Source: a virus
Lineage: Duplodnaviria; Heunggongvirae; Uroviricota; Caudoviricetes
Length of the DNA: 37,881 nt
Strand: one strand, 5' to 3'
Virus record (IMG/VR): IMGVR_UViG_2713896896_000009
Coordinates: 1-37,881 of that record
Shown here: positions 1 to 37,881 of the stretch, in pieces
Position numbering within the stretch: the first letter of the stretch is position 1
Layout of the letters: every line of letters begins with the position of its first letter
Notes under the pieces: generated by a model
Seen by the model: only the letters and a program-made list of their open reading frames with translations
The model's database searches: none
What the model was told of the DNA's origin: nothing
Made by a program: the position numbers and the translations under genes

Positions 1-1005
1 TTAATCCCCCGTGGACACAGCGTGGACACTTACGCCACCTTTCAGTGGATTAAGAGCCACCGCATCCTGCAGGTAATCCGGTGCAAAATGTGCATATGCC
101 ATTGTTTGCTGAATGGTTGCGTGACCAAGAATCTTCTGAAGCGCAATAATGTTTCCCCCATTCATCACAAAATGGCTGGCGAACGTATGCCGTAGCACAT
201 GTGCAGCCTGGCCTTTTGGCAAATCGGGTTTAACTCTTTTCAGCATCAGGCAGAATTCCCGGTACTTCACCTCAAACAAGTTGCCCGTTTCTTTGGTTTT
301 GATCGCCTCACAAACCGCCTGCGAAATTGGCACCGTCCTCTTCCGGCCATTTTTGGTTTCGAGAAACGTCACACGGTTATGAACTACCTGTTCTCCGCGA
401 AGCTTACTGGCTTCACCCCAACGCGCCCCGGTACTTAAACACAAAAGCGCAACACGCCAGTAGTCGCCCTCCAGTGTATCGAGCAATAGCGCTACTTCCT
501 TCTGGGACAGGAAAGCCATTTCTCGCGGGGATACATAAAGAATGGAGATCCCCCTTACCGGATGTTCTGCATCCCAAAGGCCTATTCTTTTCAGAACGGT
601 AAACATGCCGGATAGTCGGTTCATGTACCTGTTAGCAGATGACGGTTTCAATCCAGCAGCTATCTTTTGAGAACGCCACGCGATAATTTTCAGCTTATCA
701 AGATCCACAGCCTGCATATCAGCGCCAAGTTCATTGATTATGTTGCGCAGTTGTTTTCGGTCTTCTTCCGCCTTACGCCTGTGTTGACCGTGATACATCC
801 ACCACAACTCAAGCAAATCATTCAGTGTCCGGCGATCACGGTAGCCCTGTATGTATTCCCGCTTTTCAGCGTTCGCCATGATGTAGCGTTCAGTGGCCAC
901 CGCTACTGATTTTTTGTCAAATACCTTACGCACGCGCTTTCCCTTGCGTCCGTTCGGCCTGATGTCCAGCAAATAACGACCATCTTCGAGCTTCTTAATC
1001 GACAT
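1..1005 (-). CDS. int: Tyrosine integrase, P2 Int family
   Basis: The translation aligns along its length with P2 Int as I recall it (MSIKKLEDGRY... near the N-terminus, HxLRHTFA and AYAHFAPDYLQDA near the C-terminus). Start moved to the ATG at 1005, which has a GGAGGG Shine-Dalgarno 7 nt upstream; the track's 1020 start is a non-ATG codon. Confidence 0.93.
   Translation of the reverse strand: MSIKKLEDGRYLLDIRPNGRKGKRVRKVFDKKSVAVATERYIMANAEKREYIQGYRDRRTLNDLLELWWMYHGQHRRKAEEDRKQLRNIINELGADMQAVDLDKLKIIAWRSQKIAAGLKPSSANRYMNRLSGMFTVLKRIGLWDAEHPVRGISILYVSPREMAFLSQKEVALLLDTLEGDYWRVALLCLSTGARWGEASKLRGEQVVHNRVTFLETKNGRKRTVPISQAVCEAIKTKETGNLFEVKYREFCLMLKRVKPDLPKGQAAHVLRHTFASHFVMNGGNIIALQKILGHATIQQTMAYAHFAPDYLQDAVALNPLKGGVSVHAVSTGD
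11..29. repeat. Candidate attL core (gtggacacagcgtggacac) inside the int 3' end
   Basis: Matches 36703-36721 (gtggtcactgcgtggacac) at 17 of 19 positions, same orientation, at the two ends of the prophage gene set. Confidence 0.35.
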
Positions 1006-1101
1006 AGCGAAGCCCTCCAATGAACCGCTCTACAATCTCTCCAGCCTCTTCCCAGCAATAGTCAGACCAGACAAAGAACAGGTCTAACCAGTTTTCTGGC
1101 C

Positions 1102-1425
1102 TCAGCGGGGTAATTTTTGGATTGTTTCGGTTGAAACCTGATCTCCCTCCAAATCGCAGGAGCCATCATGAGAGAGAGCCGGGGCAATTTGTCCCGCAGC
1201 TTCTCCTGTTTGTCCGGTCATTAGCCATAAGGTGTATTTATGAAACTCTGGAATTCGGATCACCCTCTCAACAAGCTCAGCTCTTGCGGGCTGATGCCCT
1301 GTTTCGTATTTCTGGATGGTATTTAATGGAATCCCTGTGACATCAGAGAACTGACGCCTACTCAATCCCTCGGCCTCCCTCATTTTCAGAAGCTTTTTCG
1401 AATAGTCTATTGACACGTTTCTCAT
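1102..1425 (-). CDS. C: Immunity repressor, P2 C family
   Basis: 107 aa with an HTH region (LSRRQFSDVTGIPLNTIQKYETG) and the FxKYTLWxMT...GQIAPAL segment recalled from P2 C. Divergent from cox as in P2. Confidence 0.88.
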   Translation of the reverse strand: MRNVSIDYSKKLLKMREAEGLSRRQFSDVTGIPLNTIQKYETGHQPARAELVERVIRIPEFHKYTLWLMTGQTGEAAGQIAPALSHDGSCDLEGDQVSTETIQKLPR

Positions 1426-1537
1426 ATGAGAAATATACTCCTTTCTAAGTTGAGAAATGTTAAGGCATGTCGAATGCCCAAAATAAGCCTATATAAGCCA
1501 TTTTGAGCCATTCGAACGAATTAGAGAGATTACCACA
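1426..1537. promoter_or_regulatory. C/cox divergent switch region (Pc/Pe-type promoters and operator expected)
   Basis: 112-bp intergenic region between divergent repressor and cox. Direct repeat tgagaaat at 1427-1434 and 1451-1458. By analogy with the P2 immunity region; individual promoter elements not confidently assigned. Confidence 0.4.
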
Positions 1538-1825
1538 ATGAGCGAATCAGAGCTTGAGGGGTTCATTCAGGTAGCACCATACCCACTTGAAGCGGTGCCA
1601 TATCAACTATTCGCCAAGATGATTGGCCGCAAAGAATCAACCGTCAGAACCATGATTGACGCCGCAAAGCTACCAACAATTGATTTTGTAAAACCGGGTT
1701 CAGCAAAGACGCGAGCATCAGAAAACTGGGTATATCTGCCAGCATTTAACGCAGGTATGCGCAAAGCGTTTTTTGATCAGCCGAAAGAACGCCGCGATGC
1801 ATGGTTGTTGTGGCTGGGGCTTTAA
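1538..1825 (+). CDS. cox: Cox-like excisionase / transcriptional regulator
   Basis: 95 aa; the motifs PYQLFAKMIG, VRTMID, WVYLPAFN and WLLWLGL parallel P2 Cox as I recall it. Confidence 0.88.
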   Translation: MSESELEGFIQVAPYPLEAVPYQLFAKMIGRKESTVRTMIDAAKLPTIDFVKPGSAKTRASENWVYLPAFNAGMRKAFFDQPKERRDAWLLWLGL

Positions 1826-1831
1826 TCATAA

Positions 1832-2050
1832 ATGACCAGCAATATCACCAGCGCCATTTTGGCCATTATGTTTATTGAGATAGGCGTAATAGCGATTTAT
1901 CTATTTCGCAAGTTAACGGGACATGAAGAACGCTTTGTTGATCTCAACATCGAGTACATCGCCGCTTATACCAAAGGGCTTTTTCCTTCCGTCATTGGCG
2001 CGGTGATCATAGCGTTTATTGTTCATTTCATCGGGCAAAAAGCTCAGTAA
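1832..2050 (+). CDS. Small hydrophobic early protein (two predicted TM segments)
   Basis: 72-aa ORF directly after cox; two hydrophobic stretches (ILAIMFIEIGVIAIYLF and VIGAVIIAFIVHFIG). Confidence 0.5.
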   Translation: MTSNITSAILAIMFIEIGVIAIYLFRKLTGHEERFVDLNIEYIAAYTKGLFPSVIGAVIIAFIVHFIGQKAQ

Positions 2051-2079
2051 TTCATAATGTTGTAGTAAGGAGAGCAGTT

Positions 2080-2187
2080 ATGTGCGGACTGGATAAGGTG
2101 GACCTTTTCTTAATCATAACACTGTCAGTTAACTTCGGGATGTTATTGGCTTCTATGATTTTCATGCGGGGATATAAACAAAAATGA
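2080..2187 (+). CDS. Possible small membrane peptide (35 aa)
   Basis: ATG preceded by AAGGAG; hydrophobic translation MCGLDKVDLFLIITLSVNFGMLLASMIFMRGYKQK; stop overlaps the next start (ATGA). Below the ORF-track size cutoff. Confidence 0.3.
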   Translation: MCGLDKVDLFLIITLSVNFGMLLASMIFMRGYKQK

Positions 2188-2537
2188 ATAAGCAACAGCG
2201 CAATTCTTCACAGCAACACTTCCGCAACAGGGCGGAACGCCATGCTAACCGTTTCGCTACCAGTGCATCGCGTAGCAACTCTCGCTACAGCCTGAGCGAA
2301 ACACACGCCACACCTGATGGCCATCCCGTAAAACAAATTGGTGAACACACCTGGCTGATTGAGAAAGCTGGAATCGTGGTTCACAGATGCCAACGCAACC
2401 CATTTACCGGAAACCGCATTTTTGCTCTGAGCAACGGCGACAATCAGTTTGGACAGGATTTCACGTTGTACGAAGCTCTGCGCACGGTTGATCGTCTGCT
2501 ACGCGGACAGAATTTCATTAAACAGGCTGATTTATAA
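2184..2537 (+). CDS. Hypothetical early protein
   Basis: 117-aa ORF in the early operon; no family recognised with confidence. Confidence 0.5.
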   Translation: MNKQQRNSSQQHFRNRAERHANRFATSASRSNSRYSLSETHATPDGHPVKQIGEHTWLIEKAGIVVHRCQRNPFTGNRIFALSNGDNQFGQDFTLYEALRTVDRLLRGQNFIKQADL

Positions 2538-2547
2538 CAGGTGCTTT

Positions 2548-2826
2548 ATGACCAAAGACCATGCTCAGGGTGTATTTATCCGCTTTATTGATTTTCGCGG
2601 TGAGCTGTTGTTGCGCACATCAGCTATTGATGGAGTGGTTCCGGTAGATAAAAGCACAGCCACTTACATTTATCTGAACGGCACACGCCTGACCGTAGAG
2701 ATTCCATATCAACACGTATGCGAAATTATTAGCGAAGCTGAAAAAGCACGTCAGGTTAATGGCAATAAACCCTATCTCGAAATTATCTGCATGGATTCAG
2801 AAGCTGAAATTCAAAAGGCAGATTAA
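2548..2826 (+). CDS. Hypothetical early protein
   Basis: In-frame ATG at 2548 chosen within track ORF 2449-2826; 92 aa. Confidence 0.45.
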   Translation: MTKDHAQGVFIRFIDFRGELLLRTSAIDGVVPVDKSTATYIYLNGTRLTVEIPYQHVCEIISEAEKARQVNGNKPYLEIICMDSEAEIQKAD

Positions 2827-2837
2827 AGGGCGTTGCG

Positions 2838-3080
2838 ATGGATAAAGAATATAAAACTCTCGTCAATAAAGCACTTGAGCGCTTTCATTTTCGCTTAAAC
2901 GCATCAGGCACTCATGCTGAGCTCGCAGCCCGAGAGTCATTGACCAGGGCCATCAAGAGTATATACGACACAGCTTTTTACATTGACGACCCGGACGCGC
3001 TCGACGAGCTTTCCATACTCGTCTGCGCAGCAGAAAACGGGGACCATATTGAGCCATATAAACTGGGGAATATTGCATGA
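2838..3080 (+). CDS. Hypothetical early protein
   Basis: 80-aa ORF; stop overlaps the next small ORF's start. Confidence 0.45.
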   Translation: MDKEYKTLVNKALERFHFRLNASGTHAELAARESLTRAIKSIYDTAFYIDDPDALDELSILVCAAENGDHIEPYKLGNIA

Positions 3081-3190
3081 GTATATTTATCTCATGGCTT
3101 GTTCTGATTATTTCGGTGGCCTGCGCTATTGGGATTATGCGAATTATTAATTCAGTAAAAAAGATTGAACGCTTTTTCACTGAAGAATAA
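3077..3190 (+). CDS. Possible small membrane peptide (37 aa)
   Basis: ATGA overlap with the upstream ORF; hydrophobic core SWLVLIISVACAIGIM. Confidence 0.3.
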   Translation: MSIFISWLVLIISVACAIGIMRIINSVKKIERFFTEE

Positions 3191-3276
3191 CTGCGCAAAT
3201 AAGACTCCAGGTTAAATAAGAAAATGTGAAAACAATCCGCATTCGCGGAGGTATTCGCACACACCAAGGAGGCGTA

Positions 3277-3480
3277 ATGGCAATTAAGCATTTTCCTGTC
3301 GTTCGTTTCACCTCCAGAGGACGTGAATACGAAGTTGACGAACGCCTGATTACCACAATCGACAAACACCGTTCAGAAAAGGATGCACATCACATCTATC
3401 TCACTGACGGCACTTACTTCTGCGCCACCAACGTGGTGCAGGTGAATCTTATCAGACAGGTACAGGAGTCACGCAGATGA
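3277..3480 (+). CDS. Hypothetical early protein
   Basis: ATG at 3277 preceded by AAGGAGG; 67 aa. Confidence 0.5.
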   Translation: MAIKHFPVVRFTSRGREYEVDERLITTIDKHRSEKDAHHIYLTDGTYFCATNVVQVNLIRQVQESRR

Positions 3481-3722
3481 CCATTCTGGACTACATCGCT
3501 GCCAATCCGGGTTGTAGCGGTGGAGAAATCGCCGCAGCACTGAATACACCAACCACAACCATTAATGCGGAGCTACGCCGTCTCTGGCGCAGCGGTTCAG
3601 TCATAAGAAAAGAGCGCAAAACAGGCGGTCGCTTTTCTTATCAGGTAAACCCGATGCCGTTTGGGTGTAGCAACCCACTAACCCAGATGTTCAACCAGCT
3701 ACTGAGGGAAATCAGAGCATGA
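3477..3722 (+). CDS. Hypothetical early protein, possible winged-helix DNA-binding fold
   Basis: 81 aa; GEIAAALNTPTTTINAELRRLWRSGSV resembles an HTH. Weak inference. Confidence 0.45.
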   Translation: MTILDYIAANPGCSGGEIAAALNTPTTTINAELRRLWRSGSVIRKERKTGGRFSYQVNPMPFGCSNPLTQMFNQLLREIRA

Positions 3723-3863
3723 GCACCTCCTGCTGCCGGAAACCACGTCGGGCTTCAGCAGCTCATCCGGCAGCAAAACAAACTCCGTTAATTCCTGTTC
3801 CGGGCCTTTCCTGCACCTTGCGGCGGGAGGCCTTCGCACATCTGCAACAAGAGGATTGCCGCA

Positions 3864-4229
3864 ATGATTCTCGCCGAAGACTTTTTTGATTACCTGCTGA
3901 AAACCGAGCGCGATTTTGGTATTCGCGTTCTTGACCGCTATGCAATGTATCTGAAATCACTGCCGGAACAGCAGCTCCCGGACGGCCAGATTGTTATTGA
4001 CGGGCGCTACATGGTTGGTAGCTGCCAGGATGATTACACACTTTCCCGCATCGAAAGCGGCACGCCTTCCGTACTGGGTATTTACCAGCGAACTTCATCT
4101 CTGATTGCTGATGTAATTGCTGACAGCATTCGCATAACACACCGTTATGCCAGCACAGAGAGCACCATGCAGGAAATCCAGCGGCTGGCTACCGTCTGCC
4201 ACAATGCACTGAGCGGCAGGGCGGAGTAG
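3864..4229 (+). CDS. Hypothetical early protein
   Basis: 121-aa ORF immediately upstream of the replication gene. Confidence 0.45.
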   Translation: MILAEDFFDYLLKTERDFGIRVLDRYAMYLKSLPEQQLPDGQIVIDGRYMVGSCQDDYTLSRIESGTPSVLGIYQRTSSLIADVIADSIRITHRYASTESTMQEIQRLATVCHNALSGRAE

Positions 4230-4234
4230 TCAGC

Positions 4235-7030
4235 GTGGCAACGGAGTACATCAGAAACTGGCAACAACCACGCCATGCAGTCGGTCGCGAGGGAACGGGG
4301 GAGCCTGTCCGCCCCTCCCTTCTTTCTTCCTGGCTGGATGCCTACCGGGCAGAGAACGAGCGCCGCCAGGAAATGGCTGATGCGGCGTTCTCCGCCGCGC
4401 CGCTGGGCAACCTGATTAATAAAAGCCTGGACGCACAGGAAAAACAGGACAAGGCCATCACACTGGCAAGAGAAGCCAGAAAACAGGCACGTGGCGCGGT
4501 GGATGAAGCAATTGCCGCACTGCGTCTGCTGCCGTCCTATCTGCGCGATCCGCTTATCCGCCATCTCTCTTTCCTGCGCAAAAAACAGGAATCTGACCGC
4601 CAGAAAGGCAAAAAGAACCAGCAGGCGGAACGCTATGCGCGCGGAACCCTGCGCAAAATATTCGACCGTCTGGCCCGCACCGACCGTCGCTGGCTGACTC
4701 CGGGTTATCGCTCCCTTGCCGGACGTGAACGTCTGGACGATTTGCTTTACCTGCCACAGCTCAACAAGCACCAGATACAGACGCTGGCCGTCATGACAGC
4801 GGCGATGTTCAGCAGCACCTTCGAAAAGCTCTGCGATGACTTTGGCGCGACCGACGGCGAGCTGACCATGGATATAACGCTGAAGGCGTATCAGATGCTG
4901 GCCCGCATGGCGTTACATCTGCACACAGTGCCGCCGCATTATGACGCACTGACAACAGACAAAGACCGGAAGAACGAACCGGACACGGAACTGCTGCCGG
5001 GTGCAATCCTTCGCCTGACCTGTGCGGACTGGTGGAAACGCAAACTGTGGCTTTTACGTTGCGAATGGAGAGAGGAACAACTCCGCGCTGCCTGTCTGGT
5101 TTCCAGAAAAACATCACCCTATCTGAGCCAGGACGCATTAAGTGAATTTCGCGCACAGCGCGAGAAAACACGCGATTTCCTGAAGAGCTTCATGCTGGAA
5201 AATGAAGACGGCTTCACGATTGATCTCGAGACGGTGTATTACGCAGGTGTCAGTAACCCGGTCCACCGTAAAGCAGAAATGATGGCCACCATGAAAGGGC
5301 TGGAACTTCTGGCCGAAGCCCGTGGCGACAGAGCGGTGTTTCTGACTGTCACCTGCCCGTCAAAATATCACGCAACAACGGAGAACGGTCATCCAAATCC
5401 CAAATGGAACGGGGCCACCATGCGCGACTCCAGCGATTACCTGGTTAACACGTTTTTTGCGGCGGTCCGCAAAAAACTGAACCGCGACGGTCTGCGCTGG
5501 TATGGCATCCGCACGGTGGAGCCTCACCATGACGGTACCGTGCACTGGCATATGATGGTCTTTGCACACCAGGACGAGATTGAAACCATCGTGTCCCACG
5601 TCTGCGATATTGCCATTCAGGAAGACCGCCACGAGCTGGGCGATGACATAACTCCGCGTTTTAAGGCGGAGTACGTAGACGGCTCAAAAGGCACGCCAAC
5701 CAGCTACATCGCCACCTACATCGGAAAGAACCTGGACAGCCGCGCCGTGGATGGCATCGACCCGAAAACGGGCAAGCCACGCGTTGACCACGAAACCGGA
5801 AAATCAATGGCCGAGAGCGTGGAACGCGCCATCGGCTGGGCGCGTCTTCACCGCGTCCGCCAGTTCCAGTTCTTTGGTATCCCCTCCCGTCAGGTATGGC
5901 GTGAACTGCGCCGCCTTGCCAGTCAGATGGCCCGCAACCCGGAAGGTCCACAACATCTGGAAAATGACGCAATGGATGCGGTACTCGCTGCCGCTGATGC
6001 CGGGTGTTTTGCCACCTACATTGAGAAACAGGGTGGCGTACTTGTTCCACGCAAAGACTACCTGATTCGCACCGCCTACGACCTCGCAGAAGAGCTGAAC
6101 GATTACGGCGAGCAAAGCGTACAGATTTACGGGATCTGGTCGCCACAAATCGGGGAATCTTCCCGCGTGTGCACGCACCCGGATAACTGGAAGCTGGTAA
6201 GACGTAAACCGGAAGTGGAAGACAGCGCCCGCGAAAATGGTTTTGACCTTCAGGGCGGCCCTGCCGCCCCTTGGACTCGTGGCAATAACTGTCCCCGTGT
6301 ACAGGAAACAGGCAACAGCGGGACAGAACAGTCGGAAGAGCAACCAACACCATGGCCGCAGATCCCTGACGGCGTTGATGTGGATGAATGGATGCGCTCA
6401 CTGAAACGGCACGAACGCCGGGCGCTGATGCGTTCGCTGCGTGACAAACAGGCAAAAAACAACAGTGATGAAATGCAGAACTGGACACAGAGCCGCAAAC
6501 AGCCGCGGCCTTTGCCTGATAACCACGAGTTACTCGCTAAAGAATGGCGGGAGTCTGCCGAATCTCTCGGCCTGCATATCGGTGAACAACAGATGCTGCA
6601 CCTGTTACGGGGCGGCAGTCTGTACGTTGACGGCAGCATCATTGCGCCGCAGGGATATGAAATTGTACGTAAACCGGATACCCGACCGGACAGCCGAATC
6701 ACGCAACTCTGGCAGCGCCTGAGTCGTAATCACAGCGTAAACAGCACGGAAATCCGCCATAACCCGGTTTCCAGCTATCTGAAACAGCTCGGGGCATCAG
6801 ACCCAGAAGCCGCCGCACGCCTGGCATCCACAATTCAGCGGGACCAGAACACCATGAAAACACCCGTTACCGTGCTTTCTGACATGCTGCGCACCATCCG
6901 TGACGCAGAGCACGCACAGAGAATCAGTGAAACCACTGAACGCGCCCGCCGCAAAGCAGACCTGCTGCGGTGGCCTGACCAGCGGAAACAAAAAACAGAC
7001 AGAAACGGGATTCACAAATCCCGTAAATGA
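4235..7030 (+). CDS. A: Replication initiation endonuclease, P2 gpA family (rolling-circle HUH initiator)
   Basis: Large ORF at the P2 gene-A position with a GTG start after GGCGGAG; contains an HxH-type motif (GTVHWHMMVF) and catalytic-tyrosine-like region (SYIATYIGKN). 931 aa, longer than P2 A as I recall it. Confidence 0.88.
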   Translation: MATEYIRNWQQPRHAVGREGTGEPVRPSLLSSWLDAYRAENERRQEMADAAFSAAPLGNLINKSLDAQEKQDKAITLAREARKQARGAVDEAIAALRLLPSYLRDPLIRHLSFLRKKQESDRQKGKKNQQAERYARGTLRKIFDRLARTDRRWLTPGYRSLAGRERLDDLLYLPQLNKHQIQTLAVMTAAMFSSTFEKLCDDFGATDGELTMDITLKAYQMLARMALHLHTVPPHYDALTTDKDRKNEPDTELLPGAILRLTCADWWKRKLWLLRCEWREEQLRAACLVSRKTSPYLSQDALSEFRAQREKTRDFLKSFMLENEDGFTIDLETVYYAGVSNPVHRKAEMMATMKGLELLAEARGDRAVFLTVTCPSKYHATTENGHPNPKWNGATMRDSSDYLVNTFFAAVRKKLNRDGLRWYGIRTVEPHHDGTVHWHMMVFAHQDEIETIVSHVCDIAIQEDRHELGDDITPRFKAEYVDGSKGTPTSYIATYIGKNLDSRAVDGIDPKTGKPRVDHETGKSMAESVERAIGWARLHRVRQFQFFGIPSRQVWRELRRLASQMARNPEGPQHLENDAMDAVLAAADAGCFATYIEKQGGVLVPRKDYLIRTAYDLAEELNDYGEQSVQIYGIWSPQIGESSRVCTHPDNWKLVRRKPEVEDSARENGFDLQGGPAAPWTRGNNCPRVQETGNSGTEQSEEQPTPWPQIPDGVDVDEWMRSLKRHERRALMRSLRDKQAKNNSDEMQNWTQSRKQPRPLPDNHELLAKEWRESAESLGLHIGEQQMLHLLRGGSLYVDGSIIAPQGYEIVRKPDTRPDSRITQLWQRLSRNHSVNSTEIRHNPVSSYLKQLGASDPEAAARLASTIQRDQNTMKTPVTVLSDMLRTIRDAEHAQRISETTERARRKADLLRWPDQRKQKTDRNGIHKSRK

Positions 7031-7103
7031 GCAAAAAACGCGCCGCGATATATGAAACGCGCACAAAACAGGCAAAAGCGGGATTTCAGAATCCCGTAAA
7101 CGA
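7007..7103. repeat. Two 24-bp direct repeats, each an internal palindrome (candidate parC centromere / operator)
   Basis: gggattcacaaatcccgtaaatga at 7007-7030 and gggatttcagaatcccgtaaacga at 7080-7103; each holds an inverted repeat (acgggatt ... aatcccgt). They bracket the A stop codon and the parM upstream region. Confidence 0.4.
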
Positions 7104-7131
7104 TTAATTAATCAACATAAGGAAAATCGAC

Positions 7132-8091
7132 ATGAAAATTTGCATCGACGACGGCTCCACCAACATCAAGCTGGCATGGACTGAGAACGGCGAACGCCGC
7201 AACGCCATCAGCCCGAACAGCTTCAAGTCGGAATGGTCTGCGCCGTTCGGTGGCACGCAGCCCGCGAACTACATGCTTGATGGCGTGCGCTATGGTTTTG
7301 ATCCGGTCAGCGATCGCTTTGTCCAGACGACCGACACGCAATACCAGTACAGCGATGTGAATGTCATTGCCATTCATCACGCGCTGGTCAAATCAGGTAT
7401 CACACCACAGGAAGTGGACGTGGTTGTCACCCTGCCACTGAGCGAGTATTTCGATACAAACGCACAGCCGGACATGGCCAACATCAACCGCAAAAAAGCG
7501 AATGTCCTGCGCCCTGTGGAGTACCAGAACGGTGAAGCATTCACTATCCGCAACGTGCGGGTTATGCCTGAATCCATTCCGGCTGGCTTTAAAGCACTGG
7601 CTGACATGAGCCCGTTTGAATCCCTGCTGATTGTGGATTTGGGCGGAACCACGCTGGATGTGGCAAAGGTTCAGGGGCAACTGGCAGGTATCAGCCAGGT
7701 GTTTTGCGATCCACACGTAGGCGTTTCTCTGATGGCCGATGCCGTACTGTCGGTGATGGCCACTAACGGTATGCGTACCAGTCACCACATCGCCAATACC
7801 ATTATTGAGCACCGTCACGATGAAGCCTGGCTACGCCAGCACATTCACAATGACGCGCATTACAACAGCCTGATGGCGGTTATTCGTGAAAAGGAGGAGA
7901 CACTAAAACAACGCGTGATCCGCGCACTCGCGGGCTTTTCGGGTTACGGGCGGGTGCTGGTTGTCGGTGGAGGAGCGGAGATTGTGGCACCCGCAGTCCG
8001 TGAAATCTATGGAGTCAATGCGAATTTCATCACAGACGGGGTGCCACAGTTTGCTCTGGTTAACGGTCTGTACGCTATGGATAAGGAGTAA
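7132..8091 (+). CDS. parM: ParM/StbA-family actin-like segregation ATPase
   Basis: N-terminus MKICIDDGSTNIKLAW...ISPNSF...YSDVNVIAIHHAL parallels plasmid R1 ParM as I recall it; 319 aa. Confidence 0.85.
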   Translation: MKICIDDGSTNIKLAWTENGERRNAISPNSFKSEWSAPFGGTQPANYMLDGVRYGFDPVSDRFVQTTDTQYQYSDVNVIAIHHALVKSGITPQEVDVVVTLPLSEYFDTNAQPDMANINRKKANVLRPVEYQNGEAFTIRNVRVMPESIPAGFKALADMSPFESLLIVDLGGTTLDVAKVQGQLAGISQVFCDPHVGVSLMADAVLSVMATNGMRTSHHIANTIIEHRHDEAWLRQHIHNDAHYNSLMAVIREKEETLKQRVIRALAGFSGYGRVLVVGGGAEIVAPAVREIYGVNANFITDGVPQFALVNGLYAMDKE

Positions 8092-8097
8092 CCCTCC

Positions 8098-8409
8098 ATG
8101 GCGACATTAACCAGAAGAATAAGTTTCTATCTGAAGCCAGCCGCCGTCAAGAACGAAGGCAAAGCATGCGCCTGGCTGGACAGCCTTACACCAGAAGCCC
8201 GCAAAAGCGGCCAACGCGTGGCTTTTCTGGCCGGGCTGGCACTTCTGAAAATGAATCCGGCAGAGGCTTACCGACTGGCTGCATGGGCTGATGATGAGGC
8301 GTTATCAGTGACACAAACCAGGGCAGAACGCCACATGTTACAGCCAGCGCCCACCGCACAGATAACCAGTCAGATAGCTGGAAATATCCGGGCGTTATTT
8401 CCCGAATAA
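8098..8409 (+). CDS. parR: ParR-like centromere-binding adaptor
   Basis: 103 aa directly after parM; FYLKPA...WLDSLTPEAR...AFLAGLAL parallels the R1 ParR N-terminus (F.LNPD...LDSIP..ER...AALTAGLAL). Confidence 0.7.
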   Translation: MATLTRRISFYLKPAAVKNEGKACAWLDSLTPEARKSGQRVAFLAGLALLKMNPAEAYRLAAWADDEALSVTQTRAERHMLQPAPTAQITSQIAGNIRALFPE

Positions 8410-8472
8410 CACAACATCAGGGCGCATCCGCCCTGATGACTTTAATCCGGGAACATAAACAAGGGGGACACA

Positions 8473-8814
8473 ATGCAACACATTGACAGAGAAAAAGCGC
8501 AGCGACTGATTGAGCGGATGGAAGCGCTGGCGAAAGAAGAAAATGTCAACATCCAAAAAATAGCAGAATGTGGCCAGATAGTTCTTCGTCGTGAAAAAGA
8601 CATCAAGCAACTGATGTCTGGCGAAACCAGCAAAACACGGATTCCAGGCGAGAAAACGATTTATTGTAGCTTCTGCAATAAATCCCAGTACGAAGTCACA
8701 AAGGTGATTGCCGGACCGTCTGTTTACATCTGCAATGAGTGCGTGGATTTGTGCAATGAAATTATCAGGAGAGAAGCGACTGACCATGAAGAAGCGCGGA
8801 GATGCAACGATTAA
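8473..8814 (+). CDS. Stand-alone ClpX-type C4 zinc-finger domain protein
   Basis: The C-terminal half ([38 protein letters not shown]) closely matches the ClpX N-terminal zinc-binding domain; the AAA+ module is absent. The N-terminal ~60 aa is unrelated. Confidence 0.75.
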
Positions 8815-8882
8815 GTCGGGTAATGATATTGAGCAGGCGACTCACTGGATGCCGATGCCAGAAGCGTTTCAGGAGGTTAACC

Positions 8883-9158
8883 GTGGCTAACCTGCAACTT
8901 GCCGTCAAAGGTGAATACTTCGATGCCATGATTCGCGGAGAGAAAACAGAAGAGTATCGCCTGGTTAATTCATACTGGTCTCGCCGTATATTGGATAAGA
9001 GCTATGATCGATTGATTATTACTAAGGGGTATCCGAAACGCGACGATTTAAGTCGCAGAATTGATGTCCCATATGGGGGATATGAGATCAAGGTGATAAC
9101 ACATCCACATTTTGGACCAGAGCCAGTAAAAGTATTTGCTATTAAGTTGACTCAATGA
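8883..9158 (+). CDS. ASCH/PUA-like domain protein
   Basis: GTG start after CAGGAGG chosen inside track ORF 8802-9158; GEYFDAMIRGEKTEEYR resembles the ASCH beta-barrel signature. Domain call is tentative. Confidence 0.5.
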   Translation: MANLQLAVKGEYFDAMIRGEKTEEYRLVNSYWSRRILDKSYDRLIITKGYPKRDDLSRRIDVPYGGYEIKVITHPHFGPEPVKVFAIKLTQ

Positions 9159-9418
9159 CCGATACCACTAAGAAAAAGACGTTAAATAACATACATGAAA
9201 AGTATGATTATTTTACGGATACCGCTTGCTTGCTGACATCTGAAGAACAAAAGATAGCCCAACTTTTAGGCGATGCATGGAACCTGTATTTAACATTGCC
9301 AGTTGAGCATCCAATGGGTAGAGATGAATTTTGCCGGGCAATTCATCATTGCCAAAATATGGTGTTGGCACGCCCTGCCATCAGGGCGCTGGCCAGTAAG
9401 GGGCAAGGCTATAAATAG
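9155..9418 (+). CDS. Hypothetical protein
   Basis: 87-aa ORF overlapping the upstream stop (ATGA); no family recognised. Confidence 0.45.
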   Translation: MTDTTKKKTLNNIHEKYDYFTDTACLLTSEEQKIAQLLGDAWNLYLTLPVEHPMGRDEFCRAIHHCQNMVLARPAIRALASKGQGYK

Positions 9419-9425
9419 ATGAGCA

Positions 9426-9452
9426 AAACGCCCTCCTCCAGGGCGTTTATTT
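9426..9452 (+). terminator. Rho-independent terminator closing the accessory operon
   Basis: Stem aaacgccct / agggcgttt with loop cctcc, followed by a T-rich tract. Confidence 0.6.
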
Positions 9453-9906
9453 CAATGCACAATAGTGCACAAATTTGCACAATTTTTTTGAACGACTTTT
9501 TACCCTTCCGGCCCGCATGGCGGCTGGATCCGTCAAGGATCCGTGCGTGCACAAAAAAACGCGTTTTTTCTGCGCGCAGGTGACGGGGGAACAGCCCGCG
9601 TTTCAGGGGGTAAATAGCATTCCCTGAGCGATGTCGCAGCGACACAATAGAATGGCTGTATTTCTCACGCTGAGCGTGAAAAAGACGTAAGGGTTTTTGA
9701 TTTGATGGGTTGAAAGGTAAGGCCGTCAAAATCGCACTGAGGCGGCGAGAACATACAGTCAACGCGGTGGGATTGCGTAAGAGTCTGACCGTCGATGGTG
9801 GCGATAAACTGGAAGGCGTCGTGAAATTATCTGACTGATACAGGAGCTGGAGAGTCGGGGCATAAATTTTTTATGCCCCGGCGAAGCAGCAGACAAGCGA
9901 AGCGCG

Positions 9907-10953
9907 TCAGGCTGTGGGCTGGGTGTCTAACAGTGCGTAAGGGTTAAAGCGGATCACCTCTTCGCCCAGCCAGTCATTGATGTGCTTCATGGCCTCCATT
10001 ACGGGCATCAGCTCGTTAATTGCGTAAACCCGCGCGGCCTTCTCCACATCACCAAACGCACTTTTTTCACCCGGCATCGCCCCCATCAGTTGCGGCGGAA
10101 CGCGGTGCGCAGCCAGCACATCATCACGGGATGCCGCCTTAACATTCATGAACTCATCCTTTGCGGTGATCTGCTGGAACGGCAAAATTTGCACCCCCTC
10201 TTTGCCCCCGTTGGGCGCATGAATGAGCACGTTTTTAAACGCACCACCACCACGTGCACCCTGTAGCGTTTCTTTCAGGGAGTCCATGCTTTCGCGGTTT
10301 ACCTGCGCTGCACCGATGTAGATGATGCACCCGGCGTGGGATCCGTTGTCGTAATACAGTTTTCTGAACATGTCCGCCGAATGAGACAGGCTGGCCGAGA
10401 GTAATGCGCCGAGATATTCCGGCATGCCGTAGATTTCCTGGTTAATGTCAGGATTCATCAGGTGGCACACTTTACCAGGGCGAAACTGAAACGCGTCCTT
10501 ACCATCCTGCACATACCACCATGATTCAAGATCGCTTCCGCGTCGCATGTATTTCGCCAGGGCGTGCCGTAATTTAAGCGGTTCGCCGAGCATATTGCTT
10601 CGAAGCTCAAGGAATGCGTTACCGAACACAAACCAGTCCAGCGCCAGCGCCGAGAAATCCTGCCGGGAAAGCAACGGGTGCGGGATGTAGCAACCGAGTA
10701 ATACATTGCGCTTAAAGTAAAGCGCAGACTGATGCCAGGACGTTTGCCGGGCAGCTCTTGCCAGACCGTACCAGTCCACCGGGGTTTCATACCACCGCCC
10801 GTTATCAGCACAGTACATATTGTCCAGCAGGTCATGCCCGGTCAGGCGATAAGGACCATCAAATGTGAATGCACTGAGCGACGATTCTTTCCTGAGCGCA
10901 TCAGCGAGATCAATGCGTGAACTCATGCGCACTTTTTTATTTTTTCTGCTCAT
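9907..10953 (-). CDS. Q: Portal protein, P2 gpQ family
   Basis: 348 aa at the P2 Q position, transcribed away from the capsid operon; start overlaps the terminase stop (ATGA). Confidence 0.88.
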   Translation of the reverse strand: MSRKNKKVRMSSRIDLADALRKESSLSAFTFDGPYRLTGHDLLDNMYCADNGRWYETPVDWYGLARAARQTSWHQSALYFKRNVLLGCYIPHPLLSRQDFSALALDWFVFGNAFLELRSNMLGEPLKLRHALAKYMRRGSDLESWWYVQDGKDAFQFRPGKVCHLMNPDINQEIYGMPEYLGALLSASLSHSADMFRKLYYDNGSHAGCIIYIGAAQVNRESMDSLKETLQGARGGGAFKNVLIHAPNGGKEGVQILPFQQITAKDEFMNVKAASRDDVLAAHRVPPQLMGAMPGEKSAFGDVEKAARVYAINELMPVMEAMKHINDWLGEEVIRFNPYALLDTQPTA

Positions 10954-12704
10954 CAGAACTCCATAACCGTGAAACGCTCGTTTTCTCCTTCGCCGCCAAT
11001 CGGTTCGTTAATGACTGCAAGCATGGTTGCCCACGCAAGGTCGCCGTGGCTGATCCCCCTAGCACGGTCCGTTTCGTAAGTAATGAAACCACCCGCCGTT
11101 TTTACCTTACGCACGGCGTTAAAGGCCGCAACCAGCTCGCGTTCAGCGCGATCGTATTCCCACCGTCCGGCACGCATTATTTGCAGCATTTTCAGTACCA
11201 GCGACCGTTTTGATGACAGCGTGAAGGTGTACGGGATAGCCGCAGGGAAAAACCGTTTCACTATCTGATAAACAGCCTCCCCGTTCCCGCCCGTCACATC
11301 AATGCCGATGTGTTCCACGTTGTAGCGATACGTGAACTCTTCAATGACTCTGGCCTGTTCTTCAAATTCCAGCCCCTGAACGCGTCGCGTCTCCACCGTT
11401 CGAAAACGGCCACCAGGAACAGTCGGAGGAACCACCACGGACACAGCGCCGCTGTCGCCGTTGCCACTGCTGCCGTTTGCGTCATACCCAATCCATACCG
11501 GGCGATTCCCCATCGGGCGGGGAGCAAAAGGTTTCCAGTCTTTCCAGTCGTCGTATCCGTCAACACCGCAGCCAATCAGGATATTCAGGTTAAATGCCGA
11601 TTCCCCTTCGCGAACAAATTCACACATATAGAGATTGCGGAACTCGTCTTCAGTGTTATTGCGTCGGATTTTGTCAATGCTGGTTAACGTCCATCCCTGA
11701 TTGACCACATCTTCCAGCGTCACAATTTGCCGCCATATGTAGTCAGGGCAGATAAGGCCGTTATGAAGTGCATTCCAGCTCACATCAAAATGCTGACGTT
11801 TATGAGCACGAAGCCCTTCATTCCAGCGATCACCATTCCAGTATGCATACGCCTCATGTGTTTCACTTGATGGCGTGGAAAAATAGGTACACCGCAAACC
11901 ATCCAGCGTTGCCATAGCAGCGGCCACCTTGCGCAGCTCTGTGAAACGCCCCGTCCAGAAAAACTCATCAAAATACAGATTCCCCGTGTACGATTGCGCG
12001 GTGGCCGCAGAAGTGCCGAGAAAATGCATCTCTGCGCCGTTGGAGAGGATAATTTTATCGCCCCCTTTCAGCTCCACATCAACTTCAGATGCAGCCTTCT
12101 GAATGATGTTTTTAAACTGGAACGCCTGACGACGCGACGCTGACAAAAAAATCTGGTTACGCTGGTAAGGTTGTGCCACATCGTCACGTAACGCCATCAG
12201 CAGTGCTTCCTGTGCAAAATACCAGGTCGCCCCAATCTGTCGGGATTTCAGAATCATCCTGTCAGTAACTCCGGCACGCTCACAGGCACCGATAGCATCA
12301 AACCATTTGCGCTGATGTCCGGCCAGCCTGCTGGTAATTTTTTCCCGCAGTGCGGCAATCTGTTCCGGCGTGAAATGATTTTTAAGTTTTTTCGCCCGAC
12401 CTTTCTTTCCTGTGGCCTTCGCATCCGGCTGGCCATCATGCAGTTTTTTAAGCTGCCGGGTCAGCAGGTCTATTTCCTTGAAGTCACCACCTGTTTTATT
12501 CTGTTTTTCAGTGAGCTGGATGAGGCGCGCATCGATGGACTGCGTGACACGCTGCACGGGTGGCGTTTCATCCCACTGGTCGCGTTTTTTCCACGCATAA
12601 ATCGTGTTCGGGTTTATTCCCATCAGACGTGATATTTCTGCGGGCGGGTAACCCTGCCAGTAAAGTTGTCGCGCACGCTGGCGCACAAAAGCGTCCTGAA
12701 TCAT
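10953..12704 (-). CDS. P: Terminase large (ATPase) subunit, P2 gpP family
   Basis: 583 aa, co-oriented and coupled with Q; length and position match P2 P. Confidence 0.92.
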   Translation of the reverse strand: MIQDAFVRQRARQLYWQGYPPAEISRLMGINPNTIYAWKKRDQWDETPPVQRVTQSIDARLIQLTEKQNKTGGDFKEIDLLTRQLKKLHDGQPDAKATGKKGRAKKLKNHFTPEQIAALREKITSRLAGHQRKWFDAIGACERAGVTDRMILKSRQIGATWYFAQEALLMALRDDVAQPYQRNQIFLSASRRQAFQFKNIIQKAASEVDVELKGGDKIILSNGAEMHFLGTSAATAQSYTGNLYFDEFFWTGRFTELRKVAAAMATLDGLRCTYFSTPSSETHEAYAYWNGDRWNEGLRAHKRQHFDVSWNALHNGLICPDYIWRQIVTLEDVVNQGWTLTSIDKIRRNNTEDEFRNLYMCEFVREGESAFNLNILIGCGVDGYDDWKDWKPFAPRPMGNRPVWIGYDANGSSGNGDSGAVSVVVPPTVPGGRFRTVETRRVQGLEFEEQARVIEEFTYRYNVEHIGIDVTGGNGEAVYQIVKRFFPAAIPYTFTLSSKRSLVLKMLQIMRAGRWEYDRAERELVAAFNAVRKVKTAGGFITYETDRARGISHGDLAWATMLAVINEPIGGEGENERFTVMEF

Positions 12705-12858
12705 TGCTCCCCCTGAGTAATTACAGGAAGATTACCCGCGCGCGAAACCGTTCTCCTTAACCCCCTGTTCTGGCCGTTTTCTTACAACAAAAGCCCTTTG
12801 TATCAGCCTGTTACGCTTTGCCATCATGACTGAAGAACCAGTCAGAGGGGCAAAAACT

Positions 12859-13695
12859 ATGGCTAATGAAAAAAAGACATCCCGCAAAAAGTTTCGCGTG
12901 GCTGTCTCTGGATCAACTGTTGATGGTCGTGAAATCAGTCCGGTGCATCTGCGTGAAGCCGCTGAGAACTTCGACCCGGATGTTTACGCCGCCCGCGTGA
13001 ACGTTGAGCACTATCTCTCGCCATGCCCGTCAAGCGAATTTTCCGCAATGGGCGATGTCACCGCGCTGAGTACGGAGGACATTACGGAAGGTCCGCTGGC
13101 CGGGCGTACTGCGCTGTATGCAGAAATCGAACCGACCGAGCGCATGAAGAAGCTTGTCGCTGACGGCAAGAAAATTTATTCCAGTATCGAACTGCACCCG
13201 CAGTTCTCCGTTAACGGGCGCGCATATCTGGTCGGGCTGGCGATGACCGACACCCCGGCAAGCCTGGGCACTGAACGTCTGAAATTCACGGCACAGCAAC
13301 GTCAGGCAGTGATGAAATTCAACAGTGTCCAGGGTGAGGCTCCGCTTATCTCCGAAGCCATCGAGTCTGAAATCATCGAAATGGCAGAACAACGCCAGGA
13401 AGAAGGCGCTCAGTGGTTTAACCGCATAATGGGAATTATTGGCCGTAGCCGCAAAGCGGATGACGCCAGTTTTTCCCGTATTCAGGAAGCGGTGGAAGGC
13501 GTCGCAACGTCACAGGCCGACATTATAGACCGTTTTAATGCACTGGAAGCCCGCCATAAGCAGGACTGCCAGAAAATCACTTCACTGACCACAGAGCTGA
13601 CAGCACTGAAGGGAAAACTGCGCACGCAGGACGGCGATCCGCAGAACCGGTTCACCGCAACGGGCGCAGCCTCCGACCAGCTGGCTGACTTCTGA
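12859..13695 (+). CDS. O: Capsid scaffolding protein, P2 gpO family
   Basis: ATG at 12859 after GAGGGG; MANEKKTSRKKFRVAVSG...VDGREISP...LVGLAMTDTPASLGTE parallels P2 O as I recall it. Confidence 0.88.
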   Translation: MANEKKTSRKKFRVAVSGSTVDGREISPVHLREAAENFDPDVYAARVNVEHYLSPCPSSEFSAMGDVTALSTEDITEGPLAGRTALYAEIEPTERMKKLVADGKKIYSSIELHPQFSVNGRAYLVGLAMTDTPASLGTERLKFTAQQRQAVMKFNSVQGEAPLISEAIESEIIEMAEQRQEEGAQWFNRIMGIIGRSRKADDASFSRIQEAVEGVATSQADIIDRFNALEARHKQDCQKITSLTTELTALKGKLRTQDGDPQNRFTATGAASDQLADF

Positions 13696-13718
13696 CAAGA
13701 CAAAGGAGCAAATTTTTT

Positions 13719-14771
13719 ATGAATCTGGTGATGTCAGATAATGCCCGTAACAAGCTGGGCTGCTACATGACGCAACAGGCGTCGCTTAACAATATCCCGG
13801 TTTCTGCGCTGGTATCGCGATTTACCGTCAATCCGGCGGTACAACAGCGTTTTGAAAACGCCTCAAAGGAAAGTACCGAATTTACGAAAAGAATTAACGT
13901 GATCGGCGTGACCGACCAGAAAGGCGAAAAAATCCTCCTGGACACCACAGGACCGATTGCGCGCACGAATACCAGTTATGACGGCACGGACCGCCGCAAC
14001 CCGATTAACGTTGTTGACCTGAAGTCCCGCCAGTACCAGTGCGAACAGGTGAACTACGACACGTTTATTTCGTATCCGCAGCTTGATGCCTGGTCAGCGC
14101 ACAGCGATTTTCAGGCCCGCATCAGTGCACAGATTGCCCGACAGGTGGCGCTTGACCGCATCATGATCGGCTTCAACGGCACATCACACGCGGAAAAATC
14201 CAACTTCAGCACCAACCAACTGCTTCAGGACGTTAACGTGGGCTGGCTGGAGCATATCCGCAACCACGCCAGCGAGCGCGTGATGAACGATGTGACGCTG
14301 ACCTCCCGCAACATGGACAATACGGTGGCACACGCGGGTAAGTATGCCAACGCTGATGCACTGGTACAGGATGCACGTTCATCCCTGCTGGATGAATGGC
14401 ACAAGGAAGCTGACGACCTCGTGGTGATTATGGGGCGCAACCTGTTTAACTCGCTGCGTCTGCCCGTGCTGAACAGCATCAGCGGCCAGAATCCCAATGC
14501 GGAATTACTCGCCGGGCAGCTCATCCTGTCATCGCGCACCATTGGCGGGCTGGGCGTGTTCCTTGCGCCGTTCTTCCCGGATTCAACGATGCTTATCACC
14601 TCGTTCAACAACCTGTCGATTTACTGGCAGAAAGGTTCAATGCGTCGCCTGATGAAAGACGAGCCGGAATACAACCGCATCGCCACCTACCAGTCCATCA
14701 ATGACGCTTATGTCGTTGAAGACTATGGCAAGTGCGCGATGGTCACTGGCCTGAAGTTCGCCGACAGCTAA
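13719..14771 (+). CDS. N: Major capsid protein, P2 gpN family
   Basis: 350 aa; shares blocks with P2 N (ARVMNDVTL, LVVIMGRNL, YVVEDYG); AAGGAG upstream. Confidence 0.93.
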   Translation: MNLVMSDNARNKLGCYMTQQASLNNIPVSALVSRFTVNPAVQQRFENASKESTEFTKRINVIGVTDQKGEKILLDTTGPIARTNTSYDGTDRRNPINVVDLKSRQYQCEQVNYDTFISYPQLDAWSAHSDFQARISAQIARQVALDRIMIGFNGTSHAEKSNFSTNQLLQDVNVGWLEHIRNHASERVMNDVTLTSRNMDNTVAHAGKYANADALVQDARSSLLDEWHKEADDLVVIMGRNLFNSLRLPVLNSISGQNPNAELLAGQLILSSRTIGGLGVFLAPFFPDSTMLITSFNNLSIYWQKGSMRRLMKDEPEYNRIATYQSINDAYVVEDYGKCAMVTGLKFADS

Positions 14772-14781
14772 TCAACTCACG

Positions 14782-14794
14782 NNNNNNNNNNNNN
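14782..14794. other. Assembly gap (13 N)
   Basis: Run of N characters in the supplied sequence. Confidence 0.95.
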
Positions 14795-14813
14795 GGCGGG
14801 CATCATGCCCGCC
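14795..14813 (+). terminator. Perfect palindrome ggcgggcat-c-atgcccgcc after the capsid gene, possibly truncated by the gap
   Basis: 9-bp inverted repeat directly abutting the N run; no clear T tract. Confidence 0.3.
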
Positions 14814-14830
14814 TGTAACGGAGAGAAAAA

Positions 14831-15628
14831 ATGATTACTCCTGCACAACAACACTGGCAGAACGTGATGGCACAGCGCGCAGGCCGGGCGAATGAAGGCG
14901 TGGACCACGCCGCGCGTACCGCGCATGAAGAGGTGCTGTATCGTCTGCGTCTGGCACAGGCCCGGCTTAAGGGCGTACAGGCCAGAAGCGCGAAAGCCGC
15001 CATCAAAAAAGAGTTGTTGCCGGATTTTTCAGGCTGGATTGAGGGAACGCTGGAGGCTGACGGCGGGCAGCAGGATGAAGTGATTGCCACGCTGATGGTG
15101 TGGGCGATTGACTGCGGCGATCTTCCGCTTGCGTTGCGTATTGGTGCGTATGTGGTCCGTCATAACCTCATTATGCCGGATAACTTTGGCCGTACTGCTG
15201 CCACGGTACTGACCGAAGAAATCTGCAACCCGGTACTGACGCAGGCCGGGACGGATGCTGACGCGGATTTGTCCGCCTTTATCGAACCACTGGACACCCT
15301 CCGGGAGATTGTCACAGACCAGGACATGCCGGACGAAGTGCGCGCCAAATTATGCAAGGCGTGCGCCTTTGCCCGTCGTGGTCTGACCGATGCAGACAAC
15401 ATGGCCTTATCACTGAAGCTGCTGCGCGAAGCGATGCACCTGAACCCTAACGCAGGTGTGAAACGCGAGATTGCAACCCTTTCCCGCGCCCTGAAAAAAG
15501 CCGATTCCGCAGCCGCACCAGTTGCCAGCGCACAGCAGGCGCAGGACGAAAGCAGCAAAAGTAAAAAGACAACGCGGAAGCCTGCAATACGAAAAACCAC
15601 CGCGACGCAGAAGGCGAAGCGCGGTTAA
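14831..15628 (+). CDS. M: Terminase small subunit, P2 gpM family
   Basis: 265 aa at the P2 M position; PDEVRAKL and GVKREIATL blocks recalled from P2 M. Confidence 0.88.
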   Translation: MITPAQQHWQNVMAQRAGRANEGVDHAARTAHEEVLYRLRLAQARLKGVQARSAKAAIKKELLPDFSGWIEGTLEADGGQQDEVIATLMVWAIDCGDLPLALRIGAYVVRHNLIMPDNFGRTAATVLTEEICNPVLTQAGTDADADLSAFIEPLDTLREIVTDQDMPDEVRAKLCKACAFARRGLTDADNMALSLKLLREAMHLNPNAGVKREIATLSRALKKADSAAAPVASAQQAQDESSKSKKTTRKPAIRKTTATQKAKRG

Positions 15629-15729
15629 CGACTGACCCCGTCAGCGGGCGGCGTGCGCGGTGTTCCGGTTTGACTCCGTGACCGTTTACACCGCGCACCC
15701 ACCGCCCGATTTTTTCAGGAGTGAACCCC

Positions 15730-16224
15730 ATGAGTATGGTTGCCAGAACCGAAACCCGCCCCGCAGAGGATGACATCACTGATACCGATGATGGCGATAC
15801 CCGTATTTCTGCGGGGGCATTCTGGCCGGATATTGTGCTGCGTGAGCTGCGTCTGGCGGTACGACTGCCGGGCCGCGTGACCACCTCCCGCCTGCTGCAT
15901 ACCGCCACCGGGGCGGTGGCCCACGTTACCCGTGAGCTGGAAGCGTGGCAGCAGGAACAGCAGGCAGCCGGACACGAAACGCTGGCCGATGTCCCGGCGC
16001 CATTAATTAACGGAGAAAGCGTCAATCTCTGGCACTGGCGCAATGCGGTTTATACCGCCACCCGTGCCCTGATTCTGGAGCGTTACCGCGATGCGGACAC
16101 AACGGATAAGGGCGAGCGCCGGGCAGATGCACTGGACGCACAGGCTGCGGACCTGTGGCGCGATGTGAGCTGGGCCATCTCTGACATTCTGGGAAGACCA
16201 CGAATGTTTGCGGAGCTGTGCTGA
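15730..16224 (+). CDS. L: Head completion/stabilisation protein, P2 gpL family
   Basis: ATG at 15730 after CAGGAG; LADVPAPLINGESV, RYRDADTTDKGERRADALD and LWRDVSWAI parallel P2 L. Confidence 0.85.
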   Translation: MSMVARTETRPAEDDITDTDDGDTRISAGAFWPDIVLRELRLAVRLPGRVTTSRLLHTATGAVAHVTRELEAWQQEQQAAGHETLADVPAPLINGESVNLWHWRNAVYTATRALILERYRDADTTDKGERRADALDAQAADLWRDVSWAISDILGRPRMFAELC

Positions 16225-16424
16225 TGAAAGTGAAGGCACTGGCAGGCGACACCGTGGATTCGCTCTGTTTCCGCTACTACGGCATGACGCAGGGCGTCAC
16301 CGAAAAGGTGCTGGATGCCAACCCAGGGCTCTGTCAGCAGGTATTTCTGAACGCCGGGCAGGAAGTGGAGATGCCGGAGCCGGAGAAGAAGAAACGAGAA
16401 ATGATTCAGTTGTGGGGAGAGTAG
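16224..16424 (+). CDS. X: Tail protein X (LysM-like), P2 gpX family
   Basis: 66 aa; MKVKALAGDTVDSLCFRYYG...VLDANPGL parallels P2 X; ATGA overlap with L. Confidence 0.85.
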   Translation: MKVKALAGDTVDSLCFRYYGMTQGVTEKVLDANPGLCQQVFLNAGQEVEMPEPEKKKREMIQLWGE

Positions 16425-16426
16425 CG

Positions 16427-16750
16427 GTGAGCACCATTCAAACAGGGATCACAGAGCAGGTTATTGCGTGGCTCCTTGACCACCTGCCAACGGTGTATGC
16501 AGTAGGCGCGGCGGTCAGCATTTCCGCGCTGATGAGTCTTTATGACGGACGAACACTGGTTCAGACCGTAACGGGATCGCTGGCGTGCGGCGTTCTTGCC
16601 ATGGCTGTGGCCGGGTCGTTGCGCTTCTTCGGTTTTCCTGAAGATGCCGTGACGTTTATCGGCGCATCAATCGGTTTTATGGGGGCAGAGAAAGCACGCG
16701 ACAAGGTTATTGCGGCCTTTAATCGCAGGGTGAAGGAGAAAGACGAATGA
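16427..16750 (+). CDS. Putative holin
   Basis: GTG start after GGGAGA, 3 nt past the X stop; hydrophobic segments (VIAWLLDHLPTVYAVGAAVSISALM, SLACGVLAMAVAGSL); sits at the P2 holin position ahead of the endolysin. Confidence 0.6.
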   Translation: MSTIQTGITEQVIAWLLDHLPTVYAVGAAVSISALMSLYDGRTLVQTVTGSLACGVLAMAVAGSLRFFGFPEDAVTFIGASIGFMGAEKARDKVIAAFNRRVKEKDE

Positions 16751-17139
16751 GCAACACATTTAAATTCAGCAGCCGGAGCGAAAAGAATTTGCAGGGCGTA
16801 AATCCTGATCTGGTGAAAGTGACCCGACGGGCACTGGAAATCTCGGAAGTGGATTTTGGTATCACCGAAGGGTTGCGCAGCCGTTACCGCCAGAAGCAAC
16901 TTGTGGCCACAGGTAAGAGCCAGACCATGAACAGCCGCCACCTTACGGGACATGCCGTGGATGTTGTGGCTTATATCGGCAGTCAGGTGTCATGGGAATG
17001 GCCGCTGTACGAAAAAATCGCAGCAGCATTCAGACAGGCCAGCCGGGAACTGAATATTCCAGTGGAATGGGGCGGCGACTGGAAGACCCTGAAAGACGGA
17101 CCGCATTTTCAGTTACCACACGGAGCCTATCCGGCATGA
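16747..17139 (+). CDS. Endolysin, M15-family L-alanyl-D-glutamate peptidase type
   Basis: 130 aa with the zinc-peptidase motifs SRH...HLTGHAVDV; replaces the lysozyme-type P2 K. Confidence 0.75.
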   Translation: MSNTFKFSSRSEKNLQGVNPDLVKVTRRALEISEVDFGITEGLRSRYRQKQLVATGKSQTMNSRHLTGHAVDVVAYIGSQVSWEWPLYEKIAAAFRQASRELNIPVEWGGDWKTLKDGPHFQLPHGAYPA

Positions 17140-17543
17140 AGCTCTGGCCCACGCTGGGTGTTGCTTTCCTTCTGATTGCCGCATGGGGAACATCCATGCG
17201 TCTGTCGTGGTCGCTGGGCCGGGAGAACGCCAGAAACGAAGCGCAGGCCAGCGCCCTGAAAAGTACCGTAGACACCCTGAATATCATCAGCACCGGGGTA
17301 CAGGATATGCAGCAGGTGCTGGCGCAACTCCGCGTGGAAAATCAGCAACGCAATCAGGATGGAGAGGCCAGACGTGAACAACTACGCAACGATATTGCAA
17401 AAGATGAATGCGCCCACGCTTTGCCTGACGCTCGTTTTACTGACAGGTTGCGCAGGCACGCAGAACGCGCCACTGCCAGCGCCATCGGCCCGGCTTATAC
17501 CGCAGACGCTGACCATACCGGTAACGCCTCCCCCCTTCCCTGA
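17136..17543 (+). CDS. LysB/Rz-like inner-membrane spanin
   Basis: N-terminal TM (MKLWPTLGVAFLLIAAW) followed by a charged coiled-coil-like region; overlaps the endolysin stop. Confidence 0.6.
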   Translation: MKLWPTLGVAFLLIAAWGTSMRLSWSLGRENARNEAQASALKSTVDTLNIISTGVQDMQQVLAQLRVENQQRNQDGEARREQLRNDIAKDECAHALPDARFTDRLRRHAERATASAIGPAYTADADHTGNASPLP

Positions 17544-17694
17544 TACTCCCACCTGGGGAAACCTCGGTATATGGGGCGACCGCCTTCTGGATGCACTGGA
17601 AACCTGTAACGCGGATAAACGGGCCATTGAATTACTGGAGCAGCGCAGACTGCAACGACTGAACAACGAGGACAACAGCCATGCTGAAAACTGA
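17404..17694 (+). CDS. LysC/Rz1-like outer-membrane lipoprotein spanin, overlapping lysB out of frame
   Basis: Signal peptide with lipobox (LVLLTGCAG) and a proline-rich region, in the +1 frame inside and beyond lysB. Confidence 0.6.
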   Translation: MNAPTLCLTLVLLTGCAGTQNAPLPAPSARLIPQTLTIPVTPPPFPDTPTWGNLGIWGDRLLDALETCNADKRAIELLEQRRLQRLNNEDNSHAEN

Positions 17695-18148
17695 TTCCCT
17701 GCGTGAAGCCATGACCCGTTCATGTCGATGGTGTCACGCCAACCCGGAGAAATTCACCATTTTCGTGGAGAGCGGCAACATTGAAACGACCGGAGAAACT
17801 CCCTCGTTTGCTTACCGCTATCAGATGGTGATGTTTGTCATGGATTACGCCGGGGAGCTGGACGACCTGACTCTGCCGCTGCTGGCGTGGTTATCGGAGA
17901 ATCAGCCGCAGTTGTTGCTCAACCCTGAGCGTAATCAGGACATCAAATTTTCTGCCGTTATTAATGACGATGACAGCGCCGACATCCTGTTTACACTGCC
18001 CCTGCGGGAGCGCGTTCGCGTCACGCGCAGCAGTCAGGGCACACCACAGGCAGAACACCTGCCGGAGCCAAAACCCCGCCTGCCATCTTCCGAAGGCGAC
18101 TGGTCACATGTATTCCAGGATGTGACGTGGGGCGAAAGCGATGGATAA
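17681..18148 (+). CDS. R: Tail completion protein, P2 gpR family
   Basis: 155 aa; MLKTDSLREAMT...LLAWLSENQP parallels P2 R. Confidence 0.85.
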   Translation: MLKTDSLREAMTRSCRWCHANPEKFTIFVESGNIETTGETPSFAYRYQMVMFVMDYAGELDDLTLPLLAWLSENQPQLLLNPERNQDIKFSAVINDDDSADILFTLPLRERVRVTRSSQGTPQAEHLPEPKPRLPSSEGDWSHVFQDVTWGESDG

Positions 18149-18776
18149 GGCATTCACCCGCGCGGATGAAACCTTCGAGGCTATCCGCGACAGCCTGAAT
18201 CAGCAGGCCATCAATAACATCGCCAGAAAACTGGCACAGGATTTACGCCGCGCCCAGCAGGCACGTATCCGGTCACAGAAAGCGCCGGGCGGGACCGCAT
18301 GGACACCACGCAGACGCCGCGTAACCCGGATACAGGAGCGCATTCGCTTTATCTGGAATAACGAAACACGCACGCTGAAAAACTGGCATCACGACACAGG
18401 GAAATACGGGCGAACCATTACCGGGTGGGATGAGGATAAAAACAATATCCGCACGTTTTACCGGGATGACATCGACCGTTTTCTGGAAATACGCACCCGG
18501 CGTATCAACCAGGACAGCACAAAGCACGTCCCCATGTTCGTAAAACTGCGCACCGCCCGTTACCTGAAAGCCCGCGCGGATGCCTCCGGTGTGACAGTGG
18601 GTTACAGCGGCGTGGCCGCACGTATTGCACGCGTTCATCAGTTCGGTGAACGCGATCAGGTTGCGCCGGGTATTTTCACCGATTACCCGGTACGTGAGCT
18701 GCTGGGTATCAGTCAGGCGGATGAGCGCCTGATTTATAACACGGTGCTGGGCCGGATTGCGGAGGCAGTACAGTGA
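18141..18776 (+). CDS. S: Tail completion / virion morphogenesis protein, P2 gpS-like
   Basis: Position between R and V; 211 aa, longer than P2 S as I recall it. Confidence 0.6.
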   Translation: MDKAFTRADETFEAIRDSLNQQAINNIARKLAQDLRRAQQARIRSQKAPGGTAWTPRRRRVTRIQERIRFIWNNETRTLKNWHHDTGKYGRTITGWDEDKNNIRTFYRDDIDRFLEIRTRRINQDSTKHVPMFVKLRTARYLKARADASGVTVGYSGVAARIARVHQFGERDQVAPGIFTDYPVRELLGISQADERLIYNTVLGRIAEAVQ

Positions 18777-19354
18777 ACGCAGAACTTATGAGACTGCTGA
18801 GCAATATCATCCGCACCGGGATCATCTCTGAAGTTGATGAGAAATCCTGGTGCGTGCGGGTCCTCAGCGGCGGACTGGAAACAGGCTGGTTGCGCTGGAA
18901 CACCACGCGCGCGGGAGCCTTCAATGTGTGGCTGCCGCCATCACCCGGCGAACAGGTGGTAATTGCCTGCATTGGCGGCAACCCGGAAACCGCCATGATA
19001 ATTGGCAGCCTGTGGAGTGATGCCAATCCGGCCCCCGGCAAAAGCCTGAAAGAAATCGTGGTCAGCGCGCCGGATGGCGCGGTGTTCCGCTACGACGCAG
19101 ACGCTGGCGCGCTGAGCGCCAGCGGCATGAAAACGGCCACTTTGCAGGCATCCGTCAGCGTGAAACTGGACACCCCCGTCGTGGAATGCACAGACCTTCT
19201 GAGAACGGCGACGCTTGACGTCACAAAAGGGGGAAAGATGAGCGGCAATATCACGCACAGCGGCGGCGACTTCACCTCCAACGGCGTGACCGTACACACG
19301 CACAAACATGGCGGTGTGGAAAGCGGTGGCAGCACAACAGGAGGCCCGCAGTGA
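18773..19354 (+). CDS. V: Baseplate spike/assembly protein, P2 gpV family
   Basis: LHTHKH-type C-terminus (VTVHTHKHGGVESGGSTTGGP) and IRTGII N-terminus parallel P2 V. Confidence 0.9.
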   Translation: MNAELMRLLSNIIRTGIISEVDEKSWCVRVLSGGLETGWLRWNTTRAGAFNVWLPPSPGEQVVIACIGGNPETAMIIGSLWSDANPAPGKSLKEIVVSAPDGAVFRYDADAGALSASGMKTATLQASVSVKLDTPVVECTDLLRTATLDVTKGGKMSGNITHSGGDFTSNGVTVHTHKHGGVESGGSTTGGPQ

Positions 19355-19701
19355 CAGCCCATTACACAGGAATGAACCCGGACGGAACGGGACACCTGAG
19401 CGATATGGCACACCTGAAGCAGTCCGTCAGGGACATTCTGACCACCCCGCTGGCCAGCCGGGTTATGCGACGGGAATATGGCAGTCTTGTCCCTGATTTG
19501 ATTGACGAACCCATGAATAACACTACGCGTCTGCAATGCATGAGCGCTGCTGTGATTGCACTGACACGATGGGAGCCACGCATTGCCCTGAATGCCATTG
19601 ATGTTGTCTGGAAGGCGGGGGGGCGCGCCGGGGTGACACTATCGGGTACTGTCATGCAGACCATGCAGAATGTTGAATTAACCATCACGCTGAGGGAGTA
19701 A
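19351..19701 (+). CDS. W: Baseplate wedge protein, P2 gpW (gp25-like)
   Basis: 116 aa at the W position with a GPW/gp25-like sequence. Confidence 0.88.
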   Translation: MTAHYTGMNPDGTGHLSDMAHLKQSVRDILTTPLASRVMRREYGSLVPDLIDEPMNNTTRLQCMSAAVIALTRWEPRIALNAIDVVWKAGGRAGVTLSGTVMQTMQNVELTITLRE

Positions 19702-19704
19702 ATC

Positions 19705-20601
19705 ATGCCTGCCGTTGACCTTTCACAGTTACCGGAACCCGCCATCATCGCGGAGCCTGATTTTGAGGCAATTCTGGCTGACACAAAGGCCATGATGATT
19801 GCGGCTTATCCGGCCGAACAGCGCGCCGCCGTCTCCGCAGCGCTGGAGCTGGAATCGGAACCCCTGAACGTTATCGCTCAAACCATGTCGTTTCGTGAAA
19901 TGCTGTTACGCCAGCGGGTCAACGAGGGCGCACGCGCCTGCATGTTAAGCCACAGCGCCGGGACAGACCTGGACAACCTCGCAGGTAATATGAACACAAA
20001 GCGCCTGGTTATCACTCCGGCAACGGATACCACCGACGCGGTGATGGAAAGCGACACCTCGCTGAGACTGCGGGCGCAGCGGGCGTACGACGGGCTGAGC
20101 GTTGCTGGCCCGTCAGGTGCATACGAGTATTTTGCCCGCAGTGCCAGCGGTCTGGTGCGTGATGCACGGGCTATCAGTCCCTCTCCGGCAAATGTGACGG
20201 TTTCCATCCTGTCCACTGAAGGCGACGGCACAGCAACGGAGGCATTGCTCAATACCGTTCGCACTGCTCTGAACGCGGAGGACACTCGCCCGGTGGCCGA
20301 CCGCCTGACCGTACAGAGCGCCAGAATCGTGACATGGCGGCTGAATGCAAAACTGTACTTTTACCCCGGCCCGGAATCCGAACCTATTCTGGCCGCTGCG
20401 GAATCGTCGTTCAGGAAGTGGCTGTCTGAGCAGGGACTTATCGGTCAGGACGTGGCGCTGTCAGCCATTGCTGCCGCACTTCATGTGCACGGCGTGCAAC
20501 GCGTGGAGATAATCGAACCCACCCAGAATATAGCCATCAGCGACATACAGGCGGCGCGTTGTGAGTCATTCACCATCAGCGAAGGTGGGCGCAATGAGTA
20601 A
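19705..20601 (+). CDS. J: Baseplate assembly protein, P2 gpJ family
   Basis: 298 aa at the J position. Confidence 0.88.
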   Translation: MPAVDLSQLPEPAIIAEPDFEAILADTKAMMIAAYPAEQRAAVSAALELESEPLNVIAQTMSFREMLLRQRVNEGARACMLSHSAGTDLDNLAGNMNTKRLVITPATDTTDAVMESDTSLRLRAQRAYDGLSVAGPSGAYEYFARSASGLVRDARAISPSPANVTVSILSTEGDGTATEALLNTVRTALNAEDTRPVADRLTVQSARIVTWRLNAKLYFYPGPESEPILAAAESSFRKWLSEQGLIGQDVALSAIAAALHVHGVQRVEIIEPTQNIAISDIQAARCESFTISEGGRNE

Positions 20602-21124
20602 TTCACTGTTACCACCATCAGCCAGCAATTTCATGCGTTGTGCCGAAGCCGTCGGAACGCGCATTACAGACATTCCGGTAGACCTCAACACGCTGTGGTC
20701 GCCGGACACATGCCCGGTGCATCTGCTGCCTTATCTCGCCTGGGCGTTTTCCGTTGACCGCTGGGACCGCAACTGGCCGGAGGAAACAAAACGCCAGGTG
20801 ATTCGCGATGCGTGGCTGATACACCGACACAAGGGGACCATCAGCGCACTGCGCCGGGCCATTGAGCCGCTGGGATACCTCATTCGCGTGTCTGAGTGGT
20901 GGGAGTTCGGCGGAGAACCGGGAACATTTACCGTTGAAGTCGGCACACTGGACAGTGGCGTGACGGAGGAAATGTATCTGGAAATGGAGCGGTTGATTGC
21001 TGATGCCCGCCCGGTCAGCCGCCACATGACAGGGCTGAATATCATTCAGGAAATCCCGGGGGATATTTTCGCAGCGGCGGCAACTTATGACGGTGAAGTT
21101 ATTACCATTTATCCAGGCGATTAA
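20594..21124 (+). CDS. I: Baseplate/tail protein, P2 gpI family
   Basis: ATG at 20594 overlapping the J stop; 176 aa. Confidence 0.82.
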   Translation: MSNSLLPPSASNFMRCAEAVGTRITDIPVDLNTLWSPDTCPVHLLPYLAWAFSVDRWDRNWPEETKRQVIRDAWLIHRHKGTISALRRAIEPLGYLIRVSEWWEFGGEPGTFTVEVGTLDSGVTEEMYLEMERLIADARPVSRHMTGLNIIQEIPGDIFAAAATYDGEVITIYPGD

Positions 21125-21126
21125 GC

Positions 21127-22851
21127 ATGAGCACCACAACACGAAAATTTAAAACCGTTATCACCGATACGGGTGCAAAAAAATTAGCACAGGCAGCCGC
21201 ACCAGATGGCAAACCCGTCCGCCTGACACATATGGCCGTGGGTGACGGCGGCGGTACTTTACCCACGCCAGACAGTAAGCAGACCCGTCTCGTGCATGAG
21301 GTGTGGCGACATACCGTTAATCGCGTCTTCCTGGACGCAACACATCAGAACCGCATTATTGCGGAGCTGGTTATTCCTCCAGAAACGGGCGGATTCTGGA
21401 TCCGGGAAATTGGTGTGTTTGATGAGCACGGCGATTTAATCGCGGTGGGCAATACTGCCGAAAGTTACAAGCCAACCGTTGCCGAAGGGTCCGGGCGTGC
21501 GCAAACATTTCGCACCATCCTGACCGTATCCAGCACGGCCACCGTGGCGCTTACCGTGGATAACACCATGGTGATGGCCACAGTGGATTACGTGGATGAC
21601 AAACTAAAAGAGCATGAACAGTCACGACGTCACCCGGATGCCTCGCTGACCGCAAAAGGCTTTACTCAGTTAAGCAGTGCGACCAACAGCACGTCTGAAA
21701 CGCTGGCTGCGACGCCAAAAGCTGTTAAGGCGGTAATGGATGAAACGAACAAGAAAGCGCCGCTGTCGAGTCCGGCACTCACCGGAACGCCAACCGCACC
21801 AACTGCGCCAAAGGGTACTAACAATACTCAGATAGCAAACACGGCGTTCGTTATGGCCGCGATTGCCGCACTTGTAGACTCATCACCTGACGCACTGAAT
21901 ACGCTGAACGAGCTGGCTGCGGCATTGGGCAATGACCCGAACTTTGCGACCACTATGACCAACGCGCTTGCGGGCAAGCAGCCGAAAGACGCCACCCTGA
22001 CGGCGCTGGCCGGGCTTGCTACTGCGGCAGACAGGTTTCCGTATTTTACAGGGAATGATACCGCCAGCCTGGCAACTCTGACAAAAGTCGGGCGGGATAT
22101 TCTGGCTAAAGCGACCGTTGCCTCCGTTATCGAATACCTCGGTTTACAAGAACTCGGCACGAGCGGAGAAAAAATACCGTTACTCAGTACAGAGAATACC
22201 TGGACTAATCGACAAACATTCAACGGCGGCCTTTCCGGGGAACTGTCCGGCAATGCCGCTACTGCGACAAAACTGAAAACAGTAAGAAATATTAATGGAG
22301 TTAAATTTGATGGTTCCAGCGATATAAATATTAATACGTTAGTATCTCGCAACCGTGTTACAGCATTAGGTGGAAGCGCAAAGGGTACGCCAGGTATCCA
22401 AATGTATGAAGCGTACAACAATGGATATCCTTTTACTTATGGCAATGTTCTTCATCTTACTGGCGTAGCGGCAGTTGGCGAAGGAGAGTTATTTATTGGG
22501 TGGAGTGGAACCAGCGGCGCTCATGCTCCGGCGTATATTCGCTCCCGACGAGATACCGCAGATGCTAACTGGTCTGGATGGGCGCAACTATATACAACCG
22601 CTCATAAACCATCAGCGGGAGATATTGGTGCATATACCAAAGCAGAATGCAATTCACGATTTATTACAGGTATTCGATTAGGTACAAAATCATCAGCGCA
22701 AACATGGAATGGTCCTGGCTGGGGCGATAAATCTGGTTACGTTGTTACAGGTTCCGTTAACTCAAACAAAGATGAACTTATTGATACAACACAGGCAAGG
22801 CCAGTGCAATATTGTATCAATGGCACCTGGTATAATGCAGGAAGTATTTAA
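21127..22851 (+). CDS. H: Tail fibre protein, P2 gpH family (constant N-terminus plus invertible C-terminal module)
   Basis: The N-terminal ~330 aa matches P2 H closely (FKTVITDTGAKKLA, HEQSRRHPDASLTAKGFTQLSSATNSTSETLAATPKAV); ends with a CINGTWYN motif. Confidence 0.93.
   Translation: MSTTTRKFKTVITDTGAKKLAQAAAPDGKPVRLTHMAVGDGGGTLPTPDSKQTRLVHEVWRHTVNRVFLDATHQNRIIAELVIPPETGGFWIREIGVFDEHGDLIAVGNTAESYKPTVAEGSGRAQTFRTILTVSSTATVALTVDNTMVMATVDYVDDKLKEHEQSRRHPDASLTAKGFTQLSSATNSTSETLAATPKAVKAVMDETNKKAPLSSPALTGTPTAPTAPKGTNNTQIANTAFVMAAIAALVDSSPDALNTLNELAAALGNDPNFATTMTNALAGKQPKDATLTALAGLATAADRFPYFTGNDTASLATLTKVGRDILAKATVASVIEYLGLQELGTSGEKIPLLSTENTWTNRQTFNGGLSGELSGNAATATKLKTVRNINGVKFDGSSDININTLVSRNRVTALGGSAKGTPGIQMYEAYNNGYPFTYGNVLHLTGVAAVGEGELFIGWSGTSGAHAPAYIRSRRDTADANWSGWAQLYTTAHKPSAGDIGAYTKAECNSRFITGIRLGTKSSAQTWNGPGWGDKSGYVVTGSVNSNKDELIDTTQARPVQYCINGTWYNAGSI
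22127..22154. repeat. gix-like crossover site (left) inside H
   Basis: ttatcgaatacctcggtttacaagaact is an imperfect inverted repeat of 25031-25058 and resembles Mu gix as I recall it; lies at the shared LGLQE junction. Confidence 0.7.
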
Positions 22852-22853
22852 TT

Positions 22854-23387
22854 ATGATGCATTTAAAAAATATTAAAGCAGGAAACCCCAAAACCGTAGA
22901 ACAATATGAATTAACACGACAATTTGGCGTTGTCTGGTTGTATTCTGATGACGATAGAAACTGGTATGAGGAACAGAAAAACTTTCAGGAAGATACAATA
23001 AAATTTGCTTACACAGCCGATGGAATCATTGTGGCTGTAGATAAGGATGTATCGACAATTAACCCTGAAGGTTTAAGCGTTATTGAGGTTCCCAATATTA
23101 CAGCCAATCGACGGGTCGATATTTCTGGTAACTGGATGTTCAAAGATGGCGCAGTGATAAAGCGGGAATATACCGAAGAAGAACAGAGACAACAGGCGGA
23201 AAATGAGAAGCAAAACCTGTTACAACTCGTCAGGGATAAAACCCAGCTATGGGATTCTCAGCTACGACTTGGAATTATTTCTGCTGAGAATAAACAAAAA
23301 TTGACCGAGTGGCTGCTCTACGCGCAGAAAGTGGAGTCTACGGATACCTCCGTCCTGCCAGTAACGTTTCCTGAACAACCAGAATGA
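22854..23387 (+). CDS. G: Tail fibre assembly chaperone, P2 gpG family
   Basis: 177 aa directly after H. Confidence 0.85.
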   Translation: MMHLKNIKAGNPKTVEQYELTRQFGVVWLYSDDDRNWYEEQKNFQEDTIKFAYTADGIIVAVDKDVSTINPEGLSVIEVPNITANRRVDISGNWMFKDGAVIKREYTEEEQRQQAENEKQNLLQLVRDKTQLWDSQLRLGIISAENKQKLTEWLLYAQKVESTDTSVLPVTFPEQPE

Positions 23388-23390
23388 GAG

Positions 23391-23408
23391 AAGGCCCGTT
23401 CGGGCCTT
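23391..23408. terminator. Hairpin between the convergent chaperone genes
   Basis: aaggcccg-ttc-gggcctt followed by a T-rich run on the plus strand. Confidence 0.5.
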
Positions 23409-23411
23409 TTC

Positions 23412-23948
23412 TTATTCTGGCTTTTGTGGCCATTCAGGATTTGCCGTATCCACGTGGCTAACCAGAACGCTGTAGCGTTCCCAGGCATCCAGCTGTGTAC
23501 GTTCCTCATCTGTTGCCAGATTCATCCTGACGGCACGTTCCAGCAGCTGGATGACTGATTCAGCTTCGGAAAGCAAAGCTGCTTTTTGTGATTCAGCCTG
23601 CTGTTGTAATTCATCTTCTGTATAGACTCTTTTAATTACAGCACCATCCTTAATCATCCAGTTGCCGGAAATATCAGCGCGTCGGTTTGCCGTAATATTG
23701 GGTAACTCGATCACACTCATTCCCTCTGGATTAATCAGGGATGCGTCTTTCTCTATGCAGCAAATAATACCATCCTGGTTATATGCCACTTTTAACGTGT
23801 CTGGCTGGAAATTTTTTTGTTCCTCATACCAGTTCTTACCTTCTTCCGACCATAACCAGACAACATCAAATTCTTTTGTAAGTTGATACTGTTCGATAGT
23901 TTTTGGATTTCCTGCTTTAATATTTTTTAAATGCATCATATTAAGCAC
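23412..23948 (-). CDS. Alternative tail fibre assembly chaperone (inverted copy)
   Basis: 178 aa, recognisably related to the plus-strand gpG copy ([14 protein letters not shown]...[22 protein letters not shown]). Confidence 0.82.
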
Positions 23949-25058
23949 GTCCTACATTGTACCACTGACCATTAATATATTTCTGAACAGGTGCATAAAC
24001 AGGCCATTCCCAGTCGTCATCAAAATTCCCGCCAGTGAGAACATATCCCGCCGGAAGTGTTCCACCTTCGCCACCCCATTTTATCCCGCTCTGGTTAGCT
24101 CCCATGCGAATGTCACGCACATAGCGGGAATCAAAATTTCCGTAATCTGATGGGTTAACACGTCCGGTAACATTTAACCCATGCCCAATTGAAACAGCAC
24201 CATTGGCGTTGTTAATAGTAAGTGGTCTTAAATTATTCCATGAGCCAAATCTGTCACCGGATGCAGTCAGCATAAAATAAGTATCTTTGCCGTCATTTCT
24301 GATAAAGAAACCATAATTGCCATAAGCAACGCGAAGACCATTGGCATAGAGCGATGTAATTTCACCTCTTGAACGGAGACCATAAGCGGAGCTGAGTGAT
24401 AATTCTTCCTGAGCGTCATAGTTTCCTGTCGCCCAGCGAATTACCCCGCCCTGTACTGTTTCGTGCCAGATAGTATCTCCTTCTCCACCACGAAACTTTC
24501 TGAGATATTTTTTGCCGCCTCTGGTGCCTGAACATAAGGCCGTAGACATATAGGCATTCTGGCTTCCACTATCCTGATTAATAGTTCCAGACATAGAATC
24601 GCCGTAACGGTTCCAGTCACGCCGCCAGCCAGGAGCATAGTTGTCCCCGTGGTTAATATAAGTAAATTGCGCGCTTGTAGCGCCCCCACCGCTTGATGTT
24701 GTTGGTGTGGTAATACGAATAGTCATTGCAGACTTTATTCCCATTACCTCAATAACAGCGCCAGCAAGATGAATATTGCCACAGCCCGTATCGGTAATAA
24801 GTTTATTATTGGCATATGACCAGGAGCCTTTGCACATCCAGTATGGGTGATTAAAAGCGCCTACCGAATCAAGCCACTCAATAAACTGAGCTGTAGTCCA
24901 GTTTCCACCTTCTGTGCTGTAAGAGCCGCTAAAAGCACGCGCTGCACTAATATTTTTTGCAAAAGTGTCTTTACCTGGAATATCTGCGCCGTTCTGGTTT
25001 TTCTGCAATGCGCCAGCGGCCTGATTTACCGTTTCCTGCAAACCGAGGTTTTTGATAA
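23941..25058 (-). CDS. Alternative tail fibre C-terminal module, currently in the silent orientation
   Basis: The minus-strand ORF begins at the gix site with the LGLQE junction and ends in an [11 protein letters not shown] motif; it has no N-terminal domain of its own. Confidence 0.75.
25031..25058. repeat. gix-like crossover site (right)
   Basis: gtttcctgcaaaccgaggtttttgataa; its reverse complement matches the left site at most positions. Confidence 0.7.
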
Positions 25059-25088
25059 TGGTCGTTTCTGGCCCACATGGCATGATTT

Positions 25089-25712
25089 GTGCTTTTGAGC
25101 GGGAGATTCAACGTGCTGATTGGCTATGTACGCGTGTCAACAAATGACCAGAACACGGATTTGCAACGCAATGCGCTCAATAGCGCAGGATGTGAACTGA
25201 TTTTTGAAGATAAAATCAGCGGAACAAAATCAGCCAGACCGGGATTGAAAAAACTGCTCAGAACGCTGTCAGAAGGCGATACGCTGGTTGTCTGGAAACT
25301 GGACAGGCTGGGCAGAAGCATGAAACACCTGATCACACTGATTGAGGAATTACGGGAAAAAGGTGTCAATTTTCGTAGTCTGACGGATTCAATTGATACC
25401 AGTACACCAATGGGGCGCTTTTTCTTCCACGTGATGGGCGCCCTGGCTGAAATGGAACGTGAATTAATTGTTGAGCGAACACTGGCCGGACTGGCAGCAG
25501 CACGCGCACAGGGGCGCATTGGTGGGCGTCGCCCGAAACTGACAAAAGAGCAACATGAGCAAATAGCAAGGTTGATTAAAAACGGCCATGACAGAAAACA
25601 ACTGGCCATAATTTACGGTATTGGTATATCGACGATTTATCGTTACCACCCCGCGGGAGAATCAACCGGAACAACAGATAAGACCAGAGGAAACAAAAAA
25701 CCGCTAATCTGA
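25089..25712 (+). CDS. Serine DNA invertase, Gin/Pin/Hin/Cin family
   Basis: LIGYVRVSTNDQNTDLQRNAL and the downstream resolvase fold with a C-terminal HTH; adjacent to the invertible segment. The start may instead be the in-frame GTG at 25113. Confidence 0.92.
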   Translation: MLLSGRFNVLIGYVRVSTNDQNTDLQRNALNSAGCELIFEDKISGTKSARPGLKKLLRTLSEGDTLVVWKLDRLGRSMKHLITLIEELREKGVNFRSLTDSIDTSTPMGRFFFHVMGALAEMERELIVERTLAGLAAARAQGRIGGRRPKLTKEQHEQIARLIKNGHDRKQLAIIYGIGISTIYRYHPAGESTGTTDKTRGNKKPLI

Positions 25713-25724
25713 TCATTAGCGGTT
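25699..25724. terminator. Bidirectional intrinsic terminator between the invertase and the convergent tail operon
   Basis: Stem aaccgctaat / attagcggtt with a 6-nt loop, flanked by an A-run on the left (T-run for the minus strand). Confidence 0.6.
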
Positions 25725-25734
25725 TTGCATTAAA

Positions 25735-26229
25735 TCAGAACAACCCTTTAACTGAACTGGTCGCGCTGTTAAGGGATGCTGTCACCTTATCTTTAAGGCC
25801 GGACAGCATATCACTGAACGCTGAGGATTGCAGGCGTTCCCGCAAATCCTCATCACAGCGTTCAAGGGTCAGGGAAAACTCTATCTTTTTCGCTTTCCCG
25901 TAGCGATCCAGTTCAGAGCGGGTCGTGCTCGTTTCGGTCAGAACATACATGCCGTAAATCTGCCCGACGCCATCAATCAGAGGCCACGGGCGCCCCATAT
26001 ACGCCTGCGTGGTCAGCAGCGACAGCGACACTTCGCCGCCTGTAATCTCAGGATAAAGCACGCCGGAAAGAACGATGCGATCATCACCTGCACCGATATA
26101 CTGCCAGCTTGCTGAACGGTTAACGCGCTCGTTTTTCACATGTCGCCAGCTTTTGTTTTGCTGTAACTGCTGATGCGGCAACGTGCGCAGCTCAAAAACA
26201 AACATGCCGTAGATCATCATCATGGCCAT
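25735..26229 (-). CDS. U: Tail protein, P2 gpU family
   Basis: 164 aa; parallels P2 U (WRHV.N.RVNR, LSGVLYPEITGG, WPLIDG.G.IYGMYV). Confidence 0.85.
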   Translation of the reverse strand: MAMMMIYGMFVFELRTLPHQQLQQNKSWRHVKNERVNRSASWQYIGAGDDRIVLSGVLYPEITGGEVSLSLLTTQAYMGRPWPLIDGVGQIYGMYVLTETSTTRSELDRYGKAKKIEFSLTLERCDEDLRERLQSSAFSDMLSGLKDKVTASLNSATSSVKGLF

Positions 26230-26235
26230 GACTCC

Positions 26236-29073
26236 TCAATCTTTATCGTAAAAACTGCCACGCCCGGCACGGGCACGCCGTTCCATTTCTGCCCTGACCA
26301 TTTCACCGACCAGTTTCGCCAGTTCGCGAGGATTCTGCGTAACAACGTTATGCAGATGGACATGAATTTCACCACCAAATCCGGGGATCGCAGCCTCCCG
26401 GCTGCGGGAAGATGCGGAAACGGGCGCAACTGGCGCACGTGCGGCCTCCACGACCGGACGGGAGCTTGCTGCAACAACAGGGGGCAGCGCCGGAGATAAC
26501 GGAGCCGGGGGCGCGGGAGTGATATTGATTGCAGGAAGAGCCTTGTTGCTCTGCGCAACCTTTCGCTCCTGCCACTCCCCACGAACAGCAAGCGCACGGG
26601 GCAAATTCTTAAAGACAATATCACCGGGGCCGATACGCTTTTTCGTCTCATCAACCAGCTTGCCTGTGTTATCTGCAATTTTGCTGAGCCTGCGCAGCGT
26701 GCCAGTGTTGTTGTCCGTGAGCGGCTTGTTGTCTTTAGGCTTATCGCCTCCGGTCCCTGTTTCCGCAGATTTCGGCGGATTGATTTTTGCCAGGTCCCCC
26801 TGAAGCAAAGCAACCTTGTCCTGAAGAATGGCCGCACGCTGCGCGTCTTCGATTTTCTTTCTCGCCCTTTCCGCTTCATCTGGAAGGACGCCAAGTTTTT
26901 CCAGTATCCATGCCAGCGTATCCAGCAGCATTTTTGCAGGCGTCAGGACAAGCTGTAACGCACCGCCAAGAACGTTGCCGAACACCTCGCCAGCACTGGT
27001 GCATTTATCCAGCGTTTCCTTGCTGGATTCCATCGGTGACAGCAGCGATGTAAACCAGTTAAAGACCTGAATCACGCCATCACGAACCAGTTCGAAAACA
27101 GGGCCAAACCGTTCAAAGGTTTCGCGCAACGGGGCCAGCCGCTCCATAATCCCGCTGAACACCCCGGCAAAAAATGCCCTGATTGGGTCCCAGTATTTCC
27201 AGATGAGAACGGCAGCTCCGGCAAGCGCAGCTACGATAAGACCGACCGGGCTGAACAACGCCCCGATAGCGCCTCCCAGTAAAGAGACGGAACCCGCCAC
27301 CATTCCCCACAGCGCTGGCAGGACCCTGACAGCATTCATTGATCCGGTCAGGAGGGAAAAACCAAGACGCAGTTTTGCCAGCGGGCCAGCAAGCACCCCA
27401 AGAGCCAGTGACAACGAGCCAACCGTTGCAGTCATTGCCAACAGCGCACCGCCTGCAATCAGTAGCTGGCGCGTCAGTGCCGGATGGGCCTGCGCCAGCT
27501 CCGTCACCTTTGAGACCACCCGAGTGAGCCACTGCGTGACAGAGCGCAGCGGACCGTCAATCAGATCCGCAATGCGGATACGCAGCCCCTCCCATGCACT
27601 GCCGAGTGATTTCAGGTCGCCATCAAGGTTATTAGCCATAACCTTTGCCGTGCGTTCAGCCTCACCGTGTGCGCCTTCAAGTTCTTTTCTCAGTTTGGGC
27701 AGAGAACCGTCACCTGCCGCATCAACGAGGGCCATAAATGACGTGAAGGCCTCTTCTCCGGCTATGTCCTTAAAGAACGATACCCGGTCAACTTCCCCGT
27801 ATTTGCGGGTGGCTTTATAAAGGTCGGCCAGCACATCCTCCATCGGGCGCATTTTGCCGTTCGCATCAGAGACAGCCACACCAAGCTCTTTCAGCGCCTC
27901 TGCTGCCGCCTTTGGCGGTGATGCCAGACGAGCAAGGCTGGCACGCATTGCCGTCCCGGCATCACTCCCTCTGATACCCATATTCGCCAGCACGCCCGCC
28001 ATCGCTGCGGCCTGCTCCAGCGATATTCCCAGCTTACCCGCCACCGGACCTGCATATTTCATGGTTTCGCCCAGCGCGCGAAGGTCGGTGTTAGTACGGG
28101 TAAACGCCGCAGTAAGTGTGTCACCGACCCGGTCCATCTGGTCAGCAGAGAGGCCGAACTGCGTCAGGATATTTGAGCCAATATCCGCCGTCTCGCCAAG
28201 GTCCATACCGCCAGCCGTTGCCATGCTCAGCACGCCGGGAAGCGCAGCCTGAATGGCTTCTGGTGTGAAGCCAGCCATAGCAAGAAATGCCTGCCCACTG
28301 GCGGCATCACTCGCAGTAAACTGCGTTTCAGAGCCGAGCTTTAGCGCCTGCTCACGCAGCGCCTTAAACTGCGGGCTGTTCTGGTCAATTCGCGTCAACG
28401 CCTGCACACGGGACATCTCTTTCCCGAATCCGATAGCGGGCTGCAAAAAACGCCCGGCAGCATAGCCGCCAGCCGCTGCCGCACCAGTTGCCAGCGCACC
28501 ACCCGTTTTCAGTTTTCCCGCTGTTTCCTGCGCGCGTGAATACTGCTCACGCGCCCGCGTTACACGCGCAAGCGCCTGTCGTTCGCGTTCAAGCTGGTTG
28601 TTGTACTGTTCGGTGCGTCTGATGGCCTGCTGGATGGTGTTATCGCTGCCTGTCAGGGAAATACCGTGGCGTTTAAGCTCTCCGCCAAGCTCCCGCATTT
28701 TCTGAATTTCCCGTGTGCGCGATTCATTCAGGCGTTCAAGCCGGGTGCTTAACTGCTGCATCAGCCTTTGTTGTTTTTCGCTGAGCACCGTACCCGTGCG
28801 TTGTAACTGATGAAGGGCGTTAAGCTGGCGTCGTGCTTTCACGATGCCAGCATCCGCTTTACTGACAGCATCGCGGGCGCGCTCAAATGAACGCGCCTGA
28901 CGCTCGAGATTTTTGATCGCCCCCTGCGTTCGCTGGATGGAGTCACCAAGCTGTCCCATCAGGCGGCGGGCGTTTTCGGCTGGCCGGGTCAGCCTGTCAA
29001 CAGCACTGAAGGCGACCCGAATGTCAAGAGTCTTCATCGTCTGCATTCCCACTGCGAAGTGCCGCCCGCTCAC
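26236..29073 (-). CDS. T: Tail tape-measure protein, P2 gpT family
   Basis: 945 aa, alanine/glycine-rich with TM-like central repeats, between E' and U. Confidence 0.9.
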   Translation of the reverse strand: MSGRHFAVGMQTMKTLDIRVAFSAVDRLTRPAENARRLMGQLGDSIQRTQGAIKNLERQARSFERARDAVSKADAGIVKARRQLNALHQLQRTGTVLSEKQQRLMQQLSTRLERLNESRTREIQKMRELGGELKRHGISLTGSDNTIQQAIRRTEQYNNQLERERQALARVTRAREQYSRAQETAGKLKTGGALATGAAAAGGYAAGRFLQPAIGFGKEMSRVQALTRIDQNSPQFKALREQALKLGSETQFTASDAASGQAFLAMAGFTPEAIQAALPGVLSMATAGGMDLGETADIGSNILTQFGLSADQMDRVGDTLTAAFTRTNTDLRALGETMKYAGPVAGKLGISLEQAAAMAGVLANMGIRGSDAGTAMRASLARLASPPKAAAEALKELGVAVSDANGKMRPMEDVLADLYKATRKYGEVDRVSFFKDIAGEEAFTSFMALVDAAGDGSLPKLRKELEGAHGEAERTAKVMANNLDGDLKSLGSAWEGLRIRIADLIDGPLRSVTQWLTRVVSKVTELAQAHPALTRQLLIAGGALLAMTATVGSLSLALGVLAGPLAKLRLGFSLLTGSMNAVRVLPALWGMVAGSVSLLGGAIGALFSPVGLIVAALAGAAVLIWKYWDPIRAFFAGVFSGIMERLAPLRETFERFGPVFELVRDGVIQVFNWFTSLLSPMESSKETLDKCTSAGEVFGNVLGGALQLVLTPAKMLLDTLAWILEKLGVLPDEAERARKKIEDAQRAAILQDKVALLQGDLAKINPPKSAETGTGGDKPKDNKPLTDNNTGTLRRLSKIADNTGKLVDETKKRIGPGDIVFKNLPRALAVRGEWQERKVAQSNKALPAINITPAPPAPLSPALPPVVAASSRPVVEAARAPVAPVSASSRSREAAIPGFGGEIHVHLHNVVTQNPRELAKLVGEMVRAEMERRARAGRGSFYDKD

Positions 29074-29242
29074 GCCAGCTAACCACTTCGCCGGGCGTCA
29101 TCATGAAGATTTCGGCGGGCGACCAGTTAAAAATAACGGCAATATCTGCCACAAAGTCTTCTATGTGCTCAAAGCACACAACCGTGATCAGGCTTCCGTC
29201 GCCTGTTCGTTCTTCCCGCCAGAGTCCGCACCGCTCAAAAAA
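29024..29242 (-). CDS. E' extension of the tail assembly chaperone, reached by -1 frameshift
   Basis: The -1 frame is open from the slippery heptamer to the stop at 29024 and overlaps the T start, as in P2 E+E'. Confidence 0.6.
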   Translation of the reverse strand, partial: FFERCGLWREERTGDGSLITVVCFEHIEDFVADIAVIFNWSPAEIFMMTPGEVVSWRERAALRSGNADDEDS

Positions 29243-29556
29243 TTTACGGCAACCACACATAACTGAATAAAGTCACAGGATGCCATTTTTTTGATCGTCA
29301 CTTCATCCAGTCGCGGTGATGTCACGCGTGACAACAGCGTAAACATGGATTCCGCTTTCAGATTCAGCACATCAGACAGCGACAGACCACGCAGGGATCC
29401 AGCCTGCTCAATAGCCCCGGTGATCTCCACATACGTGATTTTTTCGTCGCCTCGCTCAATTGGCTGGGTAAGTTTTACGCCGCGCTCGCTGGTTTCTTTC
29501 GCAGTATCAGCAACCACCACAGCGTTTTCAGTATTGGTATTTTTCGTCTCTTTCAT
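29188..29556 (-). CDS. E: Tail assembly chaperone, P2 gpE family
   Basis: 122-aa ORF between FII and T on the same strand. Confidence 0.7.
   Translation of the reverse strand: MKETKNTNTENAVVVADTAKETSERGVKLTQPIERGDEKITYVEITGAIEQAGSLRGLSLSDVLNLKAESMFTLLSRVTSPRLDEVTIKKMASCDFIQLCVVAVNFLSGADSGGKNEQATEA
29236..29242 (-). other. Programmed -1 frameshift slippery heptamer TTTTTTG
   Basis: Minus-strand T-TTT-TTG within E; slipping -1 enters the E' frame. Same heptamer type as P2 E/E'. Confidence 0.55.
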
Positions 29557-29610
29557 CAGAAAACTCCTTTCAGTCAGAGGCGACGCACTGCGCCGCCTGC
29601 ATATTACTTA

Positions 29611-30123
29611 TCAGCCGAGCCCGAGCGCGGAGCGGATGCGGTCGGGTACAATGTCCTTGCCATCCTTCCGGTAGATGTGGTTCACCAGGTCAATTTCCCA
29701 CACCGGACGATCGTTAATACTCAGCTTGTAGTAGGTGTTTTTGACAGCGTAAGTGTGTGACGTGGCTTCGCCCTGTTTGGCCTCCCCCATATCAATTTCC
29801 GTCACACGCCCGCGCATCTCGATTTCATACAGGTCGCTTTCTGCATCGGTGTAGTATTCACCCGCAAAACGCAGCAGCGTGCCGTCCATTGTTCCGCCAT
29901 ATTTAAGGAACAGCGCACGAACGGCGCCCCCCATGACAAAACTCGCATCAAGCGCGGAATCGTCCAGACCGAGGTCGATACTCACCGCCCCCATCATGCC
30001 ACCACCACGATAGCTGTCGGTTTTACGCGTCAGTTTAGGCGGGGTGACAGACGTCACCTTACCCACTTCATTTTCACCATCCACAAACAGCGTAAAAAAA
30101 CGAAGATGTTTTGGTACGGCCAT
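29611..30123 (-). CDS. FII: Tail tube protein, P2 gpFII family
   Basis: 170 aa at the expected position. Confidence 0.88.
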   Translation of the reverse strand: MAVPKHLRFFTLFVDGENEVGKVTSVTPPKLTRKTDSYRGGGMMGAVSIDLGLDDSALDASFVMGGAVRALFLKYGGTMDGTLLRFAGEYYTDAESDLYEIEMRGRVTEIDMGEAKQGEATSHTYAVKNTYYKLSINDRPVWEIDLVNHIYRKDGKDIVPDRIRSALGLG

Positions 30124-31307
30124 TAAGCACCTCCAAGCACCGCAAATGCAGGACCAAAGAACTCATCAGTGAACGCCTGGTAAAGCTCCATATCTTCCAG
30201 CGGAGGAACGGGCGTATATTTATAGCGAATACGCACGCGCCCCTGTCGCAATTCTGTGGTGCTGTTATCCACGATGTCATACCAGCACGATGCGCCAATC
30301 AGTTTCCCGGCAGTAACCAGCGAATCAAGTTTTGCCCTCATAGCGCTGATAACATCCTTCACGTTCGCAGGCGTCAGTGGACTGTCGATGGTTTCAAACT
30401 GCGCTTCCGCAACCGTGTCAGCCAGCACCTGTGCGGTTCGGGTATACACCTCAAAAATGTAGGCGTTCGTTTCCGGCGTACGGTTACCCCAGAAGCGGAA
30501 CCCGTTGCGGCGAATGATGGTTGTGATTTCTTTGTTGTTGAGGCTGTTGGCATCGCTGTCTTCGGCCTGCAACGACCAGAACACATGCCTGGACATCCCC
30601 AGCACATTTTTGACCGGAACGTTGGACAGCGATTTGTGCCAGCCCTGCTCATGGTCAATGTACGCACGAAGGCCGCACGCATAGGCTGGCGCGGGGAAAA
30701 CCTCATTCTCGCCACTTTTCGGGTTGTAAGCGATGAAGTCCGGCCACAGGAGCATCAGCTCGCGTTCGTTGAATTTTTCACGGTATGCAATGGCTTCAGC
30801 CATCGTGTTACAGCCATGACAGGAGGCATACACAAATGCGCGCAGTTTACCTGCAATCACGCACAGGGATTTTGTCACCGCCTCCGTGTCCAGCCCCGGC
30901 GCGGCCAGAATACGCGGACGGTATCCGATGCTTTCATCCTGCTCTGCAACAAGCAGCGCATACATCCCCGTATAGCTGCCGTCGGATTCAGAACCACCGA
31001 TAACCAGTTGATCCTGTGTTTTTCCGTCTTCTTCTTTGTGTTCAGCCACGCGAACGACGATCACCTTTGTGCTCACCTGGTCTGCAATGGGTTTCAGCGC
31101 ACGGTACAGCGTCCCCGTTGTCCCGCATTTTCCCAGCACGTCATTGACGCGGGTCACTAATGCAGGCTTGTTCAGCGGGAACAGCTTCGCGTCCGCATCG
31201 TCCGCCGTTGCCACGATACCGATAACGCTGGAATCAACGTCGTTAATTGCTGTTACCAGGTCGGTACTTTCCGTAACGCGGGCGCCATGAAAGCGAGTTT
31301 CACTCAT
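30123..31307 (-). CDS. FI: Tail sheath protein, P2 gpFI family
   Basis: 394 aa; start of the minus-strand tail operon. Confidence 0.92.
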   Translation of the reverse strand: MSETRFHGARVTESTDLVTAINDVDSSVIGIVATADDADAKLFPLNKPALVTRVNDVLGKCGTTGTLYRALKPIADQVSTKVIVVRVAEHKEEDGKTQDQLVIGGSESDGSYTGMYALLVAEQDESIGYRPRILAAPGLDTEAVTKSLCVIAGKLRAFVYASCHGCNTMAEAIAYREKFNERELMLLWPDFIAYNPKSGENEVFPAPAYACGLRAYIDHEQGWHKSLSNVPVKNVLGMSRHVFWSLQAEDSDANSLNNKEITTIIRRNGFRFWGNRTPETNAYIFEVYTRTAQVLADTVAEAQFETIDSPLTPANVKDVISAMRAKLDSLVTAGKLIGASCWYDIVDNSTTELRQGRVRIRYKYTPVPPLEDMELYQAFTDEFFGPAFAVLGGA

Positions 31308-31464
31308 AGTTCCAGCCCCTTGTATCCGTTAAATGATTCGGCAACAATCATCACCCACCACGCGCGTAATCTCATCCCTGCGCCGTTCTTGCCGCCCGGC
31401 GACAACAAAAAGCAGTAACCACGCCCGCACACACATGCGACCATGCTGCACAGGGAGGGAGCCG
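31308..31464. promoter_or_regulatory. Divergent intergenic region between FI and D (late promoters expected)
   Basis: 157 bp between divergent starts; no Ogr-type TGT-N12-ACA site could be confidently placed. Confidence 0.3.
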
Positions 31465-32574
31465 ATGATTGACACCACCATGCAACTGTTCAACCAGAGT
31501 ACTGACCCCGTGAAGATGCCTGATTTTGATATTCTCGCGGAGGGGAAAACGCTGTCCGGTGTGGCAGAACGCCTGATGAGCCTGTCACTGACCGACAACC
31601 GGGGATTTGAAGCAGACCAGCTAACCATCACGCTGGATGATGCTGATGGTCAGTTGCAGTTGCCGCCACGGGGCGCTCGCCTGACGGTTCTCATTGGCTG
31701 GAAAGGTGAACCGCTGACAGAAAAAGGCACTTACATTGTTGATGAAATTGCTCATGAAGGACCGCCCGACAGACTGACCATTTCAGCCAGAAGCGCAGAT
31801 TTTCGGGATGAATTTAACGTCAAGCGCGAAGTATCCTGGCATGATGTGACCGTTGAACGCGTGGTGTCTGCAATTGCTCACCGATACGGCCTGAAACCGC
31901 AAATCAGCGAAATGCTGATGGATATTGAAATCGACCACGCTGACCAGACCGAAGAAAGCGACATGTCCTTCCTTACACGCATGGCGGAAATGCTGGGCGC
32001 AATCACCACGGTAAAAAGCGGTAATCTGTTATTCATCATGCCAGGTGGTGGCGTGAACGCGCAGGGAAAACCATTACCATCGTTTGCCATCACACGCAGC
32101 AGTGGCGATCGCCATCAGTTCCGCATTGCTGACCGCGAAGCGTATACGGGGGTACGCGCTTACTGGCTTGATCTTAATTACGGGAAAAAGAAAAAAGTCA
32201 GCGTGAAACGCCGTAAACCGCCAAAACCCAAAAAGGAGAAAAGTAGCAGCCGTGAAGGTGATTATATGGAAGGCGCGGAAGGCAATGTGTTTGTGTTACG
32301 CAAGACTTATCAGAACGAGCAGGCAGCAAGACGCGCAGCGGCGGCAAAGTGGCAGCAGCTACAACGCGGAGCCGCAGCGTTCTCCATCACGCTGGCGCGT
32401 GGACGTGCAGAACTCTATCCCGAAATGCATGGCACGGTGACAGGCTTCAAAAGTGACATCGACAATCAGGACTGGATTATTGCAAAAGCCGAGCACACCA
32501 TTGATAACAGTGGCTTTACCACGCAGCTTGAACTTGAAGCAAAAATCCCGGAATGGATAGCAGAAACAGAGTGA
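31465..32574 (+). CDS. D: Tail/late control protein, P2 gpD family
   Basis: ATG at 31465 after GGGAGGGA; LSLTDNRG.EADQLTITL and the FI-proximal position parallel P2 D. Confidence 0.88.
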   Translation: MIDTTMQLFNQSTDPVKMPDFDILAEGKTLSGVAERLMSLSLTDNRGFEADQLTITLDDADGQLQLPPRGARLTVLIGWKGEPLTEKGTYIVDEIAHEGPPDRLTISARSADFRDEFNVKREVSWHDVTVERVVSAIAHRYGLKPQISEMLMDIEIDHADQTEESDMSFLTRMAEMLGAITTVKSGNLLFIMPGGGVNAQGKPLPSFAITRSSGDRHQFRIADREAYTGVRAYWLDLNYGKKKKVSVKRRKPPKPKKEKSSSREGDYMEGAEGNVFVLRKTYQNEQAARRAAAAKWQQLQRGAAAFSITLARGRAELYPEMHGTVTGFKSDIDNQDWIIAKAEHTIDNSGFTTQLELEAKIPEWIAETE

Positions 32575-32736
32575 GCAACTTAAATGTATTAACTCAGAAC
32601 GGATCAACACACTCACAACATAGAGTCAATATAGCTGCTCGCTTTGTTCCAGCAAGGATGCCTATTTCTAAGGAAAAACAGAGCAGAAACATATGGTGTT
32701 TTTCTACCTGACATCAGGGGTGGTAAGAATCATGCT

Positions 32737-32764
32737 TTGATAACCAATTGATAACTATTATTAT
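32737..32764 (+). promoter_or_regulatory. Candidate sigma70 promoter for the PIN-like gene
   Basis: TTGATA, 16-bp spacer, TATTAT, about 35 bp upstream of the ATG at 32800. Confidence 0.3.
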
Positions 32765-32799
32765 ATTAATCTAACACCATTGACATAGTTGAGGTTTGA

Positions 32800-34302
32800 A
32801 TGAACAAAAAGCTGTATTTATTCCCAGACTCAAACATTTTTCTACAATGCAAGGCCTTGACGCAGGTAAATTTTTCCGAGATTACTGCTTGTGATGAAGT
32901 ATGTATCATTATTACAAGGCCCATTCAGCAAGAGATTGACCGCCAGAAAGGGCAAGGTAATTCCCGCCTATCCAAAAAAGCAAGGAAGGCTGCTAGCCTA
33001 TTTAATCAAGTAGTTGATTCAACTGACATGACTCTTGTTATTCGTGAACGCTCGCCGCGAGTTTTTCTTACCATGGATCTAAGCCTGAAACCATGTGAAC
33101 AGTTATCTGAACAATTGGATTATCAGGAGGCCGACGATCGTTTTGTTGGTATTGCGGCAGGGTATTGCGCTGACGATCCAGATTCGGAGGTGGCAATCAT
33201 TACCAATGATAGCGGTCCACGTTTTTCAGCAATAAAACATAATATAATCTGCTATAAAGTGCCTTCTTCATGGTTGCTTCCTGCTGAGCCAGATGAAAAG
33301 GATAAACAAATTAAATTGCTGGAAGCTAAGCTGAAGCAATTCACTCAGTCTATGCCCGATTTCAGCATTAAAGCAGCCGATGACGAGCAATTAAATATTG
33401 TACTTCCTTATTATACAGCTTTATCTGAATATGAAGTTGATAATTTGCTTTGTCAACTAACGGATGCATTCCCATTGGTTACAAACTTTGACAATGAACA
33501 AACTACCTCACAATCACTAGAAAAAATCATCAAGTCATTTAGTCAACAGGAGTATTTCCCTGTATCAGCAGATGATATTTCTCTTTATAAAGAAAAACAT
33601 TATCCACTTTGGAAAAAGCAGTGTGAAGAAATACTGAAAAACTGTCATACTCATATTAATCCGAAGGCAATAAAATACCCGCTGTCGTTTTTATTACAAA
33701 ACACAGGTTATACTATCGCTGAACGTGCTGTGGTAACATTTACAGCAAAAGGAGATTTTCGTCTGTGTGGATTTAATTGGGAGATAATGGAAGAGCTGAC
33801 TGAAAGCAAAAGGATTGACCTACCTTCAGCCCCTACCGCACCCAAAGGAAAATGGCGTAGTGTATGTGGCGTAACAGAAAGAATGCCTTACGCTTGGGGA
33901 GCTTTGGAAACACCGCTATCCAGTATAATTTCAAAAGAAATTGGTCCTTTGTTATCTCTTACTCCAACAGAAAGGGATAAAAACGATTTTTATTATAAAG
34001 AAAAGAGAAATGTGCCAGTTCAAGTTGTATCACTGGAATGCGAAGAGTGGCGTCATCAAGTCAAAGAAGAAATATTCCCGTTGTTCGTATATACAGCCAA
34101 CAAACCAAAGAAAGTGAATGGTGCAATTGAGGTAAGAGTTGATGCAAATAACCTTACCAATCCGGTCATTAAAACATTTAAATTAAAAATAACTATAGAA
34201 GAACATAGTGCATTTTCAACCATAACAGAAATGGTGCAGACATACATTCAAGAGCAGAAGAAAAGACAGAAAAGTTCTATTAGCGCACAAATCAAAACAT
34301 GA
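32800..34302 (+). CDS. 500-aa protein with N-terminal PIN-like nuclease domain and unassigned C-terminal region
   Basis: Clean ORF with GAGG RBS. The N-terminus shows the PIN arrangement of acidic residues (LFPDSN, DEVCIII, ADDRFVG, IITNDSG). The gene is visibly AT-rich relative to flanking phage genes and is inserted between D and ogr. Confidence 0.6.
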   Translation: MNKKLYLFPDSNIFLQCKALTQVNFSEITACDEVCIIITRPIQQEIDRQKGQGNSRLSKKARKAASLFNQVVDSTDMTLVIRERSPRVFLTMDLSLKPCEQLSEQLDYQEADDRFVGIAAGYCADDPDSEVAIITNDSGPRFSAIKHNIICYKVPSSWLLPAEPDEKDKQIKLLEAKLKQFTQSMPDFSIKAADDEQLNIVLPYYTALSEYEVDNLLCQLTDAFPLVTNFDNEQTTSQSLEKIIKSFSQQEYFPVSADDISLYKEKHYPLWKKQCEEILKNCHTHINPKAIKYPLSFLLQNTGYTIAERAVVTFTAKGDFRLCGFNWEIMEELTESKRIDLPSAPTAPKGKWRSVCGVTERMPYAWGALETPLSSIISKEIGPLLSLTPTERDKNDFYYKEKRNVPVQVVSLECEEWRHQVKEEIFPLFVYTANKPKKVNGAIEVRVDANNLTNPVIKTFKLKITIEEHSAFSTITEMVQTYIQEQKKRQKSSISAQIKT

Positions 34303-34545
34303 GGGTGTACTCAAATAATACAATGCTATAGTAAATCTATAAGTGCATAACTATTTCCTGATCTTTTCCCAAAATAGATGACAGGATAAAAAACATTCCA
34401 ATCTTTTACAGGCTTTGGATAAATCTTATCAAAGCCTATTTCTTCAAGAGTTAAATCACCGCTTTTCGCTCGAAACGGACTGGCTGTTGGAGTATGAGCC
34501 AGAACAACTTAGAATAGCCCCTGCACTACGTTAAGGGAGGTCGCT

Positions 34546-34806
34546 ATGTTCCGTTGTCCGCTTTGTCGCGCATCTGCCCGTATCCGCACCAGTCGTCCTG
34601 AAAATGATTCAAACACCGTGCGGCAAAAGTATTACCAGTGTAACAATCTAGAATGCGGCGTATGCTTCTCAACACTGGAAGCTTTCCATAAATTCACATC
34701 GAAACACGCCTCCGGCGTTCACTCTTCAGAAGGTATCCCGTGGCATGAGCTGCCAGCTTCACACAGGGGAAACAATCAGATGAGTTTGCCTTTGCCTCAA
34801 AATTAA
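34546..34806 (+). CDS. ogr: Ogr/Delta-type zinc-finger late-gene activator
   Basis: MFRCPLCRASARIRTSR...YYQCNNLEC matches the P2 Ogr C2C2 zinc-finger N-terminus. Confidence 0.85.
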   Translation: MFRCPLCRASARIRTSRPENDSNTVRQKYYQCNNLECGVCFSTLEAFHKFTSKHASGVHSSEGIPWHELPASHRGNNQMSLPLPQN

Positions 34807-34866
34807 CAGGCAGAATTGCCGGAGTAACAAAAAAGCGATAGATTACGCGCGGGTGCCTTTCGGCTA

Positions 34867-35079
34867 ATGGCTGGAGGGAATACCCAAAGGCCGGATGTGG
34901 AAAGGCCCCGGAAAACATCTCTGTTTAACCGAGGCCCTGACCATCTAACCTTAGCAAGTGATAGGTTAGCGCCTCCACAAAAAAGGAGCAAGCGCTATGT
35001 CGCAAAAATCGCTGATAGCCATCACGTTCTGCGTGACGGTAATCCTCATCATCTGGATGCTGCACGGTTCGCTGTGTGA
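34867..35079 (+). CDS. mok-like overlapping reading frame
   Basis: 70-aa ORF overlapping hok in another frame, as in hok/mok/sok loci. Confidence 0.4.
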   Translation: MAGGNTQRPDVERPRKTSLFNRGPDHLTLASDRLAPPQKRSKRYVAKIADSHHVLRDGNPHHLDAARFAV

Positions 35080-35137
35080 AATACGGATGAGCTTCTGGGG
35101 AGCGGAGTTTGCGGCGTTCTTACAGTGTAAGCAGTAA
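34997..35137 (+). CDS. hok: Hok/Gef-family type I toxin (46 aa)
   Basis: MSQKSLIAITFCVTVILIIWMLHGSLCEIRMSFWGAEFAAFLQCKQ has an N-terminal TM followed by the Hok signature SLCEIR and a C-terminal Cys; AAGGAG RBS. Confidence 0.75.
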   Translation: MSQKSLIAITFCVTVILIIWMLHGSLCEIRMSFWGAEFAAFLQCKQ

Positions 35138-35146
35138 GGAAACCGC

Positions 35147-35168
35147 GACGGGGGAGTAATCCCCCGTC
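35147..35168 (+). terminator. Stable hairpin immediately after hok
   Basis: gacggggga-gtaa-tcccccgtc. Confidence 0.4.
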
Positions 35169-35399
35169 AATCGGGGGCTAGGGTAAGGTCGATAAGGCAC
35201 CCTATCTCACAGCTCTAAATGCAAAAATTCCATGAAACTGTGGGATTTTTGCATCACATACTGATACAGACCAGCCCTTCTATATGCCTCACTCTATACC
35301 AGCTAATCAATTGACACTTATCAATAAAAAAAAATCTGATAAAATCAAAATGTTTTGTAACAAATATCAACTCGTATTAATCCAAAGGAGGCGGATTAC

Positions 35400-35732
35400 A
35401 TGGCATTAATCAAATGTCCTGAATGCCAGAAAGAGGTGAGCGATTCAGCATTGTATTGCCCTGCTTGTGGTAAACAACTACAAAAACTTAAGCGTTCATT
35501 TTTTGGACGGATCATTAAGTGGGTTTTTATATTATTTAATATTTTTATGATCTATACGCTTTTAGTTGGACTAGGAGGCACTAGTGAAATAATAAATAAT
35601 GCCACATCCGATGCCGAAAAAACCGGTGCAGTTATTGGTACAGGCTTAGGTTTAATTACCATTGGAAGCTTATGGGTTATTGGTGATATCATCATCGGAA
35701 TTTTAGTATTTCTTACTAAACCAAAGGGATAA
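35400..35732 (+). CDS. Zinc-ribbon membrane protein (N-terminal CPxC...CPxC, two TM segments)
   Basis: MALIKCPECQKEVSDSALYCPACGK followed by two hydrophobic helices; AT-rich; AAGGAGG RBS. Confidence 0.6.
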   Translation: MALIKCPECQKEVSDSALYCPACGKQLQKLKRSFFGRIIKWVFILFNIFMIYTLLVGLGGTSEIINNATSDAEKTGAVIGTGLGLITIGSLWVIGDIIIGILVFLTKPKG

Positions 35733-35736
35733 TAAA

Positions 35737-36630
35737 ATGAAAAATATAATTTTTTCTATAGGTGCATCATTTATATCAATTAGTGTACTGCCTGTTCACG
35801 CAGCAACTGAACATAAGAACTTCAATGCAGTACTCCAGTGCCGAGCAATAGAAAATAATAAAGACAGACTTTCTTGTTACGATAAGTCAATACAACCGAC
35901 TCGAACGAAAGTTGCTGAAAAATTCGAAAGCAGAGATCAATGCCCTGATGAGAAAGATGATGATAGACGTTTATCTTGTTATGATCGTTTCTTTTCTCCA
36001 ACATTTACTCCATCTGTAAACTCAAAATCTAAAACGGAAAAGCCAGTAACAACAGAGGCTCAGCAACCAAATCTTTCTGAGATATCTAAATGTCGTGCAG
36101 AAAATGATAAAGAAGCCAGACTAAACTGCTACGATAAACTATTCCCACAGGATAAAGCCGTTCAAGCTGAATCAAAATTAGAGAAAGCCACAGATGTAGG
36201 AAAATGGCACACATCCATTACTACATCGCCAATTGATGATTCGAAAAATGTAATTTTATCGTTAGAAAGTGATGATTATATCAGAACTCCATTTGGAGAA
36301 ACGGTTACTCCTACTCTGTTTATAGCTTGCCGAGAAAAGAAAACAGAAGTATTTCTTAGTTGGGATGTATATTTAGGCCTTGAACAAACCAGCATGCTTT
36401 ATCGCCTTGATAAACAGAAAGCAGTTGAGCGAAACTGGCTAGTATCTACAGATACAAAGGCTGTTTTTTATAAAGGTAATGACATTGATTTCATCCGAAA
36501 ACTAGCCAACTCAAGCAAAATGTATACAAAAATAACGCCTTATAATGAGAGCCCCGTAAGTGCAACTTTCAATTTAAACGGCCTGTCAAACGCGCTAAAA
36601 CCGCTTCAAGCTGCTTGTAACTGGAAATAG
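35737..36630 (+). CDS. Secreted protein with three tandem Cys-containing repeats and an unassigned C-terminal domain
   Basis: Signal peptide (MKNIIFSIGASFISISVLPVHA); repeats LQCRAIENNKDRLSCYDK, DQCPDEKDDDRRLSCYDR and SKCRAENDKEARLNCYDK; starts 4 nt after the upstream gene; AT-rich. Confidence 0.6.
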   Translation: MKNIIFSIGASFISISVLPVHAATEHKNFNAVLQCRAIENNKDRLSCYDKSIQPTRTKVAEKFESRDQCPDEKDDDRRLSCYDRFFSPTFTPSVNSKSKTEKPVTTEAQQPNLSEISKCRAENDKEARLNCYDKLFPQDKAVQAESKLEKATDVGKWHTSITTSPIDDSKNVILSLESDDYIRTPFGETVTPTLFIACREKKTEVFLSWDVYLGLEQTSMLYRLDKQKAVERNWLVSTDTKAVFYKGNDIDFIRKLANSSKMYTKITPYNESPVSATFNLNGLSNALKPLQAACNWK

Positions 36631-36664
36631 TATTAAATCATGTGGCTTAGCCACAATCACAGAC

Positions 36665-36696
36665 AACACAAAGCCCGTGAAAACGGGCTTTGTGTT
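36665..36696 (+). terminator. Rho-independent terminator after the two-gene cassette
   Basis: Stem aacacaaagcccgt / acgggctttgtgtt, loop gaaa, followed by a T-containing tract. Confidence 0.6.
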
Positions 36697-36702
36697 ATCT
36701 GT

Positions 36703-36721
36703 ACTCGAAAATGTGGTCACT
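36703..36721. repeat. Candidate attR core (gtggtcactgcgtggacac)
   Basis: 17 of 19 identical to 11-29 in direct orientation; lies between the last AT-rich cargo gene and host flk. Confidence 0.35.
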
Positions 36722-36897
36722 GCGTGGACACGCGCTGACATAAATCCTTTTACATCAATAAATTAAGTCATCATTTTTTTCATCAACAAGGATTTTCACG
36801 TTTGTGGTACCTGTATGAGACGAGAGTTAACCAAACAAGTGTGCCATAATCTCGCGCCCAGGCATACTTGCGATGATTTCAGGTATAAGGATACATA

Positions 36898-37881
36898 ATG
36901 ATACAACCTATTTCCGGCCCTCCTCCCGGGCAACTGCCAGACCGGGAAAACAGCGCAGGCAATCAGCCTTTATCCAGTCTGCAACGTACCGCCCTGGAAA
37001 GCTTGATGACCAAAGTAACCTCGCTGACGCAACAACAGAGAGCGGAGTTATGGGCCGGCATCAAACACGACATCGGCCTGCCAGGCGATTCACCTTTACT
37101 CTCGCGCCACTTCCCCGCTGCGGAACATAACCTCGCGCAACGTCTGCTTGCCGCGCAAAAGAGCTATTCTGCTCGTCGGCTTTTAGCCCAGTTAGGGGAA
37201 TATTTACGGTTGGGAAATAACCGTCAGGCGGTTACGGATTACATCCGAAATAACTTTGGTCAGACACCGCTTAACCAACTCTCGCCAGAACAATTAAAGA
37301 CCATTCTTAACCTGTTACAGGAAGGGAAAATGGTTATTCCTCAACCACAGCAACGTCAGGCTACCGATCGTCCTTTATTACCGGCGGAGCATAATACGCT
37401 TAAACAACTGGTGACTAAACTCGCCGCTGCGACAGGGGAACCCAGCAAGCAGATCTGGCAGTCGATGCTGGAGCTTTCTGGTGTGAAAGATGGCGAACTA
37501 ATCCCGGCAAAACTGTTTAACCATCTGGTCACCTGGTTGCAGGCGCGTCAGAGCTTAAGCCAACAAAATACCCCGACGCTGGAATCGCTTCAGATGGCGC
37601 TAAAGAAACCGCTGGATACCAACGAGCTGGCAGCACTATCCGCGTATATCGAGCAAAAATATGGCCTTTCCGCGCAATCCGTCCTTTCTTCTGTACAGGC
37701 TGAGGATATCCTGAACCAGCTCTATCAACGGCGGGTTAAAGGGATTGATCCACGAGACATCCAGCCACTGCTCAATCCCTTTCCACCATTAATGAACACA
37801 TTGCAAAATATGGCGACACGTCCCAGCGTGTGGATTTTGTTAGTCGCCATCCTCATCATGCTGGTCTGGCTGGTACGTTAA
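36898..37881 (+). CDS. flk: Flagellar regulator Flk (host chromosomal gene)
   Basis: MIQPISGPPPGQ N-terminus, PLLSRHFPAAE, LPLGNNRQAV, IPQPQQ and a C-terminal membrane anchor (WILLVAILIMLVWLV) match enterobacterial Flk as I recall it; complete ORF ending at the window edge. Confidence 0.8.
   Translation: MIQPISGPPPGQLPDRENSAGNQPLSSLQRTALESLMTKVTSLTQQQRAELWAGIKHDIGLPGDSPLLSRHFPAAEHNLAQRLLAAQKSYSARRLLAQLGEYLRLGNNRQAVTDYIRNNFGQTPLNQLSPEQLKTILNLLQEGKMVIPQPQQRQATDRPLLPAEHNTLKQLVTKLAAATGEPSKQIWQSMLELSGVKDGELIPAKLFNHLVTWLQARQSLSQQNTPTLESLQMALKKPLDTNELAALSAYIEQKYGLSAQSVLSSVQAEDILNQLYQRRVKGIDPRDIQPLLNPFPPLMNTLQNMATRPSVWILLVAILIMLVWLVR

Follow-up and report, generated by a model that had tools for sequence, protein, structure and literature searches.

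A ParM/ParR partition cassette fixed in P88-like P2-like prophages and its possible role in partitioning transient phage circles

Background

Why does a phage that integrates into the chromosome of its host carry a gene pair for plasmid segregation? This question is raised by a P88-like (Xuanwuvirus) P2-like E. coli prophage with an integrase, represented here by IMG/VR record IMGVR_UViG_2713896896_000009 (37,881 nucleotides, analysed over its full length and called the window below). The parMR pair of P88-like prophages is a known feature, already annotated and published, and the episome hypothesis attached to it is likewise not new. Of 5426 complete E. coli genomes, 1303 (about a quarter) have the pair annotated in RefSeq, in the wording 'plasmid segregation protein ParM' and 'plasmid partitioning/stability family protein'. 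The same feature is recorded as ORF35 of PhiSM (PMC6456863), parMR in P88 and the idea of an episomal state appeared in Pfeifer et al. 2021 (PMC7969092), and Rousset et al. 2022 found the cassette in 'around a fourth of P2-like phages', again proposing an episomal state (PMC9122126). What we add are the fixation of the cassette in its lineage, its arrangement across genera, the selection acting on it, a candidate minimal centromere and the near-exclusive chromosomal location.

Identity of the two proteins and location of the cassette

A preliminary description of the window had named the two genes as an actin-like ParM and a ParR-like adaptor, and these identities, with ParR of the ribbon-helix-helix (RHH) type, were borne out by Pfam and structure-linked matches far beyond chance. 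In family searches of both proteins, the 319-aa protein retrieved StbA_N (Pfam, 7e-82) and the ParM C-terminal domain (1e-66), which together cover it from end to end, and residues 2-316 matched the solved R1 ParM in the PDB (E 3.7e-92). The nucleotide-binding motifs DDGSTNIK, MPESIPAG, DLGGTTLD and GGGAE are kept relative to R1 ParM. The 103-aa protein retrieved Plasmid_stab_B (Pfam, 2e-24) and the RHH structure of pB171 ParR (2JD3), which was matched by profiles at 1.3e-16 and, using a profile made from prophage ParRs alone, at 5e-11. BLASTP aligned residues 6-61 with an R1-type ParR (E 1e-8, 34% identity), the compared copy of which is truncated at the C-terminus.

At its N-terminus ParR has the invariant TRRISFYLKP and at its C-terminus a conserved NIxxLFPE tail, joined by a variable linker; across 44 distinct ParR proteins the head and the tail (NIxxLFP) are retained and the linker differs. 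The tail motif is common to the ParRs of IncI plasmids, D6, ICEs and integrated plasmids. In R1, the C-terminal tail of ParR binds ParM, and we take KKNAMKLIN to be the R1 counterpart of the prophage tail.

The ORF coordinates (Table 1) agree with the proposed site, flanked by gene A and the portal gene in a P2-like prophage that has an integrase. The interval first marked starts at 7003, where the first of the two palindromic sites (7005-7024) lies, and so covers essentially the whole cassette. The gpA and parM genes lie on the same strand, separated by 101 nt, and a terminator scan predicted no plus-strand terminator in between. The window begins with the integrase stop codon, and the P88 att core is absent from it.

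Table 1 Features of the cassette and its surroundings (positions in the window)
Feature	Coordinates	Strand	Remarks
Integrase	1..1020	minus	
gpA-type replication protein	4235..7030	+	931 aa, rolling-circle; Pfam Phage_GPA 2.6e-127
Candidate centromere/operator site 1	7005..7024		palindrome ACGGGATT-caca-AATCCCGT
Candidate centromere/operator site 2	7078..7097		palindrome GCGGGATT-tcag-AATCCCGT
Conserved box ATTAATCAA	7107..7115	+	about 20 nt upstream of parM start
parM, actin-like segregation ATPase	7132..8091	+	319 aa; Pfam, PDB R1 ParM, phrog_691
parR (stbB), RHH centromere-binding adaptor	8098..8409	+	103 aa; Pfam, profile search, BLASTP
Hairpin	8415..8438		perfect 10-bp GC-rich stem, directly after parR
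Variable cargo segment	8473..9418	+	between parR and portal gene
Portal	9907..10953	minus	downstream of parM/parR
Terminase	10953..12704		downstream of parM/parR
hok/sok-like locus	34851..35134	+	Hok/Gef toxin ORF 34997..35134; sok-like RNA 34851..35008

Conserved DNA elements around parMR

Site 1 overlaps the final codons of gene A within a 42-nt direct repeat (6989-7030), and site 2 follows 73 nt downstream within the second repeat copy (7062-7103). Among about 85 P88-like loci it is the palindrome arms that are conserved, whereas their centre varies. Both sites and their spacing of ~72 nt are kept as footprints in three genera, Escherichia, Plesiomonas (72 nt) and Hafnia (about 71 nt, read from alignments), whereas Serratia and Enterobacter relatives have an inverted repeat with a different arrangement. 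These two conserved palindromes of 18-20 bp are a candidate minimal centromere that would replace the iteron arrays of R1, with ParR as the inferred binding protein. Alternatively, the sites might act as an operator only, or as minus-strand terminators, and the terminator scan scored them as the latter.

The ATTAATCAA box is invariant in the alignment of Escherichia, Plesiomonas and Hafnia; it may belong to a weak promoter, as its -10 region, or be a site for some other protein. A scan for consensus promoters did not recognise the box as a promoter and found no convincing sigma-70 promoter, so that the expression regime of parMR is a guess. The hairpin behind parR, whose T-run is better on the minus strand, likely closes the parMR transcription unit and shields it from antisense transcription out of the late operon.

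The cassette is fixed in the P88-like lineage and the cargo begins behind it

The preliminary description regarded the cassette as variable cargo, and this reading fails within the P88-like lineage: gpA lies upstream of parM in 78/78 loci and parR downstream in 80/80, and the 14 phage records with P88-type gpA are the same 14 that bear ParM. Searching the phage records for ParM revealed none outside the P88-likes and D6. In line with the preliminary description, P2 itself and most P2-like phages are without the cassette (364 other P2-like phage records, gpA below 60% identity, no ParM). In the E. coli genomes, parMR was counted in 1278 and the 3' half of gpA in 1356. The real variable cargo begins after parR, not with parM. 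In the window, the segment following parR encodes a ClpX-type zinc-finger protein, phrog_625 and phrog_13916, genes present in just 20/80 P88-like loci, and the distance from parM to the portal gene takes 42 different values.

The gpA-parM-parR-portal order was also found in P2-like prophages of Plesiomonas, Hafnia, Serratia and Enterobacter. In the ParM tree, the prophage proteins form a cluster separate from the sampled plasmid ParMs, and identity to any plasmid ParM stays at 52% or less. Two prophage subgroups, Escherichia with Plesiomonas and Hafnia, and Serratia with Enterobacter, each received a bootstrap of 100; their union received 66, plus a further 26 with the unplaced protein P0023 inside. 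The prophage ParM grouping is discordant with the gpA tree, which suggests that the module was swapped among P2-like phages and not recaptured from plasmids.

Judged from its sequence, a second plasmid-type stability module is present on the same phage, the hok/sok-like locus. Its Hok is 98% identical to P88 Hok (tblastn), and the sok-like RNA scored 38.8 bits in Rfam (E 3.5e-7), which is below the gathering score of 59.

A possible role in partitioning transient phage circles

We give about even chances to the reading that the cassette is a complete and functional type II (ParMRC-type) module, with a ParM of the P2-like-phage group, that partitions transient excised or replicating phage circles. 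The positioning of replicating DNA, an alternative already offered in the preliminary description, is thereby the reading we favour. ParR dimers would bind both CGGGAYT-N4-AATCCYG sites (7005-7024, 7078-7097) on circular extrachromosomal phage genomes, which would exist transiently after infection, prior to integration, and after excision, during gpA-driven rolling-circle replication to monomeric circles. ParM-ATP filaments held between two ParR-DNA complexes would then drive sister circles apart, dispersing phage copies through the cell so that each daughter cell would obtain phage DNA; the benefit could be less abortive loss of the element and/or more efficient replication and packaging. Transcription of parMR would probably accompany that of the early cox-to-A operon or follow it directly, and the hok/sok-like locus would in addition kill cells from which the element is lost. 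An intact ParM ATPase, the ParR head and tail and the paired palindromes bracketing the A-parM spacer are in agreement with this proposal, as are the strong purifying selection on parM, the fixation of the cassette in its lineage, the gene order shared across genera, the grouping of the prophage ParMs and the integrated state as the norm.

Some considerations weigh against it. Only two sites (four half-sites) are present, compared with the ten iterons of R1 parC, and so small a complex may not suffice to capture ParM filaments. What lytic circles in many copies would gain from partition is not obvious. The scenario before integration is weakened by the fact that lysogenisation of the P2 type needs no replication.

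Among known systems, the ParMRC of R1 and NR1/R100 (parA/stb locus) shares the order DNA sites, parM, parR; over 316 residues the prophage ParM has 46.5% identity and keeps every nucleotide-binding motif, and ParR has the same RHH N-terminus. However, the R1 centromere consists of two blocks of five 11-bp iterons instead of two spaced palindromes, the prophage ParR is shorter (103 aa) and lacks some of the helical region that other family members retain, and the cassette resides on an integrating rolling-circle phage that has no plasmid replicon. The copies in P88/Xuanwuvirus/PhiSM and in E. coli RefSeq genomes differ in nothing essential (91-98% identity in DNA, 94-97.5% in ParM), although the window has another int/C/cox module and other cargo past parR.

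The proposed role has two experimental precedents. In SXT/R391 ICEs, srpMRC stabilises the form that is excised and replicated by the relaxase (Carraro et al. 2015, PMC4489591), and in the integrated prophage CGP3, AlpAC connects circular phage DNA with actin-like filaments and is required for efficient phage replication (PMC4446434). In SXT/R391 as in the prophage studied here, an integrating element has a type II partition system that acts, or in the prophage would act, on a transient excised circle, an HUH-type nickase replicates the circle (TraI in SXT/R391, gpA in the prophage) and a toxin-antitoxin system accompanies it (hipAB and the hok/sok-like locus, respectively). SXT/R391 is however an ICE, not a phage, and the function demonstrated there is only inferred for prophage parMR; moreover, SrpM/SrpR are only distant from R1 ParMR, whereas the prophage ParM is close to R1.

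Alternative explanations

According to the episome hypothesis (PMC7969092, PMC9122126), the cassette and hok/sok would allow P88-like phages to alternate between integration and, in some hosts or conditions, persistence as a low-copy plasmid prophage. A complete par system next to a hok/sok-like locus on one phage speaks for such a dual lifestyle, as does a 34.4-kb circular 'plasmid' record, NZ_CP148288.1, which holds a whole P88-like genome including the integrase. Other phages point the same way: the P1-like phage-plasmid D6 has a StbA/StbB pair (ParM 46.5% identical, with similarity to P88 StbA noted in the D6 record), and KS14 combines a P2-like virion module and a partition system with plasmid lysogeny (PMC3091744). 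D6 and KS14 are genuine plasmid prophages that have their own plasmid replication functions, RepB in KS14 (PMC3091744), and the partition protein of KS14 is a type I ParA, not ParM. The P88-likes, in contrast, keep the integrase and are found integrated; no plasmid-type replication initiator was found in the phage, only gpA within the repressor-controlled early operon, and P88 is an integrated, mitomycin-inducible prophage (PMC5285337).

Of the 1451 cassette places in the 5426 complete E. coli genomes, 1449 were chromosomal and 2 were on plasmids, and a contiguous attP junction of the pZ1323 integrase type was seen in 0/442 genomes. Among 72,556 plasmids a single phage-sized record was detected. 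The pZ1323 record begins exactly at the att crossover, which fits an excised form or an assembly-graph product, and the 'phage 520873' record turned out to be an excerpt of an integrated, IS-disrupted prophage. Near-exclusive chromosomal location and the missing plasmid replicon argue against stable plasmid lysogeny. Episomal persistence as a stable state, which the preliminary description had considered, is thus disfavoured, we do not think that parMR maintains a long-term plasmid prophage, and a dual lifestyle seems unlikely.

The cassette could also have another task in the lytic cycle, anchoring replication or packaging at a cellular site or organising virion assembly, with ParR mainly as autoregulator. 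A precedent is prophage CGP3, in which AlpC is reported to serve the transport of viral DNA and the efficiency of replication, not classical partition (PMC4446434; PMC5539076). Like the cassette, AlpA/AlpC/alpS combines an actin-like ATPase, a DNA-binding adaptor and sites upstream of the operon in an integrated prophage, and its genes are expressed early after induction (PMC4446434, PMC5539076). CGP3 differs in its Gram-positive host (Corynebacterium glutamicum), its unrelated phage type and its other actin-like family. The two-site DNA element does resemble an operator more than a centromere array. Nevertheless, the full ParR architecture is kept, including the family-wide tail, ParM is closely related, over its full length, to a true segregation motor, and the sequence offers no pointer to a different partner, which makes another lytic task improbable.

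A function in the lysogen, in which ParR and/or ParM in trans exclude or destabilise incoming related phages or plasmids with the same sites, or act on the chromosomal locus itself, would fit the position, since the gpA-gpQ region carries old and tin in P2 and defence cargo clusters there (PMC9122126). The unusual ParR diversity (44 variants in about 85 loci, dN/dS 0.2-0.5) and the ATTAATCAA box as a possible independent promoter point in the same direction. PADLOC gave no match to known defence families, so the anti-phage cargo suggested earlier found no support, and the cassette is fixed, not variable, among P88-likes. Furthermore, the DNA-reading strand of ParR and the DNA sites show no diversification in the about 85 loci, the opposite of what a specificity arms race predicts, and the exact palindrome motif occurs nowhere in the window except at sites 1 and 2. 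Targeting of IncF or IncI plasmids is not suggested because ParR is too diverged from plasmid ParRs (tblastn with ParR found none from IncF or IncI). We consider a lysogen function to be quite doubtful.

Finally, plasmid-like prophage genes are often leftovers and truncated ParM copies exist (clusters of 188-261 aa), but the view of the cassette as a functionless remnant of past recombination with a plasmid is effectively refuted by strong purifying selection on parM (dN/dS 0.06-0.10; gpA is less tight, 0.12-0.17), the predominance of intact ORFs (full-length clusters of 1308, 4287 and 63 members) the conservation of the DNA sites and a synteny that is kept, at 53-62% protein identity, in five or more genera.

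Identity of the parM and parR products

The two reading frames that follow gene A had been described as an actin-like ParM ATPase and a ParR-like adaptor of type II plasmid segregation, and both were recovered here with the same boundaries and lengths (see table). The profile searches bore out the two assignments. The parM product matched Pfam StbA_N over residues 1-157 (7e-82, 273.5 bits, cut-off 24.6) and the ParM C-terminal domain over residues 159-316 (1e-66, 224.2 bits, cut-off 27.4), and its residues 2-316 matched the solved R1 ParM 1MWK with an E-value of 3.7e-92. Inspection of the alignment with R1 ParM revealed conservation of DDGSTNIK, MPESIPAG, DLGGTTLD and GGGAE; the third of these motifs contains the residue that aligns with D170 of R1. 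With full-length domain and solved-structure matches, the protein is a predicted type II partition actin-like ATPase, ParM. NCBIfam matches were all sub-threshold (PRK13917, 21.8 bits, cut-off 417), and thus no NCBIfam equivalog covers this ParM clade. PHROGs already contains 'partition protein' families for both ParM and ParR.

The parR product matched Pfam Plasmid_stab_B (2e-24, 85.7 bits, cut-off 25) and aligned with R1-type ParR across the ribbon-helix-helix (RHH) region (BLASTP 1e-8). A PDB search with the single ParR sequence gave no match and a profile was required: built from prophage ParRs alone it found the solved RHH protein pB171 ParR (2JD3) at 5e-11, and with plasmid ParRs added at 1.3e-16. 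Because the profile matches 2JD3, the RHH nature of ParR is settled, and we assign the protein by homology as an RHH ParR/StbB. The gap between parM and parR is 6 nt and parR lies directly 3' of parM in 80 of 80 related loci, as predicted for genes of the same operon.

ParR was diverse, with 44 distinct proteins among about 85 P88-like loci and certain alleles just ~50% identical. All alleles kept TRRISFYLKP at the N-terminus, the predicted DNA-reading strand, and an NI-x-x-[LFM]-FP tail at the C-terminus. The form N-[IA]-x-x-[LM]-F-P at the extreme C-terminus, a putative ParM-binding tail, is common to ParRs of phages, IncI plasmids, ICEs and the phage-plasmid D6, and ParRs of integrated plasmids share the tail motif. 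ParR alleles and DNA sites did not co-vary in these loci. The pattern fits one DNA-binding head and one tail joined by a freely evolving linker.

Features of the prophage, with positions in the window
Feature	Position	Strand	Description
int-C-cox module	1-2185		integrase, C-type repressor, cox; left end of window
gpA-type replication protein	4235..7030		931 aa; Pfam Phage_GPA 2.6e-127; ends 101 nt upstream of parM
Palindrome 1	7005-7024		ACGGGATTcacaAATCCCGT; within last codons of A; candidate ParR site
Palindrome 2	7078-7097		GCGGGATTtcagAATCCCGT; upstream of parM; candidate ParR site
parM	7132..8091	+	319 aa
parR	8098..8409	+	103 aa
Perfect 10-bp hairpin	8415-8438		directly 3' of parR
Cargo after parR	8473-9418		113-aa protein with ClpX-type C4 zinc finger (Pfam 9e-18), without AAA+ domain; then phrog_625 and phrog_13916 proteins
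Portal	9907..10953	-	downstream of parMR, large terminase beside
Tail-fibre segment and serine DNA invertase	22606-23985 and 25089-25712		tail-fibre DNA 77% identical to P88 on the opposite strand
gpD	31333..32574
Insertion relative to P88	32585-34506		between gpD and ogr
PIN_4 protein	32800..34302		500 aa; N-terminal PIN_4 domain; low-GC DNA; within the insertion
ogr	34546..34803		near hok/sok-like locus
sok-like match	within 34851-35134		precedes hok; Rfam sok, full-length, 38.8 bits, E 3.5e-7, sub-threshold (gathering score 59)
Hok/Gef-family toxin ORF	34997..35134		98% identical to P88's
Zinc-ribbon protein	35400..35732		beyond hok
VasI-like protein	35737..36630		T6SS VasI family; as PhiSM ORF1
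327-aa ORF	within 35400-37881		weak GemA match; reaches window end

The cassette is fixed in P88-like phages, and variable cargo begins after parR

ORF coordinates and Pfam matches agree in placing the cassette between gene A and the portal gene of an integrase-bearing P2-like prophage, as the preliminary description had it. Collinearity of the window with phage P88 holds from ~2.2 kb onward. The proposal that the cassette is variable A-to-portal cargo did not hold when related loci were compared, for which 80 of 248 IMG/VR contigs encoding a close ParM relative were fetched. In all 78 loci with sufficient flank gpA was directly upstream of parM. Over the 80 loci the parM-to-portal distance took 42 different values, between 846 and more than 3100 nt, and just 20 loci contained the trio of genes found after parR in the window; thus, the hypervariable segment starts after parR.

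The 1.4-kb interval was found at 91-94% identity in 14 phage records, including P88, Xuanwuvirus P884B11 and Citrobacter PhiSM, and in 1303 of 5426 complete E. coli genomes (~24%), where RefSeq names the products 'plasmid segregation protein ParM' and 'plasmid partitioning/stability family protein'. Among ~50,000 phage records ParM occurred in these 14 P88-like ones only, plus the P1-like phage-plasmid D6 at 46.5% identity. A P88-type gpA (at least 80% identity) is encoded in exactly 14 phage records. The remaining 364 P2-like phage records, whose gpA falls below 60% identity, yielded no ParM; P2 itself and most P2-like phages lack the cassette.

The ClpX-type zinc-finger protein of the cargo could be a mimic that interferes with substrate or adaptor recognition by host ClpX. 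In other prophages the slot after parR holds HicAB (Serratia, locus L012, 9450-10084) or a KAP-family NTPase (Enterobacter, L015, 9411-10757), and the slot after gpA in the ParM-less Salmonella phage RE-2010 (L098, 8548-10212) holds an AIPR protein. These contents fit a known defence hotspot downstream of the par cassette.

ParM of P2-like prophages clusters apart from the plasmid ParMs sampled

The order gpA-parM-parR-(variable)-portal recurred in P2-like prophages of Plesiomonas and Hafnia (ParM 62% identical to that of the window in each), Serratia (59%) and Enterobacter (53%). ParMs of a Dickeya ICE and a Mangrovibacter integrated plasmid were 49-50% identical, and those of more than 5000 plasmid records reached at most 52%. 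In a neighbour-joining tree the prophage-borne ParMs clustered together: bootstrap support was 100 for Escherichia, Plesiomonas and Hafnia, 100 for Serratia and Enterobacter, and 66 for both groups joined, a further 26 replicates placing P0023, one protein of unknown context, inside the joint group. By this tree the prophage ParMs cluster apart from the sampled plasmid ParMs.

The gpA tree disagreed with the ParM tree. The Hafnia gpA paired with that of the 186-like phage SW9 (200/200), the Enterobacter gpA formed a deep branch, and the gpAs of the ParM-less RE-2010 and Kp4872-2 nested with those of Escherichia, Plesiomonas and Serratia (200/200); ParM-bearing gpAs were monophyletic in 0 of 200 replicates. 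Co-inheritance of parMR with gpA was therefore rejected at the broad scale, where the par module has moved among P2-like lineages. In view of this conflict the module seems to be peculiar to P2-like phages and to have passed from one of their lineages to another instead of being repeatedly acquired from plasmids; its association with these phages is old. A tblastn search of plasmids with ParR yielded prophage copies only, and thus no plasmid donor was identified. A 96%-identical ParM with a P88-like prophage was also met on a 226-kb contig of a Firmicute assembly, 'Vagococcus sp. WN89Y' (L010, NZ_JBQPOM010000071.1), which is almost certainly enterobacterial contamination.

Two palindromes upstream of parM are a candidate centromere

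Each of the two palindromes sits within a copy of a 42-nt direct repeat, the spacing being 73 nt, and the exact motif is absent elsewhere in the window. Over about 85 P88-like loci the arms CGGGAYT/AATCCYG were conserved and the central 4 nt variable. Alignment with the Plesiomonas and Hafnia prophages left three conserved islands amid otherwise diverged DNA, namely the two palindromic sites, with a spacing of ~72 nt, and a TATTAATCAA box that lies ~20 nt 5' of the start codon. The layout differs in Serratia and Enterobacter, where one large inverted repeat has GGGAAC/GTTCCC ends. Whereas R1 parC consists of two blocks of 11-bp iterons, no R1-like iteron array was found here, and the two palindromes, conserved across three genera, are a candidate minimal two-site centromere. 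A consensus promoter for parMR was not detected, nor was a plus-strand terminator predicted between A and parM. The palindromes could also be read as minus-strand intrinsic terminators; this was given a lower rank, since in Plesiomonas and Hafnia the equivalent sites preserve the GGGA...CCC arms and their distance but neither the stem strength nor the T-run.

The phage is found integrated

A dual lifestyle, integrative and episomal, as the preliminary description had considered, is unlikely. Its precedent is KS14, the sole documented P2-like plasmid prophage, which has RepB and ParA (PMC3091744). In the window no Rep family of a plasmid-type initiator was found in the early region or the cargo, the only replication protein being the rolling-circle gpA. 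P88 itself is integrated and mitomycin-inducible (PMC5285337), and 1449 of the 1451 places of the cassette in E. coli genomes were chromosomal, 2 being on plasmids. Among 72,556 plasmids one phage-sized circular record was found, pZ1323PEC0009-2 (L003, NZ_CP148288.1; 34.4 kb), a complete P88-like genome deposited as a plasmid. It retains the integrase, and the start of the record coincides exactly with the att crossover, which points to an excised form or an assembly-graph product, not to a plasmid. In the 442 E. coli genomes that have an integrase of this type, a 1.1-kb probe across the attP junction of the record was never contiguous and always split beside pdxB. The records 'phage 520873' and 'phage 503458' had both looked like candidate episomes; 'phage 520873' was rejected, for it is a linear piece, starting in host yecA, of an integrated prophage that IS100 has disrupted. 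As judged from these genome records, the P88-like phages do not appear to be phage-plasmids, whether by their initiator or by an extrachromosomal replicon in lysogens. For annotation, the cassette should be taken neither as evidence of a plasmid nor as hotspot defence cargo.

The 14-bp att core of P88, GCCACCCGAAGGTG, is not in the window, and the int-C-cox module has no DNA homology to that of P88. Evidently, P88-like phages swap integration and immunity modules and retain gpA-parMR.

Possible function of the cassette

We give roughly even chances to a working ParMRC that acts on transient extrachromosomal circles of the integrating phage. On this model ParR would occupy the two palindromes, and ParM filaments would drive sister circles away from each other. 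Presumably this would take place either between infection and integration or following excision, when gpA drives rolling-circle replication. The hok/sok-like locus of the same genome would be a further safeguard against loss; with it, P88-like phages have counterparts of the two classical stability loci of R1, parMRC and hok/sok. We infer that partitioning would benefit the phage. The very same logic has experimental precedent in two systems. In SXT/R391 ICEs, srpMRC stabilises the form that is excised and replicated by the relaxase (PMC4489591); in the integrated prophage CGP3, AlpAC connects circular phage DNA with actin-like filaments, and efficient replication depends on it (PMC4446434). 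More tentatively, and with somewhat less confidence than in partitioning as such, we propose that P2-like phages keep a ParMRC lineage of their own with a minimal two-palindrome centromere, which partitions or positions rolling-circle-replicated circles in short extrachromosomal phases, hok/sok completing what would be a plasmid-style 'anti-loss kit' of the excised phage.

A non-partition role of the filament during the lytic cycle is as improbable as the dual lifestyle. Slightly less probable still is a role in trans in the lysogen, e.g. exclusion or incompatibility. PADLOC assigned no defence family to ParM, ParR or their neighbours, and by this search and its fixation in P88-like loci the cassette does not appear to be old/tin-like anti-phage cargo of the P2 gpA-gpQ hotspot. 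An inert relic is very improbable, as dN/dS within the P88-like group was 0.06-0.10 for parM, 0.12-0.17 for gpA and 0.22-0.51 for parR, and purifying selection on parM is strong.

If partitioning of the circles is correct, the paradigm of srpMRC and AlpAC extends to a very common enterobacterial phage group, P88-like prophages have a means to limit loss after abortive excision, and a natural minimal centromere becomes available in which to study how small a number of ParR sites can catch ParM filaments. The ParMRC lineage proposed above would then be the first actin-based machine for DNA segregation demonstrated in any integrating phage of Gram-negative bacteria.

Relation to earlier reports

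Both the observation and the episome idea have been published (Pfeifer et al., PMC7969092; Rousset et al., PMC9122126), the supplementary tables of Rousset et al. listing StbA + Plasmid_stab_B arrangements (PMC9122126), and the PhiSM paper classes the gene as a 'fitness' factor (PMC6456863). We found no functional study of the cassette in the literature. Thus the finding is real but already known as an annotation and a published remark, and its novelty is low; the observation of the preliminary description was confirmed, its interpretation in part only. Added here are the fixation of the cassette in the lineage apart from the variable cargo, the prophage ParM cluster, the candidate two-site centromere and the figures against stable plasmid lysogeny. 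The interest that is left lies in the function of a plasmid-type actin segregation machine in an integrating phage, the cassette being carried by about 24% of complete E. coli genomes.

Other loci in the window

Neither the Rfam scan at gathering thresholds nor the tRNA scan gave any match in the window. In pZ1323PEC0009-2 a Com/methyltransferase pair adjoins hok. The insertion between gpD and ogr suggests a second cargo hotspot; its PIN_4 protein had no PADLOC match. The zinc-ribbon and VasI-like genes and the 327-aa ORF follow hok towards the window end and may be either phage cargo or flanking DNA. The tail-fibre segment, inverted relative to P88, adjoins a serine DNA invertase and looks like a Gin/Cin-type host-range switch in the other orientation.

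Follow-up and report, generated by a model that had tools for sequence, protein, structure and literature searches.

What are the two palindrome-containing direct repeats that lie across the end of gene A and immediately upstream of parM in this prophage? The window, that is, the whole stretch of 37,881 nucleotides analysed, is a P88-like (Xuanwuvirus, P2-like) prophage, and the initial annotation offered three readings of the repeats, namely a parC centromere or ParR operator, replication-related elements, or terminator hairpins. The first of these is best supported by comparative evidence (linkage of the repeats to the cassette, occurrence with parM only, constraint on the arms and a pB171-like layout), and the interval from about 6990 to 7103 probably serves a type II parMRC cassette both as its parC centromere, in split form, and as its ParR operator, in a layout like that of pB171 par1. 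The features concerned are the following.

6989-7030, plus strand: repeat copy 1, with an A-rich tract (6989-7006), the palindrome CGGGATT-CACA-AATCCCG (7006-7023) and the tail TAAATGA, overlapping the last codons of gene A.
7031-7061, plus strand: central spacer between the copies, with the conserved blocks AAATGAGCAAAAAAC (which begins at 7025, in the copy 1 tail) and GATATATGA and a variable stretch between them.
7062-7103, plus strand: repeat copy 2, with an A-rich tract (7062-7079), the palindrome CGGGATT-TCAG-AATCCCG (7079-7096) and the tail TAAACGA.
7104-7131, plus strand: leader TTAATTAATCAACATAAGGAAAA with the parM Shine-Dalgarno AAGGA, almost invariant (pi = 0 at most positions in 121 distinct sequences).
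7132-8091, plus strand: parM, encoding an actin-like segregation ATPase of 319 aa (Pfam StbA_N, 7e-82; ParM C-terminal domain, 1e-66).
8098-8409, plus strand: parR, encoding a centromere-binding adaptor of 103 aa, the presumed repeat binder (Pfam PF10784, E 2e-24).
8415-8438, no strand assigned: hairpin with a 10-bp stem directly 3' of the parR stop, where relatives carry different hairpins and homology ends.

The two 24-nt strings originally marked at 7007-7030 and 7080-7103 are both present, and the repeat that they define is real but longer than proposed, its true length being 42 nt (6989-7030 versus 7062-7103, 79% identical, 73 bp from start to start). The whole pair is contained in the 143 nt upstream of parM. 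Each copy holds a GGGATT-N4-AATCCC palindrome, the two palindromes being 73 bp apart, and the GGGATT arms start 125 nt (copy 1) and 52 nt (copy 2) upstream of the parM ATG. The inverted repeat had been described as 8 bp long; the palindrome was found in each copy, but its perfectly symmetric arms measure only 7 bp (CGGGATT/AATCCCG), and arms of 8 bp need an A-T pair in copy 1 or a G-T pair in copy 2, in an extension that starts 2 nt ahead of 7007 and 7080. With up to three mismatches allowed, GGGATTNNNRAATCCCGTAAA had three matches, all at the repeat locus, against 0.03 expected, which excludes a chance origin of the repeats. Also, the 37.9-kb window holds ten AATCCCG heptamers, and four of them fall inside these 91 bp of the repeat region.

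Copy 1 does lie inside the last codons of gene A, as first noted, and ends on the gene A stop (TGA, 7028-7030). The cause of this stop is a loss of 2 bp near 6968 that occurs in this window alone; nearly every relative has a gene A that continues to a TGA at 7053-7055, and in a Hafnia relative the gene stops within the copy 1 loop. Because gene A stops at three different positions, the constraint on the arms does not derive from gene A coding.

Pfam matches bear out the assignment of parM (7132-8091) and of a ParR-like gene (8098-8409) downstream of the repeats. The parM product is 47% identical to R1 ParM over 318 aa, matches the R1 ParM structure 1mwk in the PDB at E 3.7e-92, and its gene has pi values of 0.013, 0.008 and 0.077 at codon positions 1, 2 and 3. 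PF10784 takes in R1 ParR and pB171 ParR, the latter with a solved structure that shows a ribbon-helix-helix fold. A profile built from close parR relatives reaches R1 ParR at 1.7e-6 and a wider-family profile reaches pB171 ParR (2JD3) at 1.9e-17, and by such profile similarity the pB171 protein is the closest solved relative of the window ParR. The N-terminal strand RRISFYLKP and a C-terminal N-x-x-x-L-F-P motif are both conserved. A single-sequence search of the PDB with ParR gave no match, and an AlphaFold2 monomer model made from 17 sequences had a pLDDT of 52 and did not confirm the fold. Two allelic types of ParR, about 50% identical, occur with the same strand and the same palindromes and are for this reason uninformative on co-variation of protein and site. 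The locus thus combines an actin-like ParM, a ParR-family adaptor just 3' of parM and a repeated upstream site inherited with the genes, as in type II (ParMRC) systems, and the hairpin at 8415-8438 is likely to close the parMR transcription unit and to form the cassette's right edge.

Comparison with related prophages, suggested by the initial annotation as a check, showed the repeats to be conserved in the E. coli and Hafnia relatives that carry parMR and missing from gene A copies without it. NZ_CP055048.1 carries another P2-like gene A plus an extra ORF, and its homology to the window begins at 6990 and spans both repeats, parM and parR. Conversely, two copies of P88-type gene A without parMR diverge from the window within 6941-6957 and lack the palindromes. 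No such palindrome was found in the region after Fels-2 gene A, and in P2, judged by gene layout, gene A is followed by orf91 and convergent tin/old, with no parMR. Among 2.9 million viral contigs, 92 contain the paired palindrome, and in all 92 it sits directly upstream of a parM start. These comparisons indicate that the repeats are part of the par cassette and not of gene A. The replication-related role once considered for the repeats is contradicted, since they track parMR rather than gene A, accompanying it into a phage backbone whose gene A differs and being absent from P88-type gene A without it; the P2 origin is located inside gene A.

Between the window and the Hafnia relative, the arms are identical at 24/24 positions, against 4/8 in the N4 spacers, 85/111 at other upstream positions and 68% at parM third codon positions. 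Among 121 distinct sequences of the E. coli lineage, arm pi is 0.04 (copy 1) and 0.03 (copy 2), about one third of the diversity at parM four-fold sites (0.093), while the N4 spacers vary freely (average pi 0.17). The 73-bp spacing between copies is kept in 109/112, and the E. coli, Hafnia and Serratia lineages have all kept the A-rich tract that lies 5' of each palindrome on the plus strand. No compensatory change was found in the 16 possible stem pairs, and single changes that break a pair are tolerated, as with 7011 T>C, which affects an internal pair in 28/121 sequences; 23% of distinct sequences contain an internal C-A mismatch. At the 7080/7095 pair, the sole frequent substitution (C>T, 18/121) retains a G-U pair on the plus strand. 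The repeat arms are therefore under purifying selection without hairpin covariation, and their sequence counts for more than their structure.

The Serratia lineage carries a site homologous to copy 2, AAACGGCATTTCATGACCC, which is conserved yet not palindromic and forms no hairpin. A TTTC(A/G)TnnCC motif occurs there three times, in direct and inverted orientation, together with a different long inverted repeat at the same place that is imperfect and changes without compensation. The DNA-contacting strand of ParR is nearly the same in this lineage (NRKISFYLKP versus TRRISFYLKP) but the upstream repeats differ, a pattern that does not demonstrate co-variation of ParR and site and stands against the parC reading. 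Scans for distant par cassettes recovered 4 loci in genome contigs and 60 in metagenome contigs, every one of the latter from an already-known lineage, and scans of viral contigs added only the Serratia-type lineage, the locus L286, which is fragmented and whose parM is broken, and L314, which is of the E. coli type and cut by a contig end.

A consensus scan detected no plus-strand sigma-70 promoter between or near the repeats, so parMR may be read through from gene A. The plasmid relatives show obvious sigma-70 promoters, and the lack of one here counts against the parC reading. By hand inspection, the spacer at 7031-7061 may hold a weak candidate promoter (ATGAGC or TGAGCA, 15-16 nt, TATATG). 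An Rfam search of 6700-7400 gave no match at E up to 1.

The suggestion that the repeats could be terminator hairpins is contradicted for the plus strand, and with it a terminator of gene A, because neither hairpin is followed by a T-run. Both hairpins do resemble intrinsic terminators on the minus strand, which is an observation against the parC reading: a scan lists both as terminator-like, with stems 7-8 pairs long and, after them, TTCTGTCTGT and CTTTTGCCTG, a broken T-run. Minus-strand terminators could keep antisense or convergent transcription that comes from the cargo region out of gene A, and in P2 itself tin and old, the cargo beside gene A, are read towards A; the folding energy of the hairpins is about -10 kcal/mol, and the conservation of the A-rich tracts across the three lineages would also fit. 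The stem z-scores are modest, however (-2.7 and -1.0), and no minus-strand gene lies upstream: the plus strand carries every neighbour supported by Pfam or PHROG (parM, parR and three ORFs at 8473-9418), and no family match was found for the minus-strand ORFs at 8395-8787 and 9409-9762. Moreover, the stem pairing is not upheld by compensation at any of the 16 pairs, bears the common C-A mismatch and is lost in the Serratia copy 2 homologue; A-richness of the coding strand is also found in R1 parC; and two near-identical stems at a fixed 73 bp are unlike ordinary terminators, whose stems vary, as does the hairpin after parR. We consider this explanation improbable.

Equally little weight attaches to plus-strand RNA hairpins in a gene A-parMR co-transcript, which would act as processing or stability elements uncoupling parMR expression from gene A, either through a cut within the A-rich tract, the 5' hairpin being protective, or through a long-range structure of copy 1 with copy 2. 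The lack of a detected promoter suggests co-transcription with gene A, the plus-strand folds reach -11 and -11.7 kcal/mol (z -5.0 and -2.4), and a 150-nt segment folds at -34 kcal/mol (z -5.0) with copy 1 pairing to copy 2, although this last fold is automatic because both copies are palindromes. The G-U pair retained at 7080/7095 and the different long inverted repeat of Serratia are likewise compatible with RNA structure. Against it are the lack of covariation, the pair-breaking change at 7011, the lack of an Rfam match and the uncompensated changes in the imperfect Serratia repeat. A non-functional remnant or recombination scar, in which the 42-nt duplication would mark the cassette junction as a duplicated joint or recombinase target, is the least probable explanation: the left cassette edge does coincide with the start of copy 1, which now forms part of the gene A frame, but arm conservation clearly exceeds the neutral expectation, the spacing is fixed though parM third positions have diverged by 32%, both copies lie on one side of the genes and no related repeat is found at the right cassette edge.

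Returning to the parC and operator reading, the closest parallel in layout is a pB171 par1-type locus, where two copies of CTCA(A/G)ATTGAGTATT, 43 bp apart and each with a palindromic core, lie just upstream of parM; these are presumably the published 10-bp ParR sites of pB171. Two palindrome-containing direct repeats are thus common to both loci, whereas the repeat sequences are unrelated and the spacing differs (43 bp in pB171, 73 bp in the window). In addition, pB171 parC1 is shared with a divergent parAB on a plasmid, whereas the window site adjoins gene A of an integrating phage.

The R1/R100 parMRC locus shares with the window a ParM 47% identical and a ParR of the same Pfam family. Its parC, which is split around the promoter (PMC5016525), likewise lies upstream of parM, in two blocks around a central region and with an A-rich coding strand; the ribosome-binding context CATAAGGA is similar to that of the window, and R1 has CATAAGGAG where the window has the leader TTAATTAATCAACATAAGGAAAA. 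In contrast, R1 parC consists of 2 x 5 direct 11-bp iterons and an obvious promoter, and the window has two palindromes (four half-sites) and no clear promoter. Arrays of 11-bp direct iterons flanking a par promoter, as in R1-type parC, were not found in the window. When R1 parC was compared with the window by BLAST, the repeat locus gave neither a significant match nor the best one, and an R1 iteron matrix run over the window ranked the half-sites only 94th and 162nd, with no significant match; a resemblance of AATCCCGTAAA and AAACCCAAAAA between the R1 and window sites is unsupported by either search. That there are only two repeats, with four half-sites, versus ten iterons in R1 speaks against the parC reading, as do these two negative searches. 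A further point against it is that the ParR proteins characterised so far have been reported to bind direct repeats, not palindromes (PMC9426499).

Partition loci are also found in other integrating elements. In SXT/R391-type ICEs, srpMRC stabilises the excised circular form, and srpC comprises four direct and inverted 13-bp repeats (PMC4489591). As in the window, this is a type II partition locus in an element normally integrated in the chromosome; it differs in that SrpR has no detectable homology to ParR and the element is conjugative, not a phage. The AlpAC/alpS system of prophage CGP3 of Corynebacterium glutamicum, in which an actin-like protein and a DNA-binding adaptor serve viral DNA transport and efficient replication (PMC4446434, PMC5539076), is a possible functional analogue of the prophage par system, the likeness being drawn from descriptions; its actin-like family is distant, and its adaptor and sites are unrelated. 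None of the papers searched describes a P88-type par locus.

In the proposed mechanism, ParR dimers (8098-8409) would bind the four AATCCCG half-sites, each palindrome providing two of them 10 bp apart. Given the 10 bp within and the 73 bp (about 7 helical turns) between palindromes, all four half-sites would lie on one face of the DNA. The ParR-DNA complex may be extended or bent by the conserved A-rich flanks and would throw the 57 bp that separate the GGGATT-N4-AATCCC cores into a loop. The ParR-bound site could then serve as the attachment point for growing ParM filaments and as the operator by which ParR limits transcription entering parMR. Such a double use as centromere and operator is how R1 parC and pB171 par1 work. 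ParR binding, its stoichiometry, the looping, the position of the promoter and any role in partition are all points that we infer.

The par cassette is present in 1308 of 5426 complete E. coli genomes (about a quarter), including O157:H7, O104:H4 and ST131 strains. Of the 1456 E. coli copies, 1454 lie in chromosomes, which makes a role in partition less than obvious and counts against the parC reading. One rather doubtful proposal is that a minimal centromere of two palindromes makes a fully integrating P2-like phage partition-competent, that ParMRC actively segregates or positions excised or not-yet-integrated phage circles, in a carrier or pseudolysogenic state or during replication, that it places an active ParM-driven centromere on the E. 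coli chromosome while integrated, and that its ParR would be the first shown to use inverted half-sites. Repeats upstream of parM acting as parC would not surprise a specialist: they are most likely the site that ParR binds, a normal component of a par system and not a new kind of element, and the novelty is modest. If ParR does bind the repeats, the 1.4 kb from 6990 to 8410 would make up a whole parMRC cassette of unusually small size, its four half-sites packed into 90 bp, that moves between P2-like phage backbones, and would offer a small, defined ParR-DNA pair for structural work. It would also raise the testable question of what use an actin-like segregation machine is to an integrating phage, candidate roles being the stabilisation of unintegrated circles, the positioning of replicating genomes or an action on the chromosome.

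The window is a P2-like prophage of the P88 kind (genus Xuanwuvirus, Peduoviridae), and here it shares 92-94% identity with phages P88, P88_4B11, Shae_phiSM, 520873 and others. Two direct repeats lie upstream of a parMR pair in the following gene context.

Genes and ORFs of the prophage
1-1020, minus strand: ORF in the place of the P2-type integrase
4235-7030, plus strand: replication gene A (Pfam Phage_GPA, 2.6e-127)
7132-8091, plus strand: parM (Pfam, 7e-82; R1 ParM structures, 3.7e-92; 47% identity)
8098-8409, plus strand: parR (PF10784, 2e-24)
8473-9418, plus strand: cargo 3' of parR, a ClpX-type zinc-finger protein (Pfam, 9e-18) and two ORFs of PHROG families 625 and 13916
9907-10953, minus strand: portal (Pfam Phage_portal, 4.5e-18)

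The cargo segment (8473-9418) varies among relatives and occupies the position of the P2 'old/tin' hot-spot. Also, a run of 13 N lies at 14782-14794, in the capsid-gene region.

The two 24-nt palindromic strings reported by the initial annotation are present at 7007-7030 and 7080-7103, but they are parts of a longer repeat of 42 nt (6989-7030 and 7062-7103; 79% identity, 73 bp apart). Each unit consists of an A-rich tract (CAAAAAACAGACAGAAAC in copy 1, CACAAAACAGGCAAAAGC in copy 2), the palindrome CGGGATT-N4-AATCCCG and a tail, TAAA(T/C)GA. The pattern is confined to this site in the window (3 overlapping matches versus 0.03 expected), and the 91 bp of repeats hold four of the window's ten AATCCCG heptamers (37.9 kb). 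The proposal that the repeats are a parC centromere or ParR operator is backed by the comparative evidence, and we consider them a probable candidate site of this kind.

Judged by their sequence context, the repeats belong with the par cassette rather than with gene A. Homology between the window and E. coli NZ_CP055048.1 begins at 6990, the first base of the copy 1 A-rich tract, behind a different P2-like backbone (768-aa gene A plus an extra ORF), and spans both repeats, then parM and parR. In this genome (L263, 3440-4920) the par cassette has been transplanted into another P2-like backbone, and 23 codons left over from a gene A tail of P88 type are annotated as a pseudogene. Two prophages whose gene A is P88-type but which have no parMR part from the window sequence within 6941-6957 and are free of GGGATT palindromes; none was found 3' of Fels-2 gene A, and P2 carries orf91 and convergent tin/old behind gene A, without parMR. 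In a scan of 2.9 million viral contigs, the paired pattern GGGATT-N4-AATCCC-N50-64-GGGATT-N4-AATCCC occurred in 92, always (92/92) directly 5' of the parM start, the location first noted for the window. At the right edge, cross-context homology stops just past the parR stop, where a hairpin differs from lineage to lineage. The one in the window (8415-8438, 10-bp stem, directly 3' of parR) lies where relatives have unrelated hairpins, as would suit a terminator at the operon end and a boundary of the cassette.

Copy 1 does lie in the last codons of gene A in the window, as originally described, yet the stop varies in position: 7030 here, 7055 in most relatives and within the copy 1 loop in a Hafnia relative. 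The overlap exists only because gene A reads into the cassette up to a stop; cassette DNA thereby encodes its C-terminal tail, which seems dispensable. The stop at 7030 results from a frame shift by a 2-bp deletion near 6968 (6966-6970, CTGCTGC--GGTGG, versus nearly all relatives), which may reflect true variation or faulty sequencing. At 931-940 aa, the gene A proteins of P88 type run ~125 residues past the end of the Fels-2 protein (809 aa), a stretch at about 6640-7030 in the window, and gene A DNA similarity to other P2-like copies ends near 6300.

Against the Hafnia relative (ParM 93%, ParR 73-75% identical), the palindrome arms are identical at 24/24 positions, the N4 spacers at 4/8, other upstream positions at 85/111 and parM third codon positions at 68%. 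Among 121 distinct E. coli-lineage sequences, pi was 0.03-0.04 in the arms, 0.17 in the N4 spacers, 0.093 at parM four-fold sites, 0.076 in the central spacer (7031-7061), 0.03 in A-rich tract 1 and 0.036 in the leader (7104-7131). The 73-bp spacing is kept in 109 of the 112 sequences retaining both sites. parM is under clear purifying selection, as its pi over codon positions 1, 2 and 3 (0.013, 0.008 and 0.077) indicates.

This variation also bears on whether the repeats act as hairpins. No compensatory change occurs in the 16 possible stem pairs of the 121 sequences; stem variation is all one-sided and mostly pair-breaking, most clearly 7011 T>C, which leaves an internal C-A mismatch (28/121), while after 7095 C>T (18/121) a G-U pair would survive on the plus strand only. 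In the distant Serratia-type P2-like prophages (ParM 53-59%, ParR 37-40% identical), ~125 nt of the upstream region is conserved; MAFFT aligned copy 2 (AAAGCGGGATTTCAGAATCCC) to AAACGGCATTTCATGACCC, a site conserved in sequence with the palindrome absent. This lineage has the motif TTTC(A/G)TnnCC three times (one inverted, two direct) and a long inverted repeat that varies without compensation. Uncompensated stems and the non-palindromic conserved site suggest that sequence-specific recognition fits better than a structural hairpin. In a Serratia quinivorans prophage (L189, 1081-1207), an inserted methylase-like ORF is separated from gene A by DNA that holds CACAGACAAAAACA twice without mismatch, with an unlike small hairpin after each copy; these repeats have ACAGACA in common with the A-rich tract of the E. 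coli units.

Both hairpins could be minus-strand intrinsic terminators, given that T-rich runs follow them on that strand, a scan lists both as terminator-like and their folding energies are about -10 kcal/mol (modest z-scores). This is improbable, however: no minus-strand gene lies upstream, the neighbouring ORFs with family support all read on the plus strand, and those nearby on the minus strand match no family. Also, a near-identical stem pair at a fixed 73-bp spacing is atypical of ordinary terminators, and an A-rich coding strand is typical of R1 parC too. Plus-strand termination of gene A, raised initially, is contradicted by the lack of a T-run on that strand.

For the centromere or operator reading, the closest layout is that of pB171 par1. 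In a pB171-type locus, upstream of parM, CTCA(A/G)ATTGAGTATT occurs twice at a distance of 43 bp, each copy with a palindromic core (CTCAA-N-TTGAG), and we infer that these are the published ParR sites of par1; two palindrome-containing direct repeats are thus common to both loci. R1-type, IncL/M and other plasmid relatives instead have direct iterons around an obvious promoter, and R1 parC has no significant similarity to the window. A profile from close ParR relatives reached R1 ParR at 1.7e-6, and a wider family profile matched pB171 ParR (PDB 2JD3) at 1.9e-17. The N-terminal strand RRISFYLKP and C-terminal motif N-x-x-x-L-F-P are present in all variants. Two ParR allelic types, about 50% identical (window 8098-8409; compared loci L006, L090 and L091), diverge in the first helix (TPEARKSGQRV versus PASERSRAQRA) and C-terminal half, and have the N-terminal strand and upstream palindromes in common.

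With relative centres at 0, 10, 73 and 83 bp, the four half-sites share one helix face. They could take up two ParR dimers of dimers (four dimers in all), A-rich flanks may bend or extend the complex, and looping would expel the 57-bp spacer that separates the GGGATT-N4-AATCCC cores. The R1 promoter divides parC in two and is looped out of the ParR ring (PMC5016525). The spacer, a variable stretch between two conserved blocks, has the pattern expected of a candidate weak promoter (ATGAGC/TGAGCA, 15-16 nt, TATATG), the last element reading TATAAG in Hafnia; the candidate fails a consensus promoter scan, and parMR may alternatively be transcribed by read-through from gene A. The bound ParR complex would have two functions, capping of ParM filaments and repression of transcription that enters parMR.

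Of 5426 complete E. coli genomes, 1308 carry the cassette, O157:H7, O104:H4 and ST131 among them; 1454 of its places are chromosomal and 2 are on plasmids. The database entry for one complete P88-like genome (NZ_CP148288.1, L261) is a circular plasmid of 34.5 kb. Firmicutes are known to have chromosomal ParCMR cassettes whose parC is functional (PMC12270681), and the srpC centromere of the integrating element SXT/R391 has four direct and inverted 13-bp repeats (PMC4489591). Our literature search found no paper describing the P88-type par locus. By analogy with SXT/R391 (PMC4489591) and the AlpAC system of prophage CGP3 (PMC4446434), the cassette may serve to keep the excised or replicating phage circle stable or in position.

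Follow-up and report, generated by a model that had tools for sequence, protein, structure and literature searches.

The tail-fibre locus described here is, with a probability of about 0.9, a functional invertible cassette of the G-segment/C-segment type, carried by an Escherichia albertii prophage that is P88-like and belongs to the P2 family. The window, i.e., the whole stretch of 37,881 nucleotides that was analysed, is an E. albertii contig containing this prophage (Xuanwuvirus). The cassette belongs to the well-known class of DNA-flipping switches of the phage Mu/P1 type, of which it is an ordinary and apparently working example. The constant N-terminus of the fibre lies outside the segment, whereas two alternative C-termini, each with its own chaperone, lie inside it and can both be fused to the constant part in frame. 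No tRNA gene was detected in the window, and a PADLOC search of the neighbouring cargo genes gave no matches.

The tail-fibre gene H (21127-22851, plus strand) crosses the left recombination site and encodes a 574-aa product. Its constant N-terminal part, up to the crossover dinucleotide (21127..22139, plus strand), carries the Pfam domains Phage_tail_fib and Phage_fiber_2 and is the equivalent of Sc in Mu and P1. The initial annotation had this gene share its first ~330 codons with P2 H; the homology holds, whereas the count has to be raised to 342 codons. Residues 7-342 of H align with residues 4-383 of P2 H at 68-70% identity, a figure that counts a 44-residue gap corresponding to an extra repeat copy in P2. 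The last ~140 aligned residues are nearly identical, and the likeness ends directly after the motif LGLQE. Identity to the fibre N-termini of phages P88 and 520873 reaches 85-91%. The variable module now fused to H, termed Sv (22153..22851, plus strand), makes up the last 232 residues and ends in INGTWYNAGSI. Over its C-terminal ~105 aa, it matches the tips of Mu S’ and P1 S’ at 75% identity, its first 149 residues share 79% identity with the beginning of the P1 variable parts, and its best match among solved structures is the Mu tail fibre S/S’ (chain 8ju3).

The silent alternative module, Sv’ (23941..25032, minus strand), comprises 363 residues after LGLQE, includes a Pfam Gp34_trimer domain and is held in a second fibre C-terminal ORF of 380 aa (23941-25083, minus strand). 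Over its length, Sv’ shows 45-47% identity to Mu/P1 S’, the top value among the characterised fibres compared here, and its last 64 residues share only 41% identity with those of Sv. Each module is followed by its own assembly chaperone. The Sv chaperone (22854..23387, plus strand; Pfam Caudo_TAP, E=6.7e-34) is of the U’ type, with 79-80% identity to Mu U’ and P1 U’, and the Sv’ chaperone (23412..23939, minus strand; Caudo_TAP, E=7.6e-34), silent in the present orientation, is of the U/G type, with 77-79% identity to Mu U/P1 U and 74% to P2 G. The two chaperones are 58% identical to each other, and the 175-aa form of the second one, starting from ATG, exactly matches NCBI WP_059273736.1. A GC-rich hairpin of 19 pairs (23379..23420) with a terminator-like match stands between these convergent genes and, given its position, likely closes the fibre operon in either orientation. 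The ORF map and the Pfam searches thus bear out the proposed pair of fibre modules with separate chaperones in opposite orientations. The predicted INGxWYN endings (INGTWYN in Sv, INGQWYN in Sv’) and the LGLQE encoded at both junctions were also found.

H had further been said to cross a site whose inverted partner lies 2.9 kb downstream, and such a repeat is indeed present, with 29-nt arms at 22124-22152 and 25033-25061 that are 83% complementary and spaced by 2880 nt. The gix-like nature of the sites is upheld, their length being 26 bp in the canonical form and not the 28 bp first given. The left site (22127..22152, plus strand), TTATCGAATACCTCGGTTTACAAGAA, lies inside codons 334-342 of H (VIEYLGLQE), with its central dinucleotide TC at 22139-22140. 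The right site (25033..25058, minus strand), whose reverse complement is TTATCAAAAACCTCGGTTTGCAGGAA, is inverted relative to the left one, and its centre reads GA, i.e., TC on the opposite strand. When aligned, these imperfect palindromes differ at 4 of 26 positions, share the same TC core and have a longest exact common stretch of ~10 nt. Compared with phage Mu gix, the left site has three mismatches and the right site two, the TC core being common to all; the flanks of the right site are homologous to those of Mu gixR. A degenerate pattern fitting both sites matches twice in the 37.9 kb (0.00 matches expected from 100 shuffles) and also finds Mu gixL/gixR and both P88 sites. No third site was detected in the window by pattern search, even with three mismatches allowed, and a search with the core 12-mer adds a single, unrelated match at 17559. 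A shufflon, which involves at least three sites and more than two arrangements as in one P2-like prophage of EPEC and in plasmid R64, was therefore rejected.

Just outside the segment, 54 bp beyond the right site, starts the gene of a serine DNA invertase of the Gin/Cin/Pin/Hin group (25113..25712, plus strand; 199 aa). Its start is the GTG at 25113 (MLIGYVRVSTNDQ, as in the NCBI annotation) and not the mechanical-ORF start at 25089. The protein combines a catalytic Resolvase domain (PF00239, E=2e-51) with a C-terminal HTH_7 domain (PF02796, E=3e-13), in agreement with its earlier placement in the Gin/Pin family. It shares 72% identity with Gin, 76% with Cin, to which its N-terminal half is closest, and 86% with the P88 invertase (85-86% across P88-like phages). 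It is nearer to invertases than to resolvases, the best solved structure being Gin 4m6f (E=6.4e-90), compared with 3e-32 for gamma-delta resolvase. Residues Y5, R7, S9, D64, R65 and R68 are invariant in its alignment with Gin and Cin, and the ORF is intact. Positions H106 and M114 (Gin numbering), whose mutation confers Fis independence, are wild type. In NCBIfam, the invertase has no match above the cut-off, and the fibres and chaperones have no match.

A probable Fis-dependent recombinational enhancer (25131..25202, plus strand) lies within the invertase gene, at its 5’ end. This candidate aligns without gaps to the annotated enhancer of P1 cin (gene positions 19-90) at 81% identity, a conservation that is inseparable from that of the encoded protein. 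Two Fis-like G...C 15-mers, at 22-36 and 71-85 in gene numbering, occupy the same places as those of Mu gin, whereas in P1 cin only the second one scored.

Inversion of the segment in silico gives an uninterrupted, in-frame fibre of 705 aa, so that each of the two orientations has an open product, of 574 aa or 705 aa, as had been anticipated. The predicted 705-aa protein has an exact match in a protein collection, originating from the independent ENA assembly ERZ27259809. In this assembly, contig L003 follows the window forward from 18335 to 22152 and then in reverse from 25058 to 22056, at 99.9% identity. The overlap at the turn measures 26 bp and is exactly the site, the left site being the breakpoint. 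The junction reads TTATCGAATACC-TC-GGTTTGCAGGAA, i.e., the left half of the left site joined to the right half of the right site, which narrows the crossover to the interval bounded by site positions 9 and 20. Unflipped junctions were found in this sample as well, the left one at the end of L003 and the right one on another contig (L012). The sample may represent two mixed strains, or two prophage copies fixed in opposite orientations, rather than one switching population. The case named at the outset as contrary to a switch, a single orientation together with a broken invertase frame, is contradicted by the presence of both orientations in this public assembly and by the intact ORF.

For the strain of the window itself, the evidence of switching is indirect and comes from the contig breaks of an isolate assembly, three contigs of which were compared with the window and are 100% identical to it. 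In this assembly, the segment forms a separate contig of 2872 bp (22157-25028) and the next contig begins at 25101. Two further contigs of relatives have the constant region at both ends, a signature of mixed orientation. More widely, 74 loci of relatives have both sites, and among these loci identical pairs of modules are found arranged one way or the other (13 versus 9, 9 versus 5, and 3 versus 2). In 175 metagenome and viral loci retrieved by the junction of the constant region with the left half-site, a relative of Sv at 90% identity or more appears on one short contig only and Sv’ on none; the orientation counts were thus made on related module pairs. No phage, metagenome or viral contig in the survey combined Sv with Sv’, and an exact-pattern scan of a one-genome-per-species collection for the same junction returned nothing.

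The architecture could be a fossil, inherited by a prophage in which the segment no longer inverts, the orientations found in databases being old events fixed in separate lineages. The window is present in one orientation only, its sites differ at 4 of 26 positions, no sigma-70-like candidate was found by a promoter scan upstream of the invertase, and the flipped contig is a few SNPs away from the window and so comes from a different strain. However, the sites of Mu, P1 and P88 are imperfect to a similar degree, the invertase retains all catalytic residues in an intact ORF, and flipped and unflipped junctions are found together in a single sample. Moreover, the window-identical assembly breaks at both sites, and since an exact repeat of ~10 nt is too short to mislead an assembler, these breaks imply reads that disagree. 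A switch that has ceased to work is consequently very unlikely. A mere artefact of assembly, with no real flipped molecule behind L003, is extremely improbable. This contig is partly chimeric, with the constant region of H inverted at its two ends, but a build at k=141 (the contig name begins with k141_) needs real k-mers that run from the constant region through a hybrid site into the beginning of Sv’, which a 26-bp imperfect repeat is unable to generate. In addition, the hybrid site is the exact predicted product of recombination, and across dozens of independent contigs from relatives, a given pair of modules is repeatedly seen in one order as well as in the other.

The segment might also be flipped by an invertase encoded elsewhere, for example in another prophage, or by RecA, and not by the adjacent gene. 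Gin, Cin, Pin and Hin can replace each other, and such invertases form very common clusters in Escherichia, the 90% cluster by itself counting 241 members. Nevertheless, the adjacent gene is intact and placed exactly like gin in Mu, and the crossover lies at mid-site, as expected of a serine invertase, which makes another enzyme very unlikely. As a main route, RecA was rejected because the repeats (26 bp, ~10 nt exact) are too short for efficient recombination.

The cassette in which the adjacent invertase acts has the same layout as the G segment of Mu (Gin; gixL/gixR; S-U / S’-U’): constant fibre, site, module with chaperone, convergent chaperone with module, site, and then an invertase in the same direction, whose leader is homologous as well. 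Unlike Mu, a transposable phage, the phage here is a P2-family myovirus. The constant part is P2 H-like with 342 codons versus about 170 in Mu, and the C-terminal tail of the invertase is longer (199 versus 193 aa). The C segment of P1 (Cin; cixL/cixR) is a switch of the same type, but it is longer (4.2 kb), has longer inverted repeats and a TT core in cix, and has cin on the other side. Phages P88, 520873 and 503458 (Xuanwuvirus) carry H, two chaperones, a second fibre fragment and an annotated DNA invertase, in the same gene order in P88 and 520873. Their sites are nearly identical to those of the locus, and their operon from tail sheath to U lies on the opposite strand, as here. They differ in that the host is here E. 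albertii, the best phage record having ~83% DNA identity over 70% of the region length. In P2-like prophages of EPEC E2348/69, inversion was confirmed experimentally by sequencing and PCR (PMC4272514). Phage P2 itself is homologous up to LGLQE, and its H gene contains, at the same codons, an orphan gix-like site with three mismatches to gix. This is the only such site in the H-G stretch examined (L009), and P2 is annotated with neither a second fibre module nor an invertase, so its fibre is taken to be fixed.

H is transcribed from the late tail operon with its first 342 codons fixed, the receptor-binding C-terminus and the next chaperone being those of whichever module faces the constant part. 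By analogy with Gin, Cin and Hin, the switch would operate as follows. Dimers of the invertase would bind the two inverted 26-bp gix-like sites, which, on supercoiled DNA, would pair with the Fis-bound enhancer that lies within the initial ~90 bp of the gene for the invertase. Ser9 would cleave both sites at the central TC, and half of the tetramer would turn by 180 degrees before the ends are rejoined. The 2.9-kb segment would then be inverted, and Sv with its U’-type chaperone exchanged for Sv’ with its U-type chaperone, an exchange that is in frame because both modules start with the site-encoded LGLQE. Flipping probably changes the host range, as the homology to S/S’ of Mu and P1 suggests. 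A lysogen population would hence release two types of phages with different fibre tips, as a form of host-range bet-hedging.

It is a speculative and rather unlikely idea that Sv’ confers a receptor specificity not yet described, that the invertase acts in trans on other gix-like sites of E. albertii, or both. For Sv’, the idea comes from its ~45% identity to the characterised Mu/P1 fibres and its T4 gp34-like trimerisation domain. As for the invertase, Fin of Fels-2 reportedly acts in trans on Salmonella hix; a similar action here would link the change of the phage’s host range with phase variation in genes of the host.

Beyond correct annotation, the finding matters little. The predicted fibre protein of such a prophage depends on the orientation that was assembled, and switches of this kind break up short-read assemblies and yield chimeric contigs, as seen here. 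They also double the receptor repertoire to be considered in host prediction or fibre engineering of P2-like phages. The locus should be labelled as an invertible host-range cassette, and the 380-aa minus-strand “gene” as the silent half of the fibre gene; one public record calls this ORF a sugar ABC transporter permease.

The fibre region of the window carries the same device as the Mu G/Gin, P1 C/Cin and e14 P/Pin systems. The tail-fibre gene H (21127-22851, 574 aa) encodes P2-type fibre N-terminal domains recognized by Pfam and is followed by a Caudo_TAP chaperone gene (22854-23387, plus strand). The latter is convergent with a second Caudo_TAP gene (23412-23939, minus strand), next to which the ORF map and Pfam place a second fibre C-terminus (23941-25083, minus strand). 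Thus, the two opposed fibre modules, each with its own chaperone, that the initial annotation had described are indeed present, as are the INGxWYN motif near both fibre ends and the LGLQE residues encoded at both junctions, both recovered in the ORF map. A GC-rich 19-pair hairpin separating the chaperone genes would stop transcription in either orientation. H aligns with P2 H from H residue 7 to 342, one copy of a 44-residue repeat being missing in H, and the similarity stops at LGLQE, whose codons lie in the gix-like site. The start shared with P2 H before the site is crossed is therefore confirmed, but it reaches residue 342 rather than about 330 codons. As a whole, the initial annotation is correct save for small numerical details.

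The expressed tip (Sv, the variable module currently fused to H) shares 75% identity with the S' tips of Mu and P1 over its last ~105 residues, and its chaperone 79-80% with U'. The silent module Sv' displays 45-47% identity to S' over its length and contains a gp34-type trimerisation domain, and its chaperone belongs to the U / P2 G type (74-79% identity). Compared with each other, the tips are only 41% identical over their last 64 residues, the chaperones 58%. In public annotation, the silent fibre half (23941-25083, minus strand) appears as a stand-alone 380-aa gene, and one NCBI record of this exact sequence, WP_237760943.1, wrongly bears the name 'sugar ABC transporter permease'. The ORF overshoots the recombination site by 25 nt and begins at a chance ATG that lacks an evident ribosome-binding site.

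The segment is bordered by inverted arms of 29 nt (22124-22152 and 25033-25061), 83% complementary and 2880 nt apart according to a repeat finder. Trimmed to canonical length, they give site L (22127-22152, TTATCGAATACC-TC-GGTTTACAAGAA) and site R (25033-25058, other strand, TTATCAAAAACC-TC-GGTTTGCAGGAA), so that the inverted partner proposed earlier exists, with a canonical site of 26 bp instead of 28 bp. Once aligned, both sites prove gix-like, with three (L) and two (R) mismatches to Mu gix (TTATCCAAAACCTCGGTTTACAGGAA) and a shared central TC, whereas the P1 cix sites are farther from Mu gix, with 5-7 mismatches and a TT core. A degenerate pattern covering both sites matches the window only at L and R, none being expected from 100 shuffles, and also recovers the two P88 sites as well as Mu gixL and gixR. 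Site searches of the window gave two sites only, which excludes a shufflon-type arrangement with multiple sites. Phage P2 itself harbours a single orphan gix-like site in gene H (TTATCGAATATCTCGGTTTACAGGAA, positions 1124-1149 of the H-G stretch examined, L009), with three mismatches to Mu gix, at the codons EYLGLQE where H of the window is cut. No partner gix-like site was found in this stretch and no invertase is listed in the P2 annotation; the orphan site apparently represents either the remnant of an invertible cassette or a landing site for one.

The serine invertase expected just outside the segment was identified by its Resolvase and HTH_7 domains (Pfam). Alignment with Gin and Cin, together with the NCBI protein WP_059273737.1, sets its start at the GTG at 25113 (MLIGYVRVSTNDQ) for a length of 199 aa. 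It shares 72% identity with Gin, 76% with Cin and 85-86% with the invertases of phages P88 and 520873, and residues Tyr5, Arg7, Ser9, Asp64, Arg65 and Arg68 are invariant in the alignment. Its top relative among solved structures is Gin (4m6f, E=6e-90), resolvases being far behind. The leader and the ribosome-binding region have homologous counterparts in Mu gin; a promoter scan found no promoter-like site for the invertase. The annotated P1 cin enhancer aligns to 25131-25202 at 81% identity with no gap, and this interval contains, as does gin, Fis-like G...C 15-mers at positions 22-36 and 71-85 of the gene. In the Hin system, recombination sites of 26 bp are accompanied by an enhancer with two 15-bp Fis sites (PMC3798978). 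This interval is a putative recombinational enhancer, the assignment remaining qualified because the same DNA codes for the protein's most conserved part; by analogy, the invertase would be Fis-dependent.

Both orientations occur naturally. Reversal of 22140-25045 in silico joins the constant part and the silent module into an open 705-aa fusion, in line with the earlier prediction that either orientation is in frame. An exact-sequence look-up retrieved this very protein from a public collection, with ENA assembly ERZ27259809 as source, the sole source of the 574-aa form being the window's own assembly. The contig encoding the 705-aa protein (L003) aligns at 99.9% identity to 18335-22152 forward and to 25058-22056 reversed, the 26-bp site being exactly what the two alignments have in common. 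Its junction, TTATCGAATACC-TC-GGTTTGCAGGAA, combines the left half of L with the right half of R, as expected of an exchange at the central dinucleotide; differences between L and R bracket the crossover to site positions 9-20. At its end, L003 carries the unflipped left junction as reverse complement, and another contig of the sample (L012) carries the unflipped right junction. These are k=141 contigs; therefore, every junction is spanned by real sequence and both orientations exist in the sample, as one switching population or, less likely, as two co-resident variants. Isolate assembly GCA_053700355.1 is 100% identical to the window across the three contigs compared, with the segment as a separate 2872-bp contig (22157-25028) and an adjoining contig starting at 25101. 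As exact repeat between the sites is limited to about 10 nt, mixed segment orientations among the reads would be the simplest explanation for breaks at both sites.

Scanning metagenome and viral contigs for the junction of the constant region with the left half-site gave 175 loci, 74 of which possess a second inverted site 2.6-4.1 kb away. After clustering of proximal and distal modules at 90% identity, the same module pairs were found in both orders among these relatives (13 vs 9, 9 vs 5, 3 vs 2 and 2 vs 1). In IMGVR_UViG_2568526230_000001 (L092) and IMGVR_UViG_2531839193_000006 (L127), whose outer flanks are 100% identical over 166-200 nt, the H constant region stands in inverted orientation at both segment ends as in L003, a chimeric assembly signature showing that orientations were mixed in the sequenced culture. 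Across the 175 loci, the junction is occupied by at least 16 module clusters (90% identity), which combine into 29 different ordered pairs; thus, the site also bounds frequent horizontal exchange of fibre modules.

From what is established for Gin and Hin (PMC3798978; PMC3575834), invertase dimers on the two sites would synapse, on supercoiled DNA, at an enhancer occupied by Fis, and the active-site serine would introduce staggered 2-bp double-strand cuts. One subunit pair would then rotate by 180 degrees before religation, which identical TC cores would permit only in the inverted configuration. The two fibres would bind different surface receptors, so that a lysogen would release a mixed phage population and flipping would change host range.

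Every testable defining feature of the invertase family and cassette type was found here. The device already figures in the annotation of P88-group phages of the P2 family, and inversion of the fibre segment has been demonstrated by sequencing and PCR for P2-like prophages of EPEC E2348/69 (PMC4272514); only the host species and the particular module pairing are new. Escherichia albertii contig BBVE01000012.1 (GCA_001514555.1) is 100% identical to the window, which includes P2-family prophage genes for integrase, replication protein A, capsid, lysis, baseplate and tail, with a repressor-sized ORF adjoining the integrase and portal- and terminase-sized ORFs, all named by size. The closest phage and E. 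coli DNA records reach ~83% identity across ~70% of the region; therefore, the window is a relative of those elements and no copy. As no tRNA gene was found in the whole window, the attachment site was not located.

The fibre-region order (fibre gene, chaperone, inverted chaperone, inverted fibre fragment, 'DNA invertase', tail genes) is that of the annotated Xuanwuvirus phages P88 and 520873. Past the invertase, U, tape measure, E/E', tube and sheath genes follow on the minus strand (25735-31307), whereas in P2 the FI-FII-E-T-U-D genes are co-directional with H. The D-like gene (31333-32574) stays on the plus strand. P88 shares this arrangement, which is therefore a feature of this phage group. 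Just past the D-like gene, near the probable right prophage end, a gene at 32800-34302 (plus strand) encodes a protein of 500 aa whose N-terminus has a PIN_4 domain; this protein may be cargo and matched no known defence family in PADLOC. Beyond the prophage, the plus strand at 35400-37881 encodes a protein with a zinc ribbon, a 297-aa VasI-like protein of type VI secretion (E=3e-25) and a third protein with a weak, below-threshold match to Mu-like GemA. Two genes of the early region (7132-8409, plus strand), which had no PADLOC matches, form a plasmid-type partition module inside an integrated P2-like phage: one product is a 319-aa actin-like ATPase of the ParM/StbA type (E=7e-82), the other a 103-aa plasmid stability protein resembling StbB.

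Follow-up and report, generated by a model that had tools for sequence, protein, structure and literature searches.

An inverted FI-to-U tail gene block and a putative two-way late promoter between FI and D in P88-like phages of the family Peduoviridae

The DNA analysed here, a stretch of 37,881 nucleotides referred to below as the window, is a P2-like prophage, as indicated by its list of open reading frames and by tblastn searches with the P2 proteins. The integrase gene (1–1020, minus strand) is followed on the same strand by replication gene A, Q and P; then come, on the plus strand, O, N, M, L, X, the lysis genes, R, S, V, W, J, I, H and G. The S and V genes overlap by 4 bp (18773–18776) and are devoid of a separate V-operon promoter region, unlike in P2, where orf30 and pV sit between them; O through G may constitute one long late unit in the window. 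Downstream of its replication gene, the prophage carries two plasmid partition genes, encoding ParM (StbA; 7132–8091) and a StbB-type protein (8098–8409). Such genes are unusual in a P2-like phage that integrates; phage P88 and the Escherichia coli strain RM9088 have them as well. Downstream of ogr and the hok/gef region, positions 35400–36630 encode a zinc-ribbon protein and a VasI-like (type VI secretion-associated) protein, and this region displays 98% DNA identity to the genome of phage phiSM.

The tail genes FI to U occupy the minus strand between 25735 and 31307. Their products were identified by PHROG and Pfam matches as the gpU tail protein (25735–26229; 46% identity with P2 U), the gpT tape measure protein (26236–29073; 33%), the gpE tail chaperone (29188–29556; 33%), the gpFII tail tube (29611–30123; 41%) and the gpFI tail sheath (30123–31307; 45%), whereas the gene encoding the gpD baseplate hub/spike, identified in the same way (31465–32574; 49%), is on the plus strand; the tblastn matches of all six proteins with their P2 counterparts are near full length. 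The E′ reading frame, which would be entered by a −1 frameshift, spans 29024–29260 on the minus strand, matches the Pfam family Phage_P2_GpE and has counterparts annotated as CDSs in P88 and RM9088. Since both this frame and a P2-type slippery heptamer, TTTTTTG (29242–29236, minus strand), are present, the chaperone frameshift is intact. A preliminary description of the window had stated that FI through U are intact, in canonical internal order and on the minus strand, which is borne out by the ORF coordinates, the PHROG and Pfam assignments and the tblastn matches. It was also right about the reference arrangement, FI-FII-E-T-U-D being co-oriented with H and G in the P2 reference record, and about D lying outside its usual operon, FI-to-U being on the opposite strand. 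The block resembles the F operon of P2 (transcribed from pF) in gene content, in the order of the genes and in its E/E′ frameshift signal, but the P2 operon is co-oriented with V–G and includes D, whereas in the window FI-to-U is reversed and D is left outside. The proteins of the two operons are only 33–49% identical.

On its right side, the block is separated from D by a spacer of exactly 157 bp (31308–31464), across which FI and D diverge, as previously described. The D start at 31465 is a conserved ATG preceded by a GGGAGGG ribosome-binding site, as seen in the alignment of relatives. The D frame is open further upstream, up to an in-frame ATG at 31333, and thereby yields a spurious ORF of 413 aa that includes 31333–31464; small 'hypothetical proteins' are likewise annotated in the FI/D spacer in the records of P88 (14343–14474) and SEN4 (9800–9952). 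Neither the upstream extension nor the small spacer ORFs are probably genes, since the indels observed among relatives are not multiples of three. Beyond D, the gene for the Ogr/Delta zinc-finger late activator lies at 34546–34806 on the plus strand (PF04606, 4e-13, 49.5 bits for a cut-off of 26.3). The two genes are separated by a 1.9-kb cargo insertion (32586–34485) containing an ORF of 500 aa (32800–34302) with an N-terminal PIN_4 domain and its own sigma-70-like promoter (32737–32764). Other relatives carry different cargo between D and ogr, e.g. a DUF2971 gene in RM9088, so that this slot looks like an insertion hotspot.

On its left side, the block converges on a gene for a serine DNA invertase of the Gin/Cin/Hin type (25089–25712, plus strand; phrog_125, 4e-98; Pfam Resolvase and HTH_7), which is about 80% identical to gin at the DNA level. 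These coordinates are those of the longest ORF, starting at GTG 25089; the true start is likely GTG 25113 (the product then reads VLIGYVRVS), because the conserved LIGYVRVS motif follows this codon and because the resulting length of 199 aa is that annotated in RM9088. Only two matches to gix/hix-like crossover sites were found within the window, and none in shuffled sequences: the left one lies inside H (22127–22152, plus strand) and the right one just upstream of the invertase gene (25033–25058, minus strand). They bound a Mu-G-type fibre segment (22127–25058) with 26-bp inverted sites, in which the minus strand encodes alternative G′ and H′ parts. As in the G segment of Mu and the C segment of P1 (switched by Gin and Cin), H has a constant N-terminal part and two alternative C-terminal parts, the chaperone genes are in opposite orientation, the inverted crossover sites are 26 bp long and the serine invertase gene is adjacent. 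Between the stop codons of the invertase gene (25712) and of U (25735), we found a hairpin with a perfect 12-bp stem, AAAACCGCTAAT/ATTAGCGGTTTT (25697–25726), where the preliminary description had placed a terminator common to the two converging units. The folding energies are −14.7 kcal/mol for the plus-strand hairpin (z −4.1) and −15.6 kcal/mol for its minus-strand counterpart (z −4.7). On the minus strand, i.e. on the side of the U operon, it is followed by UUUUUUGUUU, a U-run, whereas the U-run of the plus strand lies partly within the hairpin stem. A stable GC-containing hairpin followed by a U-run is what defines a Rho-independent terminator, and 25697–25726 is a probable two-way intrinsic terminator for the invertase and U genes, predicted to be stronger for the U operon.

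The orientation of the block had been attributed beforehand to either a genuine rearrangement or a scaffolding error. We used as a query 8 kb of the window spanning both block junctions and, as an artificial control, the 3′ end of U joined to the 5′ end of D as in P2. Eight distinct phage genomes align with the query in a single piece, at an identity of about 90%: P88, Xuanwuvirus P884B11, Citrobacter phage phiSM, 520873, 500465-2, 503458, Chuche and PhiR44_2. In P88 and phiSM, the annotated genes are on the same strands as in the window. At least 80% of the query is found in one collinear place in 1107 of 5426 complete E. coli genomes, and the native FI–D junction is contiguous in 1301 complete E. 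coli genomes; by contrast, 1388 genomes contain the halves of the artificial U-to-D junction, and in none of them are the two contiguous. The best E. coli match, RM9088, is 97–99% identical to the window in the region of the block. The run of 13 N between N and M (14782–14794), which had been regarded as an opening for mis-scaffolding, is 11 kb from the block and inside a single collinear alignment of 7.3 kb with RM9088; therefore it hides no rearrangement. Hence the idea that the block was misoriented during scaffolding or assembly, which the gap could inspire since it betrays a scaffolded sequence, can be discarded, as both junctions are crossed by single alignments to isolated phages and to over 1000 finished chromosomes of E. 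coli, the junction expected from the opposite orientation is absent and the gap is remote and collinear. What stands of the initial alternative is the rearrangement relative to P2; the error is excluded. Neither is the layout peculiar to this genome, as had been implied: it is shared by P88, phiSM, SEN4 and about one-quarter of the finished E. coli genomes, and the synteny comparison with related P2-like prophages that had been proposed shows the inverted orientation to be collinear across both junctions and standard in a subgroup of P2-like phages that has already been described. In addition, P88 and phiSM can be induced and form plaques (PMC5285337; PMC6456863); therefore the inverted layout is functional.

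The relationship with P88 (Xuanwuvirus P88, NC_026014) is close. The order and orientation of the genes from the fibre segment through the invertase gene, U, T, E′, E, FII, FI and D to ogr are identical in P88, phiSM and the window, and a single alignment with about 90% identity covers 24615–32582. The differences lie in the integrase/immunity end (window positions 1–2190 are unmatched), in the fibre tips and in the 1.9-kb PIN-domain cargo that the window carries between D and ogr. Over positions 1–35212, a blastn comparison with the full P88 genome gave a coverage of 84% and a product of identity and coverage of 77%. Under the ICTV threshold, members of a genus share at least about 70% nucleotide similarity with the type phage across the genome. 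Judged by nucleotide similarity, the window belongs to the genus Xuanwuvirus and represents a species different from P88, the similarity being below the 95% species level. Note that product names are shifted in the phiSM record (OR565851.1), where the sheath bears the name 'late control gene D protein' and D the name 'ogr', and that the phiSM paper reports a long non-contractile tail, yet the genome encodes a sheath and a tube.

The spread of the inverted order was assessed by a scan based on D-protein alignment, with one genome per bacterial species. We examined the 80 best of the 307 matches, which cover the less distant lineages, and placed FI, FII, E, T, U, D and ogr in each of these 80 loci by tblastn. 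A D protein with at least 61% identity to that of the window is encoded in 48 of them, and in every one of these 48 loci U, T, E, FII and FI lie on the strand opposite to D; the P2 order is found in every locus with a D identity of 48–54% and a locatable FI or U. As the loci are related to each other, these counts and the conservation counts given below do not represent independent events. Within the same 80 loci, the inverted ones are distributed over about 20 genera of Enterobacterales, namely Salmonella, Trabulsiella, Symbiopectobacterium, Edwardsiella, Serratia, Erwinia, Enterobacter, Pantoea, Kosakonia, Citrobacter, Pectobacterium, Brenneria, Klebsiella, Xenorhabdus, Photorhabdus, Providencia, Morganella, Hafnia, Yersinia and others. 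The block is also inverted in SEN4 (Salmonella; Senquatrovirus) and in Kp4871-3 (Klebsiella; Reginaelenavirus), where it adjoins D and ogr as in the window; D identity with the window is only 64–74% in these phages, and SEN4 differs further by the absence of an invertase gene, so that U converges directly on G. A Peduovirus carrying an invertase gene displays the canonical order. One match came from an assembly with a Gram-positive label, 'Vagococcus sp. WN89Y' (NZ_JBQPOM010000071.1): it is an enterobacterial prophage on a 226-kb contig, with a D protein 96% identical to that of the window and a 157-bp spacer, and the assembly is probably contaminated or mislabelled.

Given that the invertase gene abuts the block and that enzymes of the Gin family invert DNA between inverted crossover sites, FI-to-U might be a second invertible segment, the window being one of its two states. 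We consider this hardly tenable: both crossover sites of the window bound the H/G fibre segment, with FI-to-U outside it, no inverted repeat or extra crossover site that could be a trace of the inversion was found at the ends of FI-to-U in the window, and the other orientation is absent from all 1388 genomes, against 1301 with the native junction. Moreover, an invertase gene is present in only five of the 48 inverted loci among the best 80 of 307 matches, and SEN4 has none. A Gin/Hin/Cin-type invertible segment was consequently rejected for FI-to-U.

Alternatively, the block might be a tail module recently imported from an unrelated myovirus and inserted backwards by chance. Phage genomes are mosaic, and the neighbouring fibre genes I, H and G indeed display another level of similarity to P2 (61–74%). 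However, the tblastn identities of FI, FII, E, T and U with P2 (33–46%) are close to those of Q, P, N, V and D (42–49%), so that the block is about as far from P2 as the head, baseplate and D genes. The inverted loci also form one clade with no canonical member in neighbour-joining distance trees, calculated without support values, of D, which lies outside the block, and of FI and U, which lie inside it, so that the FI and U trees separate inverted from canonical loci just as the D tree does. In addition, the geometry of the FI promoter described below equals that of canonical P2-like phages. We therefore regard a recent import as very improbable. The agreement between the three trees, together with the equal divergence from P2, is better accounted for by a single old inversion passed down within a large branch of the Peduoviridae than by the import of a module. 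In conclusion, the inverted block is a fixed feature of gene order throughout this branch, which comprises Xuanwuvirus, Senquatrovirus, Reginaelenavirus and prophages in about 20 genera.

The inversion would have carried the late promoter of FI along with the block. P2-type late activation requires both Ogr and the alpha subunit of RNA polymerase. Midway between the two genes, the window contains an Ogr-type activator box (31387–31404) whose plus-strand sequence is TCT-N12-ACA; read towards FI, on the minus strand, it is TGT-N12-AGA. In P2, late transcripts start about 55 nt downstream of a TGT-N12-ACA dyad to which Ogr binds (P2 reference record). The box of the window is one mismatch away from this dyad and was recognised only through the alignment of relatives; a search for exact TGT-N12-ACA at the late promoters of the window gave no match. 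Within the best 80 of 307 matches, the box is present in 46 of the 48 inverted loci, and the distance from its centre to the FI ATG is 78.5–88.5 nt (median 82.5) across inverted loci. The same distance is observed in canonical P2-like loci (79–84 nt) and at P2 pF (~83 nt), where the box is followed by a −10 hexamer, as predicted for the window; therefore the FI promoter probably travelled with the block. On the other side, the distance from the box centre to the D ATG is 66.5–79.5 nt in 39 of 42 inverted loci from the same set, despite the divergence of the spacer sequence.

A −10 hexamer is predicted on either side of the box, 46 nt from its centre in both cases: GATGAT (31352–31347, minus strand) for a leftward FI promoter and GACCAT (31439–31444, plus strand) for a rightward D promoter. 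Alignment of the 44 distinct spacers of the inverted clade, drawn from the best 80 of 307 matches, uncovered a nAnnAT hexamer 44–49 nt from the box centre on both sides. On the FI side, A45, A48 and T49 are each present in 44 of 44 spacers; on the D side, the corresponding counts are 42, 32 and 40. In the canonical clade, the A45/A48/T49 hexamer is found on the FI side of all 13 sequences and is absent from the opposite side (5, 2 and 1 of 13 at these positions). The predicted transcription starts would lie near 31340 (leftward) and 31450 (rightward), which would give D a very short leader of about 14 nt. A scan for consensus promoters detected neither a sigma-70 consensus promoter nor a consensus pair of elements in 31308–31464, in keeping with promoters that depend on an activator. 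A −10 element without a recognisable −35 element and a phage-encoded Ogr/Delta activator characterise the late promoters of the P2 type, and both are found here; we infer that the two predicted promoters depend on Ogr.

A shared site of this kind has a precedent in P2, where P and O are served by a single activator site, with mapped divergent starts 55–56 nt on either side of it (P2 reference record). The window resembles this arrangement twice. Between P and O, a comparison box, TCT-N12-ACA, is found at 12769–12786, with hexamers TAATCT and CATCAT at the corresponding distances. Note that the O frame has its first ATG at 12826, where it overlaps the −10 hexamer predicted for pO (12822–12827), and that a start around 12859, matching the annotation of RM9088, is more likely. 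Between FI and D, one dyad box again lies between divergent late units, the difference being that the starts are mapped in P2 whereas the hexamers of the window are predicted. P2 uses the shared-site design at P/O only, and the branch of the window appears to have a second one at FI/D. The similarity between the P/O and FI/D spacers is itself marginal, their best 26-nt match being reached in 12 of 300 shuffles; a 19-base pattern common to both was set aside, as it had been derived from these very spacers.

Taken together, these data lead us to propose, with high confidence, that the window is a P88-like prophage in which one ancient, branch-wide inversion of FI-to-U and its promoter gave rise to a fixed gene order, neither an artefact nor a switch, with an Ogr-type box shared by FI and D. 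According to this proposal, the inversion would have turned FI-FII-E/E′-T-U leftwards, late promoter included, and would thereby have placed the Ogr-type box of the FI promoter midway between FI and D. One bound activator would then drive FI-to-U leftwards, up to the hairpin shared with the invertase gene, and the same bound activator would drive D rightwards and, in most relatives, D and ogr. In fact, ogr lies 36–61 nt after D in 42 of 47 inverted loci among the best 80 of 307 matches, and D and ogr are probably co-transcribed in the loci with such a gap.

The expression of D allows another reading, namely that the layout is genuine but that D lacks an Ogr-dependent divergent promoter, either because it has an unrecognised promoter of its own or because the right-hand hexamer plays another role. 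The D-side hexamer is less conserved than the FI-side one, as seen at A48 (32/44), and the predicted D leader is very short. Even so, the D-side hexamer lies at the FI-side distance from the box and only in the inverted clade, the spacing between box and D ATG has been held although the sequence diverged, and P2 provides the precedent of one site serving two promoters. We therefore deem a D gene without an Ogr-dependent divergent promoter unlikely. The comparative data suggest, instead, that the late promoter of FI serves D with its opposite face. As to how this came about, we lean on balance towards a scenario in which the inversion brought the dyad box to D and a new −10 element then evolved at the mirror distance, so that a one-way promoter became a two-way promoter and D-ogr came under the control of Ogr itself. 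If this holds true, the FI/D region would be a clean natural example of an operon split by an inversion without loss of co-regulation, and would supply a usable synapomorphy for a deep branch of the Peduoviridae.

The gene order as such is already known, having been available for years in public annotated phage genomes (P88, SEN4 and phiSM). A survey of the literature on Xuanwuvirus, P88, SEN4 and inversions in P2-like phages yielded genome reports but no discussion of the FI-to-U inversion and no description of a mirror-symmetric FI/D promoter region; a paper on xenorhabdicin was rejected as a precedent, as its inversions lie within the fibre region and not in FI-to-U. The symmetry of the FI/D promoter region is a small comparative observation rather than a discovery. 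For annotators, it follows from our analysis that the P2 order should not be expected in the P88-like branch and that the small ORFs of the FI–D spacer should not be called. For the biology of these phages, the inversion marks a monophyletic branch of P2-like phages that is widespread in the Enterobacterales, and the mirror symmetry conserved in the spacer provides a specific prediction of how D may stay co-regulated with the other tail genes.

Follow-up and report, generated by a model that had tools for sequence, protein, structure and literature searches.

The old, tin and fun/Z genes of phage P2 are AT-rich, autonomously expressed accessory genes that exclude other phages, and prrC, an anticodon-nuclease gene, is located between hsdS and hsdR of the EcoprrI locus, a type I restriction-modification (R-M) operon (see also the abstract of PMC3874168). 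P2 has two classic cargo hotspots, and the old-tin position between gpA and gpQ is an established defence hotspot (PMC9122126, PMC9519451, PMC13586616). In pSlfn5 proteins such as RorSlfn5, a Schlafen RNase is joined to an Ig-like, integrin-like sensor that diverges faster than the nuclease; RorSlfn5 is triggered by a T5 tail assembly chaperone, and its target is tRNA, in the anticodon arm (Perez Taboada et al., Nat Microbiol 2026, PMC13056530). PIN domains have also been linked to defence: DS-3 and DS-5 are single-gene PIN systems with catalysis-dependent defence, and DS-3, which consists of one gene without an antitoxin, is thought to be auto-inhibited (DefensePredictor study, PMC13092281).

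The window analysed here is the whole stretch of 37,881 nucleotides of IMG/VR record IMGVR_UViG_2713896896_000009. We consider it fairly probable that the insert between its D and ogr genes is a self-contained mobile cargo cassette ("moron") of an Escherichia albertii P2-like prophage, encoding a single-protein candidate defence system made of a PIN RNase and a C-terminal sensor. The features of the region are compiled in Table 1. The stop codon of D and the start codon of ogr are 1,971 nt apart, compared with 81 nt in phage P2 and 42 nt in all three close E. coli relatives that were compared (L015-L017), in which the site is empty. When these empty sites were aligned to the window by BLAST, homology ended at position 32582 and restarted at 34502. 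The region 32575-34545 has a GC content of 0.379 (0.38 for the insert against 0.53 for its surroundings); the gene has a GC of 0.381 and a GC3 of 0.313, compared with 0.529 and 0.548 in the rest of the prophage and a GC of 0.527 in D. These values agree with the initial annotation, which had described an AT-rich gene inserted between D and ogr with a GC content clearly below that of the phage. A transposon origin found no support: there is no transposase, and such inverted matches as the two flanks share are of a size expected by chance and do not mirror each other. An Rfam scan found no RNA family inside the insert, and its sole confident match in the scanned stretch was a sok-like element beyond ogr, where a hok/sok module lies a short way downstream of the cassette. 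As a separate observation, the final bases of the right CAACTTA copy begin the retained -10-like element of ogr, TAGAAT (34507-34512).

Table 1. Features of the cassette and its neighbours, in window coordinates.
Feature	Position	Strand	Basis and remarks
gpD, tail/baseplate hub, left neighbour	31333-32574	+	Pfam Phage_GPD, E = 2.8e-17; real start probably downstream of 31333
Direct repeat CAACTTA (7 bp), left copy	32576-32582	.	One copy in the empty sites, two here
Cargo cassette, low GC, 1,919 bp	32583-34501	+	Empty-site comparison; upstream regulatory region, PIN gene and terminator-like hairpin
Candidate sigma-70-like promoter TTGATA-16-TATTAT	32737-32764	+	Consensus scan, 10/12 matches; 36 nt 5' of the ATG
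Ribosome-binding site GAGG	32791-32794	+	Sequence
500-aa ORF, PIN_4 nuclease (predicted) and conserved C-terminal module	32800-34302	+	Pfam, conservation, AlphaFold2 model
PIN domain, aa 1-155	32800-33264	+	D10, E45 (plus D47), D112 (plus D113) and D137 conserved
C-terminal module, aa 166-500	33295-34299	+	AlphaFold2 model, mean pLDDT 85; conservation
Ig-like beta-sandwich, aa 290-470, proposed sensor surface	33667-34209	+	AlphaFold2 model
Terminator-like hairpin, followed by AUUUCUUC	34410-34437	+	Conserved in cassettes at three hotspots
Direct repeat CAACTTA (7 bp), right copy	34502-34508	.	Empty-site comparison
ogr, late-gene activator, right neighbour	34546-34806	+	Pfam Ogr_Delta, E = 4.1e-13

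Judging from its sequence, the cassette may have a promoter and a terminator of its own. A promoter of the gene's own had been proposed earlier; a promoter-like site does exist, but the region contains 10 such sites against 7.2 +/- 2.7 in shuffled sequences, which is no excess, and the support comes instead from the ~145 nt upstream of the gene that, together with ~190 nt downstream, move with it between hotspots. The promoter candidate falls within this upstream stretch, which is conserved among the cassettes of three hotspots. The hairpin has a free energy of -11.1 kcal/mol (z = -2.3), and an RNAalifold analysis of three cassettes indicates that the stem is kept, with one change on both sides within it; a simple terminator scan missed this structure because of a bulge in the stem. 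No conserved small ORF that could represent a partner or antitoxin was found in either flank of the gene, and a minus-strand frame of 60 codons that lies 3' of the gene is interrupted in relatives.

The encoded protein is identical to WP_059273743.1 of E. albertii. Its residues 10-151 match Pfam PIN_4 (PF13638) with an E-value of 5.7e-8 and 33.6 bits, compared with a gathering score of 21.9, and the domain has the Rossmann-like alpha/beta/alpha fold of PIN proteins. E45, D112 and D137 do not vary among 36 homologues, of which at least 90% keep D10; in a 14-sequence alignment of the PIN domain all four residues are invariant. They align with the SMG6 motifs LVPDTN, NELD, NDD and TDD, and the PIN domains of the SMG6, Nmd4 and Dis3 type (PIN_4) are the closest relatives of the N-terminal domain in both structure and sequence. 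SMG6, Nmd4 and Dis3 are eukaryotic RNA-decay factors whose architectures are unrelated to that of the window protein. The similarity of the family profile to 2hww is marginal (E = 0.008). The initial annotation had recognized the acidic pattern of a PIN-type nuclease in the N-terminal half, and this assignment stands, with the one correction that the aspartate of its ITNDSG motif is residue 137 and not 131. With its catalytic set intact, the predicted nuclease looks active.

The C-terminal half had been described as unassigned; the module belongs to no family in Pfam, NCBIfam or PADLOC, but it is a conserved and confidently modelled unit. In the AlphaFold2 model, it is composed of a linker helix (166-183), an alpha/beta unit (188-223), a helical hairpin (257-286), the Ig-like beta-sandwich, which contains a disordered loop (359-388) and has an integrin-like structural similarity, and a terminal helix (472-499). 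The pTM of the model is only 0.54, and the domain arrangement, and hence any autoinhibition, is therefore not given by it. Conserved residues of the module include W271, C275, H283, N301, G303, C414, W417, R418, H419 and N451. The mean identity to the window protein is 33% for the C-terminal module and 49% for the PIN domain, which indicates that the former is diverging faster. A profile search with the module retrieved 1,312 cluster representatives at the 50% identity level, and the family members, among the matches listed, are nearly all of ~490-510 aa.

The module is also fused to a second RNase family. P0062 and ~27 related clusters, from a Chloroflexota clade, have a Schlafen AlbA_2 domain instead of PIN joined to this C-terminal module, as judged among the best 150 of the 1,312 profile matches; a word-indexed profile search with the module added no further effector fusions. 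The Pfam match to AlbA_2 is found in the relatives P0062 and P0196-P0221, while the window protein has none. The C-terminal module of P0062 matches the window protein with an E-value of 3e-32, and some PIN-type proteins are 40-55% identical to it. A tblastn search of plasmids found no Schlafen fusion of this kind in Enterobacterales and only a degraded copy in Pseudomonas. PIN and Schlafen effectors are both of RNase families, and, if our interpretation is true, one Ig-like sensor module could drive two unrelated RNase effectors, a natural domain swap from which to learn how sensors of this type turn nucleases on.

The closest analogue of the window protein is, in our best reading, the validated pSlfn5 system, as an analogue rather than a demonstrated homologue. 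Both are single proteins of similar size in which an N-terminal RNase (a predicted one in our case) precedes a C-terminal integrin-like Ig beta-sandwich, and in both the C-terminal part evolves faster than the nuclease. They differ in the effector, which is PIN_4 in the window protein, where the Schlafen domain with its Ex4(E/D)xK motif is missing, and the likeness between the C-terminal module and the RorSlfn5 sensor is only architectural and structural. DS-3 and DS-5, which are validated, use a PIN ribonuclease as anti-phage effector in E. coli accessory DNA, as the window protein would. However, DS-3 (WP_022645725.1) is a 340-aa protein with a split VapC-like PIN, and DS-5 is a 376-aa PIN_12 protein with a partner, whereas the window protein is a single-gene PIN_4 protein with a 335-aa C-terminal module. 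Identity with either system was rejected, since by their descriptions they depart from the window protein in size, in PIN subfamily and in partner gene; neither the accession nor the sequence start of the window protein occurs in the DefensePredictor supplements that were searched (PMC13092281). A VapBC-type toxin, of ~130 aa with an adjacent antitoxin, was rejected as well, given the 500 aa of the window protein, the lack of a conserved ORF in its flanks and the solitary position of the gene at the loci examined.

PADLOC-DB 2.0 (2023) returned no family at E <= 1, NCBIfam gave only noise, and PHROGs gave one weak C-terminal match from which no family was assigned. The full-length profile found only a spurious BBA03 match among PDB sequences, and a viral fold search found no full-length analogue. 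Neither Rousset 2022 and Vassallo 2022 nor Moura de Sousa 2026 and the domain-centric 2026 paper make any mention of the family, and a literature search for protein accessions gave no result. With no PADLOC 2.0 match, the case for defence is one of guilt by association.

The distribution of the gene is that of variable cargo. Intact copies at 99.5% identity were found in 59 complete genomes, compared with 1,378 genomes that have a related D gene, and megablast and tblastn searches of 50,697 phage genomes found no homologue. At all eight loci examined, the GC content of the gene is 4-17 points below that of its surroundings. The gene shows presence/absence polymorphism with an intact empty site and a base composition unlike that of the backbone. 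A conserved structural or core phage gene was rejected on account of its absence from those phage genomes, the lack of a PHROG family and its varying position among prophages, as the initial annotation had anticipated in calling it cargo. Cassette relatives occupy three hotspots: D/ogr in the window, gpS/gpV in a Rahnella prophage, and gpA/gpQ (old-tin). The cassettes at the two other P2 hotspots have ~1.83 kb of sequence in common with that of the window (roughly 32655-34480). A relative in Pectobacterium sits in an ICE, and others are found on plasmids. As an AT-rich accessory gene in a P2-like prophage, the window gene resembles P2 cargo and the hotspot systems of Rousset 2022 and Vassallo 2022, and its relatives hold the old/tin (gpA-gpQ) and tail-gene hotspots as those systems do. 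It differs from them in that its protein family is not among the families tested there.

Relatives are also associated with type I R-M operons. Type I R-M genes are present in the flanks of 17 of 52 further loci, a sample that started from a single seed motif and was sorted by its similarity to P0062, so that this one-third linkage may reflect a single subclade moving as a unit. In about a dozen of the 52 loci, hsdM, hsdS, the gene and hsdR follow one another on the same strand, separated by 0-60 nt, and HsdM and HsdR are 68-85% identical across the R-M-linked loci. The gene is solitary in the window and at all other Enterobacterales loci examined, without R-M genes close to it. VapBC and Panacea modules are found near relatives at other loci.

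In the mechanism that we propose, the effector would be the N-terminal PIN_4 domain, acting as a metal-dependent endoribonuclease, and the faster-evolving C-terminal module, built around the Ig-like beta-sandwich, would act as a sensor or regulator that silences the nuclease until it meets a cue from a phage, most probably by binding a phage protein directly. Once activated, the PIN domain would cut cellular and phage RNA (tRNA, rRNA or mRNA), and the resulting shutdown of translation would reduce the burst of the superinfecting phage. We infer the RNase activity, the autoinhibition, the trigger and the defence phenotype, which may include abortive infection. The initial annotation had compared this architecture, a nuclease joined to a large further domain, with that of abortive-infection effectors; the PIN-to-Schlafen swap on the same C-terminal module and the defence-hotspot and type I R-M context favour a nuclease with a large regulatory domain, while the defence phenotype is one that we infer.

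The R-M operons suggest another role, that of a PrrC-like guard of type I restriction, which would dock on or monitor the R-M complex and be freed as an RNase once an Ocr-, ArdA- or Stp-like anti-restriction factor of a phage disables restriction; prophage copies would cooperate with the type I enzyme of the host. The location inside the operon, with hsdS on one side and hsdR on the other, recurs at about a dozen loci from several phyla, and the R-M and PIN genes appear to move as one module. We regard this role as unlikely, since it is true of relatives only that a predicted RNase gene lies between hsdS and hsdR, as prrC does, whereas the neighbours of the window gene are gpD and ogr. Moreover, no similarity to PrrC or RloC was found with Pfam, NCBIfam or PADLOC, the ABC-ATPase-like N-domain and the anticodon-nuclease C-domain of PrrC being missing, and many unrelated defence genes reside within type I R-M operons without functional coupling. 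To a further reading we give a similarly small chance: the C-terminal module would be a widely shared sensor platform, not recognized before, for different RNase effectors (PIN, Schlafen), with the type I restriction complex as its native partner, forming a PrrC-like second line that fires when restriction is neutralized; the solitary prophage copies would use the host type I enzyme and so connect prophage cargo with chromosomal R-M surveillance, and C275, H283, C414 and H419 would form a metal or ligand site that transmits the signal.

The carriage of the gene by prophages, an ICE and plasmids would also suit a selfish or maintenance toxin, in which the PIN RNase stabilizes the mobile element by addiction or modulates host RNA for the lysogen, and the C-terminal module is a built-in antitoxin or regulator that answers cellular rather than phage cues. 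The hok/sok module just downstream may point to such a prophage-maintenance role, as may the VapBC and Panacea modules near relatives. We think this quite unlikely, because none of the loci has an adjacent antitoxin gene or a conserved flanking ORF, the 500-aa architecture and the fast-evolving Ig-like domain fit the recognition of a variable ligand better than self-regulation, and the three P2 hotspots, one of them the established gpA/gpQ site, together with the R-M operons, point to immunity. The end of the late tail-gene region, beside the late activator ogr, would be a suitable place for a lytic-cycle or counter-defence nuclease that degrades, for example, host RNA or the transcripts of a rival such as P4, and PIN-type RNases are found in some viruses (Medusavirus). 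This role is very improbable for a gene that is absent from the 50,697 phage genomes and from most related prophages, that has relatives away from any phage, namely in an ICE, on plasmids and in chromosomal R-M operons, and that may have a promoter and terminator to itself instead of belonging to a late operon. Fragments and pseudogenes bearing the family motif exist in other genomes (e.g., H68), and RefSeq and GenBank contain many partial copies, as would be expected of decaying passenger DNA without a current function. That the window copy is such a remnant is hardly credible, since it is of full length and keeps every invariant residue of a family with 1,312 representatives, and the copies in the 59 complete genomes are intact.

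If the preferred reading, a single-protein defence system with a PIN effector and a C-terminal sensor, is confirmed, the defence repertoire would gain a sizeable family (1,312 representatives from many phyla) that occurs on prophages, plasmids and an ICE as well as in R-M operons and is new to PADLOC 2.0 and to the literature searched. Since prophages of E. albertii and of Shiga-toxin-producing E. coli (O111, O26, O157) carry the gene, it would also matter for how susceptible these lineages are to phages and how they are phage-typed, and the D-ogr junction would become a usable cargo site of P2-like phages beside the classic gpA-gpQ and tail-gene hotspots. This junction, which is not one of the two classic hotspots, lies within or beside a region close to att and the repressor, described previously as less populated (10.1101/2024.10.15.618418, PMC13586616).

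Between gpD and ogr, the stretch 32575-34545 contains one long ORF (32800-34302, plus strand) encoding a 500-aa PIN protein, with a GC content of 0.381 and a GC3 of 0.313, compared with a GC content of 0.527 for D and 0.529 for the remaining prophage. In phage P2, 81 nt separate the D stop from the ogr start, with the ogr promoter inside that gap, and in three sampled E. coli relatives with the same backbone and an empty site (L015-L017) ogr starts 42 nt past D. Aligning these relatives to the window delimits an insert of 1,919 bp, bounded by a 7-bp direct repeat (CAACTTA) present as one copy in the empty site. The low-GC PIN gene that the initial annotation had placed between D and ogr is borne out, with boundaries corrected to 32583-34501. 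No transposase or convincing terminal inverted repeat was found in the insert. The 7-bp duplication retains a -10-like TAGAAT (34507-34512) before ogr, and all sequence 5' of it has been exchanged.

The DNA preceding this TAGAAT is now insert sequence ending in a terminator-like hairpin (window 34502-34545), and the essential late activator ogr may be expressed differently than in the empty-site relatives. Two imperfect inverted matches of 19 nt each (79% and 84% complementary) connect the two conserved flanks of the cassette (32697-32743, 34377-34444); they do not occur in mirrored order, and their length does not exceed that of chance pairs within the ORF. The 3' flank holds a minus-strand open frame of 60 codons with no listed start (34329-34508), perhaps the remnant of a gene that once lay alongside; its peptide motif EEIGFD.(I/V)Y.KP is found again in the cassettes of relatives L002 and L007, whose frames indels have disrupted.

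The 3' part of D is present in 1,378 of 5,426 complete E. coli genomes, whereas the insert is found in 59, each at 99% identity at least. Related genes with 68-73% protein identity occupy other sites of other P2-like prophages; one lies between gpS and gpV of a Rahnella prophage, and the classic gpA-gpQ old/tin hotspot also houses such genes. A more distant relative is cargo of a Pectobacterium ICE, and plasmids from genera including Robbsia and Rhizobium carry further ones. Comparison of eight loci showed the GC content of the gene to be 4-17 points below its surroundings in every one. Neither megablast nor tblastn found a homologue in 50,697 sequenced phage genomes, and the window protein has no PHROG family. 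On the basis of its mobility, low GC and lack of phage homologues or a PHROG family, the PIN gene is, as initially supposed, accessory cargo and not a structural or core gene of the phage. Non-coding DNA moves with it, about 145 nt upstream and 190 nt downstream. The promoter-like sequence attributed to the gene is no better than chance by scan alone; its conservation with the upstream flank is the better argument for a candidate promoter.

Coordinates of features in the window (nt) and in the window protein (aa)
Feature	Position	Strand	Remarks
Integrase	1-1020		first in prophage gene order
Assembly chaperone	23412-23948	-	by alternative tail-fibre tip
Alternative tail-fibre tip	23941-25083	-	inverted
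Hin/Gin-type serine invertase	25089-25712	+	adjoins inverted tail operon
gpD	31333-32574		Pfam Phage_GPD; left neighbour of PIN ORF
Promoter-like TTGATA-16-TATTAT	32737-32764		in shared upstream stretch
GAGG ribosome-binding site			in shared upstream stretch
Conserved hairpin, then AUUUCUUC	34410-34437		-11.1 kcal/mol, z = -2.3; in shared downstream stretch
ogr	34546-34806		Pfam Ogr_Delta; right neighbour of PIN ORF
sok-like RNA	34851-35008		38.8 bits, below Rfam gathering score of 59
Hok ORF	34997-35137		PF01848; right of ogr
Zinc-ribbon membrane protein	35400-35732		right of ogr
VasI/TagO-like protein	35737-36630		right of ogr
flk			right of ogr
PIN domain	aa 1-155		AlphaFold2 model
Linker helix	aa 166-183		AlphaFold2 model
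Small alpha/beta unit	aa 188-223		AlphaFold2 model
Helical hairpin	aa 257-286		AlphaFold2 model
Beta-sandwich	aa 290-470		AlphaFold2 model; disordered loop 359-388
Terminal helix	aa 472-499		AlphaFold2 model

The window protein matches Pfam PIN_4 at aa 10-151 above the gathering score; the aspartate of ITNDSG, initially numbered D131, is D137. The AlphaFold2 model, for which 36 homologues were aligned, averages a pLDDT of 85; its pTM of 0.54 makes the relative domain placement unreliable. A profile of aa 185-500, covering most of the conserved C-terminal part (aa 166-500, here the C-module), retrieved 1,312 representatives of 50% identity clusters from 1.84 billion proteins, 661 of them at <1e-30. 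Nearly all of the best 150 of these 1,312 are 490-510 aa long with the family PIN domain at the N-terminus, the exceptions being mostly truncated metagenomic fragments. In the cluster representative P0062 (486 aa), a Schlafen AlbA_2 domain (PF04326, aa 16-147) replaces PIN on the same C-module, with 27% identity across aa 141-484 of the window protein (E = 3e-32). Searches with P0062 found about 27 clusters of its type, in Chloroflexota and Dehalococcoidia, together with PIN_4 proteins that share 40-55% identity with P0062 in the C-module, and Schlafen domains (65-85% identity) attached to other C-termini. These combinations indicate that effector and C-module have recombined recently, in both directions; both effectors belong to RNase families. 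The motif LEC[EK][QE]WRH, sought in 185,579 species genomes, occurred at 49 loci from many phyla (38 PIN-type, 3 Schlafen-type and 8 fragments). Divergence across the PIN family is faster in the C-module, which averages 33% identity to the window protein versus 49% for PIN (34% versus 47% over all pairs).

The simplest interpretation is a sensor-effector in a single protein, in which PIN would act as an RNase and the C-module would keep it off and sense infection. Its nearest well-studied counterpart is pSlfn5, in which a Schlafen RNase carries an Ig-like, integrin-like domain at its C-terminus; for RorSlfn5 the trigger is the T5 tail assembly chaperone and the enzyme cuts tRNA anticodon arms, exchanging the Ig-like domain of pSlfn5 moves specificity, and the sensor part has diverged more rapidly than the nuclease (PMC13056530). 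The two proteins are alike in layout, structure and asymmetry of divergence, and the window protein has Schlafen-fused siblings as well; we would say that it "works like" pSlfn5, not that it "is a member of" it. DS-3 and DS-5, which are different proteins, provide precedent for PIN effectors in single-gene defence (PMC13092281). The abortive-infection effector initially proposed is supported in part, its structure and cargo status being verified and defence and abortive infection themselves inferred; we consider a defence RNase moderately probable, and the cassette is a strong, well-delimited and readily testable defence candidate.

A second possibility, PrrC-style guarding of restriction, is suggested by relatives embedded in R-M operons. 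Among 137 neighbouring ORFs from 16 motif-scan loci, the three type I R-M subunits were the commonest Pfam/PADLOC families, followed by AbiEii. By tblastn with HsdM, HsdS and HsdR, 17 of 52 loci, in a sample biased towards the clade around P0062, are flanked by type I R-M genes; about a dozen of the 17 have the full order hsdM-hsdS-gene-hsdR, all on the same strand and spaced 0-60 nt apart. By our own estimate from system and genome size, the chance of a random gene lying so near a type I system is well under 1%. Given this bias and the 68-85% identity of HsdM and HsdR across the linked loci, the linkage may reflect one mobile R-M-plus-gene module. We rate guarding below the sensor-effector because every Enterobacterales copy examined stands alone. 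An addiction toxin, a nuclease of the phage cycle and dead DNA are less likely than either.

The type I operon of one R-M-embedded relative (L010, 5612-16020) also holds a VapBC-like pair (Phd-family antitoxin and PIN toxin) and one further PIN gene, and a Schlafen-fused relative (L013, 11651-12109) adjoins a Panacea (SocA) antitoxin-domain gene; both settings look like small defence/TA islets.

The gpA-gpQ and tail-gene hotspots of P2 are established defence reservoirs (PMC9122126, PMC9519451), and sparser sites have also been reported close to att, int and the repressor (PMC13586616; 10.1101/2024.10.15.618418). No mention of the window protein was found in these four sources or by accession searches, and PADLOC release 2.0 has no model for it. 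A nuclease-sensor fusion as prophage cargo is a familiar kind of system; the family itself, the exchange of PIN for Schlafen and the embedding in R-M operons seem not to have been described before, and the family may already have a name, for example in current DefenseFinder/PADLOC or full DefensePredictor tables.

The window is a complete P2-like prophage. After the integrase come repressor C, cox, gpA, portal and terminase, then capsid, lysis and tail genes and the tail fibre genes H and G, and finally the invertase, the inverted F operon, D, the insert, ogr and hok/sok. The window protein is identical to the Escherichia albertii RefSeq entry WP_059273743.1, and the sequence right of ogr (34807-37881) is only 93.6% identical to E. 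coli; on both counts the window derives from E. albertii. The D ORF as called mechanically starts well 5' of a plausible start (window 31333-31470). For several E. coli copies of D (cf. L001, 8147-9000), the RefSeq annotation is a truncated VgrG/Pvc8-family protein of 267 aa together with a pseudogene fragment; for others it is a full-length "late control D". Compared with P2, the tail operon FI-FII-E-T-U (25735-31307) is inverted and reads from the minus strand, and 23412-31307 looks like a host-range switching segment; the inverted F operon is common to the E. coli relatives, and in one examined relative a serine O-acetyltransferase gene adjoins it. The hok/sok-like type I toxin-antitoxin (34851-35137), directly 3' of ogr, is part of the prophage end, since prophage copies at three different chromosomal sites all have it after ogr. 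The gpA-gpQ hotspot of the window prophage (7132-9158) encodes ParM/StbA, StbB, a small ClpX-type zinc-finger protein and a 118-aa unknown, none with a PADLOC 2.0 match. In an Enterobacter locus (L005), a relative of the PIN gene lies beside the same ParM/StbB pair, in the gpA-gpQ hotspot.

What the first reader, a model, noticed from the sequence alone, without database searches (positions are those of the whole stretch)
34860..35170. hok/mok-type type I toxin locus between ogr and the right-arm cargo
A 46-aa Hok/Gef-family peptide has a strong RBS, an overlapping mok-like frame, an upstream stem-loop (ctaacct...aggttag at 34945-34969) and a stable hairpin immediately downstream. This is the layout of hok/sok killer loci. 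Here it is positioned to stabilise the prophage or to act in phage exclusion.
Basis: partly seen in the sequence, partly recalled or inferred. Interest (0 to 1): 0.5.

Follow-up and report, generated by a model that had tools for sequence, protein, structure and literature searches.

The report
Hok/Sok toxin–antitoxin locus on P2-like prophage
This is a real but ordinary hok/sok-type killer-gene cassette (a small membrane toxin held in check by an antisense RNA), sitting next to the ogr gene of a P2-like prophage as it does in over a thousand E. coli genomes; its one unusual trait is that this branch of the family lacks the conserved 'mok' leader frame.

Summary
ORF 34997-35137 encodes a 46-aa peptide that passes Pfam HOK_GEF (31.1 bits, cutoff 22). 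The RBS, the 34945-34969 stem-loop and the 35146-35169 hairpin are all present.

The locus is wider than reported, about 34816-35255. It contains:
- a hok promoter and a transcript start at G34851;
- a 5' 'tac' box that pairs with a 3' 'fbi' box (35187-35202) or, alternatively, with 'ucb' (34900-34909);
- a minus-strand Sok-like gene (-35 at 34991-34986, -10 TAACCT at 34968-34963, RNA about 34955 to 34897).

Twenty related loci support these helices with compensatory changes. The -10 box is identical to the mutationally defined sokW -10.

The '70-aa mok-like frame' is not conserved. In 10 of 20 relatives all three frames are closed between the canonical mok start position and the hok SD, yet Hok stays under purifying selection (dN/dS about 0.2).

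The same ogr-hok arrangement, at 90-97% identity, is annotated 'Hok/Gef family protein' in E. coli genomes and Peduoviridae phages. A peptide two residues different is in a 2026 preprint's toxicity test set and is not among the three homologs it lists as non-toxic.

Verdict: a correct call of a known system. The mok part is unsupported and the biological role is untested. Low interest.

The parts
34816..34844 (+). Putative hok promoter: -35 TTGCCG (34816-34821), 17-nt spacer, -10 TAGATT (34839-34844), then 6 nt to the start G at 34851
   Evidence: Read from the sequence. The -10 box TAGATT/TAGAAT/TAAATT lies 6 nt before GGGTG in 19 of 20 related loci. It matches only 8 of 12 consensus positions, so the generic scan did not flag it. 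The start site is inferred from homology, not measured.
34851..34865 (+). 5' end of the hok mRNA, the 'tac' box (GGGUGCCUUUCGGCU)
   Evidence: The Rfam RF01794 match starts at 34851. GGGTGCC is invariant in 20 loci. In the full-length fold it pairs with 35187-35202, and in the 3'-truncated fold with 34900-34909. Columns 10-11 covary with both partners.
34900..34909 (+). 'ucb'-like box (GAAAGGCCCC), the alternative partner of tac in the 3'-truncated mRNA
   Evidence: Seen in the fold of 34851-35170. Across 20 loci 94% of cells are paired against 28-67% when the partner is slid, and 2 pairs carry compensatory changes.
34867..35079 (+). It is present here but is probably not a gene.
   Evidence: Listed. 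It is truncated to 24-28 codons, or absent, in phage 500465-2, the Stx-phage copies, the IncI1-plasmid copy and the Salmonella copies. All three frames are closed upstream of the hok SD in 10 of 20 loci. No Pfam hit. The position homologous to the mok ATG of hokW/hokC reads ATC-TAA here (34943-34948).
34897..34955 (-). Predicted Sok-like antisense RNA, about 57-59 nt: a 12-nt single-stranded 5' tail (GCUAAGGUUAGA), a long hairpin, and a short U-containing tail
   Evidence: Minus-strand sequence. Fold energy -24.8 kcal/mol, z = -3.7. The hairpin pairs GGCC..GGCC show compensatory changes (alignment columns 54/90 and 56/88). The architecture matches the annotated 59-nt sokC of K-12. Both ends are inferred.
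34963..34991 (-). Putative sok promoter: -35 TTGCTC (34991 to 34986), 17-nt spacer, -10 TAACCT (34968 to 34963), then 7 nt to G34955
   Evidence: Spacing and boxes are the same in all 20 loci. The plus-strand octamer TAGGTTAG (34962-34969) is identical to the sokW octamer whose mutation to CCGGCTCG abolished antitoxin activity (PMC8621323; primers mapped). The generic scan did not flag it.
34945..34969 (+). Its 5' arm is the target of the Sok 5' tail; its 3' arm is the sok -10 box.
   Evidence: Only a 3-bp core is kept by RNAalifold, in 100% of cells (columns 105-107/119-121). The probability that 34945-34955 is unpaired rises from 0.12 in the full-length mRNA to about 0.55-0.6 in the 3'-truncated form.
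34967..34997 (+). Hairpin that sequesters the hok Shine-Dalgarno sequence (UAGCGCCUCC ... GGAG ... GCGCUA); SD AGGAG at 34984-34988
   Evidence: mean probability that the SD is unpaired is about 0.2 in every form. The outer helix is conserved, columns 123-128/149-155, with 99% of cells paired.
34997..35137 (+). hok: 46-aa Hok/Gef-family membrane toxin gene
   Evidence: Pfam HOK_GEF 31.1 bits against cutoff 22. 39% identity to R1 Hok over 31 aa, including SLCEIR and AAF. 96% identical to proteins named 'Hok/Gef family protein'. dN/dS about 0.2. It differs by 2 aa from 72_1621 in the preprint's toxicity test set, which is not among the three homologs listed as non-toxic.
34998..35116 (+). Long-range helix closing the hok start region: 34998-35012 (UGUCGCAAAAAUCGC) pairs with 35102-35116 (GCGGAGUUUGCGGCG, the codons for AEFAA)
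   Evidence: RNAalifold helix 8: 13 pairs, 100% of cells paired, with only G-U-type changes. It also appears in the centroid of the single-sequence fold.
35146..35169 (+). Stable hairpin just after the hok stop codon (CGACGGGGGA-GUAA-UCCCCCGUCA); likely the 3' boundary of the processed, active mRNA
   Evidence: Five of its nine pairs carry compensatory changes across the 20 loci. The role as a stop for 3' trimming is inferred from the R1 paradigm.
35187..35202 (+). 'fbi' box (GGUCGAUAAGGCACCC), which pairs with the 5' tac box
   Evidence: Columns 360-373: seven invariant pairs plus four pairs that all covary.
35219..35254 (+). Terminal A-tract/U-tract hairpin (AUGCAAAAAUUCCAU..GUGGGAUUUUUGCAU); probable transcription terminator of the hok mRNA
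   Evidence: Fold. It is weak (few G-C pairs) and the terminator scan did not flag it on the + strand. Relatives in other hosts have a canonical terminator (CCCGCAG..CUGCGGG UUUUCUUUUU) at the same place.

Best explanation
This is an intact hok/sok-type type I toxin-antitoxin cassette carried as cargo at the right end of a P2-like prophage, between ogr and the Zn-ribbon/'TagO'-labelled genes.

Proposed mechanism (the RNA architecture and its conservation are shown in silico; transcription, processing, RNase III cleavage, killing and mok-independence are inferred from the R1 and hokW paradigms):
1. A weak constitutive promoter makes a hok mRNA of about 350-400 nt, starting at G34851.
2. In the full-length RNA the 5' tac box pairs with the 3' fbi box. 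The SD sits in a hairpin and the start codon is paired with downstream coding sequence. The RNA is therefore neither translated nor bound by antisense RNA.
3. Slow 3' trimming back to the 35146-35169 hairpin removes fbi. Tac then re-pairs with ucb, which exposes the target of the Sok 5' tail (34945-34955).
4. A short, unstable antisense RNA (about 34955 to 34897), made from a promoter that overlaps the hok SD region, pairs with the mRNA leader and triggers its decay, probably through RNase III.
5. When Sok supply stops (loss of the prophage, transcription shut-off by an infecting phage, or prophage induction), the pool of stable mRNA is activated. The 46-aa Hok peptide inserts into the inner membrane and kills or lyses the cell.

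Unlike R1 hok/sok, this subfamily has no conserved mok leader frame. Hok translation is therefore most likely initiated directly at its own strong SD, and Sok most likely acts through mRNA decay rather than by blocking mok.
For: - Toxin: Pfam HOK_GEF above its cutoff. The SLCEIR and AAF motifs are shared with R1 Hok. Purifying selection, dN/dS median 0.22. A peptide 2 aa different belongs to cluster 72 of the preprint's toxicity test set and is not among the three homologs listed as non-toxic.
- RNA switch: tac-fbi pairing in the MFE fold. Consensus fold of 20 loci: 98.1% of cells paired against 37-43% when slid, 14 pairs with compensatory changes, covariation score 0.200 against 0.130 in shuffles (0 of 500 reach it). 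The alternative tac-ucb helix has 94% of cells paired and 2 covarying pairs, and the same tac columns covary with fbi. In silico truncation exposes the Sok target.
- Sok: promoter boxes and spacing are the same in 20 of 20 loci, with a -10 identical to the mutationally defined sokW -10 (PMC8621323). The predicted RNA has a Sok-like fold, z = -3.7. The Rfam hok-leader model matches at E 1e-6.
- No mok.
- Context: the same ogr-hok arrangement occurs in Peduoviridae phages and E. coli or Salmonella prophages.
Against: - There is no expression, processing or toxicity data for this exact locus.
- Neither promoter reaches the generic sigma-70 consensus threshold.
- The Rfam score is below the gathering threshold.
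- The predicted hok SD stays sequestered (probability unpaired about 0.2) in every in silico form. How translation starts without mok is therefore unexplained.
- In R1, mok translation up to the hok SD is mandatory (PMC9841398).
- The window itself does keep one open overlapping frame, so mok-type coupling from GTG 34897 or ATG 34867 cannot be excluded for this particular copy.
- Most compensatory changes separate an E. coli-type clade from a Salmonella-type clade, so they represent few independent events.
Confidence: 0.75

Rival explanations
1. A canonical hok/mok/sok locus. The 70-codon frame 34867-35079 is a true mok whose translation opens the hok SD hairpin, and Sok works by blocking mok translation.
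For: The frame is open and overlaps the hok start. It has 70 codons, the same length as R1 mok and F flmC. GTG 34897 has an AAGG 7 nt upstream. In R1, mok translation is required. The hok SD is predicted to be sequestered in all RNA forms.
Against: The frame is broken in close relatives that keep an intact Hok, including phage 500465-2, the Stx-phage copies and the IncI1 plasmid. Nine of 20 loci have no ATG/GTG/TTG ORF reaching the anti-SD, and 10 of 20 have stops in all three frames. Hok in those loci is still under purifying selection. The position homologous to the mok ATG is ATC-TAA. The ATG at 34867 has no SD and lies 16 nt from the 5' end. The predicted Sok covers 34897-34955, so it would overlap GTG 34897 only at its extreme 3' end.
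Confidence: 0.12
2. An inactive relic. Like most K-12 chromosomal hok loci, the cassette is conserved by hitch-hiking on the prophage but no longer expresses a toxin.
For: Chromosomal hok loci of K-12 are reported to be largely inactive (discussion of 10.1101/2025.08.07.668861). Degenerate copies of this subfamily exist: an E. albertii plasmid copy with TAG at codon 2 and a 5'-truncated Salmonella copy. The promoters are weak. The terminator in this lineage is atypical.
Against: All elements are intact here and match the family consensus. dN/dS is about 0.2 over dS up to 1.3. Compensatory changes maintain the helices. Cluster 72 peptides were in the toxicity test set and are not among the non-toxic ones. 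The locus is retained in independent mobile elements: P2-like phages, Stx phages and IncI1 plasmids.
Confidence: 0.08
3. The same cassette, but its selected role is to assist lysis and phage release after induction, as shown for hokW-sokW of Sp5, rather than prophage addiction or exclusion of other phages.
For: hokW-sokW: Sok disappears after induction, HokW accumulates about 1 h before endolysin, and deletion halves phage yield (PMC8621323). The cassette lies directly downstream of ogr, the late-gene activator, with no terminator-like site between the ogr stop (34806) and the hok promoter. Read-through could therefore couple it to the lytic programme (inference).
Against: hokW is a different Hok cluster (51 aa, with an in-frame mokW). 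Sp5 itself also carries the closer relative of this locus next to lom, and that copy was not studied. Nothing was tested for P2-like phages. The plasmid-borne copies fit an addiction role better.
Confidence: 0.3

Closest known systems
Hok 'cluster 72' of Escalera-Maurer et al. 2026 (bioRxiv 10.1101/2025.08.07.668861): the RefSeq 'Hok/Gef family protein' found next to ogr in P2-like (Peduoviridae: P88, 500465-2, Xuanwuvirus, Shae_phiSM) prophages
   Same: Same gene at the same position. DNA is 90-97% identical over the whole cassette. The peptide is 96% identical, differing by 2 aa from the tested representative 72_1621.
   Different: Only allelic differences. The host flank (flk) is 85.5% identical to E. 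coli, so the host is probably not E. coli sensu stricto. The preprint analysed only the coding sequence and explicitly did not analyse Mok, Sok or the mRNA elements.
hok/sok of plasmid R1 (and flm of F), the family paradigm
   Same: Hok/Gef peptide. Sok-type antisense RNA with a free 5' tail and a hairpin, made from a promoter that overlaps the hok SD region. Mutually exclusive tac-fbi and tac-ucb pairings. Sequestered hok SD. Hairpin after the stop codon. An mRNA of about 350-400 nt.
   Different: The peptide is only 39% identical over 31 aa and is shorter, 46 aa against 52. There is no conserved mok, whereas mok translation is mandatory in R1. The Rfam leader model scores 38.8 bits here against 91.8 for F flm.
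hokW-sokW of Stx2 prophage Sp5 (Takada et al. 2021, PMC8621323)
   Same: A prophage-borne hok/sok cassette. The sok -10 octamer TAGGTTAG and the -35/-10 spacing are identical. The mRNA starts with GGGTGC.
   Different: It belongs to a different Hok cluster (51 aa, MKQQKAM...) with a 70-aa in-frame mokW. It sits elsewhere in a lambdoid genome. Sp5 also carries a second, unannotated hok locus next to lom, and that copy is the true relative of the window locus at 80% DNA identity.
hokC/mokC/sokC (gef) of E. coli K-12
   Same: Annotated reference for the layout. The 59-nt sokC lies antisense to the leader, and the mRNA starts with GGGTGCTTGAGG.
   Different: mokC is an in-frame N-terminal extension of hokC. 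The homologous ATG is ATC-TAA in the window. The K-12 locus is disrupted downstream by IS186.

Membership tests
Hok/Gef toxin family (Pfam PF01848) | The peptide matches the HOK_GEF profile above the curated cutoff | tested here: met
   31.1 bits against a cutoff of 22, E 1.8e-7, covering residues 6-44.
Hok/Gef toxin family (Pfam PF01848) | A peptide of about 50 aa with an N-terminal hydrophobic helix and the conserved L-C-E motif | tested here: met
   46 aa. The hydrophobic stretch LIAITFCVTVILIIWML is followed by SLCEIR. C27, E28 and A39-A40-F41 are invariant in 18 subfamily members. The alignment to R1 Hok covers these motifs.
Hok/Gef toxin family (Pfam PF01848) | Toxic to the cell when expressed (membrane depolarisation) | not testable with these tools
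   Literature only. Cluster 72 representatives, one of them 2 aa different, are in the preprint's test set and are not among the 3 non-toxic homologs.
[quoted passage not shown] | A cis-encoded antisense Sok RNA gene (promoter plus hairpin) overlapping the hok mRNA leader | tested here: met
   In silico only. The -35/17 nt/-10/7 nt/G arrangement is conserved in 20 of 20 loci. The -10 is identical to the mutationally defined sokW -10. The 59-nt RNA folds as a free 5' tail plus a hairpin, z = -3.7. The transcript itself was not observed.
[quoted passage not shown] | Long-range 5'-3' pairing (tac-fbi) that locks the full-length mRNA | tested here: met
   34851-34865 pairs with 35187-35202 in the MFE fold. 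Seven invariant pairs plus four covarying pairs in 20 loci.
[quoted passage not shown] | Alternative tac-ucb pairing after 3' processing (refolding switch) | tested here: met
   Predicted in the fold truncated at 35170. 94% of cells are paired and 2 pairs covary. The processing itself cannot be tested here.
[quoted passage not shown] | An overlapping mok reading frame whose translation is coupled to, and required for, hok translation | tested here: not met
   A 70-codon frame is open in the window but is not conserved. Nine of 20 loci lack any ATG/GTG/TTG ORF reaching the anti-SD. Ten of 20 have stops in all three frames. The canonical mok ATG position reads ATC-TAA here.
[quoted passage not shown] | The hok Shine-Dalgarno sequence is sequestered in secondary structure | tested here: met
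   Hairpin at 34967-34997. Probability that the SD is unpaired is about 0.2. The helix is conserved with 99% of cells paired.
Rfam RF01794 ('sok', which in fact models the hok mRNA leader on the sense strand) | Score at or above the gathering threshold of 59 bits | tested here: not met
   38.8 bits, E 1e-6, full-length match on the + strand. K-12 hokC scores 118 and F flm 91.8. The Sp5 lom-adjacent relative scores 35.6.

The most novel reading that the evidence does not exclude
This prophage-borne Hok subfamily (46 aa; next to ogr in P2-like phages, next to lom in Stx phages, and in tandem arrays in Salmonella) is a natural mok-independent branch of hok/sok. Hok would be translated directly from its own SD once the mRNA refolds, and Sok would control it purely through leader pairing and decay. 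If so, the leader-peptide coupling regarded as essential in R1 is dispensable in a large, widespread branch of the family.
Probability: 0.55. Interest if true: 0.35.

Novelty: new variant of a known kind. Interest (0 to 1): 0.22.

Why it matters
As a locus it adds little. Genome pipelines already label this gene 'Hok/Gef family protein' in thousands of genomes, and the preprint's toxicity screen points to a near-identical peptide being toxic.

Two points have modest value.

First, comparative analysis of 20 loci gives a full, covariation-supported map of this subfamily: promoters, tac, ucb, fbi, Sok and the SD hairpin. The Rfam model misses this subfamily at its gathering threshold, and the latest survey did not dissect these elements.

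Second, the subfamily appears to lack mok. This gives type I toxin-antitoxin researchers a natural system for asking how Hok translation is activated and repressed without leader-peptide coupling.

For phage biology, the fixed position directly after ogr, and the 2-3 tandem copies there in Salmonella, mark a conserved cargo slot in P2-like prophages. Its benefit (addiction, lysis timing or exclusion) is still untested.

Tried and rejected
- The generic promoter and terminator scan flagged neither the hok nor the sok promoter. Its only relevant hit was the post-stop hairpin, read on the minus strand. Promoter assignments therefore rest on homology and conservation, not on consensus strength.
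- Rfam at its gathering threshold finds nothing. Only the E-value mode finds RF01794, and that model turned out to be sense to the hok mRNA, so it is not evidence for Sok itself.
- An in-frame mok of the hokW/hokC type was rejected. The homologous ATG is ATC, followed by TAA, TAG and TAG in the hok frame.
- A 17-codon upstream ORF (ATG 34895 to TAA 34948) was considered as a mini-mok and rejected. Its length varies from 1 to 24 codons, and the ATG is absent in the Salmonella copies.
- I first assumed the 80%-identical Stx-phage relative was hokW itself. The published primers do not map there. Sp5 carries two hok loci, and hokW is the other one.
- PADLOC gave no hit for Hok or the three neighbouring cargo proteins.
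- The genome-contig scan returned only 7 loci, several in assemblies that are probably contaminated. Diversity had to be added through the look-up of encoding contigs.
- Literature searches found no paper on hok/sok in P2-like phages. HokST of Salmonella is on plasmid pCol1B9, and its relation to this subfamily was not examined.
- In silico folding did not show the hok SD opening in any RNA form, so the step that activates translation remains unexplained.
Full report
OBSERVATION

- ORF 34997-35137 (+) encodes the 46-aa peptide MSQKSLIAITFCVTVILIIWMLHGSLCEIRMSFWGAEFAAFLQCKQ.
- AGGAG lies at 34984-34988, 8 nt before the ATG.
- A 70-codon +1 frame spans 34867-35079.
- CTAACCT (34945-34951) and AGGTTAG (34963-34969) form an inverted repeat.
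- A 10-bp G+C-rich hairpin at 35146-35169 follows the stop codon.

The peptide passes Pfam HOK_GEF at 31.1 bits against a cutoff of 22. It aligns to R1 Hok across the SLCEIR and AAF motifs, 39% identity over 31 aa. ogr (Pfam Ogr_Delta) lies at 34546-34806.

CONTEXT

The window is a P2-like prophage. Its order is integrase at the left end, replication and morphogenesis genes, gpD at 31333-32574, a 500-aa PIN-domain cargo ORF, ogr, the hok cassette, a Zn-ribbon membrane protein, and a 297-aa protein that RefSeq labels 'TagO'. The host gene flk follows from 36898. The flk flank is only 85.5% identical to E. coli, so the host is probably a relative rather than E. coli itself.

HOW COMMON IT IS

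The 461 bases 34800-35260 are 93-97% identical to Peduoviridae phages (Shae_phiSM, 500465-2, P88, Xuanwuvirus). There the gene is annotated 'MokW-like host killing' or 'hypothetical', directly after ogr.

Of 5426 complete E. coli genomes, 1753 have a match, and about 1190 records match at 90% identity or more. In all 25 best hits listed, the match overlaps genes annotated 'Hok/Gef family protein' and 'ogr/Delta-like zinc finger family protein'.

More distant copies (about 80% identity) sit downstream of lom in Stx phages, and copies at 85% sit on IncI1 plasmids. Salmonella P2-like prophages carry two or three tandem copies after ogr.

A 2026 preprint catalogued 32,532 hok loci, found them enriched in prophages, and tested representatives for toxicity. 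Its cluster 72 contains a peptide two residues different from this one (72_1621) and the Stx lom-type peptide (72_1589). Neither is among the three homologs it reports as non-toxic.

ANATOMY BEYOND THE REPORTED RANGE

I aligned the locus with F flm, F srnB, K-12 hokC/sokC and Sp5 hokW. I then built a set of 20 distinct loci of this subfamily from E. coli, E. albertii, Salmonella, Citrobacter braakii, Klebsiella oxytoca, Stx phages and a plasmid.

- The mRNA start GGGTGCC at 34851 is invariant. A -10 box (TAGATT or TAGAAT) precedes it by 6 nt in 19 of 20 loci.
- In the MFE fold of the full-length RNA, 34851-34865 pairs with 35187-35202. This is the tac-fbi lock.
- RNAalifold recovers this closure, the Sok-target hairpin, the SD-sequestering hairpin, a 13-bp helix between the hok start region (34998-35012) and the AEFAA codons (35102-35116), and the post-stop hairpin.
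- On the named structure, 98.1% of cells pair against 37-43% when partners are slid. Fourteen pairs carry compensatory changes. The covariation score is 0.200 against 0.130 in shuffles, reached by 0 of 500.
- The alternative tac-ucb helix (34851-34861 with 34900-34909) appears when the RNA is truncated at 35170. It has 94% of cells paired and two covarying pairs. The same tac columns covary with fbi. That pattern is the signature of the hok refolding switch.
- Truncation raises the predicted accessibility of 34945-34955 from 0.12 to about 0.55-0.6.

THE SOK GENE

On the minus strand, TTGCTC (34991 to 34986), a 17-nt spacer, TAACCT (34968 to 34963), 7 nt and then G34955 form a promoter whose boxes and spacing recur in all 20 loci.

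The plus-strand octamer TAGGTTAG is the same octamer that Takada et al. mutated to CCGGCTCG to abolish sokW function. I mapped their primers onto the Sp5 sequence to confirm this.

The predicted transcript 34955 to 34897 has a 12-nt free 5' tail and a long hairpin (-24.8 kcal/mol, z = -3.7). This is the architecture of Sok and of the annotated 59-nt sokC.

The Rfam 'sok' model RF01794 matches 34851-35008 on the + strand. It also matches K-12 on the hokC strand, not the sokC strand. It therefore models the hok leader, not Sok. This subfamily scores only 36-39 bits against a threshold of 59.

MOK

The 70-codon frame is open only in the window and its closest relatives. It stops after 24-28 codons in phage 500465-2 and the IncI1-plasmid copy, and it has no counterpart reaching hok in the Stx-phage copies.

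Nine of 20 loci have no ATG/GTG/TTG ORF that reaches the anti-SD. In 10 of 20 loci all three frames contain a stop between the canonical mok initiation site and the hok SD. At the position of the mok ATG in hokW and hokC, the window reads ATC-TAA.

Even so, Hok in the loci that cannot read through is under purifying selection: median dN/dS 0.22, maximum 0.40, over 33 pairs.

In R1, mok translation up to the hok SD is mandatory (PMC9841398). This subfamily therefore departs from the paradigm in one defining feature. The 2026 survey explicitly left Mok unanalysed. How the sequestered SD (probability unpaired about 0.2 in every predicted form) becomes available is unexplained.

MECHANISM AND ROLE

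Shown in silico: the toxin family, the RNA architecture and its conservation.

Inferred from the R1 and hokW paradigms: constitutive transcription, 3' trimming, refolding, Sok pairing and RNase III decay, and killing when Sok is no longer supplied.

The biological role was not tested. The candidates are:
- prophage addiction;
- lysis assistance on induction, as demonstrated for hokW-sokW;
- exclusion of infecting phages. The survey found no enrichment of hok loci near defence systems, and PADLOC gives no hit for Hok or its neighbours.

VERDICT

This is a correct identification of a known, widely annotated system. The boundaries should be widened to about 34816-35255. The mok element is unsupported. 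The locus belongs to a subfamily that appears to work without mok, which is a modest variant of a well-known kind.

Noticed in passing
window 32800-34302 (+): A 500-aa ORF with an N-terminal PIN_4 domain sits between gpD and ogr. Related prophages carry different content in this slot (E. coli 95NR1, phage 500465-2), so it looks like a variable cargo (moron) site. No PADLOC hit.
   Followed up: partly
window 35400-35732 and 35737-36630 (+): A 110-aa zinc-ribbon protein with a hydrophobic C-terminal half, followed by a 297-aa protein that RefSeq labels 'type VI secretion system-associated protein TagO'. The pair is conserved cargo downstream of hok in E. coli P2-like prophages integrated next to flk. 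No PADLOC hit; function unknown.
   Followed up: partly
L023 505-645, 1003-1143, 1501-1641 (also L024; two copies in L025 and L026): Salmonella P2-like prophages carry two or three tandem copies of this hok cassette, period about 498 bp, directly after ogr. Each copy has its own promoter, tac, Sok region and fbi.
   Followed up: partly
L005 1521-1875 (AP000363.1 44532-44906) and L010 11202-11414: Stx2 prophage Sp5 (VT2-Sakai) has two hok loci. One is the characterised hokW-sokW (orf74). The other lies just downstream of lom and is not annotated in that record. The second is the closer relative of the window locus and has not been studied experimentally, as far as I could find.
   Followed up: yes
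L004 502-654 (-) compared with sokC at 553-611 (+): Rfam RF01794, named 'sok antitoxin', matches the strand of the hok mRNA leader and not the strand of the annotated sokC RNA. Strand calls based on this family would be inverted.
   Followed up: yes
window 36700-37881: The host flank (flk and the start of yfcJ) is only 85.5% identical to every E. coli genome, while the prophage cargo is 93-97% identical to E. coli prophages. The host is probably another Escherichia or Citrobacter-like species with the prophage at the same flk site.
   Followed up: partly
L013, L014, L017: Nearly identical E. coli-type ogr-hok or lom-hok DNA (up to 98% peptide identity) occurs in assemblies labelled Planococcaceae MAG, Vagococcus sp. 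and Xanthomonas pisi. This most likely reflects contamination of those assemblies.
   Followed up: no
L021 about 1300-1400; L008 1678-1779: Degenerate copies of the subfamily exist. A Salmonella copy has lost its promoter and tac box at a junction, and an E. albertii plasmid copy has TAG at hok codon 2 plus internal deletions.
   Followed up: no
window 35102-35125: The codons for AEFAAFLQ (GCGGAGTTTGCGGCGTTCTTACAG) are almost invariant at the nucleotide level across 20 loci whose synonymous divergence elsewhere reaches dS above 1. This fits the region doubling as the RNA partner of the hok start region.
   Followed up: partly

Follow-up and report, generated by a model that had tools for sequence, protein, structure and literature searches.

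Classical exclusion and defence morons, among them old, tin and fun(Z) of P2, rexAB of lambda, gp15 of HK97, and imm and sp of T4, have their own promoter and terminator, are atypical in composition and dispensable, and in some cases encode membrane proteins directed against incoming phages. The accessory loci of P2-like phages are known to harbour anti-phage systems (PMC9122126, PMC13586616). SDIC4B, a periplasmic protein with a VasI-like fold, gives 10-200-fold protection against phages and is active alone (bioRxiv 10.1101/2024.01.28.577318). Other VasI proteins have been catalogued with type VI secretion systems (T6SSs): one is grouped with the T6SS gene cluster in phylogroup B1 strains (PMC6033998), and phiSM ORF1, which is near-identical to ORF2 of the locus described here, was listed as a "T6SS VasI family protein" in a 2019 paper that also reports lysogens of phiSM-type carrier phages in E. 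coli K-12 (PMC6456863). Here we describe the two-gene cassette to which ORF2 belongs, and which is very probably an autonomous accessory unit (a "moron") of phiSM/Xuanwuvirus-type and other P2-like temperate phages, encoding two envelope proteins.

A two-gene cassette between hok and attR

We analysed a window of 37,881 nucleotides, the whole of positions 1 to 37,881 of IMG/VR record IMGVR_UViG_2713896896_000009 (Caudoviricetes). Two co-directional genes on the plus strand, the promoter-proximal ORF1 (35400..35732, 110 aa) and ORF2 (35737..36630, 297 aa), are separated by the 4 nt TAAA between the ORF1 stop at 35732 and the ORF2 start at 35737. The GC content of the cassette is 36.2%, against 52.9% for window positions 1-32600. 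The initial annotation of this DNA had described an AT-rich cassette of two genes 4 nt apart between hok and attR, and our analysis confirms both ORFs, their strand, their spacing and their difference from the phage backbone. Directly upstream of the cassette lies a hok/sok-type toxin-antitoxin locus (34851..35137, plus strand), with hok at 34997-35137 (Pfam HOK_GEF, E 1.8e-7) and a sok match that scores 38.8 bits in Rfam, under the gathering score of 59. The other neighbour is an AT-rich PIN-domain gene. Searches with PADLOC, Rfam and PDB sequences returned nothing except sok, and at E <= 0.01 PADLOC-DB 2.0.0 (2023) has no match for ORF1, ORF2 or the PIN protein.

The prophage/host junction is marked by the attR core TTTTCATCAACAAGGAT (36777..36793), which is the reverse complement of the published phiSM attP ATCCTTGTTGATGAAAA (PMC6456863) and lies at the 5' end of pdxB next to flk. 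We placed attR by this published core rather than by an attL/attR repeat; the window begins at the integrase stop codon and holds no att direct repeat of at least 12 nt. Matches to phage records end at ~36793-36800, and in prophage-free E. coli, where pdxB abuts flk, homology runs only from window position ~36777 onward. The absence of the cassette from these prophage-free pdxB-flk loci rules out host core genes and bears out the earlier view that this is phage accessory DNA.

Upstream of ORF1, a promoter scan found a sigma-70-type promoter (35318..35345, plus strand) with a -35 TTATCA, a 16 nt spacer and a TG-extended -10 TAAAAT. Prophages from several other genera keep the corresponding layout, -35 TTGTCA and -10 GATAAAAT, 5' of the zinc-ribbon gene, and in most of these genera the ogr terminator comes before it. 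Shortly 3' of the -10, alignment and exact matching revealed a near-invariant, operator-like palindrome, TTTGT-A-ACAAA (35354..35364), which includes TGTAACAA/TGTTACAA and fits the OmpR ChIP motif TGTWACAW (PMC3586657). Because that motif is not enriched across the window (6 found, 4.9 expected), we keep OmpR as a lead only, a candidate regulator acting through the palindrome. A Shine-Dalgarno sequence, AAGGAGG, precedes ORF1 (35384..35390, plus strand), and a hairpin with a 19-bp stem closes the unit (36659..36702, plus strand; -31.1 kcal/mol, z -9.2). Of the strong terminator noted earlier at this position, the stable hairpin stands, while the U tract is absent and the terminator scan made no call. 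Conservation of the promoter suggests that the cassette is expressed in lysogens.

Of 5426 complete E. coli genomes, 246 carry the cassette, which also lies within the phage genome records Shae_phiSM, PhiR44_2, 500465-2, P884B11, Klebsiella 3LV2017 and others. Its slot follows ogr, or hok in the phiSM-type lineage, and precedes attR, and prophages at different att sites in Klebsiella, Raoultella, Enterobacter, Salmonella, Brenneria and other hosts share the order sheath-gpD-ogr-(hok)-Zn-VasI. Relatives of ORF2 (~20 loci in at least 8 genera) sit at the right end of P2-like prophages beside ogr, with a few elsewhere. Comparison across related prophages, as the initial annotation had proposed, found both genes intact and in the same order in five genera (Klebsiella, Raoultella, Enterobacter, Salmonella and Brenneria) at 40-74% protein identity, so the pairing is more than chance. 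P2-like prophage carriers also include Citrobacter and other genera. Over nine loci, mean identity is 57% for the periplasmic protein versus 70% for its membrane partner. The related phage P88 does not carry the cassette, its match stopping after hok, and other P2-like prophages have other gene sets in its place. The cassette thus has the attributes of a moron: its own conserved promoter, a 3' hairpin as candidate terminator, atypical GC, a position inside attR and absence from close relatives.

Each gene also occurs without the other. Pantoea coffeiphila has only a VasI-like gene, after ogr, and other VasI-like genes likewise have no membrane partner; the partner occurs alone, in remnant-like form, in Pantoea, where lone ORF1-type copies lie between cueR and copA. 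Because of these separate occurrences, the two proteins may not act together. We also considered capture of ORF1 from a Pantoea host gene but gave it less weight: the lone copy, which retains a promoter layout and palindrome of the phage type and borders a P2-like integration site, is more probably left over from a phage arm. A Haemophilus ORF1-type copy has a different upstream region. In an E. coli variant, a 250-aa VasI-like gene stands beside a different small protein with an N-terminal CxxC...CxxC ribbon and two transmembrane (TM) segments (Pfam TM2), whose ribbon aligns with that of ORF1 (hhalign probability 90%, E 1.5e-6). Short VasI-like genes also lie immediately 3' of the repressor gene, in the same orientation, in Klebsiella ST11-VIM1phi8.1 and Brucella BiPBO1. 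These are unrelated temperate phages, and the post-repressor position is a classic one for lysogen-expressed exclusion genes.

The zinc-ribbon membrane protein and its predicted exported partner

ORF1 begins with a zinc ribbon (residues 4-27) whose cysteines, C6/C9 and C20/C23, form the CPxC...CPxC pattern (Pfam Zn_Ribbon_1, E 1.1e-7). Hydrophobic helices at about residues 38-60 and 83-106 follow, so that the ribbon and two TM helices read earlier from the sequence are upheld by both the domain match and hydropathy. The positive-inside charge pattern predicts an inner-membrane protein with a cytoplasmic ribbon and C terminus and a periplasmic acidic loop of ~20 aa. An AlphaFold 2 (AF2) model shows a small beta ribbon and helices at 34-66 and 71-105. 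ORF1 matches phrog_6586 (E 5.7e-41) and carries a C-terminal LT(K/R)PKG motif.

Residues 28-109 of ORF1 match the NCBIfam DrpB model NF038392 with E 3.6e-4 and 20.8 bits, under the curated cutoff of 50 bits. Among the 23 members of the ORF1 family, 21 match this model along its whole length (E <= 0.01, best 7.1e-7), and hhalign of the family against E. coli DrpB gives E 1.2e-3 with a probability of 19%. TM segments inflate scores of this kind. In the same alignment, the invariant T106 of ORF1, within LT(K/R)PK, falls on DrpB T89 in YTRPR. ORF1 also has the DrpB-type topology features defined in PMC7648144 and PMC11709261, namely N-in/C-in orientation, two TM helices, a ~20-aa periplasmic loop and a conserved distal second helix. 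We therefore describe the two-TM module of ORF1 as DrpB(YedR)-like.

ORF2 starts with a predicted signal peptide (35737..35802, plus strand; residues 1-22, cleavage after VHA and before the next alanine), recognised by a hydrophobic segment at 4-23 and an AXA-type site and with an equivalent N terminus in all homologues; Sec export is predicted. Three tandem Cys-stapled helical hairpins follow (35821..36141, plus strand; residues 29-51, 69-85 and 113-135), with disordered linkers between them. By regular-expression search and Cys positions, C-x11-C repeats with RLxCYD lie at residues 35-49, 69-83 and 119-133; the AF2 model has helices at 30-35/41-51, 75-85 and 113-120/125-135, and linkers with pLDDT <50. 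The predicted signal peptide and the three Cys-pair repeats around RLxCYD were correctly seen in the initial annotation. Every repeat aligns with the N-terminal positions 1-~35 of the Pfam VasI model. Homologues have one, two or three repeats, and free-standing proteins of the repeat alone exist. A hairpin-only search of 1.84 billion representatives returned 12 proteins and no informative fusion partner.

The C-terminal part of ORF2 (36190..36627, plus strand; residues ~152-297) is a VasI-type beta-sandwich domain, probably of the VasI/IalB fold, with conserved cysteines C198 and C294. Pfam VasI (PF11319) matches residues 118-296 over model positions 1-184 with 89.5 bits (gathering 26.5; E 2.7e-25), and PGAP annotates the protein as TagO. 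The C-terminal domain of ~170 aa, left unassigned before, is thus accounted for, and the statement that neither protein could be placed in a known family gives way to a VasI assignment for ORF2 and a DrpB-like membrane part for ORF1. ORF2 probably forms four disulfides, one in each of the three helical hairpins and one between C198 and C294 in the beta-sandwich.

Candidate functions of the cassette

We tentatively propose that the cassette is a lysogen-expressed envelope module that guards against incoming phages, a reading that we consider plausible rather than probable. The unit would be expressed from the prophage, with the periplasmic VasI-like ORF2 as its active part. ORF2 might bind or block an envelope-crossing component, for which the tail tip or DNA-entry apparatus of a superinfecting phage is the most plausible candidate, and ORF1 would be its inner-membrane partner, either anchoring it or passing a signal on into the cytoplasm or to envelope-stress pathways. 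The lysogen, and hence the prophage, would in this way be shielded from other phages by superinfection exclusion or defence at the periplasm/inner-membrane step. Superinfection exclusion, which the initial annotation had already suggested as an example of an envelope-acting system, is a reasonable hypothesis for which we found only indirect support. Lysogen-type expression is suggested by the conserved promoter, by the ogr terminator upstream of it in most genera, and by the post-repressor VasI-like genes of two phages; partnership of the two proteins is suggested by the E. coli variant, which pairs a VasI-like gene with another ribbon and two-TM protein. The hok/sok and PIN neighbours, the faster divergence of the periplasmic protein and the variable repeat number point to a defence flavour. 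The P2 defence hotspots of PMC13586616 do not include the ogr-attR position, which counts against defence, as does the lack of any PADLOC match. Also against it, the sequence homologies lead only to a T6SS accessory protein and to DrpB, which belongs to the divisome and activates Rcs. A broader form of the proposal, which we regard as doubtful, is that of a widespread and hitherto unrecognised periplasmic prophage defence in which the phage-adapted VasI paralogue recognises the tip of an incoming contractile or other injection device (a phage tail, possibly a T6SS spike) and blocks entry or signals via ORF1; in the signalling variant, the zinc-ribbon/DrpB-like protein would relay to, for instance, Rcs or a membrane-depolarising response.

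ORF2 might instead be a genuine T6SS accessory factor, an extra VasI that aids or regulates the host T6SS and so raises the competitiveness or virulence of the lysogen. The Pfam VasI match and the T6SS annotation by PGAP and in the phiSM paper agree with this, as does the presence of T6SSs in C. rodentium and many E. coli strains (PMC6456863). ORF2 is moreover 26% identical over 195 aa (E 5e-11), hairpin and C-terminal C..W motif included, to ECs_0222, the TagO of the E. coli O157 T6SS cluster, which is encoded next to clpV. On the equivalog model TIGR03360, however, ORF2 scores 76.3 bits, under the cutoff of 124.2, and its phage-borne relatives score 35-78 bits, whereas ECs_0222 as positive control reaches 257.4 bits. 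The layout expected of a T6SS TagO, for which the Sakai and Vibrio clusters served as contrast, is a position between clpV/vasH and tssA. None of the ~20 related loci that we inspected has T6SS genes within 4-10 kb, and ORF2 likewise lies outside a T6SS cluster. The carrier phages lysogenise E. coli K-12, which to our knowledge has no T6SS, and VasI-like genes sit in Brucella, Pasteurella and lambdoid phages too. The role of T6SS VasI/TagO is itself listed as unknown (PMC13584744). The equivalog score and gene context, with ECs_0222 as positive control, speak against a true T6SS TagO, and we regard an accessory role in the host T6SS as quite improbable. ORF2 is probably a member of a phage-borne paralogous clade of the VasI/TagO family and not a T6SS component, and the T6SS label on it is probably misleading. 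At least one paper counts an ORF2-type protein as a virulence-associated T6SS factor; the evidence favours a paralogue specific to phages that has a membrane partner and a promoter of its own. We found nothing on the ORF2 gene in the STEC transcriptome and "bully phage" papers. Its homology to a companion protein of a contractile injection machine, together with its predicted periplasmic location, could also make ORF2 a shield that neutralises or obstructs the T6SS spikes, effectors or tailocins of competitors, or their periplasmic toxins. The carrier phage is itself contractile-tailed, and a Photobacterium homologue of ORF2 adjoins an LprI-type (lysozyme-inhibitor family) gene. This idea is purely inferential, though, and we judge it very improbable: ORF2 resembles none of the known T6SS immunity families, and T6SS VasI is encoded by the attacker, not the prey.

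The likeness of ORF1 to DrpB raises a different alternative, in which the cassette modulates envelope stress or cell division. ORF1 would mimic overproduced DrpB, at the divisome and/or through RcsC on Rcs (and Psp), and ORF2, as a periplasmic protein of the IalB/VasI fold, would act where the wall grows; the lysogen would gain an altered surface (colanic-acid capsule), stress tolerance or host colonisation, with phage or T6SS resistance as a by-product. The whole-length DrpB matches across the ORF1 family, the DrpB architecture and the TRP(K/R) motif with its conserved T89 equivalent all fit. T89 of DrpB is needed for Rcs induction and DrpB also induces Psp (PMC7648144, PMC11709261). In Sinorhizobium, the periplasmic IalB-domain protein RgsG is essential and localised to the growth pole (PMC7327166), and the OmpR-like palindrome near the promoter would make expression follow envelope or osmotic signals. 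Yet the similarity to DrpB is weak by both bit score and hhalign probability, DrpB has no zinc ribbon, its reported effects are multicopy phenotypes with no known single-copy role, and the window shows no enrichment of the OmpR motif. Modulation of this kind, which would also leave the lone VasI-like genes beside repressors in other phages unexplained, is in our view unlikely. A part in the phage's own lytic cycle, in setting the time of lysis, in remodelling the envelope for release or in assisting injection into the next host, is extremely improbable. An envelope-located pair in a phage genome would suit it, and strictly lytic T4-like phages (RB16 and KP15, for example) have uncharacterised proteins of the same fold, but the AT-rich cassette lies outside the late operons, beyond ogr, under its own sigma-70 promoter, the lysis genes sit elsewhere in the genome, and the related phage P88 is viable without it.

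If the cassette does encode an envelope-level anti-phage or anti-injection device, it would represent a new class of prophage-encoded defences, reveal one more cargo site in P2-like phages, at their ogr-attR end, and offer a tractable two-gene system for the roles of the VasI/TagO and IalB folds and the DrpB-type hairpin. Periplasmic defence, if true, would also open a first functional approach to the VasI/TagO and IalB fold families. With no such phenotype, the cassette would be an ordinary uncharacterised moron.

Relation to known systems

Proteins of the VasI/TagO family (PF11319, TIGR03360; V. cholerae VCA0118, ECs_0222) share with ORF2 the signal peptide, the RLxCYD hairpin, the beta-sandwich and a C-terminal Cys-x-Trp. 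ORF2 differs from them in having three hairpins rather than one, in its sub-cutoff equivalog score, in its location at the ogr-attR end of P2-like phages, and in being paired with a membrane protein that carries a zinc ribbon. Unlike ORF2, IalB (invasion-associated locus B, PDB 3dtd), whose domain also occurs in Sinorhizobium RgsG, has no hairpin repeats, belongs to an Alphaproteobacteria lineage and is encoded by a chromosomal gene. E. coli DrpB (YedR) resembles residues 28-109 of ORF1 in its N-in/C-in pair of helices, its ~20-aa periplasmic loop and a TRP(K/R) motif with an Rcs-relevant threonine, whereas ORF1 has an extra N-terminal zinc ribbon, scores under the family cutoff and is phage-borne.

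The Serratia system SDIC4 (SDIC4A and SDIC4B), which is common in Enterobacteria and protects against phages, is likewise a small two-gene operon with an exported component, and its active component is the exported SDIC4B with its reported VasI-like fold. SDIC4A is a secreted periplasmic protein, unlike the zinc-ribbon membrane protein ORF1, and SDIC4 is linked to BrxR in defence islands, whereas the cassette is linked to P2 phages. We took the SDIC4A and SDIC4B sequences from the plasmid maps of the preprint (bioRxiv 10.1101/2024.01.28.577318). The ORF2 family has no detectable sequence similarity to SDIC4B (hhalign probability 0.08%), and Pfam VasI matches neither SDIC4 protein. These comparisons rule out membership in SDIC4, and the SDIC4B precedent is an analogy of fold only. 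With no sequence or fold relationship to the classical exclusion and defence morons, the cassette shares their traits as an accessory unit.

Position of the cassette within the prophage

The window is a P2-like prophage, with an integrase gene at 1-1020 (minus strand) followed by tail and head genes, gpD (31333-32574), ogr (34546-34806) and hok (34997-35137; Pfam E = 1.8e-7), and the host gene flk (36898-37881). Between hok and flk lie two co-directional plus-strand genes separated by 4 nt, at the coordinates assigned in the initial annotation: ORF1 (35400-35732, 110 aa), preceded by a strong Shine-Dalgarno sequence, and ORF2 (35737-36630, 297 aa). The GC content of this cassette is 36.2%, versus 52.9% for window positions 1-32600. 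The strong terminator proposed earlier at its end is a very stable hairpin (36659-36702; -31.1 kcal/mol, z = -9.2) that has no U tract, and a terminator scan made no call.

We found an attR core, TTTTCATCAACAAGGAT, at 36777-36793 that is the reverse complement of the 17-bp attP core of phiSM, a temperate phage whose core was found by experiment and which integrates in pdxB, at its 5′ end (PMC6456863); the window phage uses the same attB. Matches to phage genome records stop at ~36793-36800, and matches to prophage-free E. coli, in which pdxB lies directly beside flk, run from ~36777 onward. These two independent limits agree with the attR boundary and place the cassette inside the phage. The alternative raised by the initial annotation itself, that these are host core genes, is ruled out by this phage-internal position and by prophage-free pdxB-flk loci that do not carry the cassette. 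The window flk is ~84.5% identical to flk of essentially all E. coli genomes, indicating that the host is a related enterobacterium of another species, not E. coli proper.

Proteins 95-99% identical to those of the cassette are encoded by Citrobacter phage Shae_phiSM, Escherichia phages PhiR44_2 and 500465-2, and Xuanwuvirus P884B11, and Klebsiella phages such as 3LV2017 encode versions with ~65-71% identity. The dominant gene order (tail sheath, gpD, ogr, hok in some, Zn-ribbon gene, VasI-like gene, host DNA) is seen at several distinct integration sites. The cassette is present in 246 of 5426 complete E. coli genomes, with nine of the E. coli matches plasmid-borne. The plasmid match that we examined (ETEC plasmid NZ_LR883008.1, 3626-6089) is a decayed phage right arm with partial gpD, ogr, hok, the Zn-ribbon gene and a VasI-like gene in two pieces, and adjoins a group II intron. 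A 4.2-kb contig with the order gpD'-ogr-hok-Zn-VasI and 94-99% protein identity to the window (DEQA01000038.1) is labeled as Planococcaceae MAG UBA3378, a Firmicutes bin, which is almost certainly mis-binning or contamination.

Two further loci adjoin this region. A hok/sok-type toxin-antitoxin locus (34851-35137, plus strand; sok scores 38.8 bits with Rfam, below the gathering score) separates ogr from the cassette. It is found in phages of the E. coli/Citrobacter lineage, and no hok/sok was detected in the ogr/Zn-ribbon gap of Klebsiella-type loci, which spans only about 100 bp. The gpD/ogr interval contains an AT-rich (38% GC) 500-aa gene (32800-34302, plus strand) whose N terminus carries a PIN_4 domain (E = 5.7e-8); the gene is missing from the otherwise close phage Shae_phiSM and gave no match in PADLOC or NCBIfam. 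It appears to be a second moron, independent of the cassette, and is a candidate for a role in defence or as a toxin.

ORF2 and the VasI family

The initial annotation had assigned neither protein to a known family, which is incorrect for ORF2: it matches Pfam VasI (PF11319; 89.5 bits, E = 2.7e-25) and phrog_1848, NCBI PGAP labels it "type VI secretion system-associated protein TagO" (TagO being another name for VasI), and the near-identical phiSM gene is listed as "T6SS VasI family protein" (PMC6456863). ORF2 has a signal peptide that looks cleavable (...VHA/A), three C-x11-C repeats with an RLxCYD core (residues 35-49, 69-83 and 119-133), and a C-terminal domain with conserved C198 and C294. 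An AlphaFold prediction based on an alignment of 29 sequences shows a confident beta-sandwich (pLDDT >90) at residues ~155-297, together with three helix-turn-helix hairpins connected by disordered linkers. Each hairpin matches positions 1 to ~35 of the Pfam VasI model, a segment that has no Pfam family of its own; copy number among VasI-like proteins is one (210-218 aa), two (~250 aa) or three (~297 aa). When the hairpin region was searched against 1.84 billion representative proteins, it identified a handful of secreted proteins consisting only of hairpins and proline-rich linkers, which argues that the hairpin is a separable, independent mini-module. Five such proteins (P0153, P0154, P0156, P0158 and P0159) have alternating Cys-stapled hairpins, with the motifs CLxIEDxxKERLDCYD and CRFxKEQDERLxCYN, between their linkers.

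As a positive control for the T6SS component we used ECs_0222, the TagO encoded beside clpV within the T6SS cluster of E. coli O157 Sakai. This protein scored 257 bits against the equivalog model TIGR03360 (cutoff 124.2 bits), whereas ORF2 scored 76 bits and four other phage-type relatives 35-78 bits. ECs_0222 and ORF2 are remote homologs that share 26% identity across 195 aa (E = 5e-11). Among about 20 loci whose gene context we inspected, in Klebsiella, Raoultella, Enterobacter, Salmonella, Brenneria, Pantoea, Phytobacter, E. coli and Photobacterium, none lay within a T6SS cluster. From the sub-cutoff score and non-T6SS context, we place ORF2, a Pfam VasI member, in a paralogous clade carried by phages. 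The name TagO claims too much, and the gene is probably mis-annotated; a 2026 review lists the function of bona fide TagO/VasI itself as unknown (PMC13584744). In the Shae_phiSM record (OR565851.1, 165-3403), GenBank labels appear displaced by one gene, with "tagO" on the 110-aa Zn-ribbon gene, "hypothetical" on the VasI-like gene, and "ogr" on a 1110-nt gpD-sized gene.

Unrelated temperate phages (of Brucella, Labrenzia, Pasteurella, Klebsiella and E. coli) carry more divergent VasI-like genes, and lytic phages have uncharacterised proteins with this fold. At the same end, some P2-like prophages of E. coli and Salmonella have an inverted two-hairpin, 250-aa VasI-like gene, as in comparison loci L010/L011 (8830-9126, minus strand) and L036/L037. 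Klebsiella phage ST11-VIM1phi8.1 (1513-2929) and Brucella phage BiPBO1 (1617-3034) each have a short VasI-like gene directly 3′ of the repressor gene and co-directional with it.

The membrane protein ORF1 and the shared promoter

ORF1, which matches Pfam Zn_Ribbon_1 (E = 1.1e-7) and phrog_6586, contains two CPxC pairs and two hydrophobic helices with positive-inside charges; AlphaFold predicts a small beta ribbon followed by helices at 34-66 and 71-105. Its family is highly conserved (mean column identity 73%), and this conservation extends to the periplasmic loop and to an LT(R/K)PKG motif at the C terminus. Residues 28-109 weakly match the full length of the NCBIfam model for the cell-division protein DrpB (YedR) (E = 3.6e-4; 20.8 bits, cutoff 50 bits). 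Of 23 family members, however, 21 match this model (best E = 7e-7), and an hhalign comparison to E. coli DrpB gave E = 1.2e-3. The topology described for DrpB agrees with that of ORF1, and DrpB T89, which is needed for Rcs induction (PMC7648144, PMC11709261), aligns with the invariant T106 of ORF1. From these comparisons, we regard ORF1 as a zinc ribbon fused to a membrane hairpin that resembles DrpB and is plausibly homologous to it.

In an E. coli variant, the 250-aa VasI-like gene adjoins a different 98-aa protein of the TM2 family, with an N-terminal CxxC...CxxC ribbon and two TM helices, supporting a partnership between Zn-ribbon membrane proteins and VasI-like proteins. Such a partner is absent from the Salmonella variant and from the repressor-linked VasI-like genes of other phages; the partnership is facultative. 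Across nine loci, mean identity is 70% for the membrane protein versus 57% for the periplasmic protein.

Aligning the regions upstream of the Zn-ribbon gene revealed an order common to several genera: an ogr terminator (in most), a promoter (-35 TTGTCA, 17-nt spacer, -10 GATAAAAT), and a near-invariant CAAAATGTTTTGTAACAAAT segment with the palindrome TTTGT-A-ACAAA. Promoter and palindrome are conserved at loci L003, L006, L020-L022 and L025-L027, and their window equivalents lie at 35318-35345 and, for the operator-like palindrome, 35354-35364. This conserved arrangement indicates that the cassette is an autonomous transcription unit. Within the palindrome, TGTAACAA/TGTTACAA fits the OmpR ChIP motif TGTWACAW (PMC3586657); a window-wide count shows no enrichment of this motif, leaving OmpR as only a lead.

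Lone Zn-ribbon/DrpB-like genes, 64-69% identical and without a VasI-like gene, occur in the cueR-copA interval of Pantoea (L013-L015) and behind uvrB in Haemophilus paracuniculus (L016). The Pantoea copy is probably a fixed relic of a phage arm, since it retains the phage-type promoter and palindrome (L013, 5915-5975) and a P2-like integration site adjoins it, with a P2-like integrase next to the gene in L015.

Possible functions and relation to known systems

We tentatively favor the view that the cassette is a lysogen-expressed envelope module guarding against incoming phages, with the exported VasI-like protein presumably acting and the membrane protein serving as its partner. The moron structure and dedicated promoter are consistent with this idea, as are the neighboring hok/sok and AT-rich PIN-domain genes. 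So is the fact that two unrelated temperate phages have a VasI-like gene immediately after the repressor gene, a slot typical of exclusion genes expressed in lysogens. P2-like accessory loci are generally reservoirs of anti-phage systems (PMC9122126, PMC13586616), and SDIC4B, which is periplasmic and has a VasI-like fold, offers a possible precedent by analogy, as it alone gives 10-200-fold phage protection (bioRxiv 10.1101/2024.01.28.577318). Counting against protection, the ogr-attR locus is not among the recognised P2 hotspots (PMC13586616). Sequence homology between SDIC4B and ORF2 was not detectable, and PADLOC returned no match for the cassette proteins, which also count against it.

The main rival, which we consider unlikely, takes the DrpB link literally and has the cassette remodeling envelope signaling or division; because an Rcs-driven capsule can block phages, it overlaps with protection. 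DrpB is found at the divisome, and its overproduction activates Rcs via RcsC and induces Psp (PMC7648144, PMC11709261), and in Sinorhizobium an IalB-domain protein is essential and sits at the growth pole (PMC7327166). With ORF2 falling in a clade apart from the T6SS equivalog, a true T6SS accessory role seems rather improbable; a shield against competitors' contractile weapons seems quite improbable, and a role in the lytic cycle most improbable.

The cassette genes are already in databases by family name, and one paper reports the VasI similarity, so the system is not categorically new. What our analysis adds is a phage-borne clade apart from the T6SS equivalog, a slot conserved among P2-like phages from many genera at their ogr-attR end, pairing with a zinc-ribbon/DrpB-like or analogous zinc-ribbon/TM2 membrane protein, and a conserved promoter with an operator-like palindrome. 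Common and experimentally tractable, the cassette could show what the VasI/IalB fold does.
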